DNA from: an uncultured delta proteobacterium
GTDB taxonomy: Bacteria; Desulfobacterota; Binatia; JACPRU01
Assembly (NCBI GenBank): GCA_963745025.1
Contig: CAVUWD010000016.1
Location: 352,001-416,000, forward strand
Direction of reading: 5' to 3'
DNA: 64,000 nt
Position numbers and translations under genes: made by a program. The notes beneath the pieces are model-generated. The model saw only the letters and a list, made by a program, of their open reading frames with translations, had not been told where the DNA came from and ran no database searches. This document shows positions 1 through 64,000 of this stretch, in pieces (within the stretch, counting starts at the first letter, position 1; each line of letters starts with the position of its first letter).

Positions 1-107
1 CTCGGCTGCGGGACCGCTGTCGCAGCCGAGCGACCACGCGAGCGGAGGCTCGCCGTGCTCGGCGCTCGCTTCTCGGAGGGCATTTCGATGCCGACGATCT
101 TGCTCAT
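1..107 (-). other. Possible 5' end of a dnaK-like gene (MSKIVGI...) running into a palindromic element; continues off the window
   Basis: ATG at 107 reads MSKIVGIE, like the DnaK start MSKIIGID. It then diverges into GC-rich inverted repeats (1-30 CTCGGCTGCG..CGCAGCCGAG). It lies downstream of groEL. Confidence 0.3.
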
Positions 108-124
108 GAGAAAACGCGGCGCAG

Positions 125-161
125 AACGTTACGGGGACGTTGGCAACATTGTCAACGTCCC
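125..161 (-). promoter_or_regulatory. sigma70-like promoter (TTGACA-N18-TAACGT) overlapped by a 28-bp palindrome
   Basis: GGGACGTTGGCAA-CA-TTGTCAACGTCCC at 134-161 (12/13 arm match) contains the minus-strand TTGACA. Confidence 0.4.
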
Positions 162-229
162 GGCGGGTTTGCCGGAAAGAAATTTGATGATGCTACCAAT
201 ATCCCGGTGAACCCCTGCCTGCGAAGACA

Positions 230-263
230 CGAACGCCGCGCCCCGGAAAGGGTGCGGCGTTCG
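230..263 (-). terminator. Hairpin downstream of groEL, putative intrinsic terminator
   Basis: CGAACGCCGCGCCC-cggaaa-GGGTGCGGCGTTCG stem; weak U-tract. Confidence 0.45.
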
Positions 264-319
264 CGCACGGAGCGTCATGCGCAGGCCGGCTTCGGCTGCG
301 AAGCGAGACGCAGATCCGG

Positions 320-1954
<1,635 letters not shown>

Positions 1955-1964
1955 TTAGGATTGT

Positions 1965-2255
1965 CTATTCGATCACTCCGAGGACGTCATCCTCGCGGAG
2001 AATCAAATGCTCCTCACCATCGAGCTTGAACTCGGTGCCCGAATACTTTGCGAACAGCACCTTGTCGCCCGCCTTGACGTCCAGCGGCAACACCTTACCG
2101 TCCTCGCGCCTGCCGGGTCCGACGGCGATCACCTTCCCCTGTTGAGGCTTTTCCTTCGCTGTATCGGGGATGATGATACCGCCCTTGCTCCTGTCCTCCT
2201 CCTCTAGCCGCTTGACGATGATCCGGTCGTGCAGTGGCTTCACTCGCTTCGCCAT
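1965..2255 (-). CDS. groS: Co-chaperonin GroES
   Basis: [14 protein letters not shown]...[14 protein letters not shown]; ATG 2255 with GGAGG upstream. Confidence 0.97.
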
Positions 2256-2367
2256 AATCCTGTGTTCCTCCCTGAAGGCTGTTGCTGGCGGGCGGAACTT
2301 CACATGCCGCCCCGTACGTCTCGAGCAGGGCGAGTCTAATTTCGATCGCGCGCGGATCAAGGGCCGG

Positions 2368-2596
2368 ATGAAAAAAATTCTTTCTCGATAGCTGTGAGGC
2401 CGTCGCGGACGGGGAGAAGGCCCAGCCCCTGGTCGAAGAGATCGGATGGAATCAGGCCGCCCGTGGCCGCTACCGCGTCGGGGTCGGCTTCATCGATACT
2501 TGCGGCAGCGAGACGGGGGAGGCCGAGTTTCGGATGGTGACGGAAGTGTCCGGCAAGCGCCGGGAGCAGACCAGAACGGTCGGCAACCGAGTTTGA
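2368..2596 (+). pseudogene. Small ORF (~75 aa) broken by one extra A in an A7 run
   Basis: ATG-AAAAAAA-TTCTTT. Removing one A gives [12 protein letters not shown]...[14 protein letters not shown]...RV*. Confidence 0.3.
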
Positions 2597-2715
2597 CGTG
2601 TCGCAGAGATAGAGTGAGACTACGCGTACCCCATTTACGGTGATGAAACGGATGGGGTCATTGAAAACGATCGGCAAGAGAGGGACCGCGGAGCCTTAGC
2701 CGAAAGCCGATAGCC

Positions 2716-3171
2716 GTGCTGAACGTTGGTGAAAAGGTCCCAGAGATCGCGGCTCCGCTCCACGACGGCGGGGAGTTTTCGACGGCGAAGCTCCGCGGCA
2801 AGCCCTACGTCATCTATTTCTATCCGAAGGACTTCACGCCCGGCTGAACCAAGGAAGCCTGTACCTTCCGGGACCGGAAGGCCGACGTCTCCGCGGCAGG
2901 GGCCGAAGTCTACGGTGTCAGCCTCGACGGCCTCGAGCAGCACAAGGCGTTCGCCGAATCGCTGAAGCTCAATTTCCCGCTCATCCCTGACCCCGACAAG
3001 AAGCTCTCGGGTGTCTTCGGTGTCCTGCGGCTCTGGGGGCTCTTGCCGATCACCAAGCGCGTCACGTTCGTGGTCGACGGCTCGGGTGTGGTTCGCAACG
3101 TGATCGCGGCGGAGTTCAACATCGACAAGCACGTCGATGAGGCGATCACGACGCTCCGCTCGATCCGCTAG
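2716..3171 (+). CDS. bcp: Selenocysteine-containing peroxiredoxin, BCP/PrxQ family (151 aa, Sec44)
   Basis: GTG 2716; YFYPKDFTPG-TGA-TKEAC with TGA (2845-2847) at the peroxidatic Cys. The frame continues to KRVTFVVD and TAG 3169-3171. Confidence 0.9.
2864..2881 (+). promoter_or_regulatory. Putative bacterial SECIS hairpin
   Basis: CCTTCCG-GGAC-CGGAAGG; the loop starts with G, 23 nt after the UGA. Confidence 0.7.
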
Positions 3172-3221
3172 AAGAGCATCCCGGGGTGAAGCGGTCGTTT
3201 GATTGAGGGGCCGCCCGAAGC

Positions 3222-4643
3222 CTATTCTCTCAACGTGCGCTGATACAGCCGGCGGATCGCGGCGATCTTCTTCTCGAAGTTCTGCGGGGTCCAGTCGCCG
3301 GTCGCGATCGGCTTGTGTACGACCACTTCGATCGTGGCGGGGCGCACGAACATCGCGTGCTTCGGCAGCGCGTCGAGGGTGTTCTTGAAGACGATCGGTA
3401 CGATCGGAACCTCGGCGGCCATTGCCAGGTGAAACGCGCCCTTCTTGAAGCGGCCGAGCTTGGGCGTCGCGCTGCGCGTGCCCTCGGGGGCGATCGCGAT
3501 CGACAAGCCCCTCTTCAGCGCATCGATTGCGGGCTCGAGGGCTCGCACCGCCTGCTCGCGATTCGCGCGATCGACGAAGACCGCTCCGGCCAGCGTGAAC
3601 ACCGGCCCGAAGATCGGGTTGTTCTTCACCTCCTTCTTGGCGATGCCGATGAAGTCGCGGCGCAGCAGCTTGCAGAGCAGCAGCATGTCGATGGCGCTCT
3701 GGTGATTGAAGATGAAGACGGCGGGGCGATGTGACCAGAGGTGGCCTTCTCCCTGCACCCGTACGTCGACGCCGGCGATCGCCGTGCCGATCTCTCCCCA
3801 CACGCTCGCGGCCACGTTGACGGCCCTTCGCCAGCTGCCGTCCAAGAGAAAGGCCGGCAGGCCGAGCAGCGCGGAAGGAATCAGGCTGCCGACCGCGAGC
3901 GACGTGCGCAGGACCTCCGTGGCGCCCGGGGTGCCGCGGCTCGTGAAATCGCGAATCGGCCAGCCGCGCTTCACGGCGATCTCGCGAAGCCGGCCGTTCG
4001 GGTTGGTCGGTCGCGGCTTGCCGACGATCGCGAGCAGAGACAAGTCCTCCTCGCTGTCCGTGTAGAAGTAGCTCTCCTCGAGGTCGATTGCGTGCGCGGC
4101 GGCGAGCTCACGAGCGGCGATCGCTTTGCCTTCGCCGTAACACGTCGGCTTCAAGACCCCTCCGGTGAACTTGCCGTCCTTCACCTCGAGGCGAGTGCAG
4201 AGCACGTGGCGGATGCCGAGGTTCTGCGCGAGCGGATCGATCTGGTAGCGTGTCGCAGAGGACACGACTGCCACGGTATGTCCCTTCTTCAGGTGCGCCT
4301 GCACGAGCGTGCGCGATTCGGGATAGACGTCAGCGGCCAGGCGATCGTGGAAGATGCGCTCACCGATTGCCGCGAACTCCGTCTCCGGAGTGCCGCGCAG
4401 TCCTGCCGACGTGCCGGCGGCGAACGAGGAAAAGCCGATCTGACCGAGCTCGAATTGGGCGATCGCGATGGCCGTCTCGAGCATGCCGCGCGGGCCCATG
4501 CGGCCCGACACGATGCCATCGCGGATGAATTCGATCACGGAGAACCCGGCGAGCAGAGTCCGGTCGACGTCGAAGAACGCTGCGATCTGCGGGCCGGAGG
4601 GTCCGTCGAGGATCTCGCGTGTCAGCTCGGAACGCTCGGGCAT
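3222..4643 (-). CDS. HAD-IB hydrolase / 1-acylglycerol-3-phosphate acyltransferase fusion
   Basis: N-terminal FFDVDRTL and YTDS; C-terminal NHQSAID and APEGTRS. Confidence 0.9.
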   Translation of the reverse strand: MPERSELTREILDGPSGPQIAAFFDVDRTLLAGFSVIEFIRDGIVSGRMGPRGMLETAIAIAQFELGQIGFSSFAAGTSAGLRGTPETEFAAIGERIFHDRLAADVYPESRTLVQAHLKKGHTVAVVSSATRYQIDPLAQNLGIRHVLCTRLEVKDGKFTGGVLKPTCYGEGKAIAARELAAAHAIDLEESYFYTDSEEDLSLLAIVGKPRPTNPNGRLREIAVKRGWPIRDFTSRGTPGATEVLRTSLAVGSLIPSALLGLPAFLLDGSWRRAVNVAASVWGEIGTAIAGVDVRVQGEGHLWSHRPAVFIFNHQSAIDMLLLCKLLRRDFIGIAKKEVKNNPIFGPVFTLAGAVFVDRANREQAVRALEPAIDALKRGLSIAIAPEGTRSATPKLGRFKKGAFHLAMAAEVPIVPIVFKNTLDALPKHAMFVRPATIEVVVHKPIATGDWTPQNFEKKIAAIRRLYQRTLRE

Positions 4644-4764
4644 GGGGAGACCGAAGGGAAGCCTCTCAGCGCAGACTCGGGGCTGCGACCGAAACGCCCC
4701 AGGGTGATGAGGCCTCGTATCTCATATCTTCGTGCGGAACCGTTACGTGCTCTCCCCTACTAGT

Positions 4765-5433
4765 TCAGAAGCGTGCGTCGATGGCAATCGCTCTCCCCAG
4801 GCGAGCGAGATACTCCTCGCGGGGGACGGTGAGCACGCCGAGCGAGACGAGATGCGGGGTGACGAACTGCACGTCGAGCAGTACGAAGCCGTTGCGACCG
4901 AGGCGCTCCACCAGCTCGGCCAACGCGACCTTGGAGGCGTCGGCCTCGCGGTGGAACATCGACTCGGCTGCAAAGAAGCCGCCGATCGCGAGGCCATACA
5001 GTCCCCCGGCCAGACGTTCGCCCGCCCACACCTCGATGCTGTGTACCCAGCCGAGCTCATGGAGCTCGAGGTAGGCCGCCTTCATCTGCGGCGTGATCCA
5101 CGTGCCCTCGGAACGATCCGCGCATCCGGCCATGACGTCGCGACACGCATGGTCGGCGGTCACTCGAAACACGCCGCGACGACGTTTGCGCCGCAAGCTG
5201 CGCGATTCACGAAAGCCGTCGAGCGGTAAGATGGCTCGGGGATCGGGTGACCACCAGAGGAGCCGACCGTCGGGATCCGGCCAGGGAAAGATGCCCGCTC
5301 GGTATGCCGCCAGCACCGTGCCCGGCTGCAGGTCGCCGCCTGCGGCGAGCAATCCATTGGGCAACGCGGCCCGCGGATCGGGCATGCGGTAGCGGCTCGG
5401 CAACACCCCTCGCGGGCTCATCGCAAGCGCCAT
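4765..5433 (-). CDS. aat: Leucyl/phenylalanyl-tRNA--protein transferase
   Basis: AYRAGIFPW, WWSPDPR, HSIEVW, GGLYG, ESMFH and DASKVAL. Confidence 0.95.
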   Translation of the reverse strand: MALAMSPRGVLPSRYRMPDPRAALPNGLLAAGGDLQPGTVLAAYRAGIFPWPDPDGRLLWWSPDPRAILPLDGFRESRSLRRKRRRGVFRVTADHACRDVMAGCADRSEGTWITPQMKAAYLELHELGWVHSIEVWAGERLAGGLYGLAIGGFFAAESMFHREADASKVALAELVERLGRNGFVLLDVQFVTPHLVSLGVLTVPREEYLARLGRAIAIDARF

Positions 5434-5504
5434 CTTACCCTCGTGGTGCCGAGAGCCGAAGACCGAGAGCCGAGGGGCATTCCGCCGCGCATCTCCGAGC
5501 GCAA

Positions 5505-6293
5505 TCAGACGGTCACGTGAGCGGCGACGAAGCGGACGATCTCATCGATCACGGACGGGTGCTCGAAGATGTCGTTGTGACCGGCCCCGGGGACGCGAAG
5601 AAACCGCTTCGGCTCCCGCGCCAGCGCAAACAACTCCTCGCCGAGCGCGTAGGGAACGATCGCGTCACGGTCGCCGTGGACGGCGAAGAACGGAACCGAC
5701 AGCCGACCCACGAGATCCGTCGAATCAAACCGCGCGCCGGCGAGAAAGGCGAGGCTCCCGTAGTGGATGCGAGCGACCTCGCGGAGGCTCGTGAACGCCG
5801 ACACGACGACAACGGCGGCGCAGGGGCGCTCGGTCGCGAGACGAATCGACACGGCGCCTCCGAGCGACTCGCCGAAGCAGACGATCCGTGACGGAGGCGT
5901 GCCGTGCGCACGCTCGCTGTCGAAGGCTGCCGCCGCGTCGAGATAGACGCCCGCCTCGCTCGGCCGTCCCTGGCTCTTGCCGTAGCCACGGTAGTCGTAG
6001 GCGAGAACGTCGACGCCATGCGAAACGAGCGCCAGCAGCACGTCCGCACGGCCGGCGATATTGCCGGCGTTACCGTGCGACCACACGAGCGTCGCCCGCG
6101 CGGACGCGCTCCGCGCTACCCACGCGTGGAGGCGCACACCGTCGGCGGCAGTCAGCCAACGCTCTTCGACGCCCGCCGGAGGATCACCGACGAAGGGATC
6201 CGGGAAAAAAACCAGTCGGTCGATCATGACCCGAAAGCCCGAGAGCAGAGTGGCGGCGAACAGCGTCCACGCGACCTTCCGTGCCGGGCTCAC
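5505..6293 (-). CDS. Alpha/beta hydrolase
   Basis: HGNAGN, DYRGYG, GESLG nucleophile, HGDRD and GHND. Confidence 0.9.
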   Translation of the reverse strand: MSPARKVAWTLFAATLLSGFRVMIDRLVFFPDPFVGDPPAGVEERWLTAADGVRLHAWVARSASARATLVWSHGNAGNIAGRADVLLALVSHGVDVLAYDYRGYGKSQGRPSEAGVYLDAAAAFDSERAHGTPPSRIVCFGESLGGAVSIRLATERPCAAVVVVSAFTSLREVARIHYGSLAFLAGARFDSTDLVGRLSVPFFAVHGDRDAIVPYALGEELFALAREPKRFLRVPGAGHNDIFEHPSVIDEIVRFVAAHVTV

Positions 6294-6304
6294 AGGCCGT
6301 CACG

Positions 6305-7285
6305 TCAGGCGACCTGGAGCGCAACCTTACCGAAGTGGACGCTCGACTGCACGATGCGATGCGCCTCAGCGGCATTCGCAAGCGGCAGGACACGATCCAC
6401 GACCGGGCGAAGGCGACCAGCCTGCAACGCCGCACCGAAGCGTGTCTCGAACGCGCGGATGATGGATGCCTTCTCGGTTACTGGCCGACCCCGTAAGGTC
6501 GAGCCGACGACCTGCAACCGCTTCATCAGCAACGCGGCGAGATCGATCTCGCCGCGCGCGCCGCCGATCAACCCGATGATCACCAGCTTGCCGCCGACGG
6601 CGAGAATGGAGAGATTCGGCGCGAGGTAGCGCCCGCCGATCGAATCGAGAACGACGTCGACCCCGCGGCCGCCGGTGGATTCCCGCACCGGCGCCGCGAA
6701 GTCACCGTCGCGATAGTTGATGGCAACGTCGGCCCCATGCTCGCGGCAACGGCGGCACTTCTCGTCGCTGCCGGCCGTCACCAGGACTCGCAGGCCGGCC
6801 TCCCTGCACAGCGTGATCGCCGCCGTTCCGACGCCGCTCCCTCCACCATGCACGAGAACGCTCCCCTGCGGAGGGGGGTCACCCAGGAGAAAGATGTTGA
6901 GAAACGCGGTGAGAAACACTTCGGGAAACGCGCCAGCCTCCCGATCGCTCAATGCGGCGGGAACGGGAATCGCCGAGCCGGCATGCACGATCGCCTCTTC
7001 GGCGTACCCACCGCCCGGCAGCAACGCCATCGCACGATCGCCGCGCGTCCAGCCCGTCACGTTCGCACCGATCTCGACGACTTCGCCTGCACATTCGAGT
7101 CCGAGAATCGCCGAGGCGCCCGGAGGAGGTGGATACAGTCCTTGGCGCTGCATCAGGTCGGCTCGGTTGACCGCCGTCGCCCGCACGCGAATCCGCAGGT
7201 CGTCGGGTCCGGGAGTCGGCGGGGGCACGTCGCCAAGGTGGAGAACCGACTCGTCCCCCGGCTGATCGAACACGATCGCTCGCAT
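6305..7285 (-). CDS. NAD(P)H-quinone oxidoreductase (PIG3-type MDR family)
   Basis: MRAIV start; VNRADLMQRQGLYPPPPG, HGGGSGVG and HFGKVAL. Confidence 0.92.
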   Translation of the reverse strand: MRAIVFDQPGDESVLHLGDVPPPTPGPDDLRIRVRATAVNRADLMQRQGLYPPPPGASAILGLECAGEVVEIGANVTGWTRGDRAMALLPGGGYAEEAIVHAGSAIPVPAALSDREAGAFPEVFLTAFLNIFLLGDPPPQGSVLVHGGGSGVGTAAITLCREAGLRVLVTAGSDEKCRRCREHGADVAINYRDGDFAAPVRESTGGRGVDVVLDSIGGRYLAPNLSILAVGGKLVIIGLIGGARGEIDLAALLMKRLQVVGSTLRGRPVTEKASIIRAFETRFGAALQAGRLRPVVDRVLPLANAAEAHRIVQSSVHFGKVALQVA

Positions 7286-7423
7286 CGTCGTCCTTCTAGC
7301 GCCCCCCGATGCGGAAGAAAACTCGCCGCGCATCATTTTGGGCGTTGAAGCGCTGTCGACCCCGCACGATGTTGCGGGAAAGGCCCTGATCGCTTACGTC
7401 AAGGTACCGGTTGTGGGGACGTC

Positions 7424-7942
7424 GTGCGTCGACGTCGCGAAGGAGGACCGACGGAAGCCGAAGCCAGCGAGTGGATGGCCCGCGCGCTCGCCGAAGCGAG
7501 GCGAGCGGAGAAACTCGGCGAGGTCCCGATTGGCGCGGTCGTCGTCGCCAACGGGAAGATCATCGGTCGGGGACACAACGAGACGATCCGTGCCCACGAT
7601 CCGACCGCGCATGCCGAGATTCTCGCGCTCCGCCGCGCGAGTCGTCGACTCGGTCTCGAGCGGCTGACCGATGCCGCGATTTTCGTGACGCTTGAGCCGT
7701 GCGCGATGTGCGTCGGGGCGATGATCCAGGCGCGCATCGCCTCGCTGACGTTCGCCTGCCGCGACTCCAAGGCGGGAGCGGTCGTCTCGCTCTATGCGCT
7801 CGCCAGCGACCCGCGCCTAAATCACCGCTTCGGGTTTCGCGAGGGAGTTCTCGAAACGGAGTGTCGAAGCCTGCTCCAGGAATTCTTTCGCAGGCGGCGC
7901 ATGGTGAATCGTCGCGCGACGAAATCGCGCGCGGCGAGTTGA
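7424..7942 (+). CDS. tadA: tRNA adenosine(34) deaminase
   Basis: EVPIGA, DPTAHAE, TLEPCAMC and LNH; the start may be 7475. Confidence 0.92.
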   Translation: MRRRREGGPTEAEASEWMARALAEARRAEKLGEVPIGAVVVANGKIIGRGHNETIRAHDPTAHAEILALRRASRRLGLERLTDAAIFVTLEPCAMCVGAMIQARIASLTFACRDSKAGAVVSLYALASDPRLNHRFGFREGVLETECRSLLQEFFRRRRMVNRRATKSRAAS

Positions 7943-7964
7943 TTTCACCGCTCCCTCGATTTCG

Positions 7965-8372
7965 TCAATGGGCCAGACGCCGTTGCGCGGCGAGGTCGCG
8001 CACGGCGCGCACGATCTCGTCGGCCGAGGCACTTGGGCCGAAGACCGCCGCCACACCCTTCTCGCGCAATCGACGGCCGTCGGCGGGAGTGATCACCGAG
8101 CCACCGAGAACGAGTGGGATGCCATCGTCACGGTCGCGTAAAAGGTGGAGGAGATCGTCGACATAATAGACGTACTCCCATGAGTGACAGCTCACACCGA
8201 CGACGTCGACGCTTTCGTCGAGCGCCGTTGCGGCAATCGTCCGCGGCGAGGCGAAACGGCCGAGATAGATCACTTCCATGCCGGCGTCGCGCAACATCGA
8301 GGACACGGCGAGCGCCCCGGTCTCGTGCTGATCGAGGCCGAGGATCGCGACGAGCACCCGTTCAGGCGTCAT
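7965..8372 (-). CDS. Cobalamin-binding small subunit of an acyl-CoA mutase
   Basis: GLDQHETG (DxHxxG), GMEVIYLG and LVLGG; ATG 8372 overlaps the upstream stop. Confidence 0.9.
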   Translation of the reverse strand: MTPERVLVAILGLDQHETGALAVSSMLRDAGMEVIYLGRFASPRTIAATALDESVDVVGVSCHSWEYVYYVDDLLHLLRDRDDGIPLVLGGSVITPADGRRLREKGVAAVFGPSASADEIVRAVRDLAAQRRLAH

Positions 8373-10009
8373 GCCAGCATGCCCCCCGGCGCGTCCCCGA
8401 GGCGCCCCGCCGGCGGCTTGTCGGTCCCGAAGGGATCGTAGGCCTGGCCGTACGCCAGGCGAAGCACGCCCGAGATCTCCCCGAGAGTCGCTCCGGCGTC
8501 CAGTGCCGCAAGGATCGGTGGCATGAGCGACGCGCGATCGTCGGCGGCCTGGGCTCGAAGATCCGCGAGCGACGCCACGACCGGCCGCTCGTTCCTCGTC
8601 CGCTTGAACTCCCGGATCCGCTCCGCGTGATCCCAGCACGGCTCGATCTTGGTCTCGGCTACGTCCCGCAGCAGCCGGTCCTCGTCGTCGGACATGCGAA
8701 ACACGTTGACCCCGACCCGCGGCACCGTACCATCCTCGATCTCGCGCACTCGCTGGACCATGGCGTTCTCGAGCATGGTGCGGAACCAGCCGCGGGCGCT
8801 GAGCTCGGCAGGATCGCCCATCGTCTCGATCTCGGCGATGCGCGCGCAGATGCGGCGCTCCATCTCGTCGGTCAGGCTCTCTACGTAGTAGGAGCCGCCG
8901 AGAGGGTCCGCGACCCGCGCGACTCCGGTCTCGAGCTCGAGGATCTGCTGGGTGCGGAGTCCCACGAGGTGCGACTCGGGGCTCGGCGTACGGTAGGCCT
9001 CGTCGAAGGCAGAGATCTCGATCGCCTGTACGCCGGCGAGCGCGAGCGCCAGCGCTTGCGTGGTCCCGCGCACCACGTTGTTGATTGGCTGCTCGGCGGT
9101 GAGCGAGCTGCCGGCGGTATGGGCGGTGATGTTGACCGACCAGGAGCGCGGGTCGCGAGCGCCGAACTCCTCGCGCATCATGCGCGCGAACAGCCGGCGC
9201 GTGGCACGGATCTTCGCGATCTCCTCGAAGAAGCCCATCCGGCAGTTGACGAGGATCGCGATGCGCGGCGCGAAGCGGTCCACGTCGAGGCCGCGGGCGA
9301 CGAGTTCGCGCACCACTTTACGGATCTCGACGAAGCCGAGCGCCATCTCGTCGACGGCGTCGGGACCGCCGTCGCTCACGTAGTACGTGTCTTCAACGAA
9401 CGAATGAAAGCGAGGCATCTCGCGCGAGCAGAACTCGATCGAATCCAACGTGAGGCGCAGACGCAGCTCGACCGGCATGTGGACCGCGTAGCAGTAGTCC
9501 TCAGCGTAGAGCGGAGCCTGGATCACCGAGCCGCGGAGAACTTCGGCCGCCACTCCGCGTTCGCGCGCCACGAGATAGATTCCGGCGACCGCGAACCACC
9601 CGGGCAGCGAGTGCGAGAGCGTGACGCGGTCGAGGGGGATACCGTCGTAGAGCTCGCGAAAGTCCTCGAGGCGGCAGAGCGACACCCCTTGCGTGCCGAT
9701 CGAGTTTCGGGCGAACGAGTTATCGGGATCGAGGCAGGCGACTGTAGGTGCGTCGCCGATCACGTCGAGCCCGGCGGCGCCCTTCTCGATGAGGTAGCGG
9801 AACTGAGCGTTCGACCGCGCCGGCGGCCCCTCTCCCGAGAGCTCACGCTGGATCCACGTGCCGCCGCGCTCGAGGCGCGCGCGCCGGCCGCGCGTGTATG
9901 GATACGAGCCAGGGTCGCCGAGCGCCTTTTCGTAATCGAGGGCGGCGCTGTCCTCGGGACCGTAGAAGGGTTTCACTGCGATGTCCGAGAGAGATCTGCG
10001 TGACTTCAT
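8369..10009 (-). CDS. AdoCbl-dependent acyl-CoA mutase large subunit (methylmalonyl-CoA mutase family, divergent)
   Basis: PGSYPYTRG, FFEEIAKIRATRR, HTAGSSLTAEQP and DPLGGSYYVESLT. Confidence 0.9.
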   Translation of the reverse strand: MKSRRSLSDIAVKPFYGPEDSAALDYEKALGDPGSYPYTRGRRARLERGGTWIQRELSGEGPPARSNAQFRYLIEKGAAGLDVIGDAPTVACLDPDNSFARNSIGTQGVSLCRLEDFRELYDGIPLDRVTLSHSLPGWFAVAGIYLVARERGVAAEVLRGSVIQAPLYAEDYCYAVHMPVELRLRLTLDSIEFCSREMPRFHSFVEDTYYVSDGGPDAVDEMALGFVEIRKVVRELVARGLDVDRFAPRIAILVNCRMGFFEEIAKIRATRRLFARMMREEFGARDPRSWSVNITAHTAGSSLTAEQPINNVVRGTTQALALALAGVQAIEISAFDEAYRTPSPESHLVGLRTQQILELETGVARVADPLGGSYYVESLTDEMERRICARIAEIETMGDPAELSARGWFRTMLENAMVQRVREIEDGTVPRVGVNVFRMSDDEDRLLRDVAETKIEPCWDHAERIREFKRTRNERPVVASLADLRAQAADDRASLMPPILAALDAGATLGEISGVLRLAYGQAYDPFGTDKPPAGRLGDAPGGMLA

Positions 10010-10253
10010 TTTCACTCCGCTTGCATCATGGGGAAGCGGAGACGGGCAGGGCGCCGGTCCGCTCTTCGAGGGGCTGCTTCAAGTCGTCGAGCCAAGCCGC
10101 CACCATTCCGTTCGCCAACTCTTCTCCTTCGTGGCGCATGGCCCCGTTACGCCGCCGCCTGCGCCGCGCCAGGCTGCGGCAACTCGACATTGGCGAAGAC
10201 AATCGCCATCCACAGCCGCTCTATACTTAGGTATGGTTCTGTCACGAAAGGGT

Positions 10254-10269
10254 CGCAAGACCCATGCCC
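10254..10269 (-). promoter_or_regulatory. sigma54 -24/-12 promoter (mutase)
   Basis: Minus strand GGGCATGGGTCTTGCG, GG-N10-GC. Confidence 0.55.
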
Positions 10270-10309
10270 GAGTGTATTCCATTTTTTCATATAGCTCATT
10301 GACTGCATT

Positions 10310-10356
10310 TGTCTCCAAGGGAAGCAATATTCCATGTAGTGCTCCCGAAGGGAGCA
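10310..10356. promoter_or_regulatory. Two 17-bp palindromes, candidate enhancer (UAS) sites
   Basis: TGTCTCC-AAG-GGAAGCA at 10310 and the perfect TGCTCCC-GAA-GGGAGCA at 10340. Confidence 0.55.
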
Positions 10357-10385
10357 AAAGCATCTCTGAATGATCCGTTCAGCGA

Positions 10386-10401
10386 TGGCTCGCCTTTTGC
10401 T
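10386..10401 (+). promoter_or_regulatory. sigma54 promoter (hemerythrin/thiolase)
   Basis: TGGCTCGCCTTTTGCT. Confidence 0.7.
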
Positions 10402-10472
10402 GTTCGGTCATTCGGAGCATTCGTTCGCGACTCCGCTCGCGCCGCGTTTTCATACGACGAGAAAGGACCTCC

Positions 10473-10943
10473 ATGTCGACAACCAGCGTCCACCAGTATT
10501 TCACCGCCGACCATCGCCGCCTCGACGATCTCATGCGGACGTTCCAATCGGAAAAACGTCGGGACTTCTCAAAGGCGAAGGATGCGTTCCGCGAATTCCT
10601 CTTCGGTCTGCGACGGCACATCGTCTGGGAGGAAGACATCCTGTTCCCATCGTTCGAGAAACGGTCGGGTATTGGCTCGGGCGGGCCGACAGACGTCATG
10701 CGAGCCGAACACCGGCTGATCGGTGATGCCCTCGATGAGCTCCACGAGAAGGTGCGCCGGGCCGATCCCGCGTGCGACGCGGAGGTGCAAAAGCTGACGG
10801 AGCTGCTCTCCGTTCACAACCGCAAGGAAGAGAACGTCCTCTACCCAATGTTCGACGAGACCGTAGACGCCGAGGAGCGGACGCGGCTCTTCCAGGAAAT
10901 GGAGGAGATTCCCCGAGAGCGCTACGCCCGATGCTGCGGGTGA
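10473..10943 (+). CDS. Hemerythrin-like (HHE) domain protein
   Basis: DHRRLD, RHIVWEEDILFP, MRAEH and HNRKEENVLYP. Confidence 0.9.
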   Translation: MSTTSVHQYFTADHRRLDDLMRTFQSEKRRDFSKAKDAFREFLFGLRRHIVWEEDILFPSFEKRSGIGSGGPTDVMRAEHRLIGDALDELHEKVRRADPACDAEVQKLTELLSVHNRKEENVLYPMFDETVDAEERTRLFQEMEEIPRERYARCCG

Positions 10944-11065
10944 GCTGCACTCGTTCGGCAGTGGGGTAGCGGGACGTGTCGCGGCGGCTCGCCGCCGCAA
11001 TGGCGAGCCGCGGATGTGCCACGTCGCGATCCCGAACCACATCAACGAAACGGGAGGATGCATCC

Positions 11066-12298
11066 ATGGAAGACGTGTTCGTCGTCGGGGTGGGTATGAC
11101 GCCGTTCGGCGTTCACACCGGGCGGAGCGTGAAGGATCTCGTCCGCGAGGCGGTCGAGGAGGCGCTCGCGGATGCCGGCGCCACGCGCGCCGATCTCGGC
11201 GCCGCGATCTTCTCGAACCTCGCGCAGGGAGCTCTCGAGGGGCAGTTCGGCACGCCGGGGCAGATCGCGCTCCGGGCCATGGGCATCGAGGCGATCCCGA
11301 TCGTGAACGTGGAGAACGCCTGCGCCAGCGCCTCGACGGCCTTCCACCTCGCCGTGAACCAGGTGAAAGCCGGCGTCTGCGACGTTGCGCTCGCCGTCGG
11401 CGTCGAGAAGCTGAACGTCGGTGACTGGTCCCACCGCATGAAGGTGTTCGACGGCGCGCTCGACGTCGAGGACGGTGGAGCGACGATGCGCCGGCTGCTG
11501 GCGATCGGCGGGATCGACGAATCGGAAGAGCCTTCCGGCCATCGCACCTCGATGATGGACGTGTATGCGAGCTTCGCACGCGCACACATGAAGGACTTCG
11601 GCACCACGCAGCGGCAATTCGCGGCCGTAGCGGCGAAGAACCACGACCACTCCGCCCGAAACCCGAAGAGCCACTTCCGAAAGGCGATGACCGTGGAGGA
11701 GGTGCTCGCGGGGCGGCCTCTGCTGTATCCGCTGACGGTGCCGATGTGCTCGCCGCTCACCGACGGAGCCGCGGCCGCGATCGTCTGCAGCCGCGAAGGT
11801 CTCGAGCGCCTGCGCGTGCCGCGTGCGCAGGCGGTGCGGACCCTCGCGAGCGTCCTCGTGAGCGGTCGCGAGCGCGATCCTCACGACTGGAAGGCGCACG
11901 TGGGCCGGCGTGCGGCAACGAAGGCATATGAGCTCGCCGGCGTCGGCCCCCGCGAGGTTTCCCTCGCGGAGGTGCACGACGCGACCGCCGTAGGCGAGGT
12001 GATCCAGACCGAGTGCCTCGGTTTCTGCGAGCTGGGCGAAGGAGGACGCCTCGCCGAGAGCGGCGCTACGCGACTGGGCGGGCGCATTCCCGTGAACGTC
12101 TCGGGGGGACTCGAATCGAAGGGGCACCCAATCGGCGCAACCGGTCTCGGGCAGATCTACGAGCTGGTCTCGCAGATCCGCGGCCGCGCCGGAGAACGGC
12201 AGGTCGAGGACGCCCGCATCGCCATCGCCGAGAACGGGGGCGGGATCGTCGGCATCGAGGAGGCCTCGGCGTGCGTCACGATCCTCGCGCGATCGTGA
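11066..12298 (+). CDS. Thiolase, SCP2/SCP-x type
   Basis: GGAGG then MEDVFVVGVGMTPFG; NVENACAS, EVHDA and SKGHPIGATG. Confidence 0.92.
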   Translation: MEDVFVVGVGMTPFGVHTGRSVKDLVREAVEEALADAGATRADLGAAIFSNLAQGALEGQFGTPGQIALRAMGIEAIPIVNVENACASASTAFHLAVNQVKAGVCDVALAVGVEKLNVGDWSHRMKVFDGALDVEDGGATMRRLLAIGGIDESEEPSGHRTSMMDVYASFARAHMKDFGTTQRQFAAVAAKNHDHSARNPKSHFRKAMTVEEVLAGRPLLYPLTVPMCSPLTDGAAAAIVCSREGLERLRVPRAQAVRTLASVLVSGRERDPHDWKAHVGRRAATKAYELAGVGPREVSLAEVHDATAVGEVIQTECLGFCELGEGGRLAESGATRLGGRIPVNVSGGLESKGHPIGATGLGQIYELVSQIRGRAGERQVEDARIAIAENGGGIVGIEEASACVTILARS

Positions 12299-12415
12299 GC
12301 GGCTGTCGAGGACTCGGTCGGGAGGCCGATCAGGTGCGGCACTGAGGAGCTGACCACCCCAAGCGACGATTGGCCAAGAAAGCGCCCGTGCCGAAGATCG
12401 CGTCGCGGGGCGGGC

Positions 12416-13945
12416 TCAAAAGCCGTACGTGCCGCGCAGCGCCAACTCGTCGGCGAAGCCCAGGGCTCCGAGCCTCCCCGGGCGATTCTCCTCGCCGCCG
12501 AGCAGGTTTGCGAAGAGATCGAACCGCCAGTGGTCGCCGACGATTGCGCGCGCTCCGGGCTGTACCCAGTACGCGCCATCGGGGTCGTAGTTGGCGAGCA
12601 GCTCGAGGAACAGGAGCTTGCGCAGCAGCGGCTGTGAGAGCGCGAAGGTGAGCTGCTCCGCCGTAGCGTCGACGCGGGCTCCGTTCGAGCGGATGCCTTG
12701 CGGTGCGCCCGCGACGATCGTCTCGAAGAACGTGAAGCTCAGGATCGTCGTCGCATCCGCTCCGGGGAAGAGGACCGTCGGCCGATCCACCGACAACGCA
12801 TAGCGCCACGTGGCTCGCCGCTCCACTTGCGTGGGCGCCGGCTCCCCGGAACCGGGCGCCTTTTGGTACGGCTGGTCGGGAGCGACCGTTGCCTCGAGGC
12901 GGAAGACCGCGCCGAGCTGCTGCTGGAAGTAGTTGGCCGAACCCCCGGCGAGAAAGACCCGCGGGTGAACGCCGTCACTCAGGAAGCGCAGCGGCACGGT
13001 TTCGCCCGGCGCGACGGGTGTCGGAAGGCCGAGTTTCGGGTCGACGACCGCCCCGCTCGAAAGCAGCACGGCGTCGTCGACCGGCTTCGACAGCGCGACG
13101 AGCGAGAGCGAGGCTCCGAGGATGTTCTCGGTGATGCGGCCGCCGACGGTCCAGTGCCCCCGCGCGGGCTCGTCATGCACGGCGACGAAGCTCGGGGTCA
13201 CATTGTAGGGTGAGCCGAGGGCGGGGAGCTGGGTCGAGATCGAGTCTCCCGGGTTGGCGATGACCTCGAGATCAGTCTCGGCGGACCAAGGATTCGGCAG
13301 CGGCGAGGTCACCCGCAGCATCCACTGCGGGATGCGGATGTTGTCGAACTCCTCGACGAAGGGCTCGAGGAAGAGGTGCCAGTTCAGATCGAGGGGGTTG
13401 ACCACGTCGAGCACGCGCCTTCCCAGCGTCTCGCCCCAGACGACCTGCTGCTTGCCGATGCGCACCCACGCCGCCCCCAGCGACACGTCCGTGTACAGCT
13501 CCCAAGCTTCGGCGCAGGCATGGTCGCTCGACACCCGCATGCTCCAGCCGTCGCCCCGGAACCCCGCAGGGCAGCCGTCGAAGTTGCGCAGGCGCCCGTC
13601 GAGGTCGCTCGCGTGCTCCGTCATCAGGCGGAACTTGCCGAAGAGGCGGAGCTCTTTCGACAGATCGTAGATCAGCTCGAGCTGGCCGAAGGAGCGGAAG
13701 AGGTTCACCGTGTGTGCGGTGTCGTCGACGCCCCGGTTGTTGGGATTCCTGCCGTCGAGGGAGATCGCGCTCTGTAGGCGCTGGAATCCCGTGGCGTCCA
13801 GGTGCGGGTAGTCCGCGGCCGAAACCGTACCGCTCCCGATCGCTACGAGGATGATCCACCAGGCGAGCCACGCCGTCCGCGCGCCGCCGATCGCCGGACT
13901 GCGCGGATTTAGTAGGCCGCCCGCAGCATCGCTTCCTCGGTCCAC
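12416..13945 (-). CDS. DUF1302-like outer-membrane beta-barrel protein (start uncertain)
   Basis: Signal-like N-terminus; RIGKQQVVWGE..RVLDVVNPLD and RIPQWM; C-terminal TYGF. Confidence 0.7.
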   Translation of the reverse strand: MDRGSDAAGGLLNPRSPAIGGARTAWLAWWIILVAIGSGTVSAADYPHLDATGFQRLQSAISLDGRNPNNRGVDDTAHTVNLFRSFGQLELIYDLSKELRLFGKFRLMTEHASDLDGRLRNFDGCPAGFRGDGWSMRVSSDHACAEAWELYTDVSLGAAWVRIGKQQVVWGETLGRRVLDVVNPLDLNWHLFLEPFVEEFDNIRIPQWMLRVTSPLPNPWSAETDLEVIANPGDSISTQLPALGSPYNVTPSFVAVHDEPARGHWTVGGRITENILGASLSLVALSKPVDDAVLLSSGAVVDPKLGLPTPVAPGETVPLRFLSDGVHPRVFLAGGSANYFQQQLGAVFRLEATVAPDQPYQKAPGSGEPAPTQVERRATWRYALSVDRPTVLFPGADATTILSFTFFETIVAGAPQGIRSNGARVDATAEQLTFALSQPLLRKLLFLELLANYDPDGAYWVQPGARAIVGDHWRFDLFANLLGGEENRPGRLGALGFADELALRGTYGF

Positions 13946-15213
13946 AGATCCTCGAGCTTCCTCCCGGCGTTCTTCTCGACCGAGGGGGCGTCGACCCAGA
14001 TGTAGGTGACGTGGTCGGCGAGCAGGTCCATGGTGTGGTTGGGATGGTTGAACGAGATGACGGTCTCGCCGTCCTTGCGGATGCGGGCGTGATGGTGGAC
14101 GCCCGTCTTCCACACCCGGCCGGTGCGGTCGTAGAAATCGAAGACGAGTGGCTTGCGCATCACCGAGTCGACGTAGAGGATCTTCTTCGCGTACGGGCAC
14201 TGCGGATCCTTCGGCACGGCCTCGAGGATCTGGACGTCGGGCCGAAGCTCCCAGCGCCCGCGGGGGAAGCGGCCGGCGATCGTCGGCAGGGGATCGATCT
14301 CGTAGCCGTCCGACACGCCGGGGAGGATCATCGGCCGGCGCTCGGCGAGGGTCCACGACCAGCGGCTCAGCGGATCGTTGTTGCCGTTGTGGTCGCTGCG
14401 GAAGATGTCGTTGCCGCTGGCGGATTCCCAGCGCTGGTAGGTCGGCACCTCGCGCACGCGGCGCGTGGCGGGTACGTAAGCGTAGGCTCGCTCGAGCAGC
14501 GTCTGATCGTAGGGCCGCACGGTGAGCACCGCGAGGCCGCGGTAGTCGAAGGGCTCCACGTAGCGGATGAGCAGGCGGTAGAGCTCGTCCTCGTGCCCCG
14601 GGTAGAACGGCGCGGGCGGCATGCGCGTGCGGCCGACCGTGCTGATGCCTGTGAAGATCCACCGCAGAGACCGGTAGACCTCGCCCTTGCGGATCAGGTG
14701 CTCGCCGCCGCCGTAAGAGAAGTCGTCGGCATACTCGATCCACGAGGCGCTGGCGATGTTCCACGCCGCCTCGAGGCCTGTCCTGGGCTCGAGGAAAGGA
14801 AATCCGCCGATCCACGGGCGCCCATCGCGCGTGCGAAGCTGCCCCTTCTCGTCGAGCACGGCCATCCCGCGATGGTGCTCGCTTGCCTCGAGCCAGGGCT
14901 CGGGGACCAGCCGGCGCTCGTCGGTCGTGGTCGGGCCGACCGTGAGCTCGAGCCCGTACCGCGCGATCTGCTCGCGCGTGCCCGCGGGCAGGAGATCCTT
15001 CACGACCGTCACGTTGTCTCTCGTGATCGTCGCGCCGACGCTGATCCGTCCGCCGGTGAGGTCGTCGAGAGTGGGCGATGACGCGGCCGCCGCCGATCGC
15101 GCACCCCAGCCGGGGACCGCGGATCGCAACGCGCAGAGCCCGGCCGTCGCGCCAGCCATCTTGAGCAATCGCCGCCGATCCAGCGCGAAAACGGCGGCGG
15201 ATGGGTCGCTCAC
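13909..15213 (-). CDS. DUF1329-family periplasmic protein with Tat signal
   Basis: DRRRLLK Tat motif; GFPF, AYVPATRRVR, PYAKKILYVD and YDRTGRVWK; GTGA coupling at 15210-15213. Confidence 0.8.
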   Translation of the reverse strand: MSDPSAAVFALDRRRLLKMAGATAGLCALRSAVPGWGARSAAAASSPTLDDLTGGRISVGATITRDNVTVVKDLLPAGTREQIARYGLELTVGPTTTDERRLVPEPWLEASEHHRGMAVLDEKGQLRTRDGRPWIGGFPFLEPRTGLEAAWNIASASWIEYADDFSYGGGEHLIRKGEVYRSLRWIFTGISTVGRTRMPPAPFYPGHEDELYRLLIRYVEPFDYRGLAVLTVRPYDQTLLERAYAYVPATRRVREVPTYQRWESASGNDIFRSDHNGNNDPLSRWSWTLAERRPMILPGVSDGYEIDPLPTIAGRFPRGRWELRPDVQILEAVPKDPQCPYAKKILYVDSVMRKPLVFDFYDRTGRVWKTGVHHHARIRKDGETVISFNHPNHTMDLLADHVTYIWVDAPSVEKNAGRKLEDLWTEEAMLRAAY

Positions 15214-15752
15214 CACGGTGAGCCCAGCGTGCCTTCGAAGAAGCCGCCGAAACGCAGAAAGCCACCCACCATCACCGCGACCATCCCCGCAATCGCGTTG
15301 TAGCGCGCGAGCCGGCGCATCCAGGCTGCGGCGTTCGGCGCCGCGGCGCGCTTGTCCTCGATCTCCTGGCGGCTGGCGTCGTACGGGAGCTTCACGATGA
15401 CTCGCGGGCGCAGGTAGAAGGTGAGGATCGCCCCGTTCACCGTCACCGTCAGCCAGATCGTCATCATGACGAGCAGCGCGCTGCCGTATCCGGTGAGGTA
15501 GAAATGGTAATCGACGAGATCCCAAGTCAGCCCGAAGCGGGTGGTCAGGAAGAGCCCGGTGAGCGGCAGGCCGATCAGCGTTCCCCAGATGAGGCGCGCG
15601 AATGTGACGCCGAGCCGGTCGCCCAGGCGCGCCGCCTGTCCAGGGGGAATGAGATCGAGTTTGGGTGTGAGCAGGAAGTCGAGGAACACGTTGGCGCCAA
15701 CGAAGATCGCCGCGAAGAGCAAGTGCAGACCGACGAGGAGGGAGTTGATCAT
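15210..15752 (-). CDS. Four-TM membrane protein (CopD/DUF4149-like)
   Basis: MINSLLVGLHLLFAAIFVG...; four hydrophobic segments; translationally coupled. Confidence 0.7.
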   Translation of the reverse strand: MINSLLVGLHLLFAAIFVGANVFLDFLLTPKLDLIPPGQAARLGDRLGVTFARLIWGTLIGLPLTGLFLTTRFGLTWDLVDYHFYLTGYGSALLVMMTIWLTVTVNGAILTFYLRPRVIVKLPYDASRQEIEDKRAAAPNAAAWMRRLARYNAIAGMVAVMVGGFLRFGGFFEGTLGSPW

Positions 15753-16861
15753 TGCGTTCCCGCCCAGTAGCTCCCAGCGCGCAGGGTCTCGAGGTCCGCT
15801 TCCAGTTGCCGCACGTGCTCGCCTGTATCTCCCTCGACGCTGACGCAGGCCTTCGCCCACTCCGCGCAGTACGCGCAGCGCTGGCAGTCGAGGGAGCAGT
15901 GCCCCTCGCGGAAGAACCGCAGGAAGCCGTCGAGCCGGGAACTCGCCATGTGCACGCGCGGCGCCGTCGGAGTCTCCCCCGACAGCGTCTCCATCGGCTG
16001 GACGGCGACGAGCAGCTCGGCCACATCTTCGCAGCGCCGGCGGTGATAGGCTTCGGCCACCTTGAGGATCCACGGCGTGTGCGAGCTCGGGCCGTCGCCC
16101 ATCTTCTCTCGGCCCGCGACCTTGAAGAAGTCGATCCCGAGCTGCTCGTACTGGGCCACGTCCTCGGGCCGGATCCACGGCGCCCGCAGGTACTCGACCA
16201 CGTCGTTGCCTCGCGCCAGCGAGCAGCGGTAGTAGCAGTAGTCGACGTAGTAGTGCCGTTCGATGCTCTCCGCGGAGTGGGAGATCATGTTGGCGTGGTA
16301 GTGACGGATCGGGCAGGAGAGCAGGCAGCCCTCGTTGACCACCACCGACAGGGGGCAGTCGACGGCGCGGCGGATGATCTCGAGGCGGCGGAAGTCGCGG
16401 TTGATCTGCGGGTCGATGTGGATGAGGTCCGCCCCGAGGTCGCGAAAGTACGCGGCCTTGCGGGCGTCGTCCACCGCCGCCAGCACCGACACCTGGAGCT
16501 CGAGCTCCGGGAAGTTTTTGCCAACGAGCTCCATCACGTATGGGTTCGCGGTGACCACCGCGGTCGCCCCGACCGCGCGCAGCCACTCGAGCCGTTGCAG
16601 AATCTCCCAGCGTCCGTCCTCGGAGAGCTCGCGGTTGCCGAGGCAAGTGGCGTTCATCACGTAGGTGAACTTGATGCCGCGCTCTTCCATCTGCTGGATC
16701 TGGCTCGCGACTTCCTCTTCCGTCACCTCCGGCAACACCAACGAAGAGCGTACCGTGGCTTCGCGGGGCAGGCTGCCGTAGAGATACGCGGGCTTGAGAC
16801 GGGCCGCGCGCGGGAGCAGCTCCGGATCCCAGTTCGTGGGTAGAATCAGCTTTCCGTCCAT
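15749..16861 (-). CDS. Peptidase U32 family Fe-S protein (putative O2-independent hydroxylase)
   Basis: YVMNATC, NEGCLLSCP, YCYYRC, WIRPED, FKVAGR and C-terminal CxxDCxxCxYC. Confidence 0.85.
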   Translation of the reverse strand: MDGKLILPTNWDPELLPRAARLKPAYLYGSLPREATVRSSLVLPEVTEEEVASQIQQMEERGIKFTYVMNATCLGNRELSEDGRWEILQRLEWLRAVGATAVVTANPYVMELVGKNFPELELQVSVLAAVDDARKAAYFRDLGADLIHIDPQINRDFRRLEIIRRAVDCPLSVVVNEGCLLSCPIRHYHANMISHSAESIERHYYVDYCYYRCSLARGNDVVEYLRAPWIRPEDVAQYEQLGIDFFKVAGREKMGDGPSSHTPWILKVAEAYHRRRCEDVAELLVAVQPMETLSGETPTAPRVHMASSRLDGFLRFFREGHCSLDCQRCAYCAEWAKACVSVEGDTGEHVRQLEADLETLRAGSYWAGTQ

Positions 16862-18156
16862 TATGCCCTCCGTTGCTCCGGCGCGCCGAGCTCGGAACGT
16901 TCGATCACCTGCCGGAACGTCCACGCGAGGCGGACGTCGCCGAGCCAGACGAGCTCGACCTCGGGAACTTGCAGTCGCTCGTAGAGCCGCGCCTCCAGGG
17001 CCGGCGCGTTGATAGCCGCTCCTTCGATCGCGGCGGTCAGCCGGTTCTCGCCTCCTCGGACCAGCACGAGGTTGCGCCCGACGAGATCGGCGTCCTCGTC
17101 GACGGCGAGGCGCACGTCGTAGGCGGTGATCGTCCGCCCGCCGACGACCACACTGCTCTCCGGCCGCCCGTACATCTTGAGCCGGCGCAGCACCCGGCCG
17201 CACGGGCACTCGCCGGGCAGGAAGGCCGCGACGTCCCCGGTGCTGTAGCGGACGACGACGCTGCCGCTGCCCACTGTGAACTTGGTGACGACGAAGCTGC
17301 CGCGCTCTCCCGGCGGCACCGACCGCCCCGCGGCGTCCACCACCTCGAGGTACGCGGTGTCCTCTTGAATGTGCGGGCCGGTATGCGAGGGACAATCGTC
17401 GAGGCCGATGCCCGCCTCCTGGCACCCGGCCTTCTCGAAGACGTCGCCGACGCCCAGGCGCTGGCGGAGGAAATCACGCAGGCCGGGTGTGAGCGGCTGG
17501 CCCACGGCGACGATCGAACGCACACCGCGGAACGTGTCGCGCAGGCGGATGCGGTGGTCTTCGCCGTAGCGTACGCACGAAAGCAGGAAGGGCGAGGTCG
17601 TACTCACGAGCTCGGGACGGATGGCGGCGACGGTTCGCAGGAAGCTCGCGATCGAGTCGTTCCCCATGCTGCCCCAGAAGTAGGCGATCGACCCGCCGAG
17701 ACGTGCGATCGCGTGAGCCTCGGCGGCGGCGAGCTTGTGCCACGCGGGGCTCAGCAGCAGCGCCGTCATCCCCGGCCGGAAACCCATCCACGAGAAGGCG
17801 CGCAGCAGCCCGCGTATGCCGTACTGCTGATCCTCGAGGCTCGACCAGAGCAGCAGCGGCTCTCCGGAGGTACCGCGCGTGCTGAAGCCGACGCAGCCGT
17901 GGGCGGAGCCGGTCCAGTCCTCTCCGGCCCGCACGAGGATGTCCTTGTTCACGACGGGGAACGATTCGAAGTCCGCGATCGATCCCAGGCGGGCGCAGGA
18001 CATCCCGGCGCGCCGCCAGAGGTCGCGGTAGAAGGGAACCTCGGCCCTGGCGTAGTCCACCACCTCGCGCAAGCGCTCGAGCTGCCAGGCGGCGAGCTCC
18101 GCCGCCGACCAGCGCTCGACCTCATCGAACCGATTCTCTGCGAGCTCCGCCGTCAT
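16861..18156 (-). CDS. Phenylacetate-CoA ligase (PaaK/F390 synthetase)-like protein
   Basis: QLERLR..VPFYR, STRGTSGEP, RYSTGD, CPCGR and YGR. Confidence 0.85.
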   Translation of the reverse strand: MTAELAENRFDEVERWSAAELAAWQLERLREVVDYARAEVPFYRDLWRRAGMSCARLGSIADFESFPVVNKDILVRAGEDWTGSAHGCVGFSTRGTSGEPLLLWSSLEDQQYGIRGLLRAFSWMGFRPGMTALLLSPAWHKLAAAEAHAIARLGGSIAYFWGSMGNDSIASFLRTVAAIRPELVSTTSPFLLSCVRYGEDHRIRLRDTFRGVRSIVAVGQPLTPGLRDFLRQRLGVGDVFEKAGCQEAGIGLDDCPSHTGPHIQEDTAYLEVVDAAGRSVPPGERGSFVVTKFTVGSGSVVVRYSTGDVAAFLPGECPCGRVLRRLKMYGRPESSVVVGGRTITAYDVRLAVDEDADLVGRNLVLVRGGENRLTAAIEGAAINAPALEARLYERLQVPEVELVWLGDVRLAWTFRQVIERSELGAPEQRRA

Positions 18157-18851
18157 TCGAGCACCTTCAAGTCCGGGCCGAGGCCCACCAAACGCACGCA
18201 GCAGTCCTCGGGTCCGAGCGGACACTCGCCGACGCGCGGCCGTCCGACGGTTGCGAGTCGCACAGACTTGGTCGAGGGGGCAAGCAGGTTCACTACTCGA
18301 TCGCCGTCTCTGCGGTAGACGCCGTGGCGCAGGTGGAAATGGTGGCAGCGCGGGCACTCGGGCGCGAGCAGGAGCGCCGACTCGATGTTGAGGAGATAGC
18401 GCGGGGTCCGTCCGCACTCGACGCGCGGTGCGTCGCCGTCGATGGCCACGATCAGCGACGGACAGCGCGAGAGCAGGTGCGCCCCGCCGCGCTCGTCGAC
18501 TTCCCGCAGCAAGCCGAGTACCTCGGCGCGGACGACCAGAACGTCGATCTGCACCTGGTCGGCAAGCGCCGGGGTAAGGGCCACGCGCTCTGGCGACGCG
18601 TCGAGACAGACGATGCGCCCGTGGAGCCGCTCGGCGACGCCGTTTTGCAGGTGCGGCATCAGCGAAGAAGAGCCGAGAAACGCGAGGGGGCTCGTGCCGT
18701 AGTCCTGGACGGCGATCGTAGCGCCATCCTCGACGCCAAGGACGCGGTAGCACCAGGCGAGGTGCTCGGCCCAAATGTCGAGGTCGTTTTCCCCGAAGAG
18801 GAGCCGGCCGTTCGGCACGTCGAAGCTGAGGCGCGCACCCTCAGGAAGCAT
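18153..18851 (-). CDS. Degenerate, truncated PaaK-like protein
   Basis: ENDLDIWAEHLAWCYRVLGVEDG resembles the PaaK core; no P-loop; coupled to its neighbours. Confidence 0.55.
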   Translation of the reverse strand: MLPEGARLSFDVPNGRLLFGENDLDIWAEHLAWCYRVLGVEDGATIAVQDYGTSPLAFLGSSSLMPHLQNGVAERLHGRIVCLDASPERVALTPALADQVQIDVLVVRAEVLGLLREVDERGGAHLLSRCPSLIVAIDGDAPRVECGRTPRYLLNIESALLLAPECPRCHHFHLRHGVYRRDGDRVVNLLAPSTKSVRLATVGRPRVGECPLGPEDCCVRLVGLGPDLKVLE

Positions 18852-20064
18852 GCGTCGCCTCTCGCGGCACTTCACCGTGCAGTGTCACGACTCCGACGTT
18901 GTCCATGCTGGCCATCTGATGAGTGCGAAAGAGCTTCCCCACCCTCAGCTTGGTGTCATCGACCCCGCCCGCATAGCCGACCATGCCCGACAGCGTCTCC
19001 ACGCAGGCCTCGGCCTGGTCGAGCATTTCCCAGGGAACGAGCGAGACCTTTCCGCTCGCGGGGTCGATGGGCACGAGGCTCACGTTGACCAGTGGGAAAC
19101 CATGCGCCCTCGCAGGGAACCACGTGGGATGCGGCGCGACGATCGGTCCAACCTCCGCCAGGCCCCAGACGGGTAGGATCGCCTGACCGAGGAGCTTCTC
19201 GAGCCGTCGCCTCCAGGCCGGATCGAAGCGGGCGGTTGAGACGAAGATATAACGGAGGCCGGCTAAGGCCGCCGGCCGTCTGCGACGGCGCAGCACCTCG
19301 TCCGCCTGGCGCCGGACGAGAATCGTGTACGCCTCGCGATCGGCGTCGAGCGCGCCACCGCTCTTACCTCCGCGGTCCGGGAAGACGATGGGCATGCCCT
19401 GAAGGAGAGCGCCGAACATGCCGACGACCGCTTCCCAGGAGTCAGGCGGTGGCAGGCAGACGAAGGCGAGCTCGCGGAGCGGTGGGATGAACGTGGCGAG
19501 CGAGGTGCACATGGCCGCGATGGAAAAGTGCGAATGAACGACGACACCCCGCTCCCCCGGAATCAGCACCGCGGGATCGAGGGCGCGCCTCGGCCGGGGG
19601 CTCTGGCGATACGCGTCGGCGAGCTCCGCTCGGTGGAGCACGGGGAGCCCCGAACGCTCGGCGCCCGGCCCGGCTCCGCTCGCGGTGATGATCGCGGCCG
19701 CCTCCGCGGACTTCAGATGCGCGGCCTGCTCCTCGACCGCCCGGCTCGGGTCGGTCACCAGCACTCGTTTCTCCGCGAGGAGAGCCGCGAGGAGCAGGAC
19801 CAGCGCGTCGGGGCCGCTAGCCTCGGCGACCGCGATGGTGCCGCCGAGGTCTCGCTTCTGGATGCCGCCTGCCACAGAGAGCGCCTGCTCGAGGAGCTCG
19901 CCATAGGTCAGCCGACCTCCCGCCCACACCAGCGCGGGTCGTTCTTTCGCGCTCGTGGCCCGACGCTTCACGAGCCACTCCAACGCCTGCGGCGGTACCC
20001 CGATCCGTCGCGGTACGCCCGTAGGCCAGTACCACGAGGGAATGGCCCCGCCCACTTTCGACAT
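18841..20064 (-). CDS. Degenerate AMP-binding (adenylate-forming) protein
   Basis: RPALVW..LTYGEL, VWGLAE and GFPL; P-loop missing, TGD replaced by THQ, no C-terminal domain. Confidence 0.65.
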   Translation of the reverse strand: MSKVGGAIPSWYWPTGVPRRIGVPPQALEWLVKRRATSAKERPALVWAGGRLTYGELLEQALSVAGGIQKRDLGGTIAVAEASGPDALVLLLAALLAEKRVLVTDPSRAVEEQAAHLKSAEAAAIITASGAGPGAERSGLPVLHRAELADAYRQSPRPRRALDPAVLIPGERGVVVHSHFSIAAMCTSLATFIPPLRELAFVCLPPPDSWEAVVGMFGALLQGMPIVFPDRGGKSGGALDADREAYTILVRRQADEVLRRRRRPAALAGLRYIFVSTARFDPAWRRRLEKLLGQAILPVWGLAEVGPIVAPHPTWFPARAHGFPLVNVSLVPIDPASGKVSLVPWEMLDQAEACVETLSGMVGYAGGVDDTKLRVGKLFRTHQMASMDNVGVVTLHGEVPREATHAS

Positions 20065-20072
20065 AGCGGCTC

Positions 20073-22988
20073 TTAACCCTGGAACGCGGCCTTCTCGAAG
20101 GAGACGTTCGTCTGCCGGTCGGTCTGCAGCGGAGCCCAGTTCCACAGCGTGTACTCGTAGTGGCGGTAGCCGCCCGCGAACTGTAGCCCTTTCGGCACCC
20201 CCGGCAGGAGGCCGTCATACGGCATCCAGTTCGGGTACTGGTACGGCTCCCAGGCGTGGTAGATCACCACCTGATCGCGCCGCGTGCACGGGGAAAGCTT
20301 GGCGCGCACCAGGAACTCGCCGTAGTCGTTGAAGACGCGGACGAAGTCGTTGTCCTTGACGCCTTTCTCCGCCGCAACCTCGTCGTTGACGAAGATGAAG
20401 GGCTCGCCGCGGTGGAGCTGCAGCATCTCAGGCGAGACGATCCAATTGGCGTGGACGCTCCAGCGCAGGTGTCCGCTGGTGAGCCGCAGGGGATGGTGGC
20501 CGGCGATGAACGGCGGCTCCTTGAAACGGACCAGGTGCTCGTCGGCCTCTATGAACCAGGGGTGGTCGAGGTAAAACTCGATGCGCCGCGTGGTCGTCGC
20601 GTACGGGACCTTTTGGTCCACCTGATCACGGAACGGCACGTGGATGTCGCCGGGGATCATATCGGCATTTTGCACCACCGAGGCGTGCCACGTCGGGCGC
20701 CCGGAGAGCCACGCCTTGCCCGTGCGCCGCACGTTCTCGAGGCTCACCTCGTCACCGTCGAGGCTCGTGTACCAGCCCATCTTCCCCATGGCGCGATAGG
20801 TGCCGTCGAGCAGTCGCTCCTCGTCCTCGTTCGAGTCGCCGTAGCGATGCCCGTAGGTCGCCCGCCAGTAGAGCTCGTCGACGACGATCTCGCGGTCACC
20901 CGACTTGTACTTCTCGATGCCCCGCGCCTTGAGGCCCTTCTCGCAGCCGCGCACGAGCCCGAGGACGATCTGGCGATCGCTCTTCGACTCGCCGAGCATG
21001 GGCACGGACTGGTCGGTGAAGGTCATGAACCGCGTGTGCGGCGTCGAGTACTTGGCGTCCGCGTACTCGTAGTGAGAGGCCGCCGGCAACACGTAGTCGG
21101 AGAAGAGCGCGGTCGTGCTCCAGCGCGGATCCAGCGTCACCACCAGGTCGAGCTTCGGCCAGAGCGTCTTGAAGTAGGTGTTCATGCCGCCGCGATGGCG
21201 ACGCAGCGGGTTCGAGCCCGACACGAACATCACCTTCGGCGGGCAATCCTTCGCGGGCCTGTCGAACCCCTTCCACCACCCCTTCGCGATGGCCTCCTCG
21301 GCGTATTCGCTGATCTTCTTCTTGCAGTTGGGATCCTCGAGATGCTTGTCCCACACCTCCTTGTAGCCGGCGTGGTGGTACCAGAGGGCCCAAGGGGGAG
21401 AGAGGGTTCCGGCGGCCCGCAAGAGCTCGCGGAGCGAGCCGAGGGACGCCTCCACCGGAGGCATCGTCGGATCCATCTTCACGCGGTTCTTGTAGTCCTC
21501 CATCATCATCTGGAACATGTTCATCGTGCTCGCGATCGGATCCTCGGCCTCGATCGTGTCCTTCGGCATACCGCTGACGATCGGCATAGCGCAACCGAAC
21601 TCCGTCCCCGCCGACCAGCCGCGTGAACCCGTGCCCGCTTTGCCAAGGTTTCCGGTGAGTGCGAGCATGTAGCAGTAGGAGCGCTCGAGCAGGTCGCCGT
21701 GGTAAAGCTTGCCGGCGTTCCAGTTCACGAAAACGAAGACCTTGCGCGGCGGCCGACAGAGATCGGCGATCTGCTGCAGCGTCTCAGGATGCACGCCCGC
21801 CTGCTCGTGCACTTTGTCGGGGGTGTATTCGGCGACCCGCTCCTTCAGCAGGTGGAAAACCGTTGTGACCGCGATCTCCTTTCCGTCCTTCAGCCGCACC
21901 GTCTGCGTCCCGTCGAGGGCGTAGTCACCCGACATCCGTAGCGTATCCTTGGGCAACGGTACGATCTTTCCGGAGGCATCGAGAGCGTAGAACTGTTCGG
22001 CGTCACCGCCCTCCTTGAGATCGGCCTCGCGCAGGAACCGCTTGTCGTCGCTGCGCACGAGCACCGGCAGGTCCGTCTGCTCCTTCATGAACTCCTCGTC
22101 GATCCAGCCGTTCTCGATGAGGATCCGGCAGACACCGAGCCACAGCGACGGGTCGGCCGACCAGTTGATCGGCACCCACACGTCGGCGAACTGCGCGGAG
22201 GCGTTCTTGTCCGGTGCGATGGCGACGATCTTTGCGCCGCGGTAACGCGCCTCGAGCATGTAGTGGACGTCGGGGATGTTCGCGTAGATGGGGTTCGAGA
22301 GCATGATGATCGTGTCCGGGAGAAACCACGTCTCGATCCCGGGGGTGTGCTGGAACTGCCCGAACGTCAGATACTGACCCACGTTGAAGTCGCCGATCAT
22401 GAAGTTGATGTCGAAGCTGACGCCGCCGAGGAGGGCGGTGAGGCCGGTGATGGTGATCTCGCTCGCGCCGCGGACGATGCCGAGGCCGTTCGTGCAGTGG
22501 TCGTCGATCACCGACTGCGGCCCGTGCTTCTCGATCGCCTCCGCCGTCTTGGCACCGATCTCGTCGAAGGCCTGCTCCCAGGTGATGCGCTCCCACTGGC
22601 CGCTGCCGCGCTCGCCCTTGCGCTTCATCGGATAGAGCACGCGGTCGGGTCCGTACATCGAGCGCGAGTGCTGGTAGCCCTTCTGGCAACCCCGGGGGTT
22701 GTAGTCCGGAACGCGGTACTCGGGGTCTGTGAACTCCGGATACGTGCACGAGATCTCCTCGCGGATCACCTTTCCGTCCTTGACGTACACGCGGAACGGG
22801 CAACTCCCCGGGTAGCAGTTCACTCGGTGCGTGCCCCACTTCCAGCAGTCGAATTTGAAATAGTCATCGGGTGATACGACGTCCCCCGCGTGTGGGTAAG
22901 CCCGTGCTCGTCGAGATACTGCGAGAGCCTCCTCACGCTGTTCGACGATCGTCGGGACCGCGGCATCGGTGTCATTCTTGTTCGTCAT
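20073..22988 (-). CDS. Mo-bisPGD enzyme alpha subunit, DMSO reductase subfamily II (EbdA/NarG-like), no functional Tat signal
   Basis: FS0 motif THRVNC-x4-C...NPRGCQKG; IGD Asp ligand; SGHLRWSVHA and YHAWEP. Confidence 0.92.
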   Translation of the reverse strand: MTNKNDTDAAVPTIVEQREEALAVSRRARAYPHAGDVVSPDDYFKFDCWKWGTHRVNCYPGSCPFRVYVKDGKVIREEISCTYPEFTDPEYRVPDYNPRGCQKGYQHSRSMYGPDRVLYPMKRKGERGSGQWERITWEQAFDEIGAKTAEAIEKHGPQSVIDDHCTNGLGIVRGASEITITGLTALLGGVSFDINFMIGDFNVGQYLTFGQFQHTPGIETWFLPDTIIMLSNPIYANIPDVHYMLEARYRGAKIVAIAPDKNASAQFADVWVPINWSADPSLWLGVCRILIENGWIDEEFMKEQTDLPVLVRSDDKRFLREADLKEGGDAEQFYALDASGKIVPLPKDTLRMSGDYALDGTQTVRLKDGKEIAVTTVFHLLKERVAEYTPDKVHEQAGVHPETLQQIADLCRPPRKVFVFVNWNAGKLYHGDLLERSYCYMLALTGNLGKAGTGSRGWSAGTEFGCAMPIVSGMPKDTIEAEDPIASTMNMFQMMMEDYKNRVKMDPTMPPVEASLGSLRELLRAAGTLSPPWALWYHHAGYKEVWDKHLEDPNCKKKISEYAEEAIAKGWWKGFDRPAKDCPPKVMFVSGSNPLRRHRGGMNTYFKTLWPKLDLVVTLDPRWSTTALFSDYVLPAASHYEYADAKYSTPHTRFMTFTDQSVPMLGESKSDRQIVLGLVRGCEKGLKARGIEKYKSGDREIVVDELYWRATYGHRYGDSNEDEERLLDGTYRAMGKMGWYTSLDGDEVSLENVRRTGKAWLSGRPTWHASVVQNADMIPGDIHVPFRDQVDQKVPYATTTRRIEFYLDHPWFIEADEHLVRFKEPPFIAGHHPLRLTSGHLRWSVHANWIVSPEMLQLHRGEPFIFVNDEVAAEKGVKDNDFVRVFNDYGEFLVRAKLSPCTRRDQVVIYHAWEPYQYPNWMPYDGLLPGVPKGLQFAGGYRHYEYTLWNWAPLQTDRQTNVSFEKAAFQG

Positions 22989-23016
22989 CGTCGTGTTCTC
23001 CTCGATTGGAGGGCGT

Positions 23017-24039
23017 TCAGCCGAGCGAGTTCTGCGGCGCGTCCACGCTGAACGGCGTGAAGGCGTCCGCCCAACGGTAGATGATCAGCAGGTCCATGAG
23101 CTCGGAGCGCTCGCCGGCGGCGGCTTTCTCGCGATGCTCCTTCAACGTGGCGAGCGCCTGATCGACCTCCGGCCCGAAGTAGCTGCGCAGCAGCTGGATC
23201 GGAATGTCGGCTGCCGCAGTCGGTTGATTGCCGGGGCCGAGGTGCGGCGGTCGCACGAAGGGCGGCACGTAGTAGACGTTCGGCTCCGTGCCGAAGTCGG
23301 GCCGCAAGGGGAGAGCCACCTTGTACTGCTTGACGAGCTTGTGGATGTAGCTCGCCTTGTCGTCCAGATAGCCGAATAGCATGGCCCGGGCGGGACAGCT
23401 CTTGGCGCATACCGGCGCGTAGTCCTTCTCGACGCGCATCACGCAGAAGTCGCACATCTCGGCGACGGAGTTCTTCAGGTTGCTCATGGGGATCTTGTAG
23501 GGGCAGCCCGCCACACACACGCCGCAGTCGTCGCACGACTTCGGATCGATCATCACGATCCCGTCCGACTCGCGCTTCGACATGGCCGGGGCGGCGCCGA
23601 TGTCCGCGGCGTGCTCCTCGCACGCCTTCACGCACGGCGGGTTCGTGCAGTGATTGCAGAGGCGGGGCATGTAGAAAAAATGCCCGTTCGGCCACTGGCC
23701 CGCCCCCTGGTCCTCCTCCCAGATCGGCCCCCACGTCGGGGTCTGGCCGGTCTCCTCGACGATCGGGCGCAGGTACTTTTCACGGTTCCCCGATTCGTAG
23801 ACACCCTTCCAATCGAAGGTCCACGTGCCGCCGTAGTCATGCACCCGGTCGGGAATCTTGCGGCCGGCCTCCATCCAGTTTCTCGGCCAGCCCTTGCCGG
23901 GCTTGGTCTCGACCCAGATGTAGTAGAGCATCTCGCAGCCCGGCCGGTTCAGGCGGTGGGTGCGGCAGGTCACCGTGCACCCCTGGCAGCCGATGCACTT
24001 GTCGAGATTGATTACCATCGCGAGCTGTTTCGTTGCCAT
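23017..24039 (-). CDS. Fe-S beta subunit (EbdB/NarH-like)
   Basis: CIGCQGCTVTC, CNHCTNPPC, CDDCGVCVAGC, CDFC..CAKSC and FGTEPNVYYVPP. Confidence 0.92.
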   Translation of the reverse strand: MATKQLAMVINLDKCIGCQGCTVTCRTHRLNRPGCEMLYYIWVETKPGKGWPRNWMEAGRKIPDRVHDYGGTWTFDWKGVYESGNREKYLRPIVEETGQTPTWGPIWEEDQGAGQWPNGHFFYMPRLCNHCTNPPCVKACEEHAADIGAAPAMSKRESDGIVMIDPKSCDDCGVCVAGCPYKIPMSNLKNSVAEMCDFCVMRVEKDYAPVCAKSCPARAMLFGYLDDKASYIHKLVKQYKVALPLRPDFGTEPNVYYVPPFVRPPHLGPGNQPTAAADIPIQLLRSYFGPEVDQALATLKEHREKAAAGERSELMDLLIIYRWADAFTPFSVDAPQNSLG

Positions 24040-24097
24040 CGCGCGCTCCTCTTCTCTCTTTTCCTATTATTATCGTTGCTCTCTGGTTGTTGGCTTT

Positions 24098-24113
24098 TGC
24101 ATTAGCCATGCCA
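24098..24113 (-). promoter_or_regulatory. sigma54 promoter (Mo-enzyme/U32 operon)
   Basis: Minus strand TGGCATGGCTAATGCA. Confidence 0.7.
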
Positions 24114-24343
24114 CGAGTGCGGTGGACCCGAATCGATGGTATCGCCGTTAGGATCGCGCGTATCCGCAAACACAGGCGAAGTTCTCCTCAATATTATGGA
24201 GCAGTTGGATACAGTTGCTTTCCATTTCGAGTCAGTTTCGGGGAAAACCCATCTCGGCCTTCAAAATTTCCAACAATGGGGAGGTGCTATAGGGGCCCGA
24301 TGCGATTCGGCCCGCGGCTTTGACCGAAAGGATGGAACGAGCC

Positions 24344-24359
24344 TGGAACGATCCTTGCG
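24344..24359 (+). promoter_or_regulatory. sigma54 promoter (bcr operon)
   Basis: TGGAACGATCCTTGCG. Confidence 0.7.
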
Positions 24360-24386
24360 ATGTCGGTACTGTACGTTAGCGCTGCA

Positions 24387-25547
24387 ATGAACCTACTGGC
24401 GGAATTCGATGGCGAGCCCCTGGAAGAGGTCCTTACGCTCTGCCGCGACTGCATCGAGGACGCGAAGTTCGACACCGTGCGCCGCTGGCGCGAGACCGGC
24501 GGTAAGGTCGTTGGCCATTTTCAAGTGTATTTTCCAGAGGAGATCGCGCACGCGGCCGGACTCTTGCCCGTCAAGGTACGAGGCGCACAGGTCGAGACCC
24601 CGCAAGCGGACTCTCGCTTCGGATCGTACCTGTGCTCGATTCTGCGCACGTCGCTCGAGCTGGCGCTCAGCGACCGGCTGAAGCTCGACCTCTTCATCAC
24701 TCCCCCGATTTGCGACGCCGCACGCAACCTCGCCGGCATCTGGGCCCGGAATTTCTCCTACCCTGCGCAGATCCTCTATCTGCCGCAGAATCCCAACTCT
24801 GCCCACGCCGCGGCGTACCTCACCGGCGAATACGGGCGTCTCAAGGAAGTCATCGAGGGCGTGGCGGGGAAGCGGGTCGGCGACGACGATCTCCGTCGCT
24901 CGATCGCGATCTTCAATCAGAATCGGAGCCTGATCCGAGAGCTCTATGCGATCAAGCGGGAGGCGCCTTGGTTGCTCTCCGTCGAAGATGCGTACGCCCT
25001 CGTGGGCGTCGGCGGTCTGATCCCTCGGGAGGAGCACAACCGGCTCCTCGCCGCCCAGATACCGCGGATCCGCGCCCGCTCCGCGCGGAGGCAAGACAAG
25101 ATCCGCGTGGTCTTCGAGGGGGGCTTCTGCGAGCAGCCCCCGCTCGAGATGCTGCGGGTCATCGGCGAGTCCTGCTACATCGTGGACGACGACCTGCTCA
25201 TCGGTCTGCGCTGGATCGAGGAGGACGTGCCGCTCGAGGGTGATCCGCTCGCTAACCTGGCCGAGGCCTACCTCGAGCGCTCCTCCTACAGTCCGGTGCA
25301 GCACGACTTGCGAAAGCCGAAGGAGCGGATGCTGCTCGAGCGCATTCGGCGCGCAGGCGCCGACGCCGTGATCCTCACCGCCGCGAAGATGTGCGAGCCG
25401 GGCCTGGACGAGCAGGTGACCTACACGAAGACCCTCGACGCGGCCGGCATACCCTACTTCGTCAGCGAGTTCGAAGAGAAGATGACGAGCTTCGACCATC
25501 TGCAGATGCAGCTCGAGACATTCGCCGAGAACCTGCTCTTCGATTGA
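24387..25547 (+). CDS. bcrC: Class I benzoyl-CoA reductase subunit C-like (2-hydroxyacyl-CoA dehydratase family)
   Basis: [32 protein letters not shown] and KMCEP. Confidence 0.75.
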
Positions 25548-25580
25548 GGGCCGAATGGACCGAGCTAGAAACCGGAAACG

Positions 25581-26870
25581 ATGACGGACCAGGAAAGCAT
25601 CGTAGGCCGCGGGGCGAAGGAAGGAAGCCGGCTCTTCCGCGAGTGGTACGGCGGTCTCAACGCCGCTGCCGAGCGAGGGGCGCCGACCGCATACGTCTTC
25701 GTGATGGGCAGCATCGCCGAGATCCTCCGGGTCTTCGACTTCTGCATGGTCTTCCCGGAGATCAACTCGCTGCAGACCGCGGTGCGTGGCGTCGCGCAGG
25801 ACTACCTGAACCAGGCCGAGGAATACGGGTACTCGACGGACATCTGCGGCTACTTGAAGGCCGACGTCGCTCTACAGCTGCGCCAGGGTGCTCATCCGAT
25901 GGGGCGGATCCCCAAGCCCACGCTCGCGGTGGTCACCAACGCCTGCAACACGTACATCAAGTGGGCCGAGATCTGGGAGCGTCTCCACCACATCCCGATC
26001 TTCACGATGGACGTGCCCGGGGCGCGCAGCGCCGGAGAAGAGCCGCGCTGCGGAAGTAAGGAGCTCGAGCGAGACCGCGGCTACGTCGAGGCGCAGCTCC
26101 GTGAGCTCGTCGCCCTCTGCGAGCAGCTGACGCACAAAAAGCTCGATCTCGATCGGCTGCGCGAGGTGCTGAGTCACACCAACGACATGAGCCGCAGCTG
26201 GCGCCGCATCCTCGAGCTCAACCAGGCGAGCCCGGCCGTGTTCAACGCCTTGACCGACGGGACGATCTTCCTCGGTGTCGCCAACGCCCTGCGGGGAACC
26301 GCCGAGGGCGCCGCGTATTTCCGCGACCTCGTCGAGGAGATGGAGCTGAAGGCGAGTCGGGGAATCGGCGTGTTGCCCGAAGAAAAGCACCGCCTCACCT
26401 TCGTAGGGGTCCCGTGCTACCCGATGTTCAGGCGCTTCTACGAGCTCTTCGCCGAGTGGGGCGGCGTCTTCGTGAACTCGACGTATCTGTCCTTTGCGGC
26501 CGGGGGCCTGAATCTCGGCTACCAGTACGACCTCGAGCGCCCGCTCGCCAGCCTGGCCGAGGGAATCCTCATGAGCCTCCGGCACAGCATGGACGCCATG
26601 TTCTTCCAGGACCGCTCGCTGGTGGAAATGGCCCAATCGTTCCGGGTGGACGGAATCGTCTACCACCCGATCAAGAGCTGCCGCACGGTCTCCACCGGGC
26701 TCGCGGACAATCGCCGCGCGGTCATGGAGAGGTACGACGTGCCGTGCCTCTTCATCGAGTCGGACATGATGGACAAGCGGGTGGTCGCCGAAGCCCAGCT
26801 CAAGAATCGGATCGACGCCTTCTTCGAGGGCCTAGCCAGCCGCAAGCTGCGCGCTCAGGCGCGCCCGTAG
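25581..26870 (+). CDS. bcrB: Class I benzoyl-CoA reductase subunit B-like
   Basis: FPEINSLQ, DICGYLKADV, CNTYIKW, IKSCR and FIESDMMD..QLKNRIDAFFE. Confidence 0.75.
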   Translation: MTDQESIVGRGAKEGSRLFREWYGGLNAAAERGAPTAYVFVMGSIAEILRVFDFCMVFPEINSLQTAVRGVAQDYLNQAEEYGYSTDICGYLKADVALQLRQGAHPMGRIPKPTLAVVTNACNTYIKWAEIWERLHHIPIFTMDVPGARSAGEEPRCGSKELERDRGYVEAQLRELVALCEQLTHKKLDLDRLREVLSHTNDMSRSWRRILELNQASPAVFNALTDGTIFLGVANALRGTAEGAAYFRDLVEEMELKASRGIGVLPEEKHRLTFVGVPCYPMFRRFYELFAEWGGVFVNSTYLSFAAGGLNLGYQYDLERPLASLAEGILMSLRHSMDAMFFQDRSLVEMAQSFRVDGIVYHPIKSCRTVSTGLADNRRAVMERYDVPCLFIESDMMDKRVVAEAQLKNRIDAFFEGLASRKLRAQARP

Positions 26871-26891
26871 AAGGCGAGAAGAGGGAAGCCC

Positions 26892-27740
26892 ATGACGTAC
26901 GCGGCTGGGATCGACGTCGGATCGACGCACACCAAGGCCGTCCTCATCGACGAGGATCAGCGGATCGTGAGCCGGGCGCTCGTGGATACGGGAGCGAACG
27001 TCGTCACGGCCGCAGAGAAGGCCTTTCGCGCTGCCCTCGACGGTGCGTCCGCCTCCGAGGAGGAGGTGGCGTTCATCGTCGGCACGGGATACGGCCGCTA
27101 CAAGGTGACCTTCGGTGACGCGCAGGTGACGGAGATCAGCTGCCACGCGCGCGGTGCGGTGCTCATGTTCCCCGCGACACAGACGGTCCTCGACATGGGA
27201 GGCCAAGACACCAAGGCGATCCACATCGATCCGCGGGGAGAGGTCCTCGACTTCTGCATGAACGACAAGTGCGCCGCGGGCACGGGCCGCTTCCTGGAGG
27301 CCGCGGCCTTCGCCCTCGATCTCCCCCTAGGCGATCTCGGGCCGACCGCTCTCCGCTCGAAGAAGCCGGTGCAGATCACCACCACTTGCATCGTCTTCGG
27401 CAAGTCAGAGATCCTCTCCTGGCTGGCGCGCGGCAAGAAGGTCGAGGACATCCTCATGGGTGTGCATCGCTCGATCGCGGTGCGCTCGATGGCCCTCCTT
27501 CATCGCGTAGGCGTCAAGCCGCAGGTGACGTTCACGGGCGGGGTGAGCCGCAATCGCGGCATGGTCGAGGTGGTGCAGGAGATGCTCGGCGTGACCCTGA
27601 ACGTCAGCGAGGAATCGCAATTCATGGGCGCGCTGGGAGCCGCGCTTTTCGCCCTCGACCACATCCGCAAAAGCCGGACCGCCACCAAGCCTCCCGTGGG
27701 CAAACCCCTAGGCGCGAAGGAAGGGACGGCGCCGGCATGA
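26892..27740 (+). CDS. bcrA: ATP-dependent activator subunit (BcrA/BadF family)
   Basis: [28 protein letters not shown] and [10 protein letters not shown]. Confidence 0.75.
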
Positions 27741-28597
27741 TGTTCACGGGCGGAGTCGACGTCGGATCGACGTACACGAAGGCGGTCATTCTCAGGGAGG
27801 ACGGCCGTATCGCCGCAAAGACGATGGTCGCCACCGGCTTTCGCCTGGCCGAGGCGGCGACCTGCGCGTTCGAGGACGCCATTGCCGCGGCGGGAACGAG
27901 CGAGCACGAGATCGCTTACGTGGTGAGCACCGGACTCGGCCGCTATCAGGTCCCGTTCCGCGACACCCAGGTCACCGAGCTCACGGCGAATGCGCGGGGT
28001 GCGCGCCACTTCTTCCCGAGCACGCGAACCCTGCTCGACGTCGGCGCCCAGACCATGAAGTCGAGCCGCCTCGACGAGCGCGGCAAGGTGAAGGCGTTCC
28101 GACTCACCGACAAGTGCGCGGCCGGGACCGGAGCGTTCCTCGAGACGACGGCTCGCTACCTCGGCTACGAGATCGACGAGATCGGCCCACTCACCGCCAC
28201 GTCCAAGGAGCCCGTCGCGATCTTCGCAGCCTGTGCAGTATTCGCCGAGTCGGAGGTCATCAATCACGTCTCCTCCGGCCGCGCCCCGGCGGACATCATG
28301 CACGGCGCCATCGTCTCGCTCGCCGACCGCTCGGTCCAGCTCATGAAGCGGACCGGCATCGAGCCCGAGATCACGCTCGTCGGCGGCATTATGCGCTTCG
28401 AGACGATGGTCCGCGTGATGAGACAGGAGCTCAAGACGGCGGTGAACGTCCCGCCGGAGGACCTCGCACAGTACACGGGAGCGATCGGCGCGGCCCTCCT
28501 CGCTCAGCGGCGGCTAGAGAAACGTTGCGGCGAGGCCGGGGTGAACGGATCGTCGAGGGCGGCGTGCTCGGGGTCCGCTGCCGGGTTCTCGCGTTAG
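27737..28597 (+). CDS. bcrD: Second activator subunit (BcrD/BadG family)
   Basis: [15 protein letters not shown] and CAVFAESE; ATGA coupling. Confidence 0.7.
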
Positions 28598-28641
28598 CAG
28601 TCTGCACCGTCAGTTGGGGCTGAAGGGAGGCTCGAACCGGC

Positions 28642-29667
28642 GTGGGCATGCTCGTGAACGGCGTCTGGACGCAGCAGGGATACGACATGCGGAAGACGGG
28701 CGGCGCTTTCGTCCGCTCGGAGACGACATTCCGACGGTGGATCACCGCGGACGGCTCATCGGGGTTCCGCGCCGAGCCCGGCCGCTACCATCTCTTCGTT
28801 TCGCTCGCCTGCCCGTGGGCGAGCCGCGTGGTGATCGTTCGCAAGCTCAAGAAGCTCCAGGACGCAATCTCGATGTCGATCGTGTACTGGGGCGACGAGG
28901 GGTGGTTCGGCGCCGGGGGGGACTCTTTCCCCGAAACCGTGAAGGGCTCGATACGGCTGCACCAGGTCTACACCGCGGCCCGGCCCAGCTACACCGGCCG
29001 CGTCACCGTACCCGTGCTGTGGGATCACAAACAGCGGACGATCGTGAACAACGACTCGGCGGAGATTCTCCGGATGCTGAACGGCGAATTCGACGCCTTC
29101 GGCGACCCCACGGTAGACTTCTACCCTGAAGATCTCCGGCCCGAGATCGACCGCTTGAACGCGTTCGTCTACGAGAACGTGAACGACGGCGTCTATCGCG
29201 CCGGCTTCGCCGCCTCGCAATGGGCCTACGAGGAAGCGTTCGAGCGTCTATTCGCCGCCCTCGACGAACTCGAGGCGCGCCTCGCGCGGTCCCGTTACCT
29301 CGTCGGCCACCGCATCACGGAGGCGGACTGGCGGCTCTTCACGACGCTCGTGCGCTTCGACCTGGTGTACTACGCGCACTTCAAGTGCAACCGCCGCCGC
29401 CTCGTCGACTACGGGAACCTCTGGGCTTACACGCGGGATCTCTACCAGGTCCCCGGGGTGGCGGAGACCGTGGATCTCGACCACATCAAGCGGCATTATT
29501 ATGTGAGCCAGGACTGGATCAATCCTACGAGAATCGTGCCCAAAGGCCCGGAGATCGACTTCGCGGCGCCGCACGGCCGCGACCGGATCTATCCGGCTCC
29601 GCAGAGCGTTCTCTGCGAGAGGAGGACCGATGATCGACGTCACCGAGATCGCAAAAGGCATCCATAG
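28642..29667 (+). CDS. Glutathionyl-hydroquinone reductase (GST Xi/omega-like, YqjG family)
   Basis: SLACPWA, RVTVPVLWD, VNDGVY and EADWRLFTTLVRFD..HFKCN. Confidence 0.92.
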   Translation: MGMLVNGVWTQQGYDMRKTGGAFVRSETTFRRWITADGSSGFRAEPGRYHLFVSLACPWASRVVIVRKLKKLQDAISMSIVYWGDEGWFGAGGDSFPETVKGSIRLHQVYTAARPSYTGRVTVPVLWDHKQRTIVNNDSAEILRMLNGEFDAFGDPTVDFYPEDLRPEIDRLNAFVYENVNDGVYRAGFAASQWAYEEAFERLFAALDELEARLARSRYLVGHRITEADWRLFTTLVRFDLVYYAHFKCNRRRLVDYGNLWAYTRDLYQVPGVAETVDLDHIKRHYYVSQDWINPTRIVPKGPEIDFAAPHGRDRIYPAPQSVLCERRTDDRRHRDRKRHP

Positions 29668-30349
29668 AATCTCCCTTTGGGAGGAGGAGGACTTGATGAA
29701 GCGTCGGCTGATGTCCCACGGCTTCACCATCAACATGTTTCTCATCAAGGCCCGCAGACCCGCGATCATCGAGACGCTGCTCCGCAACACCTTCAAGCGC
29801 GTGCGCAGATGCGTCGAGAAAATCGTCGATCCCGCCAAGCTGAGATACGTGGTGATTCCGCATCACGAGGGGGACTCGTCGGGCGCCATCAACGAATGGC
29901 TCCGGGTCGCGCCACGAGCAGTGCCGCTGTGCTCGGAGATGTGCGCGGTTCTTTCGCTGCGAGACTTTTCCAACCGAGAGCCGACCGTCGTTTCCGACGG
30001 CCAGGTGATCGATCTTGGAAGCCACCGTCTCCGCTTTCTCGTCACACCCTACGTGAATCAAATGGATAGTCTGATGGTCTATGAGGAAAGCACGTGCACG
30101 CTGTTCCCGAATGATCTTTTCTGTTCGATGGGAACCGAGATCATCACGACGGAAGACCATTCCGAAGTCGCGCTGCGCAACGCGCGTGAGCTCGGCTACC
30201 AAGCGGACGACCGAGTCAATCTCAACCGCGCCCTGGATAAGATCGCGAAACTCGACATCAAGGTCGTTGCCACCATGCACGGCCCCGCCGTCATCGGGCA
30301 CGTCAGCAATCTGATCGATGCCTTTCGCGACAACGTGATCTCGGTCTAG
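29630..30349 (+). CDS. Stand-alone flavodiiron-type metallo-beta-lactamase-fold protein
   Basis: PHHEGD, TLFPNDLF and MHG; no flavodoxin domain. Confidence 0.75.
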   Translation: MIDVTEIAKGIHRISLWEEEDLMKRRLMSHGFTINMFLIKARRPAIIETLLRNTFKRVRRCVEKIVDPAKLRYVVIPHHEGDSSGAINEWLRVAPRAVPLCSEMCAVLSLRDFSNREPTVVSDGQVIDLGSHRLRFLVTPYVNQMDSLMVYEESTCTLFPNDLFCSMGTEIITTEDHSEVALRNARELGYQADDRVNLNRALDKIAKLDIKVVATMHGPAVIGHVSNLIDAFRDNVISV

Positions 30350-31386
30350 CCGCGAGCGCCCTTGCCGCGCGGGCTGCCCTCGATGATCGAGAACGGGGAG
30401 AGCATGGGGATGACCCGGTCGAGCCGGAAGCCAGCCCTGTCGAAGAGCTCGGCGAATTGCACCTCGCTGCGTTCCCGCCCGCCGCCGAGCGTCATCATCA
30501 GTAAGTCCAGAAACGGACTTGGATCGGGCTCGCCATCCGGCGGAACCAGCATCTCGATCACCAGAAGCTTCCCGCTCTCGGCGATCGCCTGGCGGCAGTT
30601 CTTGAGAATGTCGAGGGCGCGCTCGTCGCTCCAATCGTGCAGGACGTGCTGCAGGATGTAGGCATCGCCGCCCGCGGGCACGGACTCGAAGAAGCTCCCG
30701 CCGACCCGCTGGCAGCGGTCCGAGATCGCTTCGACCTTCCGGGCGCCGTCAACGACATCGGCCAGGTCGAAGAGGATTCCATGCAAGAACGGATATGCGG
30801 AGAGGATTCCGGCAAGAAGCGCTCCGTGGCCTCCGCCGACGTCGACGAGGGTCGAGAATCCCGAGAAGTCGTATGCAGAGAGCACGGCCGCCGCCTGCAT
30901 CTCCGACGAGCGAGTCATCCACGCGTTGAAAGCGGCTGCCTCGCCGCGGTGGTCTGCGAGATAGTCGAAGAAGGACGCGCCGTGGACGCGGGTGAACGCA
31001 TCCTCCCCCGTCATGACGCTATGGAAGAGATCGCCCAGCGCGCTCCAGAAGAAGGGAGATCCGAAGAGCATCGCGGCATCGCGGACCGAGAAGGGGCTGT
31101 CGGTTCGCAGCGTATCGCCGAGGAGTGTGAGCGAGAAGCGGCCGTCGGCATCCTCGTAAACGACGCCGATGCTCGCGAGATAGTGGAGCAGCCGGCGAAG
31201 CGACGGAGCGTGAGCCGCGGTCGTCGTCGCGAGCTCCTCGACTCGCTTGGGGCCATCGGCGAGCAGGTCCGCCACGCCGAGGCGCGCCGCCCCGTGGATC
31301 GCCTGGGTGGTAATGAATCCGCTGAGGAGCCTCAGCATCTCGCCTGCGGGTGGTAAGGGCTCTTTTTCGGACGCAAGGTTTTTCAC
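30346..31386 (-). CDS. SAM-dependent O-methyltransferase (Methyltransf_2 with dimerisation domain)
   Basis: LVDVGGGHG, GSFF and VLHDWSD; GTG 31386 with GAGG upstream. Confidence 0.9.
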   Translation of the reverse strand: MKNLASEKEPLPPAGEMLRLLSGFITTQAIHGAARLGVADLLADGPKRVEELATTTAAHAPSLRRLLHYLASIGVVYEDADGRFSLTLLGDTLRTDSPFSVRDAAMLFGSPFFWSALGDLFHSVMTGEDAFTRVHGASFFDYLADHRGEAAAFNAWMTRSSEMQAAAVLSAYDFSGFSTLVDVGGGHGALLAGILSAYPFLHGILFDLADVVDGARKVEAISDRCQRVGGSFFESVPAGGDAYILQHVLHDWSDERALDILKNCRQAIAESGKLLVIEMLVPPDGEPDPSPFLDLLMMTLGGGRERSEVQFAELFDRAGFRLDRVIPMLSPFSIIEGSPRGKGARG

Positions 31387-31410
31387 CGGTTTCCTCGTTT
31401 CACTCTGCGC

Positions 31411-31500
31411 CAGGGCCTGCACTCCGGTGAGGAGGACAGAGCCTTCCTCGAGGAGATAGCGCTCCGCGAGCTCGTCGCGAGCCGATTCGTCTGCGTTCAC
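31411..31500 (-). pseudogene. N-terminal remnant of a fused indolepyruvate:ferredoxin oxidoreductase-family gene
   Basis: LAERYLLEEGSVLLTGVQAL resembles the conserved IOR-fusion N-terminus; coupled (GTGA) to the ligase stop. Confidence 0.6.
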
Positions 31501-33110
31501 GGAGCCCTCGCGCCGGCGGTCCGCTCCCCCGGCACGGCAGCGGCCTCGCGGTCCCAGGTGTCCGCCGTGATGCCCTCCTCGCGCAGGCGGTACTTTTGCA
31601 CCCGCTCGGTGGGGGTCTTCGGCAGGCGGTCGACGAAGCGGACGTAGCGCGGCACCATGAACCGCGCCATGCGCGCCTCGCACCAGCTCGCGAGCTCGGG
31701 CGCGGCGAGCGGGCGGCCCGGTCTCGGTACGACGCAGACCATCACCTCGTCCTCGCCGAGCTCGGAGCGGACGGGGATCGCCGCGCACTCGAGCACCGCG
31801 GGGTGGTCAGCGACGATATGCTCGACCTCCCAGGAGCTGATGTTCTCGCCGCGGCGTCGGATCGCGTCCTTTTTGCGATCGACGAATACGTAAAACCCAT
31901 CGCCGTCGCGCTGCAGGTAGTCGCCGGTGTGGAACCAGAGATCCTGCCAGGCCGCAACCGTTTTCTCGGCCATGTTGTAGTAGCCGAGCAGCATCGACCA
32001 CGGCCGCTTCGGACGCACCAGCAGCTCGCCGGCGGTCCCGTCACCGACCTCCATGCCGTCGTCGTCCACGAGCTTGACGTCGTAGTCGTGATGCGGCTTG
32101 CCGCAGGTCCCGGGCTTGCGCTCCGCGAAGGTGCCGAGCAGCGGCAGGCCGATCTCGCTCATGCCGTAGCCTTCGAGCAACGTGACACCGAAGCGACTCT
32201 CGAAGGCCTCGTAGACCCCGGGCGCGGCACCGGCCCCGAACAGCAGGCGAAGCGAGTGGTCCGTATCGTCGGAGCGCACCTCGGCCTTGAGGAGGATCTG
32301 GAGAATGCCGCCGATGTAGTTGAACTCGGTCGCGCCGTAGCGGCGCACGTCGTCCCAGAACTGAGTCGCTGAAAAACGCTCGGCGAGCACCATGCGCGCT
32401 CCGCTGTAGAGCGCCGGCATGGTCGAGAGCAGCTTCGCGTTGCCATGGAAGAGCGGCAGCGCGTTGTAGAGACAGTCCGAGGGGCCGTAGCCGGCGATCT
32501 CGGAGACGATCTCGGCCATGTGCACGGCATAGTTGTGCGGCAGCACCGCTCCCTTCGATGGCCCCGTGGTGCCGGAGGTGAACATGACCACGAAGGGGTC
32601 GCTCCAGGAGACCGGAACCGGATGGTACGGGGCGTCATCCGCGACGAGGCTCGCCCAGGATCGAGCCACCTTCCCTGCAACGGGCGCGGTGGCGCGCGCA
32701 CCGTCGATGACGACGACGTGCTCGAGCGCCGGCAGCTCGGCGATCACCTCGGCGAGCGCCGGGACGAGAGCGGCCTCGATCACGATCGCGGAGCATTCCG
32801 CTTGCCGCAGCATGTAGGCCAGCAGGTAGCCGCGATGAGCGGCGTTGATCGGCACCTCGATCGCCCCGATCTTGCAAAGGCCGAAGGTCGTGAACAGAAA
32901 CTCGGGGCGGTTCGAGAGCATCACCGCCACCCGATCGCCCTTCTTCGTGCCGAGCTGCTGGAAGCCGCGCGCCACTCGGCTCGCGGCGGCGTCGAGGTCC
33001 GAATAGCTGAAAACCATGTCCCGGAAATACAGAAAGGGGCGGGCGCCGAAGCGACGCGCGCGCTCCTCGAGCAGTGCGTGGACGGTCCGCTCTTCTGGGA
33101 TCGTGGCCAT
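31497..33110 (-). CDS. ATP-dependent acyl-CoA ligase (CaiC-like; positional equivalent of benzoylacetate-CoA ligase)
   Basis: FTSGTTGPSKG, YGMSE, WFHTGD, RRRGENIS and LPKTPT. Confidence 0.92.
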   Translation of the reverse strand: MATIPEERTVHALLEERARRFGARPFLYFRDMVFSYSDLDAAASRVARGFQQLGTKKGDRVAVMLSNRPEFLFTTFGLCKIGAIEVPINAAHRGYLLAYMLRQAECSAIVIEAALVPALAEVIAELPALEHVVVIDGARATAPVAGKVARSWASLVADDAPYHPVPVSWSDPFVVMFTSGTTGPSKGAVLPHNYAVHMAEIVSEIAGYGPSDCLYNALPLFHGNAKLLSTMPALYSGARMVLAERFSATQFWDDVRRYGATEFNYIGGILQILLKAEVRSDDTDHSLRLLFGAGAAPGVYEAFESRFGVTLLEGYGMSEIGLPLLGTFAERKPGTCGKPHHDYDVKLVDDDGMEVGDGTAGELLVRPKRPWSMLLGYYNMAEKTVAAWQDLWFHTGDYLQRDGDGFYVFVDRKKDAIRRRGENISSWEVEHIVADHPAVLECAAIPVRSELGEDEVMVCVVPRPGRPLAAPELASWCEARMARFMVPRYVRFVDRLPKTPTERVQKYRLREEGITADTWDREAAAVPGERTAGARAP

Positions 33111-33124
33111 GGGCGCCTCCGTGC

Positions 33125-35203
33125 TTACGCCGCTTTGGCTTTGGCGCGGGCGGCTCCGGGCTCCGGGTACTCTCCGTAGTGGCAGAGGATCTCGGGCTTC
33201 GGCCGGAGCTTCTGCCACTCGCTCATGAACTTGTCGTAGGGTGCGGCGCAGCGCCTGCGCTCGGCACGCGCTTCGTCGCGCAGTCGCTGCGTCGCCTCGG
33301 CGTCCAGGCGCAGCGTCTGCGAATTGTACGCCACCCGATAGACGTTGGCGGCCGCCCAGTGGCTGGTGACGCCGTCGCGAACGTCTCGCAGCACCGCCCC
33401 GGGCTCGCGCTCGAGGACGTCGCCGTAACCGGCGCCGCCGCCGATCGGGACGTAGATCGTGTCGCCCTCGGCAAGGAGCCGCGGCGCCGCGGCGGCGCCG
33501 CGGTACTCGCGCTCGCCGCGCTCGGGCGTGTCGCCGGCGTAGAGCTCACCCAGGTTGCGTGGCAGACCCTCGCCGCCGGCCGCGAGCAGCTCCCCCACGT
33601 TGCTGCCGCGTACCGTCTGGACAAAGATCGGCGGCGCCGCCCGCCCTCCGAAAATGCCGAGCGTCGCCGGAAAGCGGGAGCCAAAGCCCATCCCGCCGAT
33701 CGCGACGCAGGGCACGCCGCGTACCATGAAGCCGAAGGCCACGCCCGCGCCGCCGCGATATTTCCCGTGTCCGTAGGAGTTGTCGAAGAGGTTTCGGAAG
33801 AGGTAGAGAAACGGCCGCTCGGCTTCGATGTCCTCGGCGTCGCCGCAATCGCTCATCGTGGCAAAGAAAGCCCCCGCGGCGTGCACGCCGTCCATGTCGG
33901 GCCGCGCGCCCGCGCCCGTGGCGTTGATCTCCGGGGTGATGTCGGCGATCGGCTCCCCCCACTGGTTCGAGCCGGCCGCTACGGTGATCGAGAAGCCCGT
34001 GTACCAAGCGGCCACGGCGCGCAGGGGATCGATGGCGTAGGTCATGCGCGCGCCGACCATGAACATCCCCTGCGCGAACGCGACCTGCACGGCCGGAGCG
34101 TAGGAGACCGGCGCGTCGCCGCTCGCGCTCACCAAGGTGTCGTCGGGAAACTCCCAGTCGATCGCTTCGAGCAGCGCGTTGTTCGCCGGCAGGTCGTGGA
34201 AAAACCAGCCGCAGAGGTACACCATCGCGAGCCCGAGGATGCCCTGGAAGTAGCTGTTCATCGGGCGATCGAGGAGCATCGGCGAGGAGCCGTCGAGCCG
34301 GAGCTTCAAGCGCTCCCCGCGCTTCTCGACGGCGAGGTTGATTTTGAGCAGCGCGTCGTCGGGGCCGGTGGTGTCGAGGAAGCGCGGCTGGCGGTAGATG
34401 CCGTCGTTCAGGCGCGCGACCTTCCTGCGCGCCGCCTCCGCGGTGACGGAGAGGACTCGGCGCAGCGCCCCGACGAAGAAGCCGGCGCCCTTCTCACCGA
34501 GGATCTCCTTCACGCGCCGCTCGGCGATACGGCAGGCGGCGAGCCGCGCCTTGATGTCGAGCATCATCGTGCGGGGATCGCGGGTCATCGTGCAGATCAT
34601 CGCCAGGAGGTCTTCCTTCAGGGCGCGACTCTCACCGATCTTGATCGGCGGCACGAGCAGGCCCTCGTCGTATCGGGACTTCGCTGCGTTCACCATGCCG
34701 CCCGGCTCGGAACCGCCGCACTCCCCGGTGTGCACGGCGGCGCCGATGAAGCAGACGAGCTCGCCCTCGGCGAAGACCGGAATGGCGAGCCCCATGTCGG
34801 CGTTGTGCACGCCGCCGTAGAAGGGGTCATTGTAGAAGAAGGAGTCTCCATCCCGCAGACCGACGGACGCGTCGTCGCGCCAATGCTTGACGATGTACTT
34901 GACGGGGATCTGGCTGAGCACCGCATGGAAATAGATACCGGTTGCGCAGACCGCGAGGTCACCTTGCGCGGTGTAGATGCCGAAAGCGACGTCGCCCCAG
35001 CGCATGGCGGTGGAGGCCCCGAGCTTCATCGTGGTCTCCTTGCCTTCGAGCGCGACCATCTTCATGCGGTGCGAGAAGATCTCGAAGTCGAGATCTTCCA
35101 CCACCGCCTGCGCCTCGCGCTCGCGCTCCGTGATCGGCTCGGGCCGCAGCCGCTGAACGACCTCGTGGTCGCGTCCGTAACGGAACGAAGCAGATCCCTT
35201 CAT
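33125..35203 (-). CDS. Hydantoinase B/oxoprolinase family; acetophenone carboxylase ApcD-like
   Basis: NDPFYGGVHNAD, VHTGECGG, GKYRGG and GGGAGYGD; ATG 35203. Confidence 0.88.
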   Translation of the reverse strand: MKGSASFRYGRDHEVVQRLRPEPITEREREAQAVVEDLDFEIFSHRMKMVALEGKETTMKLGASTAMRWGDVAFGIYTAQGDLAVCATGIYFHAVLSQIPVKYIVKHWRDDASVGLRDGDSFFYNDPFYGGVHNADMGLAIPVFAEGELVCFIGAAVHTGECGGSEPGGMVNAAKSRYDEGLLVPPIKIGESRALKEDLLAMICTMTRDPRTMMLDIKARLAACRIAERRVKEILGEKGAGFFVGALRRVLSVTAEAARRKVARLNDGIYRQPRFLDTTGPDDALLKINLAVEKRGERLKLRLDGSSPMLLDRPMNSYFQGILGLAMVYLCGWFFHDLPANNALLEAIDWEFPDDTLVSASGDAPVSYAPAVQVAFAQGMFMVGARMTYAIDPLRAVAAWYTGFSITVAAGSNQWGEPIADITPEINATGAGARPDMDGVHAAGAFFATMSDCGDAEDIEAERPFLYLFRNLFDNSYGHGKYRGGAGVAFGFMVRGVPCVAIGGMGFGSRFPATLGIFGGRAAPPIFVQTVRGSNVGELLAAGGEGLPRNLGELYAGDTPERGEREYRGAAAAPRLLAEGDTIYVPIGGGAGYGDVLEREPGAVLRDVRDGVTSHWAAANVYRVAYNSQTLRLDAEATQRLRDEARAERRRCAAPYDKFMSEWQKLRPKPEILCHYGEYPEPGAARAKAKAA

Positions 35204-37344
35204 GGCAAACCTCGTCGCTCGAGAATCCCGTTGCGGAAGGGATCCATCTTGTACATCCAGCTCGACTCGACGACATACGTCGTGTCCGGAGCCTCGATGA
35301 GGGCGGGGCCGGCGATCACGTTGCCGGGCGCGAGCCGCTCGAAGGCGTAGACAGGCGTGTCGACGAGCCCTCGTGCGGAATCGAGCCAAGCCGGTCGCTC
35401 GCCGAGTCGCGCCGAGCGATCGGGCTCCGGCCCGCCCGCCGGTCCGCCGCGGATCTGGGCTCGGCCGTCGGCGACCGACGCGGTGAGGAAAAAGCACTCG
35501 ACGTTGATCCCGCCCATCGGAAACGCCGCTTCGGGGGAATAGATCTCGGAGTAGCGGCGGGTGAACAGGTCGCAGAGCTCCTTCAAGTCTTCGGCGCCAC
35601 GAAGGTCGAGACGCGGCGCCTCGACGCGTGTCAGGTGGTACTGGCTGCCGTAGCGCATGTCGAGCGCGAGGCGGAGGCGGACGCGCTCGGGCGGGAAGCC
35701 CTCGAGACGTAGGTCGCGGAGCGCGAGGTCGCGGAGCTCGTCGACGACGCCGTTGAACGCGCCGAGATCGTCGAGATACGCCTGGCGGTCCCAGCGGAAG
35801 AGCTTGAGCGTCCGCGACGTGTCCCAGACCTGACGGATCTCCATCCTGGCCGCTCCGAAGGCTCCGAAGACCGAAGCCATCGCCGGCACCACCACCGCGC
35901 GCGCGCCGATGTAAGGCGCGACGCCGCAGGCGTGGGTCGGGCCGGCCCCGCCGCAGGCGAAGAGCACGAAGCGGCGCGGGTCGTGGCCCTTGAGCACCAC
36001 CTCGTTGAAGACTTCCTGGCCCATGCGGGCGTCGACCAGCCGCCGGATACGGCTCGCCGCCTCGAGGACGGGGAGGCCGAGCGGCCGAGCGATCTGCTCT
36101 TCGATCGCGGCGTGCGCGAGTTCGGGATCGAGCGGAATCGCGCCGCCGAGGTAGTTGTCTGGATTGAGGAATCCGAGCACGAGGTCGGCGTCGGTCACCG
36201 TTGGCTCGGCGCCTCCCTGGTCGTAGCACGCCGGCCCGGGCATCGATCCCGCCGACTGCGGACCGACCTCGAGCGCATTCTGCATGAGCTCGTTCACCCA
36301 GGCGATCGAACCCCCGCCGGCGCCGATCGATTTGACCTCGATCGCGGGGATGTTCGTCCGCCAGCGGTCGATCACGGGAATGAAGTCGTGAGCGGTGAGC
36401 TCCCCGCCCGCCACCACCCCGATGTCGAACGAGGTGCCGCCCATGTCGGTGAAGATGACGTTGTCGTGGCCGGTGAGCCGGCCGAGCTCGATCGAGCCGT
36501 ACATCCCCGCCACCGGCCCGGCGTTGTGGGTGAGCACGGCGCGCGTGCGCGAGACTTTCTTGCTGCCGCCGGTATTGTGCACGAGGATCAGCGGTTTGCG
36601 GTAACCCTCGTCGCGCAGTTCGTTGCCGAGCCGGCCGAGCGCATCGCTCATCACCCCATGGATGTAGGCGTTCACCACCGCGGTCATCGTCCGCGTGTAC
36701 TCGCCCGACTTGGGCGAGATCTCGCTCGACAGTACGACCGGCATCGCGCCGAGGTAGTCCTCGGGGTACTCCTCCTCGATGATCTCGCGAACGAGCCGCT
36801 CGTGGACCGGGTTCACGAACGACCAGAGCAGACAGACGACGAAGCCCATCGCGCCACGGTCGACGAGTGTCTGGAGCCGCTCGAGGACGTCCTCGCGCGA
36901 GAGCGGACACACGACCTCGCCGCGGCAGTCGATGCGCTCGCGCACGCCGACGATCATGTCGGGCGGAATCAGCGGTTGCGGCTTGACGATGCGCGCGAGG
37001 TCGCCGACTTCGTGCACCGCCAGCCCGTCCGCCCAGCTGCGCGAGCGGCCGATGCGCGTCGTGTCCTCGAATCCGGCCGTCGTGATCAGGCCAAGCTTCG
37101 GCCCGGTGCGCTCGATCAAGGCGTTGGTGCCGATCGTCGTCGAGTAGCGCAGCGCCTCGACGCTGGCGAGAAACTCGCGGATCTCCTGTCCCCTTCGCCG
37201 CGCGAGGTCGCGAATTCCACGCATGAAGCCGACCGAGAGATCGTAGTGCGTCGTCGGCGTCTTGCAGGAGAGGACCTGTCCCTCATCGACCGCGGAGAAG
37301 TCGGTGAAGGTGCCGCCGATGTCGACGCCGACGCTCAAGCCCAT
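35200..37344 (-). CDS. Hydantoinase A/oxoprolinase family; ApcC-like ATP-binding subunit
   Basis: DIGGTFTD, STTIGTNAL, DMGGTSFD, GAGGGS and PGPACY. Confidence 0.92.
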   Translation of the reverse strand: MGLSVGVDIGGTFTDFSAVDEGQVLSCKTPTTHYDLSVGFMRGIRDLARRRGQEIREFLASVEALRYSTTIGTNALIERTGPKLGLITTAGFEDTTRIGRSRSWADGLAVHEVGDLARIVKPQPLIPPDMIVGVRERIDCRGEVVCPLSREDVLERLQTLVDRGAMGFVVCLLWSFVNPVHERLVREIIEEEYPEDYLGAMPVVLSSEISPKSGEYTRTMTAVVNAYIHGVMSDALGRLGNELRDEGYRKPLILVHNTGGSKKVSRTRAVLTHNAGPVAGMYGSIELGRLTGHDNVIFTDMGGTSFDIGVVAGGELTAHDFIPVIDRWRTNIPAIEVKSIGAGGGSIAWVNELMQNALEVGPQSAGSMPGPACYDQGGAEPTVTDADLVLGFLNPDNYLGGAIPLDPELAHAAIEEQIARPLGLPVLEAASRIRRLVDARMGQEVFNEVVLKGHDPRRFVLFACGGAGPTHACGVAPYIGARAVVVPAMASVFGAFGAARMEIRQVWDTSRTLKLFRWDRQAYLDDLGAFNGVVDELRDLALRDLRLEGFPPERVRLRLALDMRYGSQYHLTRVEAPRLDLRGAEDLKELCDLFTRRYSEIYSPEAAFPMGGINVECFFLTASVADGRAQIRGGPAGGPEPDRSARLGERPAWLDSARGLVDTPVYAFERLAPGNVIAGPALIEAPDTTYVVESSWMYKMDPFRNGILERRGLP

Positions 37345-37351
37345 GATGCCC

Positions 37352-38293
37352 TCAATGCGCGATCCCCCGGATCGACTCGCCGATCTCGCGGACGAGGCCG
37401 ATATCGGTCTGCCGCGGCATCGGTCCCGGCGTGGTGAAGTAGACGGCCGGCCCGCTTCCCGCGGCCGAGAGCGCCGCCGCGGCGCTTTGGCCCGTACTCT
37501 CCGCGTCGCGGAGTGCGAGGGGAACCGCGATGCTCCGGAGGCCCGTCGCGGCGCGCACGACCGCGGCCGGATCGGGAGCGTCGCCCGCGTGGTTCCTGCC
37601 GACCATCAGGTGATCGATCCTGAGGCTCGTCGCTGCGGCGGCCGCCGAGCCTACATCGCGATGGTCCCCGACGTAGAGAATCAGCGCCGCGCCGTAGTAG
37701 TCGGCGATGTTGCGAAGCGTCCCGTAGATGCGGCGGAGCTCCGGCGAGGATTTCCCTGGCTCGCAGGTTTCCACCAGCACGAGCCCATCGGGCCGCGACT
37801 GGCAGATGACCTCGGCGATGCCCACGAGGACCGACTTGAGGGCGGCGACCGCTTGGCGGTCGGGAGCCGGGCCGAGCACGAGCGCGGCGAGACTCGCCGG
37901 GCCCGCCATCGCCACCACACAGCCGCGCTCCGCACGAGCGGTGACAGCGAGCCGCCTCGCCGCTTCGAGGAAGGCGGGCGCGCGCCCCGAGGTCTTCGCG
38001 GCGGGGCTCAGGCTCGGCGGCGGCTCGCCGAGGACCGGTCGCTCTTCCTCCCAGCGGAGCGGGACGCCGCAAGCCTCGGCCAGGATCGACGCGTCCCAGC
38101 CGATCGTCACCGCATCGGCATCGACGAGCGTCGCCACCCGCTCGAGCGAGCCTGCCCAGAGCGTGGGGTCTGCCGTCAGCTCGGCGCCGGTCACCCCCTC
38201 GACGCGGGGGGCGAGATCCTCGACCAAGGGAATGAATGCCGTACCCCCCGCGCGGGCGCGTACGAACTCTTCGAAGAACCTCCCGCCGCTCAT
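37352..38293 (-). CDS. UROD/MetE-like barrel protein, possible ApcE counterpart
   Basis: 313 aa; DASILAEACG and AMAGPASLA resemble the UROD/MtbA fold; embedded in the apc-like operon. Confidence 0.55.
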   Translation of the reverse strand: MSGGRFFEEFVRARAGGTAFIPLVEDLAPRVEGVTGAELTADPTLWAGSLERVATLVDADAVTIGWDASILAEACGVPLRWEEERPVLGEPPPSLSPAAKTSGRAPAFLEAARRLAVTARAERGCVVAMAGPASLAALVLGPAPDRQAVAALKSVLVGIAEVICQSRPDGLVLVETCEPGKSSPELRRIYGTLRNIADYYGAALILYVGDHRDVGSAAAAATSLRIDHLMVGRNHAGDAPDPAAVVRAATGLRSIAVPLALRDAESTGQSAAAALSAAGSGPAVYFTTPGPMPRQTDIGLVREIGESIRGIAH

Positions 38294-38296
38294 CGC

Positions 38297-38629
38297 TCAC
38301 TTCACTCCGTAACGGCGCTTGAGTGCGTCGATGTCGAGCTCGATCTCGTGGGTCGGCGGGTGCCCGGGAGGAAGGTACTCGCTCTCGATCGTTACCGTGC
38401 ATCCCGGGCAATAGAACTCGATCAAGCGGCAGTAGTCGGGATCCGGCGTGAACGATCGGGCCGCGCCCTCGACCAGAGGCGGATGCGCCTTCTCGAGCGA
38501 CACCTCGGCGACCAGGCAGCCGGTCTTGTAGTCGATGCGGGCATCGGCCAGGGCCTGGCCGCAGTGGTGGCAGCGCCACTGCTCGGCTGCGAGATCGACG
38601 TCGAGTGACTCGGTGATGCGGATCTTCAT
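38297..38629 (-). CDS. Acetone/acetophenone carboxylase small Zn-binding subunit (ApcB/AcxC-like)
   Basis: WRCHHCG, EFYCPGC and EYLPPGHP. Confidence 0.9.
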   Translation of the reverse strand: MKIRITESLDVDLAAEQWRCHHCGQALADARIDYKTGCLVAEVSLEKAHPPLVEGAARSFTPDPDYCRLIEFYCPGCTVTIESEYLPPGHPPTHEIELDIDALKRRYGVK

Positions 38630-40650
38630 GGTCGTGCCACCCGTTCCAGGATTGCGTTCCGATACTCGTCCACGGTGAAGGTCCATCCCGCGCCGACGAA
38701 GCTCGTCGTCTGATCGGACTCGACCAGCGCAGGCCCCTCGAGGCGGTGGCCGCAGCCGAGACGGTGCCGATCGTAGACCGGTACCATCTCGTGCCCCGAT
38801 CGTTTCCCGAGGTACACCGCGCGCTTCCGCCGGATCGCATCCGCCGCCGTGCCGGTCGCGTGAGCGAAGCGCCGCATCGTAAAGTGGGGCACCGGAGCTC
38901 GAGCGAAGAGACCCACGGAGCGGATGGTCATTCCGTTCGTTCGCATGGAAAACGCTCTTGTCGCGCGGGCGATCGCTGCGGCGATGCCGAGCGGCTCGCG
39001 GTGAAAGTCGATGCCGGCCGCGACCCGAGCTTCCCGCTTGTCGGCCTCGACGATCAGCTCGACCGCCCAGGACAGGCTCTGCGGTCGGAAGCCCTCGCCC
39101 CGCATGTCCTGCTCGGCGCGGCCACGCATCTCCGCGATCGCGCTCGCGACCGGAGAGAAGTCGGCGCCAACCTCGAGCGCGACGTCGCTCCGCCGTGAGT
39201 AGAGATGCCCGACGTCCATGAGCGAGGAGGCATAGGCGGAGAACACCGCGGAGAACGGGGTGAGGACGAGCTTGCGAATCCCCGTCCGCTCGGCGAGCGC
39301 GCAGCCATGCAGCGGACCCGCGCCGCCGTAGAGGACCATCAGCGGCTCGTGCTCCGTGCCGATCTCGGCGCGAACCTCCGATGCCTCCCGCGCCACGTCG
39401 TCCTCGATGGCCCGCTTGATACGCAATGCCGACTCTTCCACGGAGAGGCCCAGCGGTCGCGCGACCCGCGCCTCCACGGCAGCCCGCGCTTTAGCGGCGT
39501 CGAGCTGCTTCCGGCCGCCGAGGAAGTAATCGGGATCGAGGAGGCCGAGGACGACGTTCGCGTCGGTGACGGTCGCTTGCGAGCCGCCGAGGTCGAAGCA
39601 CGCCGGCCCTGGGAGCGCCCCAGCCGACTCGGGGCCGACCGTGAGGCGGCCGTCGCGGACGATGGCGATCGACCCGCCGCCCGCGCCGAGGGCACGGATG
39701 GCGAGCATCGGCAGGTTCGTGGGGAAGCCCGCGACCGAGGGTCGCAACGCGTGGCTCGGCTCGCCGTCGACCACGTAGCCGAGGTCGAACGAGGTGCCTC
39801 CCATGTCGGCCGAGATCACCGAGCGGGCGCCGTACAGGAGGCCGATCTCGCGAGCACCGAGCAACCCCGCGGCCGGCCCGGAGTTGTAGGTGTGGATGGC
39901 GCGGGTCTTGGCGACGCGCGCGACCGCGCCGTTGTTGTGTCCGATGAGGAGAGGGCCGTGGTAGTCGCGGCGGCGGAGCTCCTCGCCGGCCCGGTAGAGG
40001 AGGCGCGTCAACTTGTCGTGGATGTAGGCGTTGAGGATCGCGGTGTTGATGCGCTCGCGGTTGCCCGAGCGGTGCGAGACGTCCGAAGCCAGGAACACCG
40101 GCACCGACCCAAGGTAGTCGCGCGGATACTCTCGCCGGATGATGTCGCGGACTGTGCGCTCGCCCTGCGGATTTACATCCGAGTTGGCGAGCGCCACGAC
40201 GAGGCAGCGCGCGCCACGGTCGATGAGCGTCTGGGCGGCGTCGAGGACTTCCGATGGCTCGGGGCTGCGGCGGAGCTCGCCGTCGCTCGCCACCTCTTCG
40301 CGAATCCCGAGGACCATGTCTTTCGCCACGAGGGGCGCCTTGTCCTGCGGGTCGCTCCCGCGCGCGAGCTCCTCCTCGCCGGCGGTGACGAGCAGGCCGA
40401 GCCGCGTACCGTCTCGTTGCAGGATGCAGTTCGTGCCGATCGTCGTGGAGAAGCGGATGAGGTCGGTATCGTAGAAAAAGTCTGCAACCGGGACCCCGAA
40501 GGCGCGCGCTCCCTCCTCAATGCAGGCGAGAAAGCAGACGGTGAGATCGTGGGCTGTCGTGAATGTCTTTACAGTGCGGAACTCCTCGCCGTGGGTAAAA
40601 AACCCGTCGGTGAAAGTACCGCCGGTATCGATATCGATCGTATAGCCCAC
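38626..40650 (-). CDS. Hydantoinase A family; ApcA-like subunit
   Basis: DIDTGGTFTDG, STTIGTN, DMGGTSFD and PGPACF. Confidence 0.9.
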   Translation of the reverse strand: MGYTIDIDTGGTFTDGFFTHGEEFRTVKTFTTAHDLTVCFLACIEEGARAFGVPVADFFYDTDLIRFSTTIGTNCILQRDGTRLGLLVTAGEEELARGSDPQDKAPLVAKDMVLGIREEVASDGELRRSPEPSEVLDAAQTLIDRGARCLVVALANSDVNPQGERTVRDIIRREYPRDYLGSVPVFLASDVSHRSGNRERINTAILNAYIHDKLTRLLYRAGEELRRRDYHGPLLIGHNNGAVARVAKTRAIHTYNSGPAAGLLGAREIGLLYGARSVISADMGGTSFDLGYVVDGEPSHALRPSVAGFPTNLPMLAIRALGAGGGSIAIVRDGRLTVGPESAGALPGPACFDLGGSQATVTDANVVLGLLDPDYFLGGRKQLDAAKARAAVEARVARPLGLSVEESALRIKRAIEDDVAREASEVRAEIGTEHEPLMVLYGGAGPLHGCALAERTGIRKLVLTPFSAVFSAYASSLMDVGHLYSRRSDVALEVGADFSPVASAIAEMRGRAEQDMRGEGFRPQSLSWAVELIVEADKREARVAAGIDFHREPLGIAAAIARATRAFSMRTNGMTIRSVGLFARAPVPHFTMRRFAHATGTAADAIRRKRAVYLGKRSGHEMVPVYDRHRLGCGHRLEGPALVESDQTTSFVGAGWTFTVDEYRNAILERVARP

Positions 40651-40664
40651 GCCATGAGTGTGAA

Positions 40665-40680
40665 TGCCACAAACATGCCA
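40665..40680 (-). promoter_or_regulatory. sigma54 promoter (apc-like operon)
   Basis: Minus strand TGGCATGTTTGTGGCA. Confidence 0.6.
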
Positions 40681-40834
40681 TCTCCATCCTTTGTTTTCTT
40701 GGTAATCGACATTGGTCTTCCAAATTGATTCTTGGAGCCGTGATGATTGATTGCTCCCTTTGGCGTCAGAAAGAAAAAACTGGCTCCAAACGAGGCGGAA
40801 TTATCCCAATAAGACTGTCGATCTGGAATTCGAT

Positions 40835-40850
40835 TGGCACGATAATGGCT
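40835..40850 (+). promoter_or_regulatory. sigma54 promoter (pad operon)
   Basis: TGGCACGATAATGGCT. Confidence 0.65.
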
Positions 40851-40866
40851 TTTAATAAGAGCGAGC

Positions 40867-43623
40867 ATGCATACGGATCAACAAAACATCATCGGCTATT
40901 GCTACAACTGTGTGAACGGCCCGGATCTGTTCACCGTGAAAGTAGTGGATGGCGTGGCGATCGACATCGAGCCCTGCCACGAGGCGGCCAAAGTACCGAT
41001 CAGCAGCAAGCCTTGCGTCAAAGTGTATGGGCTGATTCAGAAGACCTACAGTCCGCACCGCGTCCTCACACCGATGAAGCGGACGAATCCGCGGAAGGGC
41101 GCTTACGAAGATCCGGGATTCGTTCCGATCTCCTGGGACGAAGCGCTCGATACGATCGCCGAGAAGCTCGTTGACATCCGTGCGCGCGGCGTGCTCGACG
41201 ACCAGGGCCTGCCACGGGTCGCCGCCAGCTTCGGCCACGGTGGCACGCCGACCTATTACATGGGGACCTTTCCCGCGTTCCTCGGCGCGTGGGGAGCGGT
41301 GGACTTCAGCTTCGGCTCGGGGCAGGGGACCAAGTGCCGGCACAACGAGCATCTCTACGGCGAGTACTGGCACCGCGCTTTCACGGTTTGTCCAGACACG
41401 CCGCTCACCCGCTACGTGGTCTCATTTGGCGACAACGTGGAGGCGACGGCCGGCGTCTGCGGCGTACTCCGTCATGCGGACGCGCGGGTGCGCGGCGCCA
41501 AGCGCGTACAGGTGGAGCCGCACTTGTCGATCGCCGGTGCGTGTTCCGCCGAGTGGGTGCCGATCAAGCCGAAGACCGATGCCGCGTTCCTGTTCGCGAT
41601 GCTGCACGTGCTTGTGAACGAGCAGCCGCGCGAGCGCCTAGACGTGCCCTTTCTGCGCGACCGGACGGCGTCGCCGTACCTGATCGGCCCGGGCGGCTTC
41701 TACCTCCGCGATCGCGAGAGTGGGAAGCCGCTCATCTGGGACGTGCAGAGCGCGAGTGCCGTGCCGTTCGACGCGCCCGATATCCAGCCCGCGCTCGAAG
41801 GCCGCTTCCGCGTCGGGGAGGCTATGGAGACCGGGCCGGACGGCGATCGGTTCTCGCACATCGACGTCGAGGCCGAGACGGCGTTCTCGCGGCTGGTCGA
41901 GCACATCGGGCGGTACACGCCGGAGTGGGCGGAAAAGGTCTGCGACGTGCCGGCCGCGACGATCCGTCGCGTCGCAGAAGAATATCTCGATCACGCCTGC
42001 GTGGGCGAGACGATCGAGATCGACGGCACGACGCTTCCCTTACGGCCGGTTGCGGTCACCCTGGGCAAGACCGTCAACAACGGCTGGGGGAGCTATGAAT
42101 GCTGCTGGGCGCGGACGATGCTCGCCGCGTTGGTGGGCGCGCTGGAGACCCCGGGAGGCACGCTCGGCACCTGCACGCGGCTCAACCGGCCGCACAGCAA
42201 CCGCGTGAAGAGCGTCCATCCAGGGCCGGACGGGTTCATGCTGAACACGCTGAACCCGACCGACGCCGAGCATTGGCTCTCTCATCCGAGCGGCCGCAAC
42301 GCCCACGACTCGCTGGTGCCCCTGCTGCTGAACGCCCCCGGATGGAGCCAGGCGCTCGGCCCCACGCAGCTCGCCTGGCTCTTCCAGCGCGAGACACCCG
42401 CAGGCTGGCCGAAGCCGACGTTGCCGGAGCTCTGGTTCGTGTTCCGCACCAACCCGCCGATCTCCTTCTTCGACAGCCGCAATCTCAGCGACACGATGAG
42501 CCGGATGCCCTTCGTGGTGTGCTTCGCCTACACGCGCGACGAGACCAACCAGGTGGCCGACCTGCTGCTCCCGGAGGCGACCGACCTCGAATCGCTCCAG
42601 CTCATCCGCCTCGGCGGGACGAAGTTCCAGGAGTACTTCTGGGAGCACGACGGCTACGCACTGCGCCGGCCAGCGGTTACCCCACGGGGCGAGGCGAGGG
42701 ACTTCACGTGGATCTCGACCGAGCTCGCGCGCCGCACGGGCCTCCGCGAACGCTACGTCGCCGCCGTCAACCGCGGCGCGGGCGTCGGCGTGCCGCTCTC
42801 GGGGGAAGGCTACGACTTCTCGCTGGATGCGGGCCGGGATCCCGGGGTCGAGGAGGTCTGGAACGCTGCCTGCAAGTCCGCGACCGCCTCGCTCTCGGGT
42901 GGTCGGGAAGTCAGGGACCTCGCCTGGTTCGCGGACCACGGCTTCTACACGGTGCCTTTCCCGCGGCTCGACTGGTACCTCTACCCGACGATGGTCGAAA
43001 AGCGCCTGCGCTTCGAGCTTCCCTACCAGGAGCGATTGATGCGCGCAGGCCTCGAGCTCGGCCGGCGGCTCCACGACCGCGGCATGCGTTGGTGGGACGA
43101 GCAGCTCACCGAGTACAAGGCGCTCCCCGAGTGGCACGACGTGCCCGGGCGCTGGGAGCAGGCGCTGCGCCATGCCGGGGCGGACCCGCACGACTATCCG
43201 CTGTGGATGCTCACCACCAAGAGCATGCAGTATCACTGTGGCGGCAACGTTTCGATCCAGCTGATGCACGAGGTCGCGCAGAACGTGCGGGGTCACGGCG
43301 GCCTCGTCGTCAATGCGAGGACCGCCGCGGAGCAAGGGATCGCCGCCGGCGACGTCGTCGAGGTGAGCTCGCCCTTCGGCTCGACACGCGGGCGCGCGAT
43401 CCTCGCGCAGGGCATCCGTCCCGACACGCTCGTCGCCGTGGGTCAGTTCGACCACTGGGTGACTCCTTACGCGAAGGACATGAACGCTCCGAGCATGAAC
43501 CCGTTGACGCCGATGTCGCTCGAGCTCACCGACAGCGCGGGCTCGGGAGCGGACATCATGCGGGTGAGGATTCGTCGGATCGCGGAAGGGCGGGGGCGCG
43601 CCGCTCGGGAGGCTCGGCGGTGA
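40867..43623 (+). CDS. padB: Phenylacetyl-CoA:acceptor oxidoreductase large (Mo) subunit-like
   Basis: YCYNCVNGPD, MKRTNPRKG, GSGQGTKCRHNEHLYGE and GKTVNNGWGSYECCW. Confidence 0.8.
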   Translation: MHTDQQNIIGYCYNCVNGPDLFTVKVVDGVAIDIEPCHEAAKVPISSKPCVKVYGLIQKTYSPHRVLTPMKRTNPRKGAYEDPGFVPISWDEALDTIAEKLVDIRARGVLDDQGLPRVAASFGHGGTPTYYMGTFPAFLGAWGAVDFSFGSGQGTKCRHNEHLYGEYWHRAFTVCPDTPLTRYVVSFGDNVEATAGVCGVLRHADARVRGAKRVQVEPHLSIAGACSAEWVPIKPKTDAAFLFAMLHVLVNEQPRERLDVPFLRDRTASPYLIGPGGFYLRDRESGKPLIWDVQSASAVPFDAPDIQPALEGRFRVGEAMETGPDGDRFSHIDVEAETAFSRLVEHIGRYTPEWAEKVCDVPAATIRRVAEEYLDHACVGETIEIDGTTLPLRPVAVTLGKTVNNGWGSYECCWARTMLAALVGALETPGGTLGTCTRLNRPHSNRVKSVHPGPDGFMLNTLNPTDAEHWLSHPSGRNAHDSLVPLLLNAPGWSQALGPTQLAWLFQRETPAGWPKPTLPELWFVFRTNPPISFFDSRNLSDTMSRMPFVVCFAYTRDETNQVADLLLPEATDLESLQLIRLGGTKFQEYFWEHDGYALRRPAVTPRGEARDFTWISTELARRTGLRERYVAAVNRGAGVGVPLSGEGYDFSLDAGRDPGVEEVWNAACKSATASLSGGREVRDLAWFADHGFYTVPFPRLDWYLYPTMVEKRLRFELPYQERLMRAGLELGRRLHDRGMRWWDEQLTEYKALPEWHDVPGRWEQALRHAGADPHDYPLWMLTTKSMQYHCGGNVSIQLMHEVAQNVRGHGGLVVNARTAAEQGIAAGDVVEVSSPFGSTRGRAILAQGIRPDTLVAVGQFDHWVTPYAKDMNAPSMNPLTPMSLELTDSAGSGADIMRVRIRRIAEGRGRAAREARR

Positions 43624-44270
43624 GCCGTTACGTGATGGTCGCCGATCTCCGCCGCTGCGTCGGCTGCCAGACCTGCACCGCGGCGTGCAAGGTGACCAAT
43701 GCCACGCCCGCGTGGGTCGAGTGGCGCTGGGTGCTCGACATCGAATCGGGTGAGTATCCCGACGTCTGGCGCGCGTTCGTCCCGGTTGGGTGCCAGCACT
43801 GCGCCAATCCACCCTGCATGGAGGTTTGCCCTTCGGGAGCGACCTGGCAGCGCGAGGACGGCATCGTCGCCATCGACTACGACCTCTGCATGGGCTGCTC
43901 CTACTGCGCGCTCGCATGCCCGTATCAGGCTCGTTACAAGGTCGAGAAGCCGCAATACGCCTACGGAGACTGCGCGATGGAGAGCGAAGTCGCTCGCGCG
44001 GACCCGAGGAGGATCGGCGTGGTCAGCAAGTGCGACTTCTGCGCCCAGCGCATCGACGACGGCCGGGCGCGGGGGCTCGTTCCCGGTGTCGATCCCGACG
44101 CGACTCCGGCCTGCGCGAACTCCTGCATCTCCCGCGCGCTCGCCTTTGGCGACCTGGAGGATCCTGAGAGCTCGGTCTCCCGGCTGCTCGCCGAGAACGA
44201 GTCCTTCCGCATGCACGACGAGCTCGGCACCGAGCCCGGCTTCTACTACCTCTGGGAGAAGAAGCGATGA
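43620..44270 (+). CDS. padC: 4Fe-4S dicluster subunit (PadC/DmsB-like)
   Basis: CVGCQTCTAAC, CQHCANPPC, CMGCSYCALAC and KCDFC; GTG 43620. Confidence 0.8.
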   Translation: MSRYVMVADLRRCVGCQTCTAACKVTNATPAWVEWRWVLDIESGEYPDVWRAFVPVGCQHCANPPCMEVCPSGATWQREDGIVAIDYDLCMGCSYCALACPYQARYKVEKPQYAYGDCAMESEVARADPRRIGVVSKCDFCAQRIDDGRARGLVPGVDPDATPACANSCISRALAFGDLEDPESSVSRLLAENESFRMHDELGTEPGFYYLWEKKR

Positions 44271-45136
44271 GAGGCGTCGAGCCCGCGCGGCAGCGGCACT
44301 GGAACTGGCGGGCCGCAGCCAACTTCATCGGCGGCGGCTCGGCCGCTGGGCTGTTCTTCTTTGCAGCCGTCGCTTCCGACGAGCAAGGCTCGTGGTTGTT
44401 GCGCGCCGCACCGCTCGCGCCGATGCTGGTGCTCGTCGGCCTCCTTTGCGTTGCCAGCGAGCTCGGGCGGCCGCTGCGCGCGGGCAACGTCTTCCGTCGC
44501 TGGCGGACCTCCTGGATGAGCCGGGAGGCGATTGCCATTGCCACGTTCCTTCCGGCTGCGGTGGCGACCGTCGTGCTGCGCTCGCCAACCGTCGCTTGGC
44601 TGGCCGCACTGCTCGGCCTCGCGCTCCTCTACTGCCAGGCGCGCATGCTGAAGGCGGCAAGAGGCATCCCTGCGTGGCGCGAGCCGGCAATCGTGCCGCT
44701 CGTCTTCGCGACGGGGCTCGTGGAGGGCGGGGGGATGTTCGTGATTCTCTCCGCTGCGTTCGGCGCGGTGCCGGGCGCCGCTCTGCTCGGTCTCTTCGCG
44801 CTGGTCGCCGCGCGCCTGCTCGTGTGGGGGTCCTACCAAGCGCGCGTTGCGATCCCGGGAGCGGCGCCGCGGGGTACGGTGGCGATCCTCGCGGACATCC
44901 GACTCCCGCTCGAGATCGCGGGTCACCTGCTACCGCTCGGCCTATTGGTGATCGCATTGGTCGCGAACAGTCCCATCGCAGCGAGCGGAGGGGCGTTCCT
45001 CGCGCTCGCCGCGGGTTGGTATCTCAAGCTGACTCTCGTCACCCGCGCGGCCTACGACCAGGGATTCGCCATCGCTCGCGCTCCAGCGCGTAGTCCGGGC
45101 TACAGCCGCGCCGGCGCCAAGCCGGGCTGGACCTGA
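44267..45136 (+). CDS. padD: Membrane anchor (PadD/DmsC-like)
   Basis: WNWRAAANFIGGG, ELGRPLR, SWMSRE and GIPAWR. Confidence 0.78.
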   Translation: MRGVEPARQRHWNWRAAANFIGGGSAAGLFFFAAVASDEQGSWLLRAAPLAPMLVLVGLLCVASELGRPLRAGNVFRRWRTSWMSREAIAIATFLPAAVATVVLRSPTVAWLAALLGLALLYCQARMLKAARGIPAWREPAIVPLVFATGLVEGGGMFVILSAAFGAVPGAALLGLFALVAARLLVWGSYQARVAIPGAAPRGTVAILADIRLPLEIAGHLLPLGLLVIALVANSPIAASGGAFLALAAGWYLKLTLVTRAAYDQGFAIARAPARSPGYSRAGAKPGWT

Positions 45137-45287
45137 GATCGCAATGGACGGAGCTCCCCGTGTCGCGCGATGTGAGCGAGCCTGAACATCCTGCTTCGCG
45201 AAGCTGAGAACGCCGGCGACCTGACCCGGAATCCAGACGAAGTCCCTCTACGGTCCGAATGACGTTGCGGGCCGCCGGGTTCTCGCG

Positions 45288-45353
45288 GTGCATCGACATG
45301 CCTCCCTCGAGGAAGCCGGTCGTGCCCGAGGTGGAGATGATGTTGGCGACGTC
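45288..45353 (-). pseudogene. Decayed acyl-CoA ligase fragment (AMP-binding motif)
   Basis: DVANIISTSGTTGFLEGGMSMH is a degraded TSGTTGxPKG motif isolated in intergenic DNA. Confidence 0.5.
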
Positions 45354-45429
45354 GAGCGCCGTGTGCTCGCCGCGCCGCTCGCCAGGTCCTCGAGGTTGCG
45401 TCTCCACTGGCCTCTCGATGGCGGCGAGG

Positions 45430-45472
45430 CGGACATCCTTAAGTGCTTATGACCCGGACATCCTGAGTGCTT
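45430..45472. repeat. Imperfect tandem direct repeat
   Basis: CGGACATCCTTAAGTGCTT (45430) and CGGACATCCTGAGTGCTT (45455). Confidence 0.6.
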
Positions 45473-45560
45473 GTTACAGCCAGCGTGATTGCCGTTGCGC
45501 GCCGACCTACCGCGCACTATGAGCTGAGGTCGGAAGGCATGCGTCGGAAAGGAGATCTTG

Positions 45561-45914
45561 ATGAGCGTGAAACCGCAAAGAGGAGAGCCGCCCGCGGCGT
45601 ATCGTGACTTCGTTCGCCGCTTTCCGAAGCTCGGCGAATCGTGGGAAGCCGCACGGCAGGCGGAGCAAGATGGGCCGCTCGACGAGAAGACCTCGCGCCT
45701 GGTGAAGCTCGGAGTGGCGATCGGCGCGTTTCGCGAAGGCGCCGCGCACTCGGCCGTGAGAAAAGCTCTGGCGGCGGGCGCCTCGGCGGCCGAAGTGCGG
45801 CACGTGATCGCCCTGGCGGCGAGCATCATCGGCTTGCCGTCGAGCGTCGCCGCCTATGGCTGGCTCCGCGAAGAGCTCGACGGTGGTCGCGGCGCGAGGC
45901 GGCGTCGGCGCTAG
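45561..45914 (+). CDS. Carboxymuconolactone decarboxylase/AhpD family protein
   Basis: GPLDEKTSRLVKLGVAIG, HSAVRKA and IGLP. Confidence 0.85.
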   Translation: MSVKPQRGEPPAAYRDFVRRFPKLGESWEAARQAEQDGPLDEKTSRLVKLGVAIGAFREGAAHSAVRKALAAGASAAEVRHVIALAASIIGLPSSVAAYGWLREELDGGRGARRRRR

Positions 45915-45920
45915 GGCGAC

Positions 45921-46883
45921 TCAGCCGCCGCGGTTTGCCACCGCGCGGGGAAGCTCTGCAGCGGCCCGCAGAGACAGGATCTCGGCGCGATAGAGATCCG
46001 CGCACTGGCGGCAGAGACCGGCTGTTGGATTCCAGCTCGGAAAGTCTGCGATGATCCGCTTCACGACCGTGTGTGGAAGCGATCGCGGTTCGGGCTCGGG
46101 CGAATAGGTCGGAAAGCGACAAAGCGGACAGCGGCCCCCCGGGACGAGCGAAACCGCTTCGTGTTCGCCTCGCGGCATCGCCGCGAACGCTGCCCACTCG
46201 GCGTGCGTGCGGATCTCGCCGTCGAGCAGGCCCTGGAACCTCTCGTTGACCGCCGGTCCGAGCATGGGAAACGCGGCCGCGAACGCTCTCCGGGCGTCGG
46301 CGACCGCATCTTCCGTGGCGACGCCGCGGCGCACCAGCCTTCCCGCGACGCTCGCATCCCAAATCACCCGGTAGCGCTCGCGGGCGAGATGCTCGTGCGC
46401 GGGATCCCCTCCGCCCGGCAGTGTCGGCTGATAACCGAAGGCGGGATCGACCATGTCGGCAACCTTGAGGAGCTCGGCGCGGAGCCATCCGAGGAGTCGA
46501 GGAACGTCCTCGAGCGTCGTCGTGCGGACGCGCACGAGGACGCTCCGGCCGCTGCGGGCTGCCTCCTCGGGGGCGACGAGGAGATCGACGATCTCGTCCT
46601 GGCGCGAGAGGGCGCGGCTCACCAGGCACCGCGCGCAAGCCTCGCCGAGCACCGGGAGCTCGCCGAGGGCGCGGCGAAACGGCTGGTCGAGACCGAGACG
46701 GAAGAACCACTCGCGATGGAGGCGGGTGAAAGCCGGCTCGCGATCCTCAGGCGGGAAACGATAGAGAGGATCGCGAGCGCGGCGGAGGGCTTGCTCCTCG
46801 GCGTGCCCGGCAATCGCGCGCAGTACCGCCTCCTCCGCCAGGTCCGCCGAGAACGAGATCGAGAAGTCGCTATCCCGCGTCAT
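45921..46883 (-). CDS. Hypothetical protein of the nxr cluster with Cys pairs
   Basis: ATGA-coupled to the chaperone; CPLCRFPT, GLCRQC and DMVDPAFGY. Confidence 0.7.
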   Translation of the reverse strand: MTRDSDFSISFSADLAEEAVLRAIAGHAEEQALRRARDPLYRFPPEDREPAFTRLHREWFFRLGLDQPFRRALGELPVLGEACARCLVSRALSRQDEIVDLLVAPEEAARSGRSVLVRVRTTTLEDVPRLLGWLRAELLKVADMVDPAFGYQPTLPGGGDPAHEHLARERYRVIWDASVAGRLVRRGVATEDAVADARRAFAAAFPMLGPAVNERFQGLLDGEIRTHAEWAAFAAMPRGEHEAVSLVPGGRCPLCRFPTYSPEPEPRSLPHTVVKRIIADFPSWNPTAGLCRQCADLYRAEILSLRAAAELPRAVANRGG

Positions 46884-47665
46884 GGGCCTTCCGGGAGCGA
46901 CCCGCATGACGTCTCGCATCCCATCGGCGCGCTGCATGCCGTCGGATCAGGCCGCAGGCCAAGCGTCTCGGGGCCAAGCTCGATCCCGAGGCGCCTGCAG
47001 TCGGTCTCGACGAGCACGAGGAGGAACTGGCCGAGCGCCGCATAGAATCCTTCGCCATCCACGCGAGCCAAGCGGCGCGCAAACACCGGTGCGAAGCGGC
47101 CGAGGTGATCGCGCAGGAAGAGAGCCGTGGCACCTACGGTCGCCCCACGCATCCCGTCGTCGTCGACCTCGAGTGCGTAGGCTTCCTTCCATGCGAGAAA
47201 CGAGGCGAACTCGCACTCGCAGCTCACGTGGTCGATGCGCTCGTGCGCGTCCGTGCGGAGCGCGAGGCCGAAAGCCCCGGCGAACCCCGAGAGGTCACCG
47301 AGCTCCTGCGGCTGCTGGAAGAGCGCCTCCGCCCCGTACTCGGTCTCGTAGGCGGGAACCTCGCCGCGTGCGGTGTGGCCGAAGAGGCGCAGATAGGCCG
47401 CGGCGAGCTCGTCCAGCGTGGCATTGGCTCGAGCGATTGCGCGGACGCGGCGAGCGAGATCCGCGCCGGCCGCGGAGCTCACGGCTTGGAGCCGGAGAGC
47501 CGCCTCGGTGAGAGCGCCGACGGCCTCGTGATCGGTGAGGCGCTCAATCGTCTCGGCGGTTGGCGGGCGAAAGCCGAGGGAGAGCGCCGCGTAGAGGACT
47601 CCGCGGCTGAGAGCCAGCTCTTGGTCGCGGTCCTTTGCCCTTGCCTGCTCAGATCGAGTTTGCAT
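46880..47665 (-). CDS. TorD/DmsD-family molybdoenzyme chaperone
   Basis: YLRLFG, PAYETEY, ERIDHVSCECEF and FLRDHLGRF. Confidence 0.9.
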   Translation of the reverse strand: MQTRSEQARAKDRDQELALSRGVLYAALSLGFRPPTAETIERLTDHEAVGALTEAALRLQAVSSAAGADLARRVRAIARANATLDELAAAYLRLFGHTARGEVPAYETEYGAEALFQQPQELGDLSGFAGAFGLALRTDAHERIDHVSCECEFASFLAWKEAYALEVDDDGMRGATVGATALFLRDHLGRFAPVFARRLARVDGEGFYAALGQFLLVLVETDCRRLGIELGPETLGLRPDPTACSAPMGCETSCGSLPEGP

Positions 47666-48928
47666 GCTCTCTCCCGCGAACGTGGAACGGCTCCTCGACC
47701 GTGGTGCGGAAGAGCTCCTTCCCGTCTTTTCCGTAGGCGATGACGGTGTCGTTGTAGAGCGTGATCGGCTTGCCGCGGAGCTGGCCCTCGTAGATCTTCG
47801 GCCCCTCCTTGATCTCGTAGCGGAAGATGATCCGGTTCGAGCGCCGGAAGAGCTGCAGCACCGCGAGCAGCTCGCGGTCGGGGTTCGCGTAGCGCTCGAT
47901 CGCGCTGATCGACGCCGGGGCCGAACATCTGCCGGAGGTACGGCCGCGGCACCCAGCGCGGCGGGATGTAGTAGCCGTTCGGGCTGCGGTGCCGAACTGC
48001 GGGTAGAGCGGCAGCGCCACCTTGGCGACGTGGACGAGGTAGTAGAGCGGGTTGCTGCCGGTCCTCGGCCCAGGTGCCGTCATCGGCCATCTTGCACCAG
48101 CCCCTGCATGCGGATCTGGCCGATGCACGCCGCCATGCAGCGCGTCTCCATCGGCTCGCCCTCGCTCTCCGGGTCCTTGCCCTCGACGCGCGGGTAGCAG
48201 GCGATGCACTTCTCGCTGGTGCGCGTGTTGCCGCGGTACATCGACTTCTTGTACGGGCAGGCCTCGACGCACTTGCGGTAGCCGCGGCACTCGCTCTGGT
48301 CGATGAGCACGATGCCGTCCTCGGGGCGCTTGTAGATGGCCTTTCGCGGGCAGGCGGCGAGGCACGCCGGATAGTGCAGTGGTTGCAGATGCGCGCAAGG
48401 TAGAAGAACCAGGTCTTGTGCTCGGGGAGCTGCACGCCCGTGCCGATCCCAGCTCGCATCGGACTGCCGCGCTCGCCGACCGGGTTGTCCTCGTAGATGT
48501 TCGGCGAGTTCCACTCCTCGTCGGTCGGCAGGTAGCCGAGCACCCGAGCGCTGTCCGGGACGAGGGTCGTTCGCGGCCGCCTCGAAGATCGTCTGCCCTT
48601 CGAACGCGCCGTAGGGGCCTTCGCATCGTCCGTCGGCGCTGCCGCGTCCAGCGCTGTCCGTCCGGGGTTGGCCTCCTCGAGCATCTCGAGAATCTTCGCG
48701 TCCCAGCACTGCGGGTAGCCGCCGTAGGGCTTGGTCTCGACGTTGGCCCACCACATGTGCTCCTGGCCCTTGCTGAACGTCCAGGTGGACTTGCACGCCA
48801 TCGTGCAGCTCTGGCAGGCGATGCAGCGGTTGATGTTGAAGACGAAGGCGAACTGCCGGTCGGGGAACGCAGCCGTCGTACGGATAGTCCATCTCGCGGC
48901 CGAGCTGCCAGTTGTTCACGGTCGGCAT
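47649..48928 (-). CDS. nxrB: Nitrite oxidoreductase beta subunit, Nitrospira/anammox type (multiple frameshifts)
   Basis: Across frames: MPTVNNWQLGREMDYPY, CKSTWTFSKGQEHMWWANVETKPYGGYP, ICNHC, CRGYRKC, EKCIACYPRVEG and YYIPPRWVPR. Confidence 0.85.
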
Positions 48929-48930
48929 GA

Positions 48931-49277
48931 TTACCTCCTGCGCCGGAAGAGCGTCAGCGGCTCCGGCTCCGGCATCGTCGTCGACAGCGATCCGGTCACC
49001 ACGACACGCTGAACCGACCCCAGACGGCGAGGCTCTCGTCGACGATGCGCGCCGATCTCGTCGTCGCCGAGCAGCGCGCCAGGCCTGCGTGCGCGCCGGC
49101 GTAGTACGGGGTTCGCGGAACAGCCGCGAGAATCTGGGCTCGGTCGTGAGCCCAGCTGCGCGAACTCGTCGGCGAACGCGGCCGCCATCTCGTGCGTCGC
49201 GATTCGCGTCGCCAGGCAGCGTCACGCCAACCAGCTCCATGCGGATCCTCGGGATCGGGTTCGTCGTAGGGGGTCAC
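48931..49277 (-). CDS. Small hypothetical protein between nxrA and nxrB (frameshifted)
   Basis: Pieces MTPYDEPDPEDP / MELVGVTLPGDA / MAAAFADEFAQLG / IVDESLAVWGR join across frames. Confidence 0.6.
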
Positions 49278-52200
49278 CAGTCGTCTCCTTTGCCCGCGAT
49301 CTTCACCAGCTCTCCCGCGAGATAGCGCTTCATGAACTCACTCTCGTTGTCGGGCGTGTAGCCGGTCGTCGCCGGCGCCCAGATGCCCTTGCCGCCGAGG
49401 CCGCCGTCCTCGGCCTTGGTGACGCGCACCAGCGTCTCCTTCGGCACGGTGTTGACGGCGTGGTTGTCGGCCTCGCCGCCGAAGATGAAGCCCATCGTCG
49501 CCTTCGCCTTGTGGAAGAGCGTGTCGGTCTGGTGCATCGGCATGTGCCAGTTGCGCGTGATCGACTGCTGCGAGCCGTAGCGGAGGTTGGCCTGGTAGCC
49601 GGTGTTCGGCGGAGAGCGCGCGGCCGTCGGGCCGGGTCTCGTGCGCCTTGCACGCTCTTCTCGGTGGCGATGAACGGCGCGTGCTTCATCATCACGATGT
49701 TGTAGGGATAGGCGTGGTTGTACTTGACGCGCAGCATGCAGCGCGCCACCTGGTAGAACGGGTCGTCCGGCTTCGCGCCCGATGTAGGGCCGGTCGGCCG
49801 GGTTGGCGTCGACGTAGACGTAGTCGCCGTCGTTGATGCCCAGGTCGCGCGCCGCCTGCGGGTTCATGTGCAGCTGGTGCTCGCCGACGCACGGGCGCGC
49901 GCTTGTCCAGCCGGTAGGGGTCGCCGAAGTTCGAGTCGTAGAGCATGTGCCAGTCGACGTTGGACCAGCGACGAGTGCACGCGGTGCCGCGTCTTCGGCG
50001 TCAGGCAGTAGAACTGGAAGCCCTTCTCCCAGAGGAAGTTCTTCGTCGTCTTGCACCTGCGCCCACGGCATCTTGACGTTGCGGATCGGTGCGCTCGTCC
50101 CAGTGCTCGGCCGTCGCGCGAGATGCCGTAGTCGTCGGGCCGGACGAGCGGGTTCGTGCTGACGATCACGTTGGGCAGGTACGGCGTCGCCTCCGGCCCC
50201 TCGCGGTGGACGATGAAGTTCTCGCCGTACTCGATCGCCTCGGGCACGTCGGCGTAGGCGTGCAGCCGCCCGGTGTCGGTGTGGAACGGCTCGGTGTCGT
50301 GCACCTGCTCGTAGAACGGGATGCGCGGGTAGGTGCGGAAGTTCATCAGCGCGCCGCCCGGCGGGCCGTACTTGCCGGCCATGATGTCGTCGACCGTGTA
50401 GCCGCGCGGTCGTCGTGCGAGGTGTCGAGCAGGCGCTGCAGGTAGACGCTCGCGCTTGCCTTCGTAGCGTCGAACTTGAAGCAGTCGGCGAAGCGCTGGT
50501 CGCCGGTCACCTCGCGCCAGCGCCTCGGCGATGCCGGCCAGGATCGCCAGGTCGTCCTTGCTGTCGAAGACCGGCGGGATGCCGCCCTTCCAGATCTGCA
50601 GGAACGGGTTCGAGCAGCTCGCCGTCACCTCGAGGTCCTCGAACTCGAGCCACGAGTTGGCCGGCAGCGCGATGTCGGCGTACTCGATCGACGCGGTCAT
50701 CTCGATGTCGATCGAGACGATCATCTCGATGTTCGGGTTGACGTTCTTGATCATCTCGTAGGCCCACTTGGCGTTGTTGATCAGGTTCACGTTGGTGAAG
50801 ATCAGATCGCCTTGGTGGGCGTCGGCATGTGGCGTCTCGCCGGTGAAGTTCTTGCGGCCGTACTTCGGGCGTGTCGACGATCAGCGCGCTTGTCGCCGTG
50901 GTTCCAGTAGGCCGGCTCCTCGTCCTTGGTGTAGGCGTGGGCGTGGACGTCCTTGCCCGGCGCCGTTCGGGTCGAGCGTCGGCTGCGAACGGGTCTTCCG
51001 CCACCCAGCCCTTGAAGCCCGGGCCCGGTCCACGGCGAGCCCTGGAAGAGCGCGGCCTTGTAGTTGCCGGCCCAGGTGTGGCAGCCGGCGCCGCGGCTTG
51101 CCGATGTTGCCGGTCAGCATCAGCGGCAGGTAGGCGGCGCGGTTCATCTCGGTGGCGTGGAACCAGTGGTTGATGCCTTCGCCCTGGTGGATGGCGACCG
51201 GGCTTGATGCGTCGCGATGTCGTGCGGCGAGCTGCTCGATGAGCGTCTTGCGGCGCGCGCGTGATCTCGGCGACGGTGTCGAGGTCGTAGTCCTGCGAGG
51301 TGGATCTGGTAGAGCGTCCAGAGCGTGGCGCACCTCGACCGTCTTGCCGTCGGCGAGCTTCACCTTGAAGCGTGCCCTCGAGCGCCGGATCGATGCCGTC
51401 CTTCGCCATCGTCGTCGCCGACCTCGTCGCGGGTGATGGCGCGCGGGCGCCTTCGTCTTCGCGTCCCACACCACGTAGTCGCCGAGCTTGCGCGTGCTGC
51501 TCGCTCGGTGAGGCCCTGGATCTTCATGGACGGGCCCGTCGGGCGCGAGCGCCGTCTGGTAGCCGGGGAACACCTCGTGCGGCGCGCAGCCGCTGCAGCG
51601 TGTCGGTGCGGACGAGCAGCGGGAAGTCGGTGAAGCTGCTTGACGAAGGCCTCGTCGTAGCTGCTTCTTGTCGATCATCAGGCGCGTGATGCCGAGGAAC
51701 AGCGCCGCGTCGGTCTGCGGCCGGATGGGAATCCAGTAGTCGGCCTTGGTCGACGGCGGCCCGTATTCCGGCGCGATGACCACGATCTTGCCGCCGCGCT
51801 CCATGCGTCTCGATGAACCAGTGCGAGTCGGTCAGCTTGTTCTCGACCAGGTTCTTGCCGTCCATGATGATGAGCTTGCGAGAACCGCAGGTCGTTGAAG
51901 TCGCAGTCCGACGCCTGCAGCCCGTGCACCCACGGATGCCCGGGCGCCTGGTCGCCGTGCCAGGTGTAGTTCGACCAGTTGCGGCCGGCCGTGGCCTCGC
52001 TCCGGCTCGACGCCGCGGATCTTGGCGTCGAGCAGGGCCAGCGAGTTGTTGAGCCGGTACATGCCGTACTTGCCGATGACGCCGAGCAGGCCCATGCCGC
52101 CGCGCATCTTGAACGTGCGGGTGCCGGCGCCGCCCATGGCCTTGACCATCTCCGGCTGATAGCCCTGCGCGAGCAGCCGCTTCGCGCCGTCCTCGCCGCT

Positions 52201-52796
52201 GTAGCGCCGGGCGATGGCGTCGAGCGCGCGGGCGATGTACGTGAACGCGTCCTCCCACGAGATCTGGACGAACTCGTCCTCGCCGCGGCGCGTCGAAGTA
52301 GGTACTTCGTCTTGAGCTCCGGCGTCAGCTCGGGGAAGCCGGCGTCGGCCCAGGCCTTCCAGCCCTTGCGCACGATCGGGTGGCGCAGGCGGTACGGGCC
52401 GTAGAGCACGCGGTGGAAGGTGTAGCCCTTGGCGCACTGCCGCGGGTTCCAGTTGATGCGTCGCGTGGTTGCCGTAGAGGTCGGCGTACTTCTGGTAGTC
52501 GTAGGTGGCGCCGCGGCGGACGACGATGCCGTTGCGGACGTAGGCGCGCACGCGGCAGGCGTGCGTGTCGTTTGGCGAGCAGACCCAGTCGAAGGCGGAG
52601 TCGTAGCGGTACTGGTCGCGGTAGATCTTCTCCCAGTCGCGGGTCGGCGAGCCGGCGAGCGGGATTCTGGTCGGGATCGGCGGCGGCGAAGAGCTGAGCG
52701 GCAGCGCGCCTCGAGGCCGCGGCTGCGCCGGTGCCGATGCCGAGCCAGCGCAGGAAGTTGCGCCGGGTCAAATCCGAGAAGCGACGCGTCGTTCAT
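49274..52796 (-). CDS. nxrA: Nitrite oxidoreductase alpha subunit, periplasmic Nitrospira/anammox type (many frameshifts)
   Basis: Tat TRRNFL; WVCSPNDTHACR, WNPRQCAKGYTFHR, NYTWHGDQAPGHP, GEGINHWFHA, TPKTRHRVHS and NTVPKETLV. Confidence 0.85.
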
Positions 52797-52823
52797 GGCT
52801 TCGTCCTCGCCGTGTTCGTCAGT

Positions 52824-54412
52824 TCACTTGTCGATGCAGCAGCTCCTGCCAGATCGTCACCGACTTCTTGCCGTCGCGGTCGCCGGCGCTGCCGTTCCAC
52901 ACCGCGAAGGCGACCGGGCACGCGGTCGCCCGGCGCGAGCGTCACGCCGCCGGCCTCCTTGGCCGGCGAGCGGGCGCGCGTAAACTGCACGCGGTACGAG
53001 CCGTCGTCGTAGACGCCCTTGGCCGACGACCGACTGGTCGATCGTCGGACGCGCGCGCAGCGTGCCGAAGCCCTGCGCCGTCAGGTCCTCCGCCGCGCTT
53101 CGCCGCGTCGGGTCGGCGACGATGTTGCCGGCGCCCCAGGCGGTGACGAACGTCGGATCGGACTCGAGCGTCAGCGCGTGGCGCATGCGGCTGCTCGAGC
53201 GGCGACTTGAGGAGGTTCGGATACGAGTCGATGCCGAGGTTCGGGTAGATCTTCTCGAGGTCCTGGAAGGCCGGCTCGAGGTCGGCCTGCCGCTCCGACT
53301 TCCACATCCAGATGTTCGACGAGCTGCCCCCGGCTGTCCCATCGCGAAGAACGGCGGATCGGGCGTGAGCGCGAGAGCTCGACGGCGGCCGCGTCGCGGA
53401 AGTCCTGCGGCCGCATCGCCGTCTCGTCGTGCGTCGCGTCCTCCCACGACGAGCAGAAGCGCGATCTCCTTGCCGTCGTGGAGCGCGCGCACCGTCAGCT
53501 CCTCGGGCCGATCGGTGCGCCACCAGAGCGGCATCAGGTGGAGGTTCACGGCGGGCGTCGTCGCGCCAGATGCCGGCGTCGGGATGATCCGGCAGCGTCT
53601 CGGCACGCGGGTTGCCGACGATGCGTGAAGCGGCGCATCTCGGCACTGCGCCCGCTGCGCGTCGCTCGACAGCGATCGCACGAAGTGGACGAGGTGCCAG
53701 GCGTCGTCGCCGTGAGGTCCACTCGCTCTGCGGCATCGGCGATCCAGGCATTCCTGCGACGATGCGGCGGTAGAGACTCTCCGCAGCGTGGGCTTCCCTT
53801 GAAGACGCCGATCGTCAGGTCGCGCGGCCGGGTCGGCAGGCCCGTATCGAGTCGATCTGCATCTGCGACGCCGTCTCCCCGGGCGGTCGCGCCGTGACAG
53901 GAGGCGCAGCCCTCGCGGAAGAGCTGCGCGGCGCGCGCCTTTGCGGCCGCGTCATAGGGAGGCTCGGGCGGAACGGTGATGACGCCCGTGCCGACGTGCG
54001 CCGGCTTTCCGGGTCGTGAGGCAGGCTGGACTTGGAGCGGCGTCTCGACGAGCGACTTGACGTAGGCACGAGCGCCCACCGCGTGTCTTCCGAGCAGGTG
54101 CCCCCACGAGGGCATCGCCGAGCCCGGCATGCCGCGCGAGATCGTCTGAAAGAGATCGTCGTCGGTGGGCACGCCGTCCCAGGTCGAGACGAGGCGAAAT
54201 TTGCCGGCACGAAAGTTCCGCGGCCGCGGGTAGAGCAGGTACGACGCCTCACCGTCGCCGCGTCCCTCGATGCCGTGGCACGGCGAGCACTGCTTGGCGT
54301 AAACCTGCTTGCCGAGAGCGATCGCCTCGGGGGAAGTCGGCGCGCTTCCCGCGATGGCCAAGGTCGCCGAGAATAGGATCAGAATCGCGCAACGAACTGC
54401 TCCTTTGATCAC
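52824..54412 (-). CDS. Dihaem cytochrome c fused to an EBDH-gamma-type haem domain (NxrC-like; frameshifted)
   Basis: Signal peptide; CSPCH, CASCH and PRPRNF; then VRALHDG, NIWMWK, AQGFGTL and GDRDGKK. Confidence 0.75.
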
Positions 54413-54443
54413 GAGCACCTCCGACAAGTTCCGTCGCGAGGAA

Positions 54444-54459
54444 AGCAAGAACGGAACCA
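54444..54459 (-). promoter_or_regulatory. sigma54 promoter (nxr operon)
   Basis: Minus strand TGGTTCCGTTCTTGCT. Confidence 0.65.
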
Positions 54460-54566
54460 TACGGGGAGGCGCAACCAAATTTGTGTTTCAAAAATATTGT
54501 TGTCTCCATTGGGTACAGTTCTGACTCGAACGGATTCAAAGAATCATTGGCCAGCTGAATGTCTGA

Positions 54567-54582
54567 TGGCATAAGCATTGCG
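54567..54582 (+). promoter_or_regulatory. sigma54 promoter (DUF2249 operon)
   Basis: TGGCATAAGCATTGCG. Confidence 0.7.
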
Positions 54583-54617
54583 ACCAATCTGAATTCATCA
54601 CAATCAAGAAGTGAATT

Positions 54618-54812
54618 ATGAACGGCCACGTTCTCCGCCCGCGCATCGTGAGCGATCACGGCCCCAAGCCGCTCTACTACACGTTTCACGCGGAGCTGCC
54701 GGGACGGTTCTCCTGGACCTACCTCCAGCAGGGCCCTGAGATCTGGCGCGTACGGATCGGCAAGGCCGCTCCTTCGGCTCGCTCCGGGAGCGGCTCGGGA
54801 GCAGGATGTTGA
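54618..54812 (+). CDS. DUF2249-like small protein (possibly N-truncated)
   Basis: DHGPKPLYY..FSWTYLQQGPEIWRVRIGK. Confidence 0.7.
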   Translation: MNGHVLRPRIVSDHGPKPLYYTFHAELPGRFSWTYLQQGPEIWRVRIGKAAPSARSGSGSGAGC

Positions 54813-55936
54813 AGCGCTCCCCGCTGCGATTCCCGGCCTTGGCCGCAGGCATGCTCTCGCTCCTCGTCGGTCTGTGGACCGGGCTCGAGCGGCTGGGCTG
54901 GCCGCTCCCCGAGCCGCGCGCCGGCTTCAGTGCCGTCCACGGGCCCCTCATGATCTCGGGCTTTCTCGGGATGGTGATCGCTCTGGAGCGCGCGGTGGCT
55001 TTCGGAAACACCTGGCCATTCGTCGCTCCCGCGTTCACGGCGCTAGGAGCGCTGGCGCTGATTCTCGGTCTGCCCGGGACTGCGCCGGCTCTTTTCATGC
55101 TGGCAGGAAGCCTCGGCCTCGCCGCGGTGCTCATCACGGTCCTTCGCGAGGAACGTCAGCCGGGCGCCGCTGTCATGGTCCTCGGAGCTCTCGCGTGGGT
55201 CGCTGGCAATTTGCTGTGGCTCCGCGGGTTCTTGGTGGCGAGGGTCGTCTCGTGGTGGATCGGCTTCCTCGTGTTGACGATCGCCGGCGAGCGTCTCGAG
55301 CTCAGTCGGGTGCTTCACCTCTCGCGCGCCCGTCGGCTCGCCTTCGGCGGGACCATCGCGCTCCTCTTGCTCGGGCTCTCGTCAGGCGGCCTCTTCTCCG
55401 CGGTTGGCGCTCGCCTGACAGGCATCGCCTGGCTGGGTCTCGCGCTCTGGCTCGCGGCGAACGACGCCGCGAGGCGCACCGTGCGGCTAGGCGGGCTCGC
55501 TCGCTTCAGCGCCGTTTGCCTTCTCTCCGGCTATGTCTGGCTCGGCGTCGCCGGCCTGCTCGCGATCCGCTGCGGCGCCGTCGTCGTCGGACCCCTCTAC
55601 GACGCCGTGCTCCACGCCGTCTTCGTGGGCTTCGTCTTCGCGATGATTTTCGGCCACGCGCCGATCATCTTTCCGGCGGTCCTCGGCGTGCCGATTCCGT
55701 TTCGCGCCGCGTTCTATGCCCACCTCGTGCTGCTTCACGCCTCTCTTGCGCTCCGTCTCGCGGGCGATCTCTCGGCTCTGACGGAGATCCGCGCGTGGGG
55801 CGGAGCCCTGAACGCGGCGAGCATCGTTCTCTTCCTGTTCAACACGGCGCGCGCGGCGCTCACGGCAGACCTCGGCAGACGAGTCGCCGCCGAGCGGGTG
55901 CTGGCGTCGCCTCCCACGCCGGGAGCTAGCGCATGA
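54806..55936 (+). CDS. Polytopic membrane protein (NnrS-like)
   Basis: About 12 TM segments; HGPLMISGFLG..LERAVA, GERLEL and HAVFVGFVFAMIFGHAP. Confidence 0.7.
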   Translation: MLKRSPLRFPALAAGMLSLLVGLWTGLERLGWPLPEPRAGFSAVHGPLMISGFLGMVIALERAVAFGNTWPFVAPAFTALGALALILGLPGTAPALFMLAGSLGLAAVLITVLREERQPGAAVMVLGALAWVAGNLLWLRGFLVARVVSWWIGFLVLTIAGERLELSRVLHLSRARRLAFGGTIALLLLGLSSGGLFSAVGARLTGIAWLGLALWLAANDAARRTVRLGGLARFSAVCLLSGYVWLGVAGLLAIRCGAVVVGPLYDAVLHAVFVGFVFAMIFGHAPIIFPAVLGVPIPFRAAFYAHLVLLHASLALRLAGDLSALTEIRAWGGALNAASIVLFLFNTARAALTADLGRRVAAERVLASPPTPGASA

Positions 55937-56229
55937 CCGAGAGCGAGGTTTTCGACGCGCTGCGAGATGTCGTCGATCCGGAGCTCGGAATCAACGTCGT
56001 CGATCTCGGCCTCGTGTACGGTGTCGAGGTCGAGAAGAGCCGAGTGCGCGTCATCATGACGATGACCTCGCGTGCCTGCCCGCTCTCCCTCCATGTCGCG
56101 GAGATGGCCGAGACGGCGATCCGCTCTCGTGATCCCCGCCTCGAGGACGTCCGAGTCGACGTCGTCTGGGACCCGCCATGGCATCCGGAGCGCATTGCCG
56201 GGCCCGCTCGGCGTATACTTGGATGGTGA
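55933..56229 (+). CDS. DUF59/SufT-like metal-sulfur cluster assembly factor
   Basis: VVDPELGINVVDLGLVY, MTSRACP and VWDPPW. Confidence 0.9.
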   Translation: MTESEVFDALRDVVDPELGINVVDLGLVYGVEVEKSRVRVIMTMTSRACPLSLHVAEMAETAIRSRDPRLEDVRVDVVWDPPWHPERIAGPARRILGW

Positions 56230-56336
56230 GCCGAAGGGACCTTGGCACCGCTCCTTACGTAGAGGAGCTTGATGGGCGCCTGCCCCTATGCGACGCTCCC
56301 GGCGTGAAGCGCGACCCCGGCGGTAAAGGCTCTTCC

Positions 56337-57797
56337 GTGGTGACGCAGCCGATCTACTTTCATCTCCTCTTCGAGCACGAGCTCATCGAGTTGCGACCGA
56401 TCCTCGAGGCGCTCGGCCGGCGCCGGGATGAGGTGCTTCGGCATTGGTACCAGCTCTATCACCTCCACTTCGCCGAAAAGCGAACGCTATCCGAGCCCGA
56501 GTTCTTGCAAATCCACGGCCCGGACATCGACGCGACGAGCTGGAGGTTGATCGCTGGGGACTTCGACCGTTTCGTGACCGAGGTGCGCGCCGTCGGCGAG
56601 AAGCTTGCAGCCCGCGGCGTGCCGTTCGCCGAGGTCGTGGCGTCGATGCACTTCTTCGAGCAGGCGGCGAGCCAGGTGTTCGGCGTCGTCGGCGCAGTTG
56701 GCCCGAGCATCTACGTGTCGTTCGACAAGGTCAGCCACTGCCGGATGATCGTGCTGGCGGATGCCTATTTTCGAAGCAACCAGGCCGTGTCGGCCGCCCG
56801 CATCTACGAGCTCGAACGCGACGCAGCCGCGCTCGGCGACGTTGGCCGCAGACGCTTCCGGGGCCTCGTCGGTGCGAGCGTGTCGATGCATGAGCTCTAC
56901 GAGCGAATCGAGGCGGCGGCGGCGACGCGAGGGACGGTCTTGCTGGTCGGAGAGAGCGGCACCGGCAAGGAGCTGGTCGCCCGCGCGCTCCACGAGTGCG
57001 CCGCAGCTCCGCGCGCCGCGTTCGTCGCGCTCAACTGCGCCGCGATTCCCCGCGAGCTGATCGAGAGCGAGCTTTTCGGCTACAAGCGGGGTGCGTTCAG
57101 CGGCGCGGCGACGGAGTACCTCGGCCTGTTTCGCGCAGCCGAGGGAGGCACGATCTTTCTCGACGAGGTCACCGAGATGAGCCCGGAGACGCAGTCCAAG
57201 CTCTTGAGAGTCATTCAGGAGCGGACGGTGCGCCCCGTCGGCTCGACGACCGAGGTGGCCGTGAACGTCCGGCTGGTCGCTTCGACGAACCGAGATCCCG
57301 AGGAAGCGGTCAGCGGGGGAAAGTTGCGCCGTGATCTCTACTACCGCTTGCACGTGAACGTGCTGAAGGTGCCGCCGCTCCGCGAGCGACGCGACGACAT
57401 CCCGCTGCTCGTCGATCACTTCATCACCCTGTTCAACGAAAAACTGCGGCCCGCCGTTCCGGTGCTTGGAATCGACGGCGAAGCGCTCTCCGTGTTGCAA
57501 CACTATGACTGGCCGGGCAACGTTCGCGAGCTGCAGAACGTGATCGAGGCGGCGTTCACCTTCGGGCGCAGCGATACGATCCGATTGAGCCAGCTTCCCC
57601 GCGAGATCTCACGGGAGTCCGTGGCGCCACCTCCGCTCATGTCCGGGCTGCTCCCCACCTTCGCCGACGCGGAGCGCGAGCTCGTCCAGCGGGCGCTCGA
57701 CTCGACCTCGGGAAACAAGGTGCAGGCGGCGAGGCTGCTGCGCATCTCGCGAAAGAAGCTCTACGCCAAGATCGCCAAGTACGGTCTGCGGGAGTGA
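56337..57797 (+). CDS. sigma54-dependent enhancer-binding protein with helical (RsbRD_N/globin-like) sensor and Fis HTH
   Basis: GESGTGKE, ESELFG, GAFSGA, FLDEV, WPGNVREL and C-terminal HTH; start uncertain. Confidence 0.92.
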   Translation: MVTQPIYFHLLFEHELIELRPILEALGRRRDEVLRHWYQLYHLHFAEKRTLSEPEFLQIHGPDIDATSWRLIAGDFDRFVTEVRAVGEKLAARGVPFAEVVASMHFFEQAASQVFGVVGAVGPSIYVSFDKVSHCRMIVLADAYFRSNQAVSAARIYELERDAAALGDVGRRRFRGLVGASVSMHELYERIEAAAATRGTVLLVGESGTGKELVARALHECAAAPRAAFVALNCAAIPRELIESELFGYKRGAFSGAATEYLGLFRAAEGGTIFLDEVTEMSPETQSKLLRVIQERTVRPVGSTTEVAVNVRLVASTNRDPEEAVSGGKLRRDLYYRLHVNVLKVPPLRERRDDIPLLVDHFITLFNEKLRPAVPVLGIDGEALSVLQHYDWPGNVRELQNVIEAAFTFGRSDTIRLSQLPREISRESVAPPPLMSGLLPTFADAERELVQRALDSTSGNKVQAARLLRISRKKLYAKIAKYGLRE

Positions 57798-57914
57798 CGA
57801 GCGCCACGCGGCGCTCGCCGAGCGCGGCCTCCTGGCCGCAACCGAAACGTCGCAGGGTGACGATGCGCCCGACCGCGTATCTTCGCGCGAAGGGCGATTC
57901 TCGACCCCAGTAGA

Positions 57915-58574
57915 TCAGGCACTCGTGACCAGCGGCCCCAGATAGACGACCTCTGCGCGGACGAGGTCATGGACCGCGCCGACCAAGGCGGGGAAGGGGG
58001 GAAGCGCCCGTTCCCGCAAGACCTTCGCGCGCAGGTGCGGCAGCCAGCGGCTCGGATGGCGCTCGAGGAAATCCTTCTGTGCTCTGCGATACGGGCTCGG
58101 ATCCAGCCCCCGCGTGAGCGCCGCGAGCTCCTTGAACGTGAGGTAGTGCAGGAACTCGAGCTGGACCGTCAGATGGTCGGGGAGCTCGCGCCTTTCGGGT
58201 GAGAGCGCGAGGCCGAAGTGCTCGTAGAAGCGAAGGAGGTCCTCCATCACCTGCATTCGGCCCCCGCCGCGATACTCGCCCTCGTAGAGAGTGCAAGGAG
58301 GGGGGCCTTTCGGCCCGACGTCGAAGAGGCGAATGTACTCTGCCTGGAAGTCCGTGTAACCGAAGGACGCAACCAGCGCGTCGCGGACCAGGACGAGGGA
58401 ATACGGCAGGGCCTCGGCAGCTCCCAGCAGCGCCTGACCATAGGCGCCGGCCTCGAGCTGCTCGTGCAACTCGGGGGTCGGGAACTGCAGGACCGCGGCG
58501 AGCAGGCTGTAGAGGCGACTTCGGCTTGCGGTCCGTATCGCCTCGGGGCTCTCCAAGGAGTCGAGCTGGATCAC
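57915..58574 (-). CDS. Delta chaperone (EbdD/TorD family)
   Basis: EYIRLFDVG, RFYEHFGL, ELPDHLTVQLEFLHYL and AQKDFLERH. Confidence 0.9.
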   Translation of the reverse strand: MIQLDSLESPEAIRTASRSRLYSLLAAVLQFPTPELHEQLEAGAYGQALLGAAEALPYSLVLVRDALVASFGYTDFQAEYIRLFDVGPKGPPPCTLYEGEYRGGGRMQVMEDLLRFYEHFGLALSPERRELPDHLTVQLEFLHYLTFKELAALTRGLDPSPYRRAQKDFLERHPSRWLPHLRAKVLRERALPPFPALVGAVHDLVRAEVVYLGPLVTSA

Positions 58575-58600
58575 GTGAGGTCTCCTCGCAGCGATCGCCT

Positions 58601-61504
58601 TCAGGCGATCTTCGAGACCTCGACGCGCGTGTCGCGATCGTTGGTCGAGGGCTGCAGGCAGATGAAGTTCGGCCGCAGGTGGAACTGGCCGCCCGCGAGC
58701 TCGACGGGATTCAACGGTGTCGGCATCAGGTTCTGGTATCCCTTCTGGTTGCGGAATTGGAAGTTCTCCCAGGCATGGTAAATCACCACCTGGCCGGGCC
58801 GCACGCCGGGCGACACCTTCGCGTGGATCTGGAAGCTGTCCACGTCGTTACGCACTTCGACGATGTCGCCGTCGGCGATGCCGCGCGAGCGCGCATCCGC
58901 GACGCTCATGTACATGACGGGTTCGCCCCGCTGCTGGCGGAGCATCAGCGCGTCGTCGCGCCACGAAGAGTGGATGCTCCAGCGCGTGTGCCCGCCGCTG
59001 AGGATCAGCGGATGGTCGCCCCCGATCTTCGGCGGATCCTTGTGCGTCGGCAGCTCCTCGCCGAGCTCGAGGTAGAGATCCTGGTCGATGTAGAACTGGA
59101 TCCGGCGCGTGAGAGTCGGGTAAACGATCTTCTTCTCGACGTGGAACGTGAACGGCGACACGGTGTCGTCGGGCTTGATGTCGCAGGCGTTGCCGATGCT
59201 CGTGCCTCCCTCGCCGACCGCCGTGAAGCGGGCCCACCCTTTCTTCTTGAGATCCTCCCACTCGACTCCCTCGAGGTTCGTCGACAGGCGGATCAGGTCG
59301 TTCGCGACCTTGTCGTCGTCGGTTGCTTCGTAGGTCCCGCCGAAGCTGAACTCGTCCCAGATCCGATCGAGGCGGCGCTCCTCGCCGCGGCGGCTCGTGT
59401 ACGGTTTCACCCCGCGCGCGGAGGCGCGCTCCTGGATTTTTTTCGCGAGCAGCGCGGTGATCTCCCAGTCGGACTTCGCCTCGTGAAAGGCCGGGGCGAC
59501 TTTCTCGCCGCCGTGGATGAACGGCATCAGCGGCGTCACCCACTTGTGATCGGAGCGTTCGTACCAGGCCGTGACCGGCAGCACGTAGTCGGAGTAGAGC
59601 GCGGTGGAGCTCATCCGCGAGTCGAGCGTCACGAAGGCGCGAAGCTTGGGGAAGAGATGCTTGAAGAGCTGGGGGTAGCCGCGCAGCCGGCGCAGAATGT
59701 TGCTGCCGACCTCGAAGATCACGCGCGGCGGCTGGCCCGGAGGCGGATACACGTACTGCCAGCGCTTCTCCAGCGATTCGGCGAGGTACTCCTTCGCGCT
59801 TCGCTTCATGTATGGGTCCCACTTCTGGGACTCGTTGGCGAGCTCGAGGAGCCCGCCGTGCACTTGCCAGAAGAGGACGCCGCATGTCCACACGCCCTTC
59901 GCGTACCAGTCGCGGGCGATCTCGTAGGTGATCATCTCGTCGGAGAAGCCACGCATCTTGAACGCCATGACCTTGCCGAGGAGCTCGGCCTGAAGGCGGA
60001 GCTTGCCGAGGCGCCCCGCGTGCTTGGCGAACACGAACGAATCGAAGCCGTCGTTCGTGAGGAACGGGAACCCGCTGTAGCCCGCGCCCTTGCGGCCCAT
60101 GTGCCCGCACACCGAGAGCAGCAGGATCATCGAGCGCTCGACGAGGTTCCCGTGGTAGAGCTTCCCCCAGTTGCTGCTCGTGACGTTGGCGGCGGCCTTG
60201 GCCCTGGCGACGTCACGGGCGAGGGCGCGGATCGTCTCGGGCGCCACGCCGCAGATCGCCGAGGCCTTCGCGGGCGTCCAATCGCGGTCGAGCCGTTCGC
60301 GCAAGGCCTCGAACACGGGCCGTACCCGCACCTTACCGGAGAGCGTCTCGACCTCGTAGGTCCCGCCGAGCGCGGGGCGCAGCTTGCCGAGCTCGAGTGA
60401 GCGCATGGGGGCCGTCGTCACCCGCTTCGCCGCCTCATCGTAGACGTAAAGGGTCTCGTCGCTACCACCGCTCTTGAGATCGCTCTCGCGGAGAAACCGT
60501 TTGGTGTCGTCGCGCACGAGAAACGGGAGGTCCGTCTGCTCGCGCAGGAAGCCATCGTTCTGGAGGCCCTCGGCGAGGATCGTCTGCACCATCGCCAGAG
60601 CCAGCGCCGCGTCGGTGCCGACGCGGACGGGAATCCACGTGTCGGCCTTGATCGCCGAGGCGTTGTAGTCGGGACTGATCGCGACGATACGCGTGCCGTG
60701 GTAGCGCGCCTCGGTCAGAAAGTGCGCGTTCGGGATCTGCGTGTAGAGCGGGTTGCAGCCCCAGACGAGGATCAGATCCGAGTGGAAGTAGTCGTCGGCC
60801 GAGCGCTCGGCGACGATCTTGCCGAACGTCTCGCCGGCGCCGCGGTGGCCGTCGCCGATCTCCGTGTTCATGTCGAGGAGCACGTTGTCCATGAGCACGC
60901 CGAGCCGGCACACTCCCGCCGCCATCGTTCCGAGCGTGAGGAGCGGGCCGAGGCTCCAGACCACCTTGTCCGCGCCTTCCTTCTCGGTCGTGTCGACGAC
61001 GATGTCGGCGATCTCGGTGAGCGCCTGGTCCCAGGAGATCCGCTCCCACTTCCCCTCGCCGCGCTCGCCGACGCGCTTGAGCGGCCACTTGAGCCGCGAA
61101 GCGTCGTACATGCGGTGGCTGTAACAGGCTCCCTTCTGGCAGCCGCGCGGGTTGAAGTCGGGGAAGCCGGCCTTGATCTGCGGATAGTCGCCGACTTGCT
61201 CCTCGCGCCAGACGATCCCGTCTTTGAGATAGACGTTCCAGGCGCAGTGGGCCTGATACCAGCAGTTCACGAAGTGGGTCGTGCGCGCGACCTTGTCCCA
61301 CTGCCATTTGTGGCGGTAGAGATCCTCCCAGTTCCGGTACGGATATTCCTGCGAGGCCACGTCTTCCGCCGCCAGCGCGCTGCTGGCCGCGAACCGCAGC
61401 TGCCCGAGCGAGAGCACGAGCGCGGCGGCTCCACTCTGCTTCATGAAATCGCGGCGGGTGAATCCGATCGCCGTCTTCTCGCCCTCTTCGAGCTCGTTCG
61501 TCAT
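58601..61504 (-). CDS. Tat-exported Mo-bisPGD alpha subunit, EBDH/steroid C25 dehydrogenase-like
   Basis: FTRRDFMK; THFVNCWYQAHC, FNPRGCQKG, EIGD and GGHTRWSIHS. Confidence 0.92.
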   Translation of the reverse strand: MTNELEEGEKTAIGFTRRDFMKQSGAAALVLSLGQLRFAASSALAAEDVASQEYPYRNWEDLYRHKWQWDKVARTTHFVNCWYQAHCAWNVYLKDGIVWREEQVGDYPQIKAGFPDFNPRGCQKGACYSHRMYDASRLKWPLKRVGERGEGKWERISWDQALTEIADIVVDTTEKEGADKVVWSLGPLLTLGTMAAGVCRLGVLMDNVLLDMNTEIGDGHRGAGETFGKIVAERSADDYFHSDLILVWGCNPLYTQIPNAHFLTEARYHGTRIVAISPDYNASAIKADTWIPVRVGTDAALALAMVQTILAEGLQNDGFLREQTDLPFLVRDDTKRFLRESDLKSGGSDETLYVYDEAAKRVTTAPMRSLELGKLRPALGGTYEVETLSGKVRVRPVFEALRERLDRDWTPAKASAICGVAPETIRALARDVARAKAAANVTSSNWGKLYHGNLVERSMILLLSVCGHMGRKGAGYSGFPFLTNDGFDSFVFAKHAGRLGKLRLQAELLGKVMAFKMRGFSDEMITYEIARDWYAKGVWTCGVLFWQVHGGLLELANESQKWDPYMKRSAKEYLAESLEKRWQYVYPPPGQPPRVIFEVGSNILRRLRGYPQLFKHLFPKLRAFVTLDSRMSSTALYSDYVLPVTAWYERSDHKWVTPLMPFIHGGEKVAPAFHEAKSDWEITALLAKKIQERASARGVKPYTSRRGEERRLDRIWDEFSFGGTYEATDDDKVANDLIRLSTNLEGVEWEDLKKKGWARFTAVGEGGTSIGNACDIKPDDTVSPFTFHVEKKIVYPTLTRRIQFYIDQDLYLELGEELPTHKDPPKIGGDHPLILSGGHTRWSIHSSWRDDALMLRQQRGEPVMYMSVADARSRGIADGDIVEVRNDVDSFQIHAKVSPGVRPGQVVIYHAWENFQFRNQKGYQNLMPTPLNPVELAGGQFHLRPNFICLQPSTNDRDTRVEVSKIA

Positions 61505-61841
61505 GGCTCCACCTTGACCGACGTCTCAGCGCGGCCTCCCAGCCGCAATCGAAATGTCGGTGGGTTCGTAATGCGTCAGTCTTGGCCACACGTGCTGGAA
61601 ATTCCGGAAGCGCTGGATCTTCCGGTCGGCCCGTGCTCGGGTCGACCGGAAGATCCAGCCACCGCGCGCAAGCGCGGAGAGCGATAGACGATCTCGTGGG
61701 TCATTGGCTTCCGCGTTCCGCGCTCTTCGTCGTTTCGAAGCATTCGAGGCGAAGACTGAGGCGTTACCTGGGTTCTGAGGCATCCTATCCAATGTCTTCG
61801 TGTGAAAATGTGACTTCGTGCCGTAACAGCTCATCGGGCAG

Positions 61842-62932
61842 TCAGGCCTTCCTCGTGGTATCCGATCGGATCCACTCGAGTGTCGCCGGGTCTTTCGTGA
61901 AATCCGGGAAGATCTGGTTCGGCCAGCGGTAGACGATCAGCGTGTCGAGGAGCTCGGACTTCTCGCCGCGCTTCGCCTTCGCCATCTCCGCCTTGAGCAT
62001 CGCGAGCGCGCCGTCGACCTCGGTGCCGAAGAGCGAACGTAGGTACTCGATCGGAATTCGCGGCTTGGACTCGTCGACGTTACCGTCCGCATCGAGTCGG
62101 GCCGGGGAGAGCGGCGGAACGTAGTAGACGTTCGGCTCGGTGCCGTATTCCGCGTGCAGGGGCAGGGCGACCTTCCACTGCTTGACGAGCTTGTGGATCG
62201 GCCCCTTCTCGTCGTCGAGGTAGCCGACGAACCGCAGGCGTCCGGGGCACTGTCGCGCGCACGCCGGCGCCACGCCCTTCTCGATGCGCGGGAAGCAGAA
62301 GATGCACTTCTGGCCGATCGTGCGGACGTGGTTGAAGTAGATCTTCTTGTACGGGCAGGCCTCCATGCAGAAGCGGTAGCCCTTGCAGCGGTCCTCGTCG
62401 ATCAGCACGATGCCGTCCTCCGCGCGCTTGTAGATCGCCCGGCGCGGGCAGGCCTCGAGGCAGGCCGGGTGCGTGCAGTGATTGCAGATGCGCGGCAGGT
62501 AGAAGTAGTAGGAGTTCGGGTACTCGCCGCTCGCCCTGATCTTCGTCCCAGTTCGGTCCCCAGGTGGGCGGCTTCCCCTGCGCGCGCAGTGCGGCGCCTT
62601 CACCCTTTCCGCCGTAGAAGACCTCGTCGTAGTTGAAGTCCCACGCCTCACCGAACTCCTCGCTCGTGGGTAGCCTACCGGCGCGCGGCGCGCCGTTCGT
62701 GAAAGCCGCCGCCCATCGCTTCCCAGTCCTTCGGTGTTCCGCGCCCGGGCATGGTGTTCACGGTTGCCCACCACATGTGCTCCATGCCTTCTTCGCGGGT
62801 CCAGAGCGTCTTGCAGGCGATCGTGCAGGTCTGGCAGCCGAGGCACTTGTTCAGATCGAAGACCATCGCGAGCTGTTGCTTCGGCCGTACGACCTGGCCG
62901 TTCACGATCCTGCCGACGTTGTCTTCCGCCAT
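61842..62932 (-). CDS. Fe-S beta subunit (EbdB-like), two apparent +1 indels near 62703 and 62533
   Basis: CLGCQTCTIAC, CNHCTHPAC, CKGYRFCMEAC and KCIFCFPR across frames. Confidence 0.88.
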
Positions 62933-62956
62933 CGCGGTGCCTCCTTCCCGTGCGCT

Positions 62957-63610
62957 TCAAGCCTGAAGCTGGAGCGGGCGCCAGTTTTGCGAGAACGCCT
63001 TGACGCCTGCGCGCTCGCCGTTGGAGCCTTCCCAGATGGCGATGGCGATCTTCGTCGCCGCTGGGGGGCGGAACTGCACCGCCTCGGTTGCCTGGTCCGG
63101 GACTGCGAGCGGCCGAGCGATGACGAGCTGCCAGGCTCCGGATTGCCACGAGCCCCGGCAGGTGATGTGGCTCACGGCCGTGACGCGCGTCGTGCCAAGC
63201 CCCTCGGCCACGTTGTTCTTGCCTTGCTCGCCGAAGTCGGCGCGCCACTGCCATGCGTTGACCGGCTGAGTCTTGCTGCCCATCGTCTGCAGCGGAGCGT
63301 CGAAACTCATGGGAAAGAGGAGGGCGGCTCCGTCGGGGAAGGCGTTGTCGTTGCCGATCTTCGCGTCGTCCGTCGCATCCGCCCACTCCAAATGGAAGAA
63401 AATCTCCTCCCCGTTGTGCAACGCGTGCACCCGGACGCTCTTGATCTTGCCGATCTCGCGGCCTTTCCATGCCGCCTTGATGTACGGGGAAGGCTGCAGC
63501 GCGAGGGGTGTCCCCTTCAAGGCGACGATCTCCATCGCCGCTTGCTTCCATCGAGCCGCCCCGGGATCTAGGAGCGTATCACGAGCAAACGAAACCTTCT
63601 TTACGAGCAT
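62957..63610 (-). CDS. Haem b gamma subunit (EbdC-like)
   Basis: VHALHNG, FPDGAALLFP, TMG, VNAWQW and AIWEGSNGERAGVK. Confidence 0.88.
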   Translation of the reverse strand: MLVKKVSFARDTLLDPGAARWKQAAMEIVALKGTPLALQPSPYIKAAWKGREIGKIKSVRVHALHNGEEIFFHLEWADATDDAKIGNDNAFPDGAALLFPMSFDAPLQTMGSKTQPVNAWQWRADFGEQGKNNVAEGLGTTRVTAVSHITCRGSWQSGAWQLVIARPLAVPDQATEAVQFRPPAATKIAIAIWEGSNGERAGVKAFSQNWRPLQLQA

Positions 63611-64000
63611 GACGGAGCTCCCTTCGCTGCGGCTGCTCGCTCGCGCGAAGGCGCCATAGCCGGTGCCTGCTCGAGAACGGCGCGCAGCCGCGGGACGATC
63701 ACGGCCACGGAGAGATGGGCGGTGAGCACGACGCAGGCGGCGTAGGTGAGCCACTGATGAATCGTCGCCGACCAGTCGATGAGGACGAGAGAGAAGAGAT
63801 CTTGCCGCCACAGGAGGAGACCGGTCACCGTGAACGCAGCTCCCGCGACGACCGTGAATAGAAGATGAGCGTCGTGCCAGCGCCGGATCGGGCTCGGCGA
63901 CACCGACACCCGCTCTTCATCTCGGCTGCTTGGCCGATGGGACCAAATCGCGTGTCGTGCGAACGGCAACGTCGCGATCGCGAACGCTACGCCGATCCAG
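63601..64000 (-). CDS. Partial cytochrome b-like membrane protein (5' end off the window)
   Basis: TM helices with His (AHLLF, TIHQWL, TAHL) and TGLLLW. Confidence 0.55.
   Translation of the reverse strand, partial: WIGVAFAIATLPFARHAIWSHRPSSRDEERVSVSPSPIRRWHDAHLLFTVVAGAAFTVTGLLLWRQDLFSLVLIDWSATIHQWLTYAACVVLTAHLSVAVIVPRLRAVLEQAPAMAPSRERAAAAKGAPSCS

Follow-up and report, generated by a model that had tools for sequence, protein, structure and literature searches.

What is the role of an operon that joins both subunits of a molybdenum enzyme to three ANL-like (AMP-binding) proteins, a U32-family protein and envelope proteins, and does it match any system already described? The operon lies in a 64,000-nucleotide stretch of DNA from an uncultured delta proteobacterium (the window), and a sequence-only reading had proposed it as a new system for oxygen-independent substrate activation. 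The cluster proved genuine: it is conserved among uncultured soil bacteria of the Binatia, and we found no earlier description of it.

Gene content of the operon

Setting gene boundaries by frame-specific GC3 and start-codon inspection, we observed nine co-oriented, mostly overlapping genes on the minus strand (24039–12416), in agreement with the sequence-only reading. The junctions g3/g4, g4/g5, g5/g6, g6/g7, g7/g8 and g8/g9 overlap, and intergenic gaps separate beta from alpha (28 nt) and alpha from g3 (8 nt). Profile and sequence matches returned the families that had been claimed for beta, alpha, g3 and g5–g9. A single sigma54 promoter had been placed ahead of beta, and a −24/−12-type element is indeed present there (TGGCATGGCTAATGC, 24099–24113, minus strand, ~60 nt upstream of the beta ATG). 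Of 19 orthologous loci, 13 have a similar element 5′ of beta (for example, TGGCATGGCCGATGCA); by itself, the sigma54 consensus matches the window 58 times against 47.5 expected, which is no enrichment. A search inside the operon for sigma70-like promoters and minus-strand terminators found neither.

Beta (g1, 23017–24039, 340 aa; Fer4_11 profile) is the Fe–S subunit of a type II DMSO-reductase-family enzyme, carries four Cys groups and has orthologs of 68–73% identity. It scored 352.5 bits against TIGR03478 (DMSO_red_II_bet), for which the cut-off is 480.7, and 314.7 bits against the EbdB model. Alpha (g2, 20073–22988, 971 aa; Molybdopterin and Molydop_binding profiles) is a Mo-bis-MGD subunit of the EBDH subfamily and scored 611 bits against the EbdA model; both subunits fell far below the EbdA and EbdB equivalog cut-offs. 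EBDH is the nearest solved relative of alpha (2ivf_A, 576 bits, E = 1e-171, residues 43–967 aligned), and the Mo-ligand Asp column is kept in this alignment, whereas the match of alpha to NarG is far weaker (155 bits). Alpha lacks a Tat signal, and a Tat-like motif was found at the N terminus of none of the 64 alpha clade members. Searches by tblastn for a heme-b gamma subunit (EB_dh) and a NarJ-type delta subunit detected neither in the window operon or in any of 61 related loci. The Mo enzyme is atypical, being predicted to be cytoplasmic and to work without gamma and delta subunits; the same window also encodes an EBDH-like enzyme that does have a Tat signal, in a canonical gamma-beta-alpha-delta operon. 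In relatives, alpha is multiplied in tandem (one to three copies in the conserved core), and some clade members appear at JGI under the name 'steroid C-25 hydroxylase alpha subunit'.

Three ANL-like genes follow. The product of g3 (18841–20064, 407 aa) matches the AMP-binding N-terminal domain alone; its P-loop and A7 motifs are degenerate (P-loop consensus over 17 orthologs, PSGRGxVAHSH) and the C-terminal domain is missing, which supports its earlier description as a dead AMP-binding protein. g4 (18153–18851, 232 aa) is half-length, lacks a P-loop and carries a conserved CxxC...FHLR motif. It gave no match in Pfam and PDB sequence searches and has no family assignment, and its family members, all from MAGs, are named only 'hypothetical protein'. 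The AF2 model of g4 (pLDDT 81) superposes on the N-domain of PaaK1 (top Foldseek match 2y27, E = 2e-6), so that the claim of a truncated PaaK-like protein holds at the level of fold and not of sequence. g5 (16861–18156, 431 aa) is a full-length PaaK-family adenylating enzyme with TRGTSGxP, YDTGD and GRPE motifs, the sole paralog of the trio with intact nucleotide motifs; it aligns with PaaK2 (2y4o, E = 2e-31) and HCL (6hdw).

The U32-family protein g6 (15749–16861, 370 aa), encoded by the single U32 gene of this genome, matches Peptidase_U32 (31 bits, cut-off 22.4) and 5d88 (E = 1.4e-19). It has conserved cysteines at C73, C179, C183 and C213 and a C-terminal CX3CX2CX2C motif, is only 20% identical to UbiU and UbiV, and scored 16 bits against the UbiU and TrhP models (cut-offs 440 and 534). 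g7 (15210–15752, 180 aa) is a small, CopD-like membrane protein with four transmembrane segments; the window copy scored 28–30 bits against CopD, 30.1 bits in the comparison with orthologs, under the 32.1 cut-off, and 16 of 16 orthologs match CopD. With H10 as its only invariant His, g7 is unlikely to form a bis-His heme site as a monomer. The last two genes encode a DUF1329 (LolA-like) protein with a Tat-like RRRLLK leader (g8, 13909–15216, 435 aa) and a DUF1302 outer-membrane-type protein with a signal-peptide-like N terminus (g9, 12416–13945, 509 aa). The uptake role suggested for DUF1329 is consistent with a literature passage in which its deletion impaired growth on phenanthrene.

Conservation and partner genes

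The order beta, alpha (in varying number), g3–g7 is kept in 17 of 28 alpha-centred genome loci; the remainder are three loci cut by contig ends and eight orphan alpha paralogs. In the metagenome loci, g5 and/or g7 flank g6 in 32 of 33, and alpha lies immediately 5′ of g3 wherever the flank permits, except in the contig L092. From these synteny counts, the arrangement is far beyond chance. Because the cluster is one conserved unit, the possibility that the gene set is not conserved elsewhere falls away, and no characterised cluster in the literature searched matches it. The relatives are nearly all Binatia MAGs, with one Gammaproteobacteria MAG. The operon is accessory and patchy within Binatia: of 401 genomes of the class, 26 have a U32 match at E ≤ 1e-80, and recombinase genes flank the operon in one genome.

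Conserved partners elsewhere include CrtI/CtmAB-like flavoproteins, SCP2, MoaA, DUF1329, Mqn-type radical SAM proteins, and aldehyde and alcohol dehydrogenases. The Binataceae operon is preceded by two ~530-aa CrtI-family flavoproteins, and a CrtI/CrtO/CtmAB-like FAD pair with SCP2 lies upstream of beta in 8 of 17 operon loci. We read this pair as putatively CtmAB-like. A DUF1329 gene lies 3′ of the module in 31 Binataceae-type loci; g9 recurs only on two near-identical contigs. L092 (11.5 kb) carries, in order, an ALDH, a CrtI-like FAD enzyme, g3–g7 and a Zn-ADH, with no Mo enzyme; together, their products could take a methyl group to an acid and on to a thioester. Divergent U32 genes also occur inside other cytoplasmic alpha arrays (two loci). 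The sequence-only reading had noted neither these arrays nor the L092 arrangement, the tandem alpha copies and the cytoplasmic enzyme without gamma and delta. The window itself is a catabolic island that also holds SCP2-type thiolase, acyl-CoA mutase, acyl-CoA ligase and acetone-carboxylase-like genes and two further Mo enzymes.

Function of the operon

The conserved partner genes point to a lipophilic, isoprenoid-type substrate that is oxidised without oxygen and then activated as the acid. We assign a probability of roughly 40% to the reading of the cluster as a sigma54-controlled accessory operon that oxidises such a lipophilic, probably isoprenoid-type compound independently of oxygen. We observed the order, families and conservation of the genes, the promoter motif and the absence of Tat, gamma and delta; we infer the substrate class, the direction of electron flow and all enzymatic roles of g3–g7. 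DUF1329 and DUF1302 would carry the substrate across the envelope, and the cytoplasmic alpha–beta Mo-bis-MGD/Fe–S enzyme would hydroxylate or dehydrogenate a C–H bond with water. Electrons would exit through the beta Fe–S chain to an acceptor, perhaps via g6 and g7 to menaquinone. Once the substrate is oxidised to an acid, g5 would adenylate it and form a thioester, the degenerate paralogs g3 and g4 may be non-catalytic partners, and g6 could act on the activated molecule in a second reaction that also needs no O2. Several observations weigh against this reading. g5 scored 66 bits against the PaaK equivalog (cut-off 646), and its C-terminal ~100 residues show no invariant Lys corresponding to the canonical A10 lysine; the cysteines of g6 are not spaced as CX6CX15CX3C, the pattern that review passages give for U32 oxidases; in f7 genomes, U32 accompanies alpha arrays without any ANL protein; and all relatives are uncultured MAGs or metagenome contigs.

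A different and, we think, unlikely explanation is that g3–g7 are an accessory module of the dehydrogenase and not pathway enzymes, in which the Fe–S U32 and 4-TM proteins would form a quinone-pool electron outlet replacing heme-b gamma, and the three ANL-like proteins would take the place of the NarJ-type chaperone or help in assembly or substrate delivery. Gamma and delta are missing from the window operon and all 61 related loci, against the canonical operon in the window, and delta is present in f7 arrays without g3–g5, a pattern that would suit an accessory role for g3–g5. A U32 protein 40% identical to g6 sits within cytoplasmic alpha arrays of another Binatia family that have delta and lack g3–g5. 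The second, C-terminal four-Cys motif of g6, the Mqn-type genes 3′ of the module and the position of the L092 module 3′ of a flavin dehydrogenase, likewise in need of an electron acceptor, also favour this explanation. However, L092 has g3–g5 without a Mo enzyme, so that a role in Mo-specific maturation becomes less likely; in g7 we saw no motif that is obviously for heme or quinone; we know of no U32 protein that is an electron-transfer subunit; and no fused U32 forms were found, which is weak evidence. As for the sequence-only proposal of aromatic acid import, CoA activation and two anaerobic oxygenations to yield an aroyl-CoA for the divergent reductase, we consider it highly improbable. 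Four divergent genes (24360–28597, 320 nt from the operon) do belong to the BCR/2-hydroxyacyl-CoA dehydratase family, and aryl acids are common substrates of PaaK-type ligases, as PDB names indicate. Family and orientation of this neighbour thus stand, but its BcrC, BcrB, BcrA and BcrD scores (274, 183, 222 and 153 bits) are below every equivalog cut-off (421, 487, 578 and 313), and queries with the window bcrC, bcrB and bcrD found BCR matches in 0 of 28 genome and 0 of 33 metagenome loci. Because the neighbour is unconserved and under these cut-offs, the aroyl-CoA reading is weak and the pathway link was not upheld; nor does anything point to an aromatic substrate, as no conserved neighbour in relatives is specific to aromatic compounds.

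It is also rather improbable that the cluster is biosynthetic and, without O2, produces or alters an isoprenoid lipid or cofactor, such as a menaquinone hydroxylated on its side chain or ring or an acid derivative of a carotenoid, with U32 and SCP2 analogous to UbiU/V and UbiT and the Mo enzyme hydroxylating an allylic or benzylic carbon. We retain a cofactor- or metabolite-building role, the second option of the sequence-only reading, because MoaA and Mqn-type genes adjoin, inside or beside the operon in two lineages. The Binataceae operon includes MoaA and an Mqn-type radical SAM gene (3′ of the module in 21 Binataceae-type loci), and the locus L060 has a complete mqnE, mqnA/D, mqnC, mqnA/D set directly 3′ of g7, in which MqnE and MqnC exceed their equivalog cut-offs; the L060 genome carries two more CofH_C-family genes at other sites. 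The upstream SCP2 and CrtO/CrtI-like genes fit as well, as do flexirubin ligase FlxY and F390 synthetase among the weak top matches of g5 and the U32 relatives elsewhere in the phylum, which occur with LuxE/LuxC and a B12 radical SAM gene or with type III PKS and a methyltransferase. The characterised U32 oxidases covered in the review passages act in biosynthesis or RNA modification. By contrast, the patchy distribution counts against biosynthesis, and tandem alpha paralogs and uptake-type DUF1329 and DUF1302 suit catabolism better. With just two CofH_C genes per Binataceae genome, the operon CofH_C copy may be the housekeeping MqnC or MqnE, and the window operon has no mqn, moaA or SCP2 gene. 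Catabolism is also the role of EBDH, the nearest solved and named alpha relative, and of the steroid C25/C26 dehydrogenases in the published passages.

Relation to known systems

Compared with EBDH EbdABC(D) of Aromatoleum aromaticum (2ivf), g2 shares the His/Cys FS0 motif and the Mo-ligand Asp column, and g1 is a four-cluster-type beta (315 bits to the EbdB model). Here, however, there is no Tat signal, heme-b gamma or NarJ-type delta, beta precedes alpha, and alpha is tandemly multiplied in relatives. NarGHI-type enzymes share a cytoplasmic alpha–beta pair without Tat and a small membrane protein in the same operon. They differ in having a NarI-type di-heme cytochrome b where g7 is 4-TM and CopD-like with one conserved His, and in NarJ, which is absent here; alpha is nearer EBDH than NarG.

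In O2-independent ubiquinone hydroxylation by UbiU/UbiV/UbiT, UbiT is of the SCP2 fold class, and the SCP2 gene in eight Binataceae operon loci is a likeness. The g6 cysteines align with the UbiV NATC/EAVC position and the UbiU CX6C pair, whereas g6 is a single U32 protein and not a pair, has other Cys spacing and an extra C-terminal four-Cys motif, and has a Mo enzyme and ANL paralogs as operon partners. The PaaK-family adenylating ligases include PaaK1/2, 2-hydroxyisobutyryl-CoA ligase, NatL2 and AjiA1; g5 aligns with PaaK2 and HCL and differs in a TSGxP loop without Lys. Within the PaaK comparison, g4 is half-length without a P-loop and g3 has the N-domain of a classical ANL protein, its motifs degenerate; we know of no characterised system with three ANL-like paralogs in a row.

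The steroid C25/C26 dehydrogenases belong to the same enzyme family, with several alpha paralogs per genome, according to passages of PMC7411048, PMC11061730 and PMC6016249; the accessible text of these papers contains no mention of U32 (0 occurrences). As described there, S25DH/S26DH consist of alpha, beta and gamma, are exported by Tat and have the chaperone SdhD, unlike the cytoplasmic alpha–beta pair here, and the Sterolibacterium kinase is a phosphotransferase-family protein and not an ANL enzyme. According to one of these papers, the delta-24 desaturase consists of two ~60 kDa subunits, with CtmAB as its only characterised relative. The Sterolibacterium denitrificans route combines a CtmAB-like flavin desaturase and a Mo C26 hydroxylase with an ALDH and a CoA ligase (PMC11061730, PMC7411048), and its cascade from methyl group to alcohol, aldehyde, acid and CoA ester agrees with the presence of ALDH, ADH and ligase genes in L092.

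Layout and conservation of the operon

The nine minus-strand genes at 24039-12416 would encode a hydroxylase system of the ethylbenzene dehydrogenase (EBDH) family whose partner genes are tightly conserved and, as a set, undescribed. The source assembly (5.6 Mb in 20 contigs, 92.65% complete, 7.6% contamination; the window is G000:C16:352001-416000 in our genome set) has Candidatus Binatus/Binataceae MAGs as its nearest relatives. Because window GC is ~66% and spurious long ORFs are plentiful, we set gene boundaries by frame-specific GC3 and start-codon context. The nine genes are gapless and overlap at six of eight junctions, and Pfam and NCBIfam searches reproduced the order claimed in an earlier, sequence-only reading. 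An Fe-S beta subunit of the four-cluster type (g1) and the Mo-enzyme alpha subunit (g2) are followed by g3 (407 aa, AMP-binding N-domain), g4 (232 aa, no Pfam or NCBIfam family), g5 (431 aa, PaaK-like), g6 (370 aa, a weak yet significant U32 match) and g7 (180 aa, four transmembrane segments, CopD-like). The last two genes, g8 (DUF1329, 153 bits) and g9 (DUF1302, 58.8 bits), both pass the Pfam gathering score; g8 has a Tat-like RRRLLK leader and g9 a signal-peptide-like N terminus, WLAWWIILVAIGSGTVSA. At 8369-12298, a minus-strand gene encodes an acyl-CoA mutase large subunit, and a plus-strand gene convergent with g9 encodes an SCP2-type thiolase or 'lipid-transfer protein'.

A scan of the operon found no internal sigma70-like promoter and no minus-strand terminator. 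A sigma54-type element, TGGCATGGCTAATGC, lies ~60 nt upstream of the beta start, and similar elements precede beta in 13 of 19 orthologous loci (for example, TGGCATGGCCGATGCA), a count inflated by the kinship of these loci. These elements support the proposed sigma54 promoter. Across the whole window the sigma54 consensus is not enriched (58 matches versus 47.5 expected). A sigma54 activator gene at 56178-57797 (plus strand), 32 kb from the operon promoter, adjoins a canonical EBDH-like gene set.

To determine how far the arrangement is conserved, we searched one-genome-per-species contigs with alpha and obtained 28 loci. Seventeen of them contain beta, one to three tandem alpha genes and g3-g6, with g7 wherever the locus reaches; three end at a contig edge, and the other eight hold an orphan alpha paralog, in most cases within a genome that has the operon as well. 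The source genome itself has an orphan alpha paralog (71%) on contig 12, and three orphans (L052, L053 and L057) adjoin thiolase genes. In 32 of 33 metagenome loci centred on U32, this gene sits inside g3-g4-g5-g6-g7 as far as the contig allows, and alpha lies directly upstream of g3 in all but one of those with enough upstream sequence. The core of the set first noticed in the window (beta, alpha and g3-g7) is thus conserved, in 17 of 28 alpha loci and in these metagenome loci. Two genomes of another Binatia family keep the order beta, alpha, alpha, g3, g4, g5, g6, g7. One of the 17 operon loci, L060, is from a Gammaproteobacteria MAG that is the sole U32 carrier among seven genomes of its order, and in the two-contig genome G472 recombinase and integrase genes flank the operon. 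U32 at E <= 1e-80 was found in 26 of 401 sampled class genomes, in three families; this gene is therefore an accessory trait in the class. All relatives are uncultured.

An EBDH-type alpha subunit and its missing partners

The alpha subunit aligns end to end with EBDH alpha (2ivf_A, E 1e-171) and has the molybdopterin- and MGD-binding domains of the EBDH subfamily (PF00384, 106.6 bits; PF01568, 51.1 bits). It scores below the curated NCBIfam cut-offs (TIGR03479, 764.5 versus 984.75 bits; EbdA equivalog, 611.2 versus 2000). The FS0 His/Cys motif HRVNCYPGSC is present in the window alpha and in all ortholog N termini inspected. DINVDIGD of alpha aligns with DINFMIGD of 2ivf_A, keeping the Asp of the IGD segment, which we take to be the Mo ligand in EBDH-type alpha subunits.

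About 40 residues precede the FS0 motif in alpha and in every ortholog N terminus inspected, and these lack the combination of an RRxFLK motif and a hydrophobic stretch, so that no Tat signal is seen. With a simple regular expression we found a Tat-like leader in none of 64 alpha clade members (61-85% identity) and in four of the next 50 matches. Cytoplasmic EBDH-like enzymes therefore seem, from these N termini, to be common among uncharacterised MAG proteins. The gamma (heme-b, PF09459) and delta (NarJ/SdhD-type chaperone, PF02613) families had no match among the nine operon genes, and the gamma and delta encoded elsewhere in the window, used as tblastn queries, gave no match in the 61 related loci (28 alpha-centred, 33 U32-centred). 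By contrast, EBDH and the steroid C25 dehydrogenase S25DH are Tat-exported and have a gamma subunit, and the Sterolibacterium enzymes are described, in PMC7411048, PMC11061730 and PMC6016249, as Tat-exported alpha-beta-gamma complexes with a chaperone. The window operon thus differs from the periplasmic EBDH/S25DH holoenzyme in all three features.

The same contrast is found within the window, where a canonical periplasmic EBDH-like set occupies 57915-63811 (minus strand). It consists of gamma (62957-63811), alpha (58601-61525, with the Tat leader TRRDFMKQSGAAALVL and a start at 61504) and delta (57915-58574), and beta is expected within 61525-62957. This alpha scores 970.1 bits on TIGR03479, just under the cut-off of 984.75, and 718 on EbdA (cut-off 2000). 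Elsewhere in the window, a Mo enzyme resembling PhsA is encoded with a DmsC-like anchor (40867-45136, plus strand). At 46880-52551 (minus strand) are a NarJ-like gene and two short ORFs (49864-50790 and 51832-52551) that each hold a partial Molybdopterin domain and may together represent a single Mo enzyme gene with a frameshift or a misread frame. At 33125-40650 (minus strand), two hydantoinase-A-like genes, one hydantoinase B, an acetone-carboxylase gamma and a URO-D-like gene make up a set for an ATP-dependent carboxylase resembling acetone/acetophenone carboxylase.

Ligase-like, U32 and membrane partners

The three ligase-like proteins differ in how much of an ANL enzyme they retain. In g3 the ANL N-domain is retained with a degenerate P-loop (consensus PSGRGxVAHSH in 17 orthologs); the protein has lost the [ST]GD motif, and no AMP-binding_C or other C-terminal domain was found, which fits its earlier description as a 'dead' AMP-binding protein. 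Sequence searches of Pfam and PDB gave no match for g4. Its AF2 model (pLDDT 81) can be superposed on PaaK1 and related proteins over their N-terminal domain, suggesting a PaaK-like N-domain fold only, with QDFGSSP where the P-loop belongs; its family comprises 152 clusters, none of them named and every one derived from MAGs or metagenomes. Neither g3 nor g4 has the intact P-loop and C-terminal domain of an active ANL enzyme. TRGTSGxP, YDTGD and GRPE are conserved motifs in g5. This protein aligns with PaaK2 (E 2e-31) and scores 66 bits on the PaaK equivalog model against a cut-off of 646; inspection of motifs did not locate the C-terminal catalytic lysine. The Atlas row MadH_C pointed to MadH, on which a literature search returned nothing relevant. 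We also considered the ANL proteins as the ATP-dependent 25-hydroxysteroid kinase/lyase of Sterolibacterium and rejected this, as that kinase is a phosphotransferase-family protein.

The sole U32 gene of the source genome is g6, which scores 31.3-32.6 bits on PF01136 (cut-off 22.4), and its ortholog profile matches the only solved U32 structure (5d88_A, E 1.4e-19). According to PMC11574389, U32 oxidases have a four-Cys cluster motif, CX6CX15CX3C. The Cys spacing of g6 (C169-x9-C179-x3-C183 ... C209-x3-C213) departs from this UbiU/UbiV/TrhP/RlhA-type motif. Nevertheless, C73, C179, C183 and C213 hardly vary within the g6 subfamily, the positions of C73, C179 and C183 are shared with Escherichia coli UbiU/UbiV in the alignment, and there is an additional C-terminal CX3CX2CX2C motif; a cluster site in g6 is plausible from this pattern. 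An AF2 model from 15 orthologs had a mean pLDDT of 56.8, too low for a fold search, and no longer, fused U32 forms were found, a null result of little weight. g7 has one invariant His. The idea that g7 is HemJ-like was unsupported, as Pfam gave CopD alone in 16 of 16 orthologs.

Related U32 genes occur in other settings. A U32 gene whose product is 40% identical to g6 is embedded, in a third family of Binatia, in arrays (L099, G498:C45; L100, G662:C71) that comprise three to five tandem EBDH-like alpha genes without a Tat leader, one beta and one NarJ-type delta. These two arrays contain no g3-g5 and no g7, and no ANL paralogs were found within 20 kb. Elsewhere in the phylum, U32 relatives (~40% identity to g6 over ~270 residues; L062, G338:C1; L063, G264:C1; L064, G053:C33) lie in contexts that include LuxE/LuxC with a B12-binding radical SAM gene, where U32 is present as two tandem copies, a type III polyketide synthase with a methyltransferase, and an FAD/CCG oxidase. 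These loci have the look of clusters for the tailoring of lipids or polyketides.

Possible roles and relation to known systems

We favour a catabolic role for the operon, with a probability of about 40%, as the simplest account covering the window, the Binataceae loci and L092. The last is a metagenome contig (GC 70%) on which g3-g7, unaccompanied by any Mo enzyme, have genes for an aldehyde dehydrogenase and a CrtI/CrtO-like flavoprotein upstream and one for a Zn alcohol dehydrogenase downstream. In 8 of the 17 operon loci (Binataceae), the upstream genes encode an SCP2 protein and two CrtI/CrtO-like FAD proteins, each of ~530 aa. A dehydrogenase (the Mo enzyme or a CtmA/CrtI-like flavoenzyme) would use water to functionalise a C-H bond in a lipophilic molecule of the isoprenoid type; the product would be converted to an acid by alcohol and aldehyde dehydrogenases, the acid would be activated by g5, and DUF1329/DUF1302 would serve uptake. 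An uptake role agrees with a cited phenotype on phenanthrene of a DUF1329 deletion, and seems in line with reports on monoterpene and fatty-acid systems. This catabolic scheme gives g3, g4, g6 and g7 no demonstrated role.

The sequence-only reading had instead linked the operon to a neighbouring benzoyl-CoA reductase, to which it would supply an aroyl-CoA. Four plus-strand genes at the start of the 24360-30349 cluster are benzoyl-CoA reductase/2-hydroxyacyl-CoA-dehydratase-like (two HGD-D subunits and two BcrAD_BadFG ATPases); after them, on the same strand, come genes for a GST-like protein and an ODP metallo-beta-lactamase-fold protein. All four (24360-28597) fall below the NCBIfam equivalog cut-offs for benzoyl-CoA reductase (C, 274.4 versus 421; B, 183 versus 486.6; A, 221.9 versus 578; D, 153.4 versus 312.9) and reach that of the general activase domain TIGR00241. 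Such genes adjoin the module in none of the 61 related loci, being found beside it in the source genome only. The proposed link is not supported, and aroyl-CoA formation is very improbable. An accessory module or electron outlet for the dehydrogenase, formed by g3-g7, is a better though still unlikely explanation: U32 is associated with arrays of cytoplasmic alpha genes in two lineages, and the occurrence of delta is complementary to that of g3-g5. Somewhat more doubtful is a role in biosynthesis or modification linked to a quinone or cofactor, to which MoaA, Mqn-type and SCP2 genes near the module point. In Binataceae, the genes downstream of the module are, in this order, MoaA (38 of 61 loci), a DUF1329 gene whose product shares only ~25% identity with g8 (31 loci) and a radical SAM gene of the CofH/MqnC/MqnE family (21 loci). 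As Binataceae genomes have two CofH_C genes apiece and no more, the operon copy may be a housekeeping Mqn enzyme. In L060, mqnE, VitK2_biosynth, mqnC and VitK2_biosynth (17749-21555), a full early futalosine-pathway set, directly follow g7, and that genome has two further CofH_C-family genes elsewhere.

One bolder combination, which we would also regard as improbable, is that cytoplasmic EBDH-type Mo enzymes with a dedicated U32 Fe-S partner, seen in two divergent Binatia lineages, form a two-hydroxylase machine or have a new electron-transfer subunit in place of heme-b gamma. Together with an ATP-using ANL trio (one active, two degenerate), they would then carry out a previously unknown O2-free oxidation of unactivated or allylic carbons in isoprenoid lipids or a prenylquinone side chain. 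To our knowledge, water-dependent Mo hydroxylases are among the few O2-free routes to functionalised hydrocarbons and sterol side chains, and we know of U32 proteins only in prephenate-linked biosynthetic hydroxylations. The operon is a cytoplasmic alpha-beta version in a widespread soil lineage, locked to a U32 Fe-S protein and three ligase-like proteins. If these parts cooperate, U32 chemistry would extend into catabolism or redox coupling, and the operon would offer a handle on the turnover of recalcitrant isoprenoid lipids by uncultured Binatia in peat and soil as well as new O2-independent hydroxylation catalysts.

A literature search found no published description of this gene combination, in agreement with the earlier reading, which knew of no characterised pathway combining these parts; this result is limited as to the supplements of the Sterolibacterium papers, which might add on an eighth, distant paralog. 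We considered an analogy with PadBCD (phenylacetyl-CoA:acceptor oxidoreductase), a membrane-bound Mo-Fe-S enzyme that acts on a CoA ester and is encoded with phenylacetate-CoA ligase. The catabolic scheme that we favour parallels the characterised Sterolibacterium route, which, according to PMC7411048 and PMC11061730, comprises a flavin desaturase or kinase/lyase, a Mo C26 hydroxylase, an aldehyde dehydrogenase and a CoA ligase.
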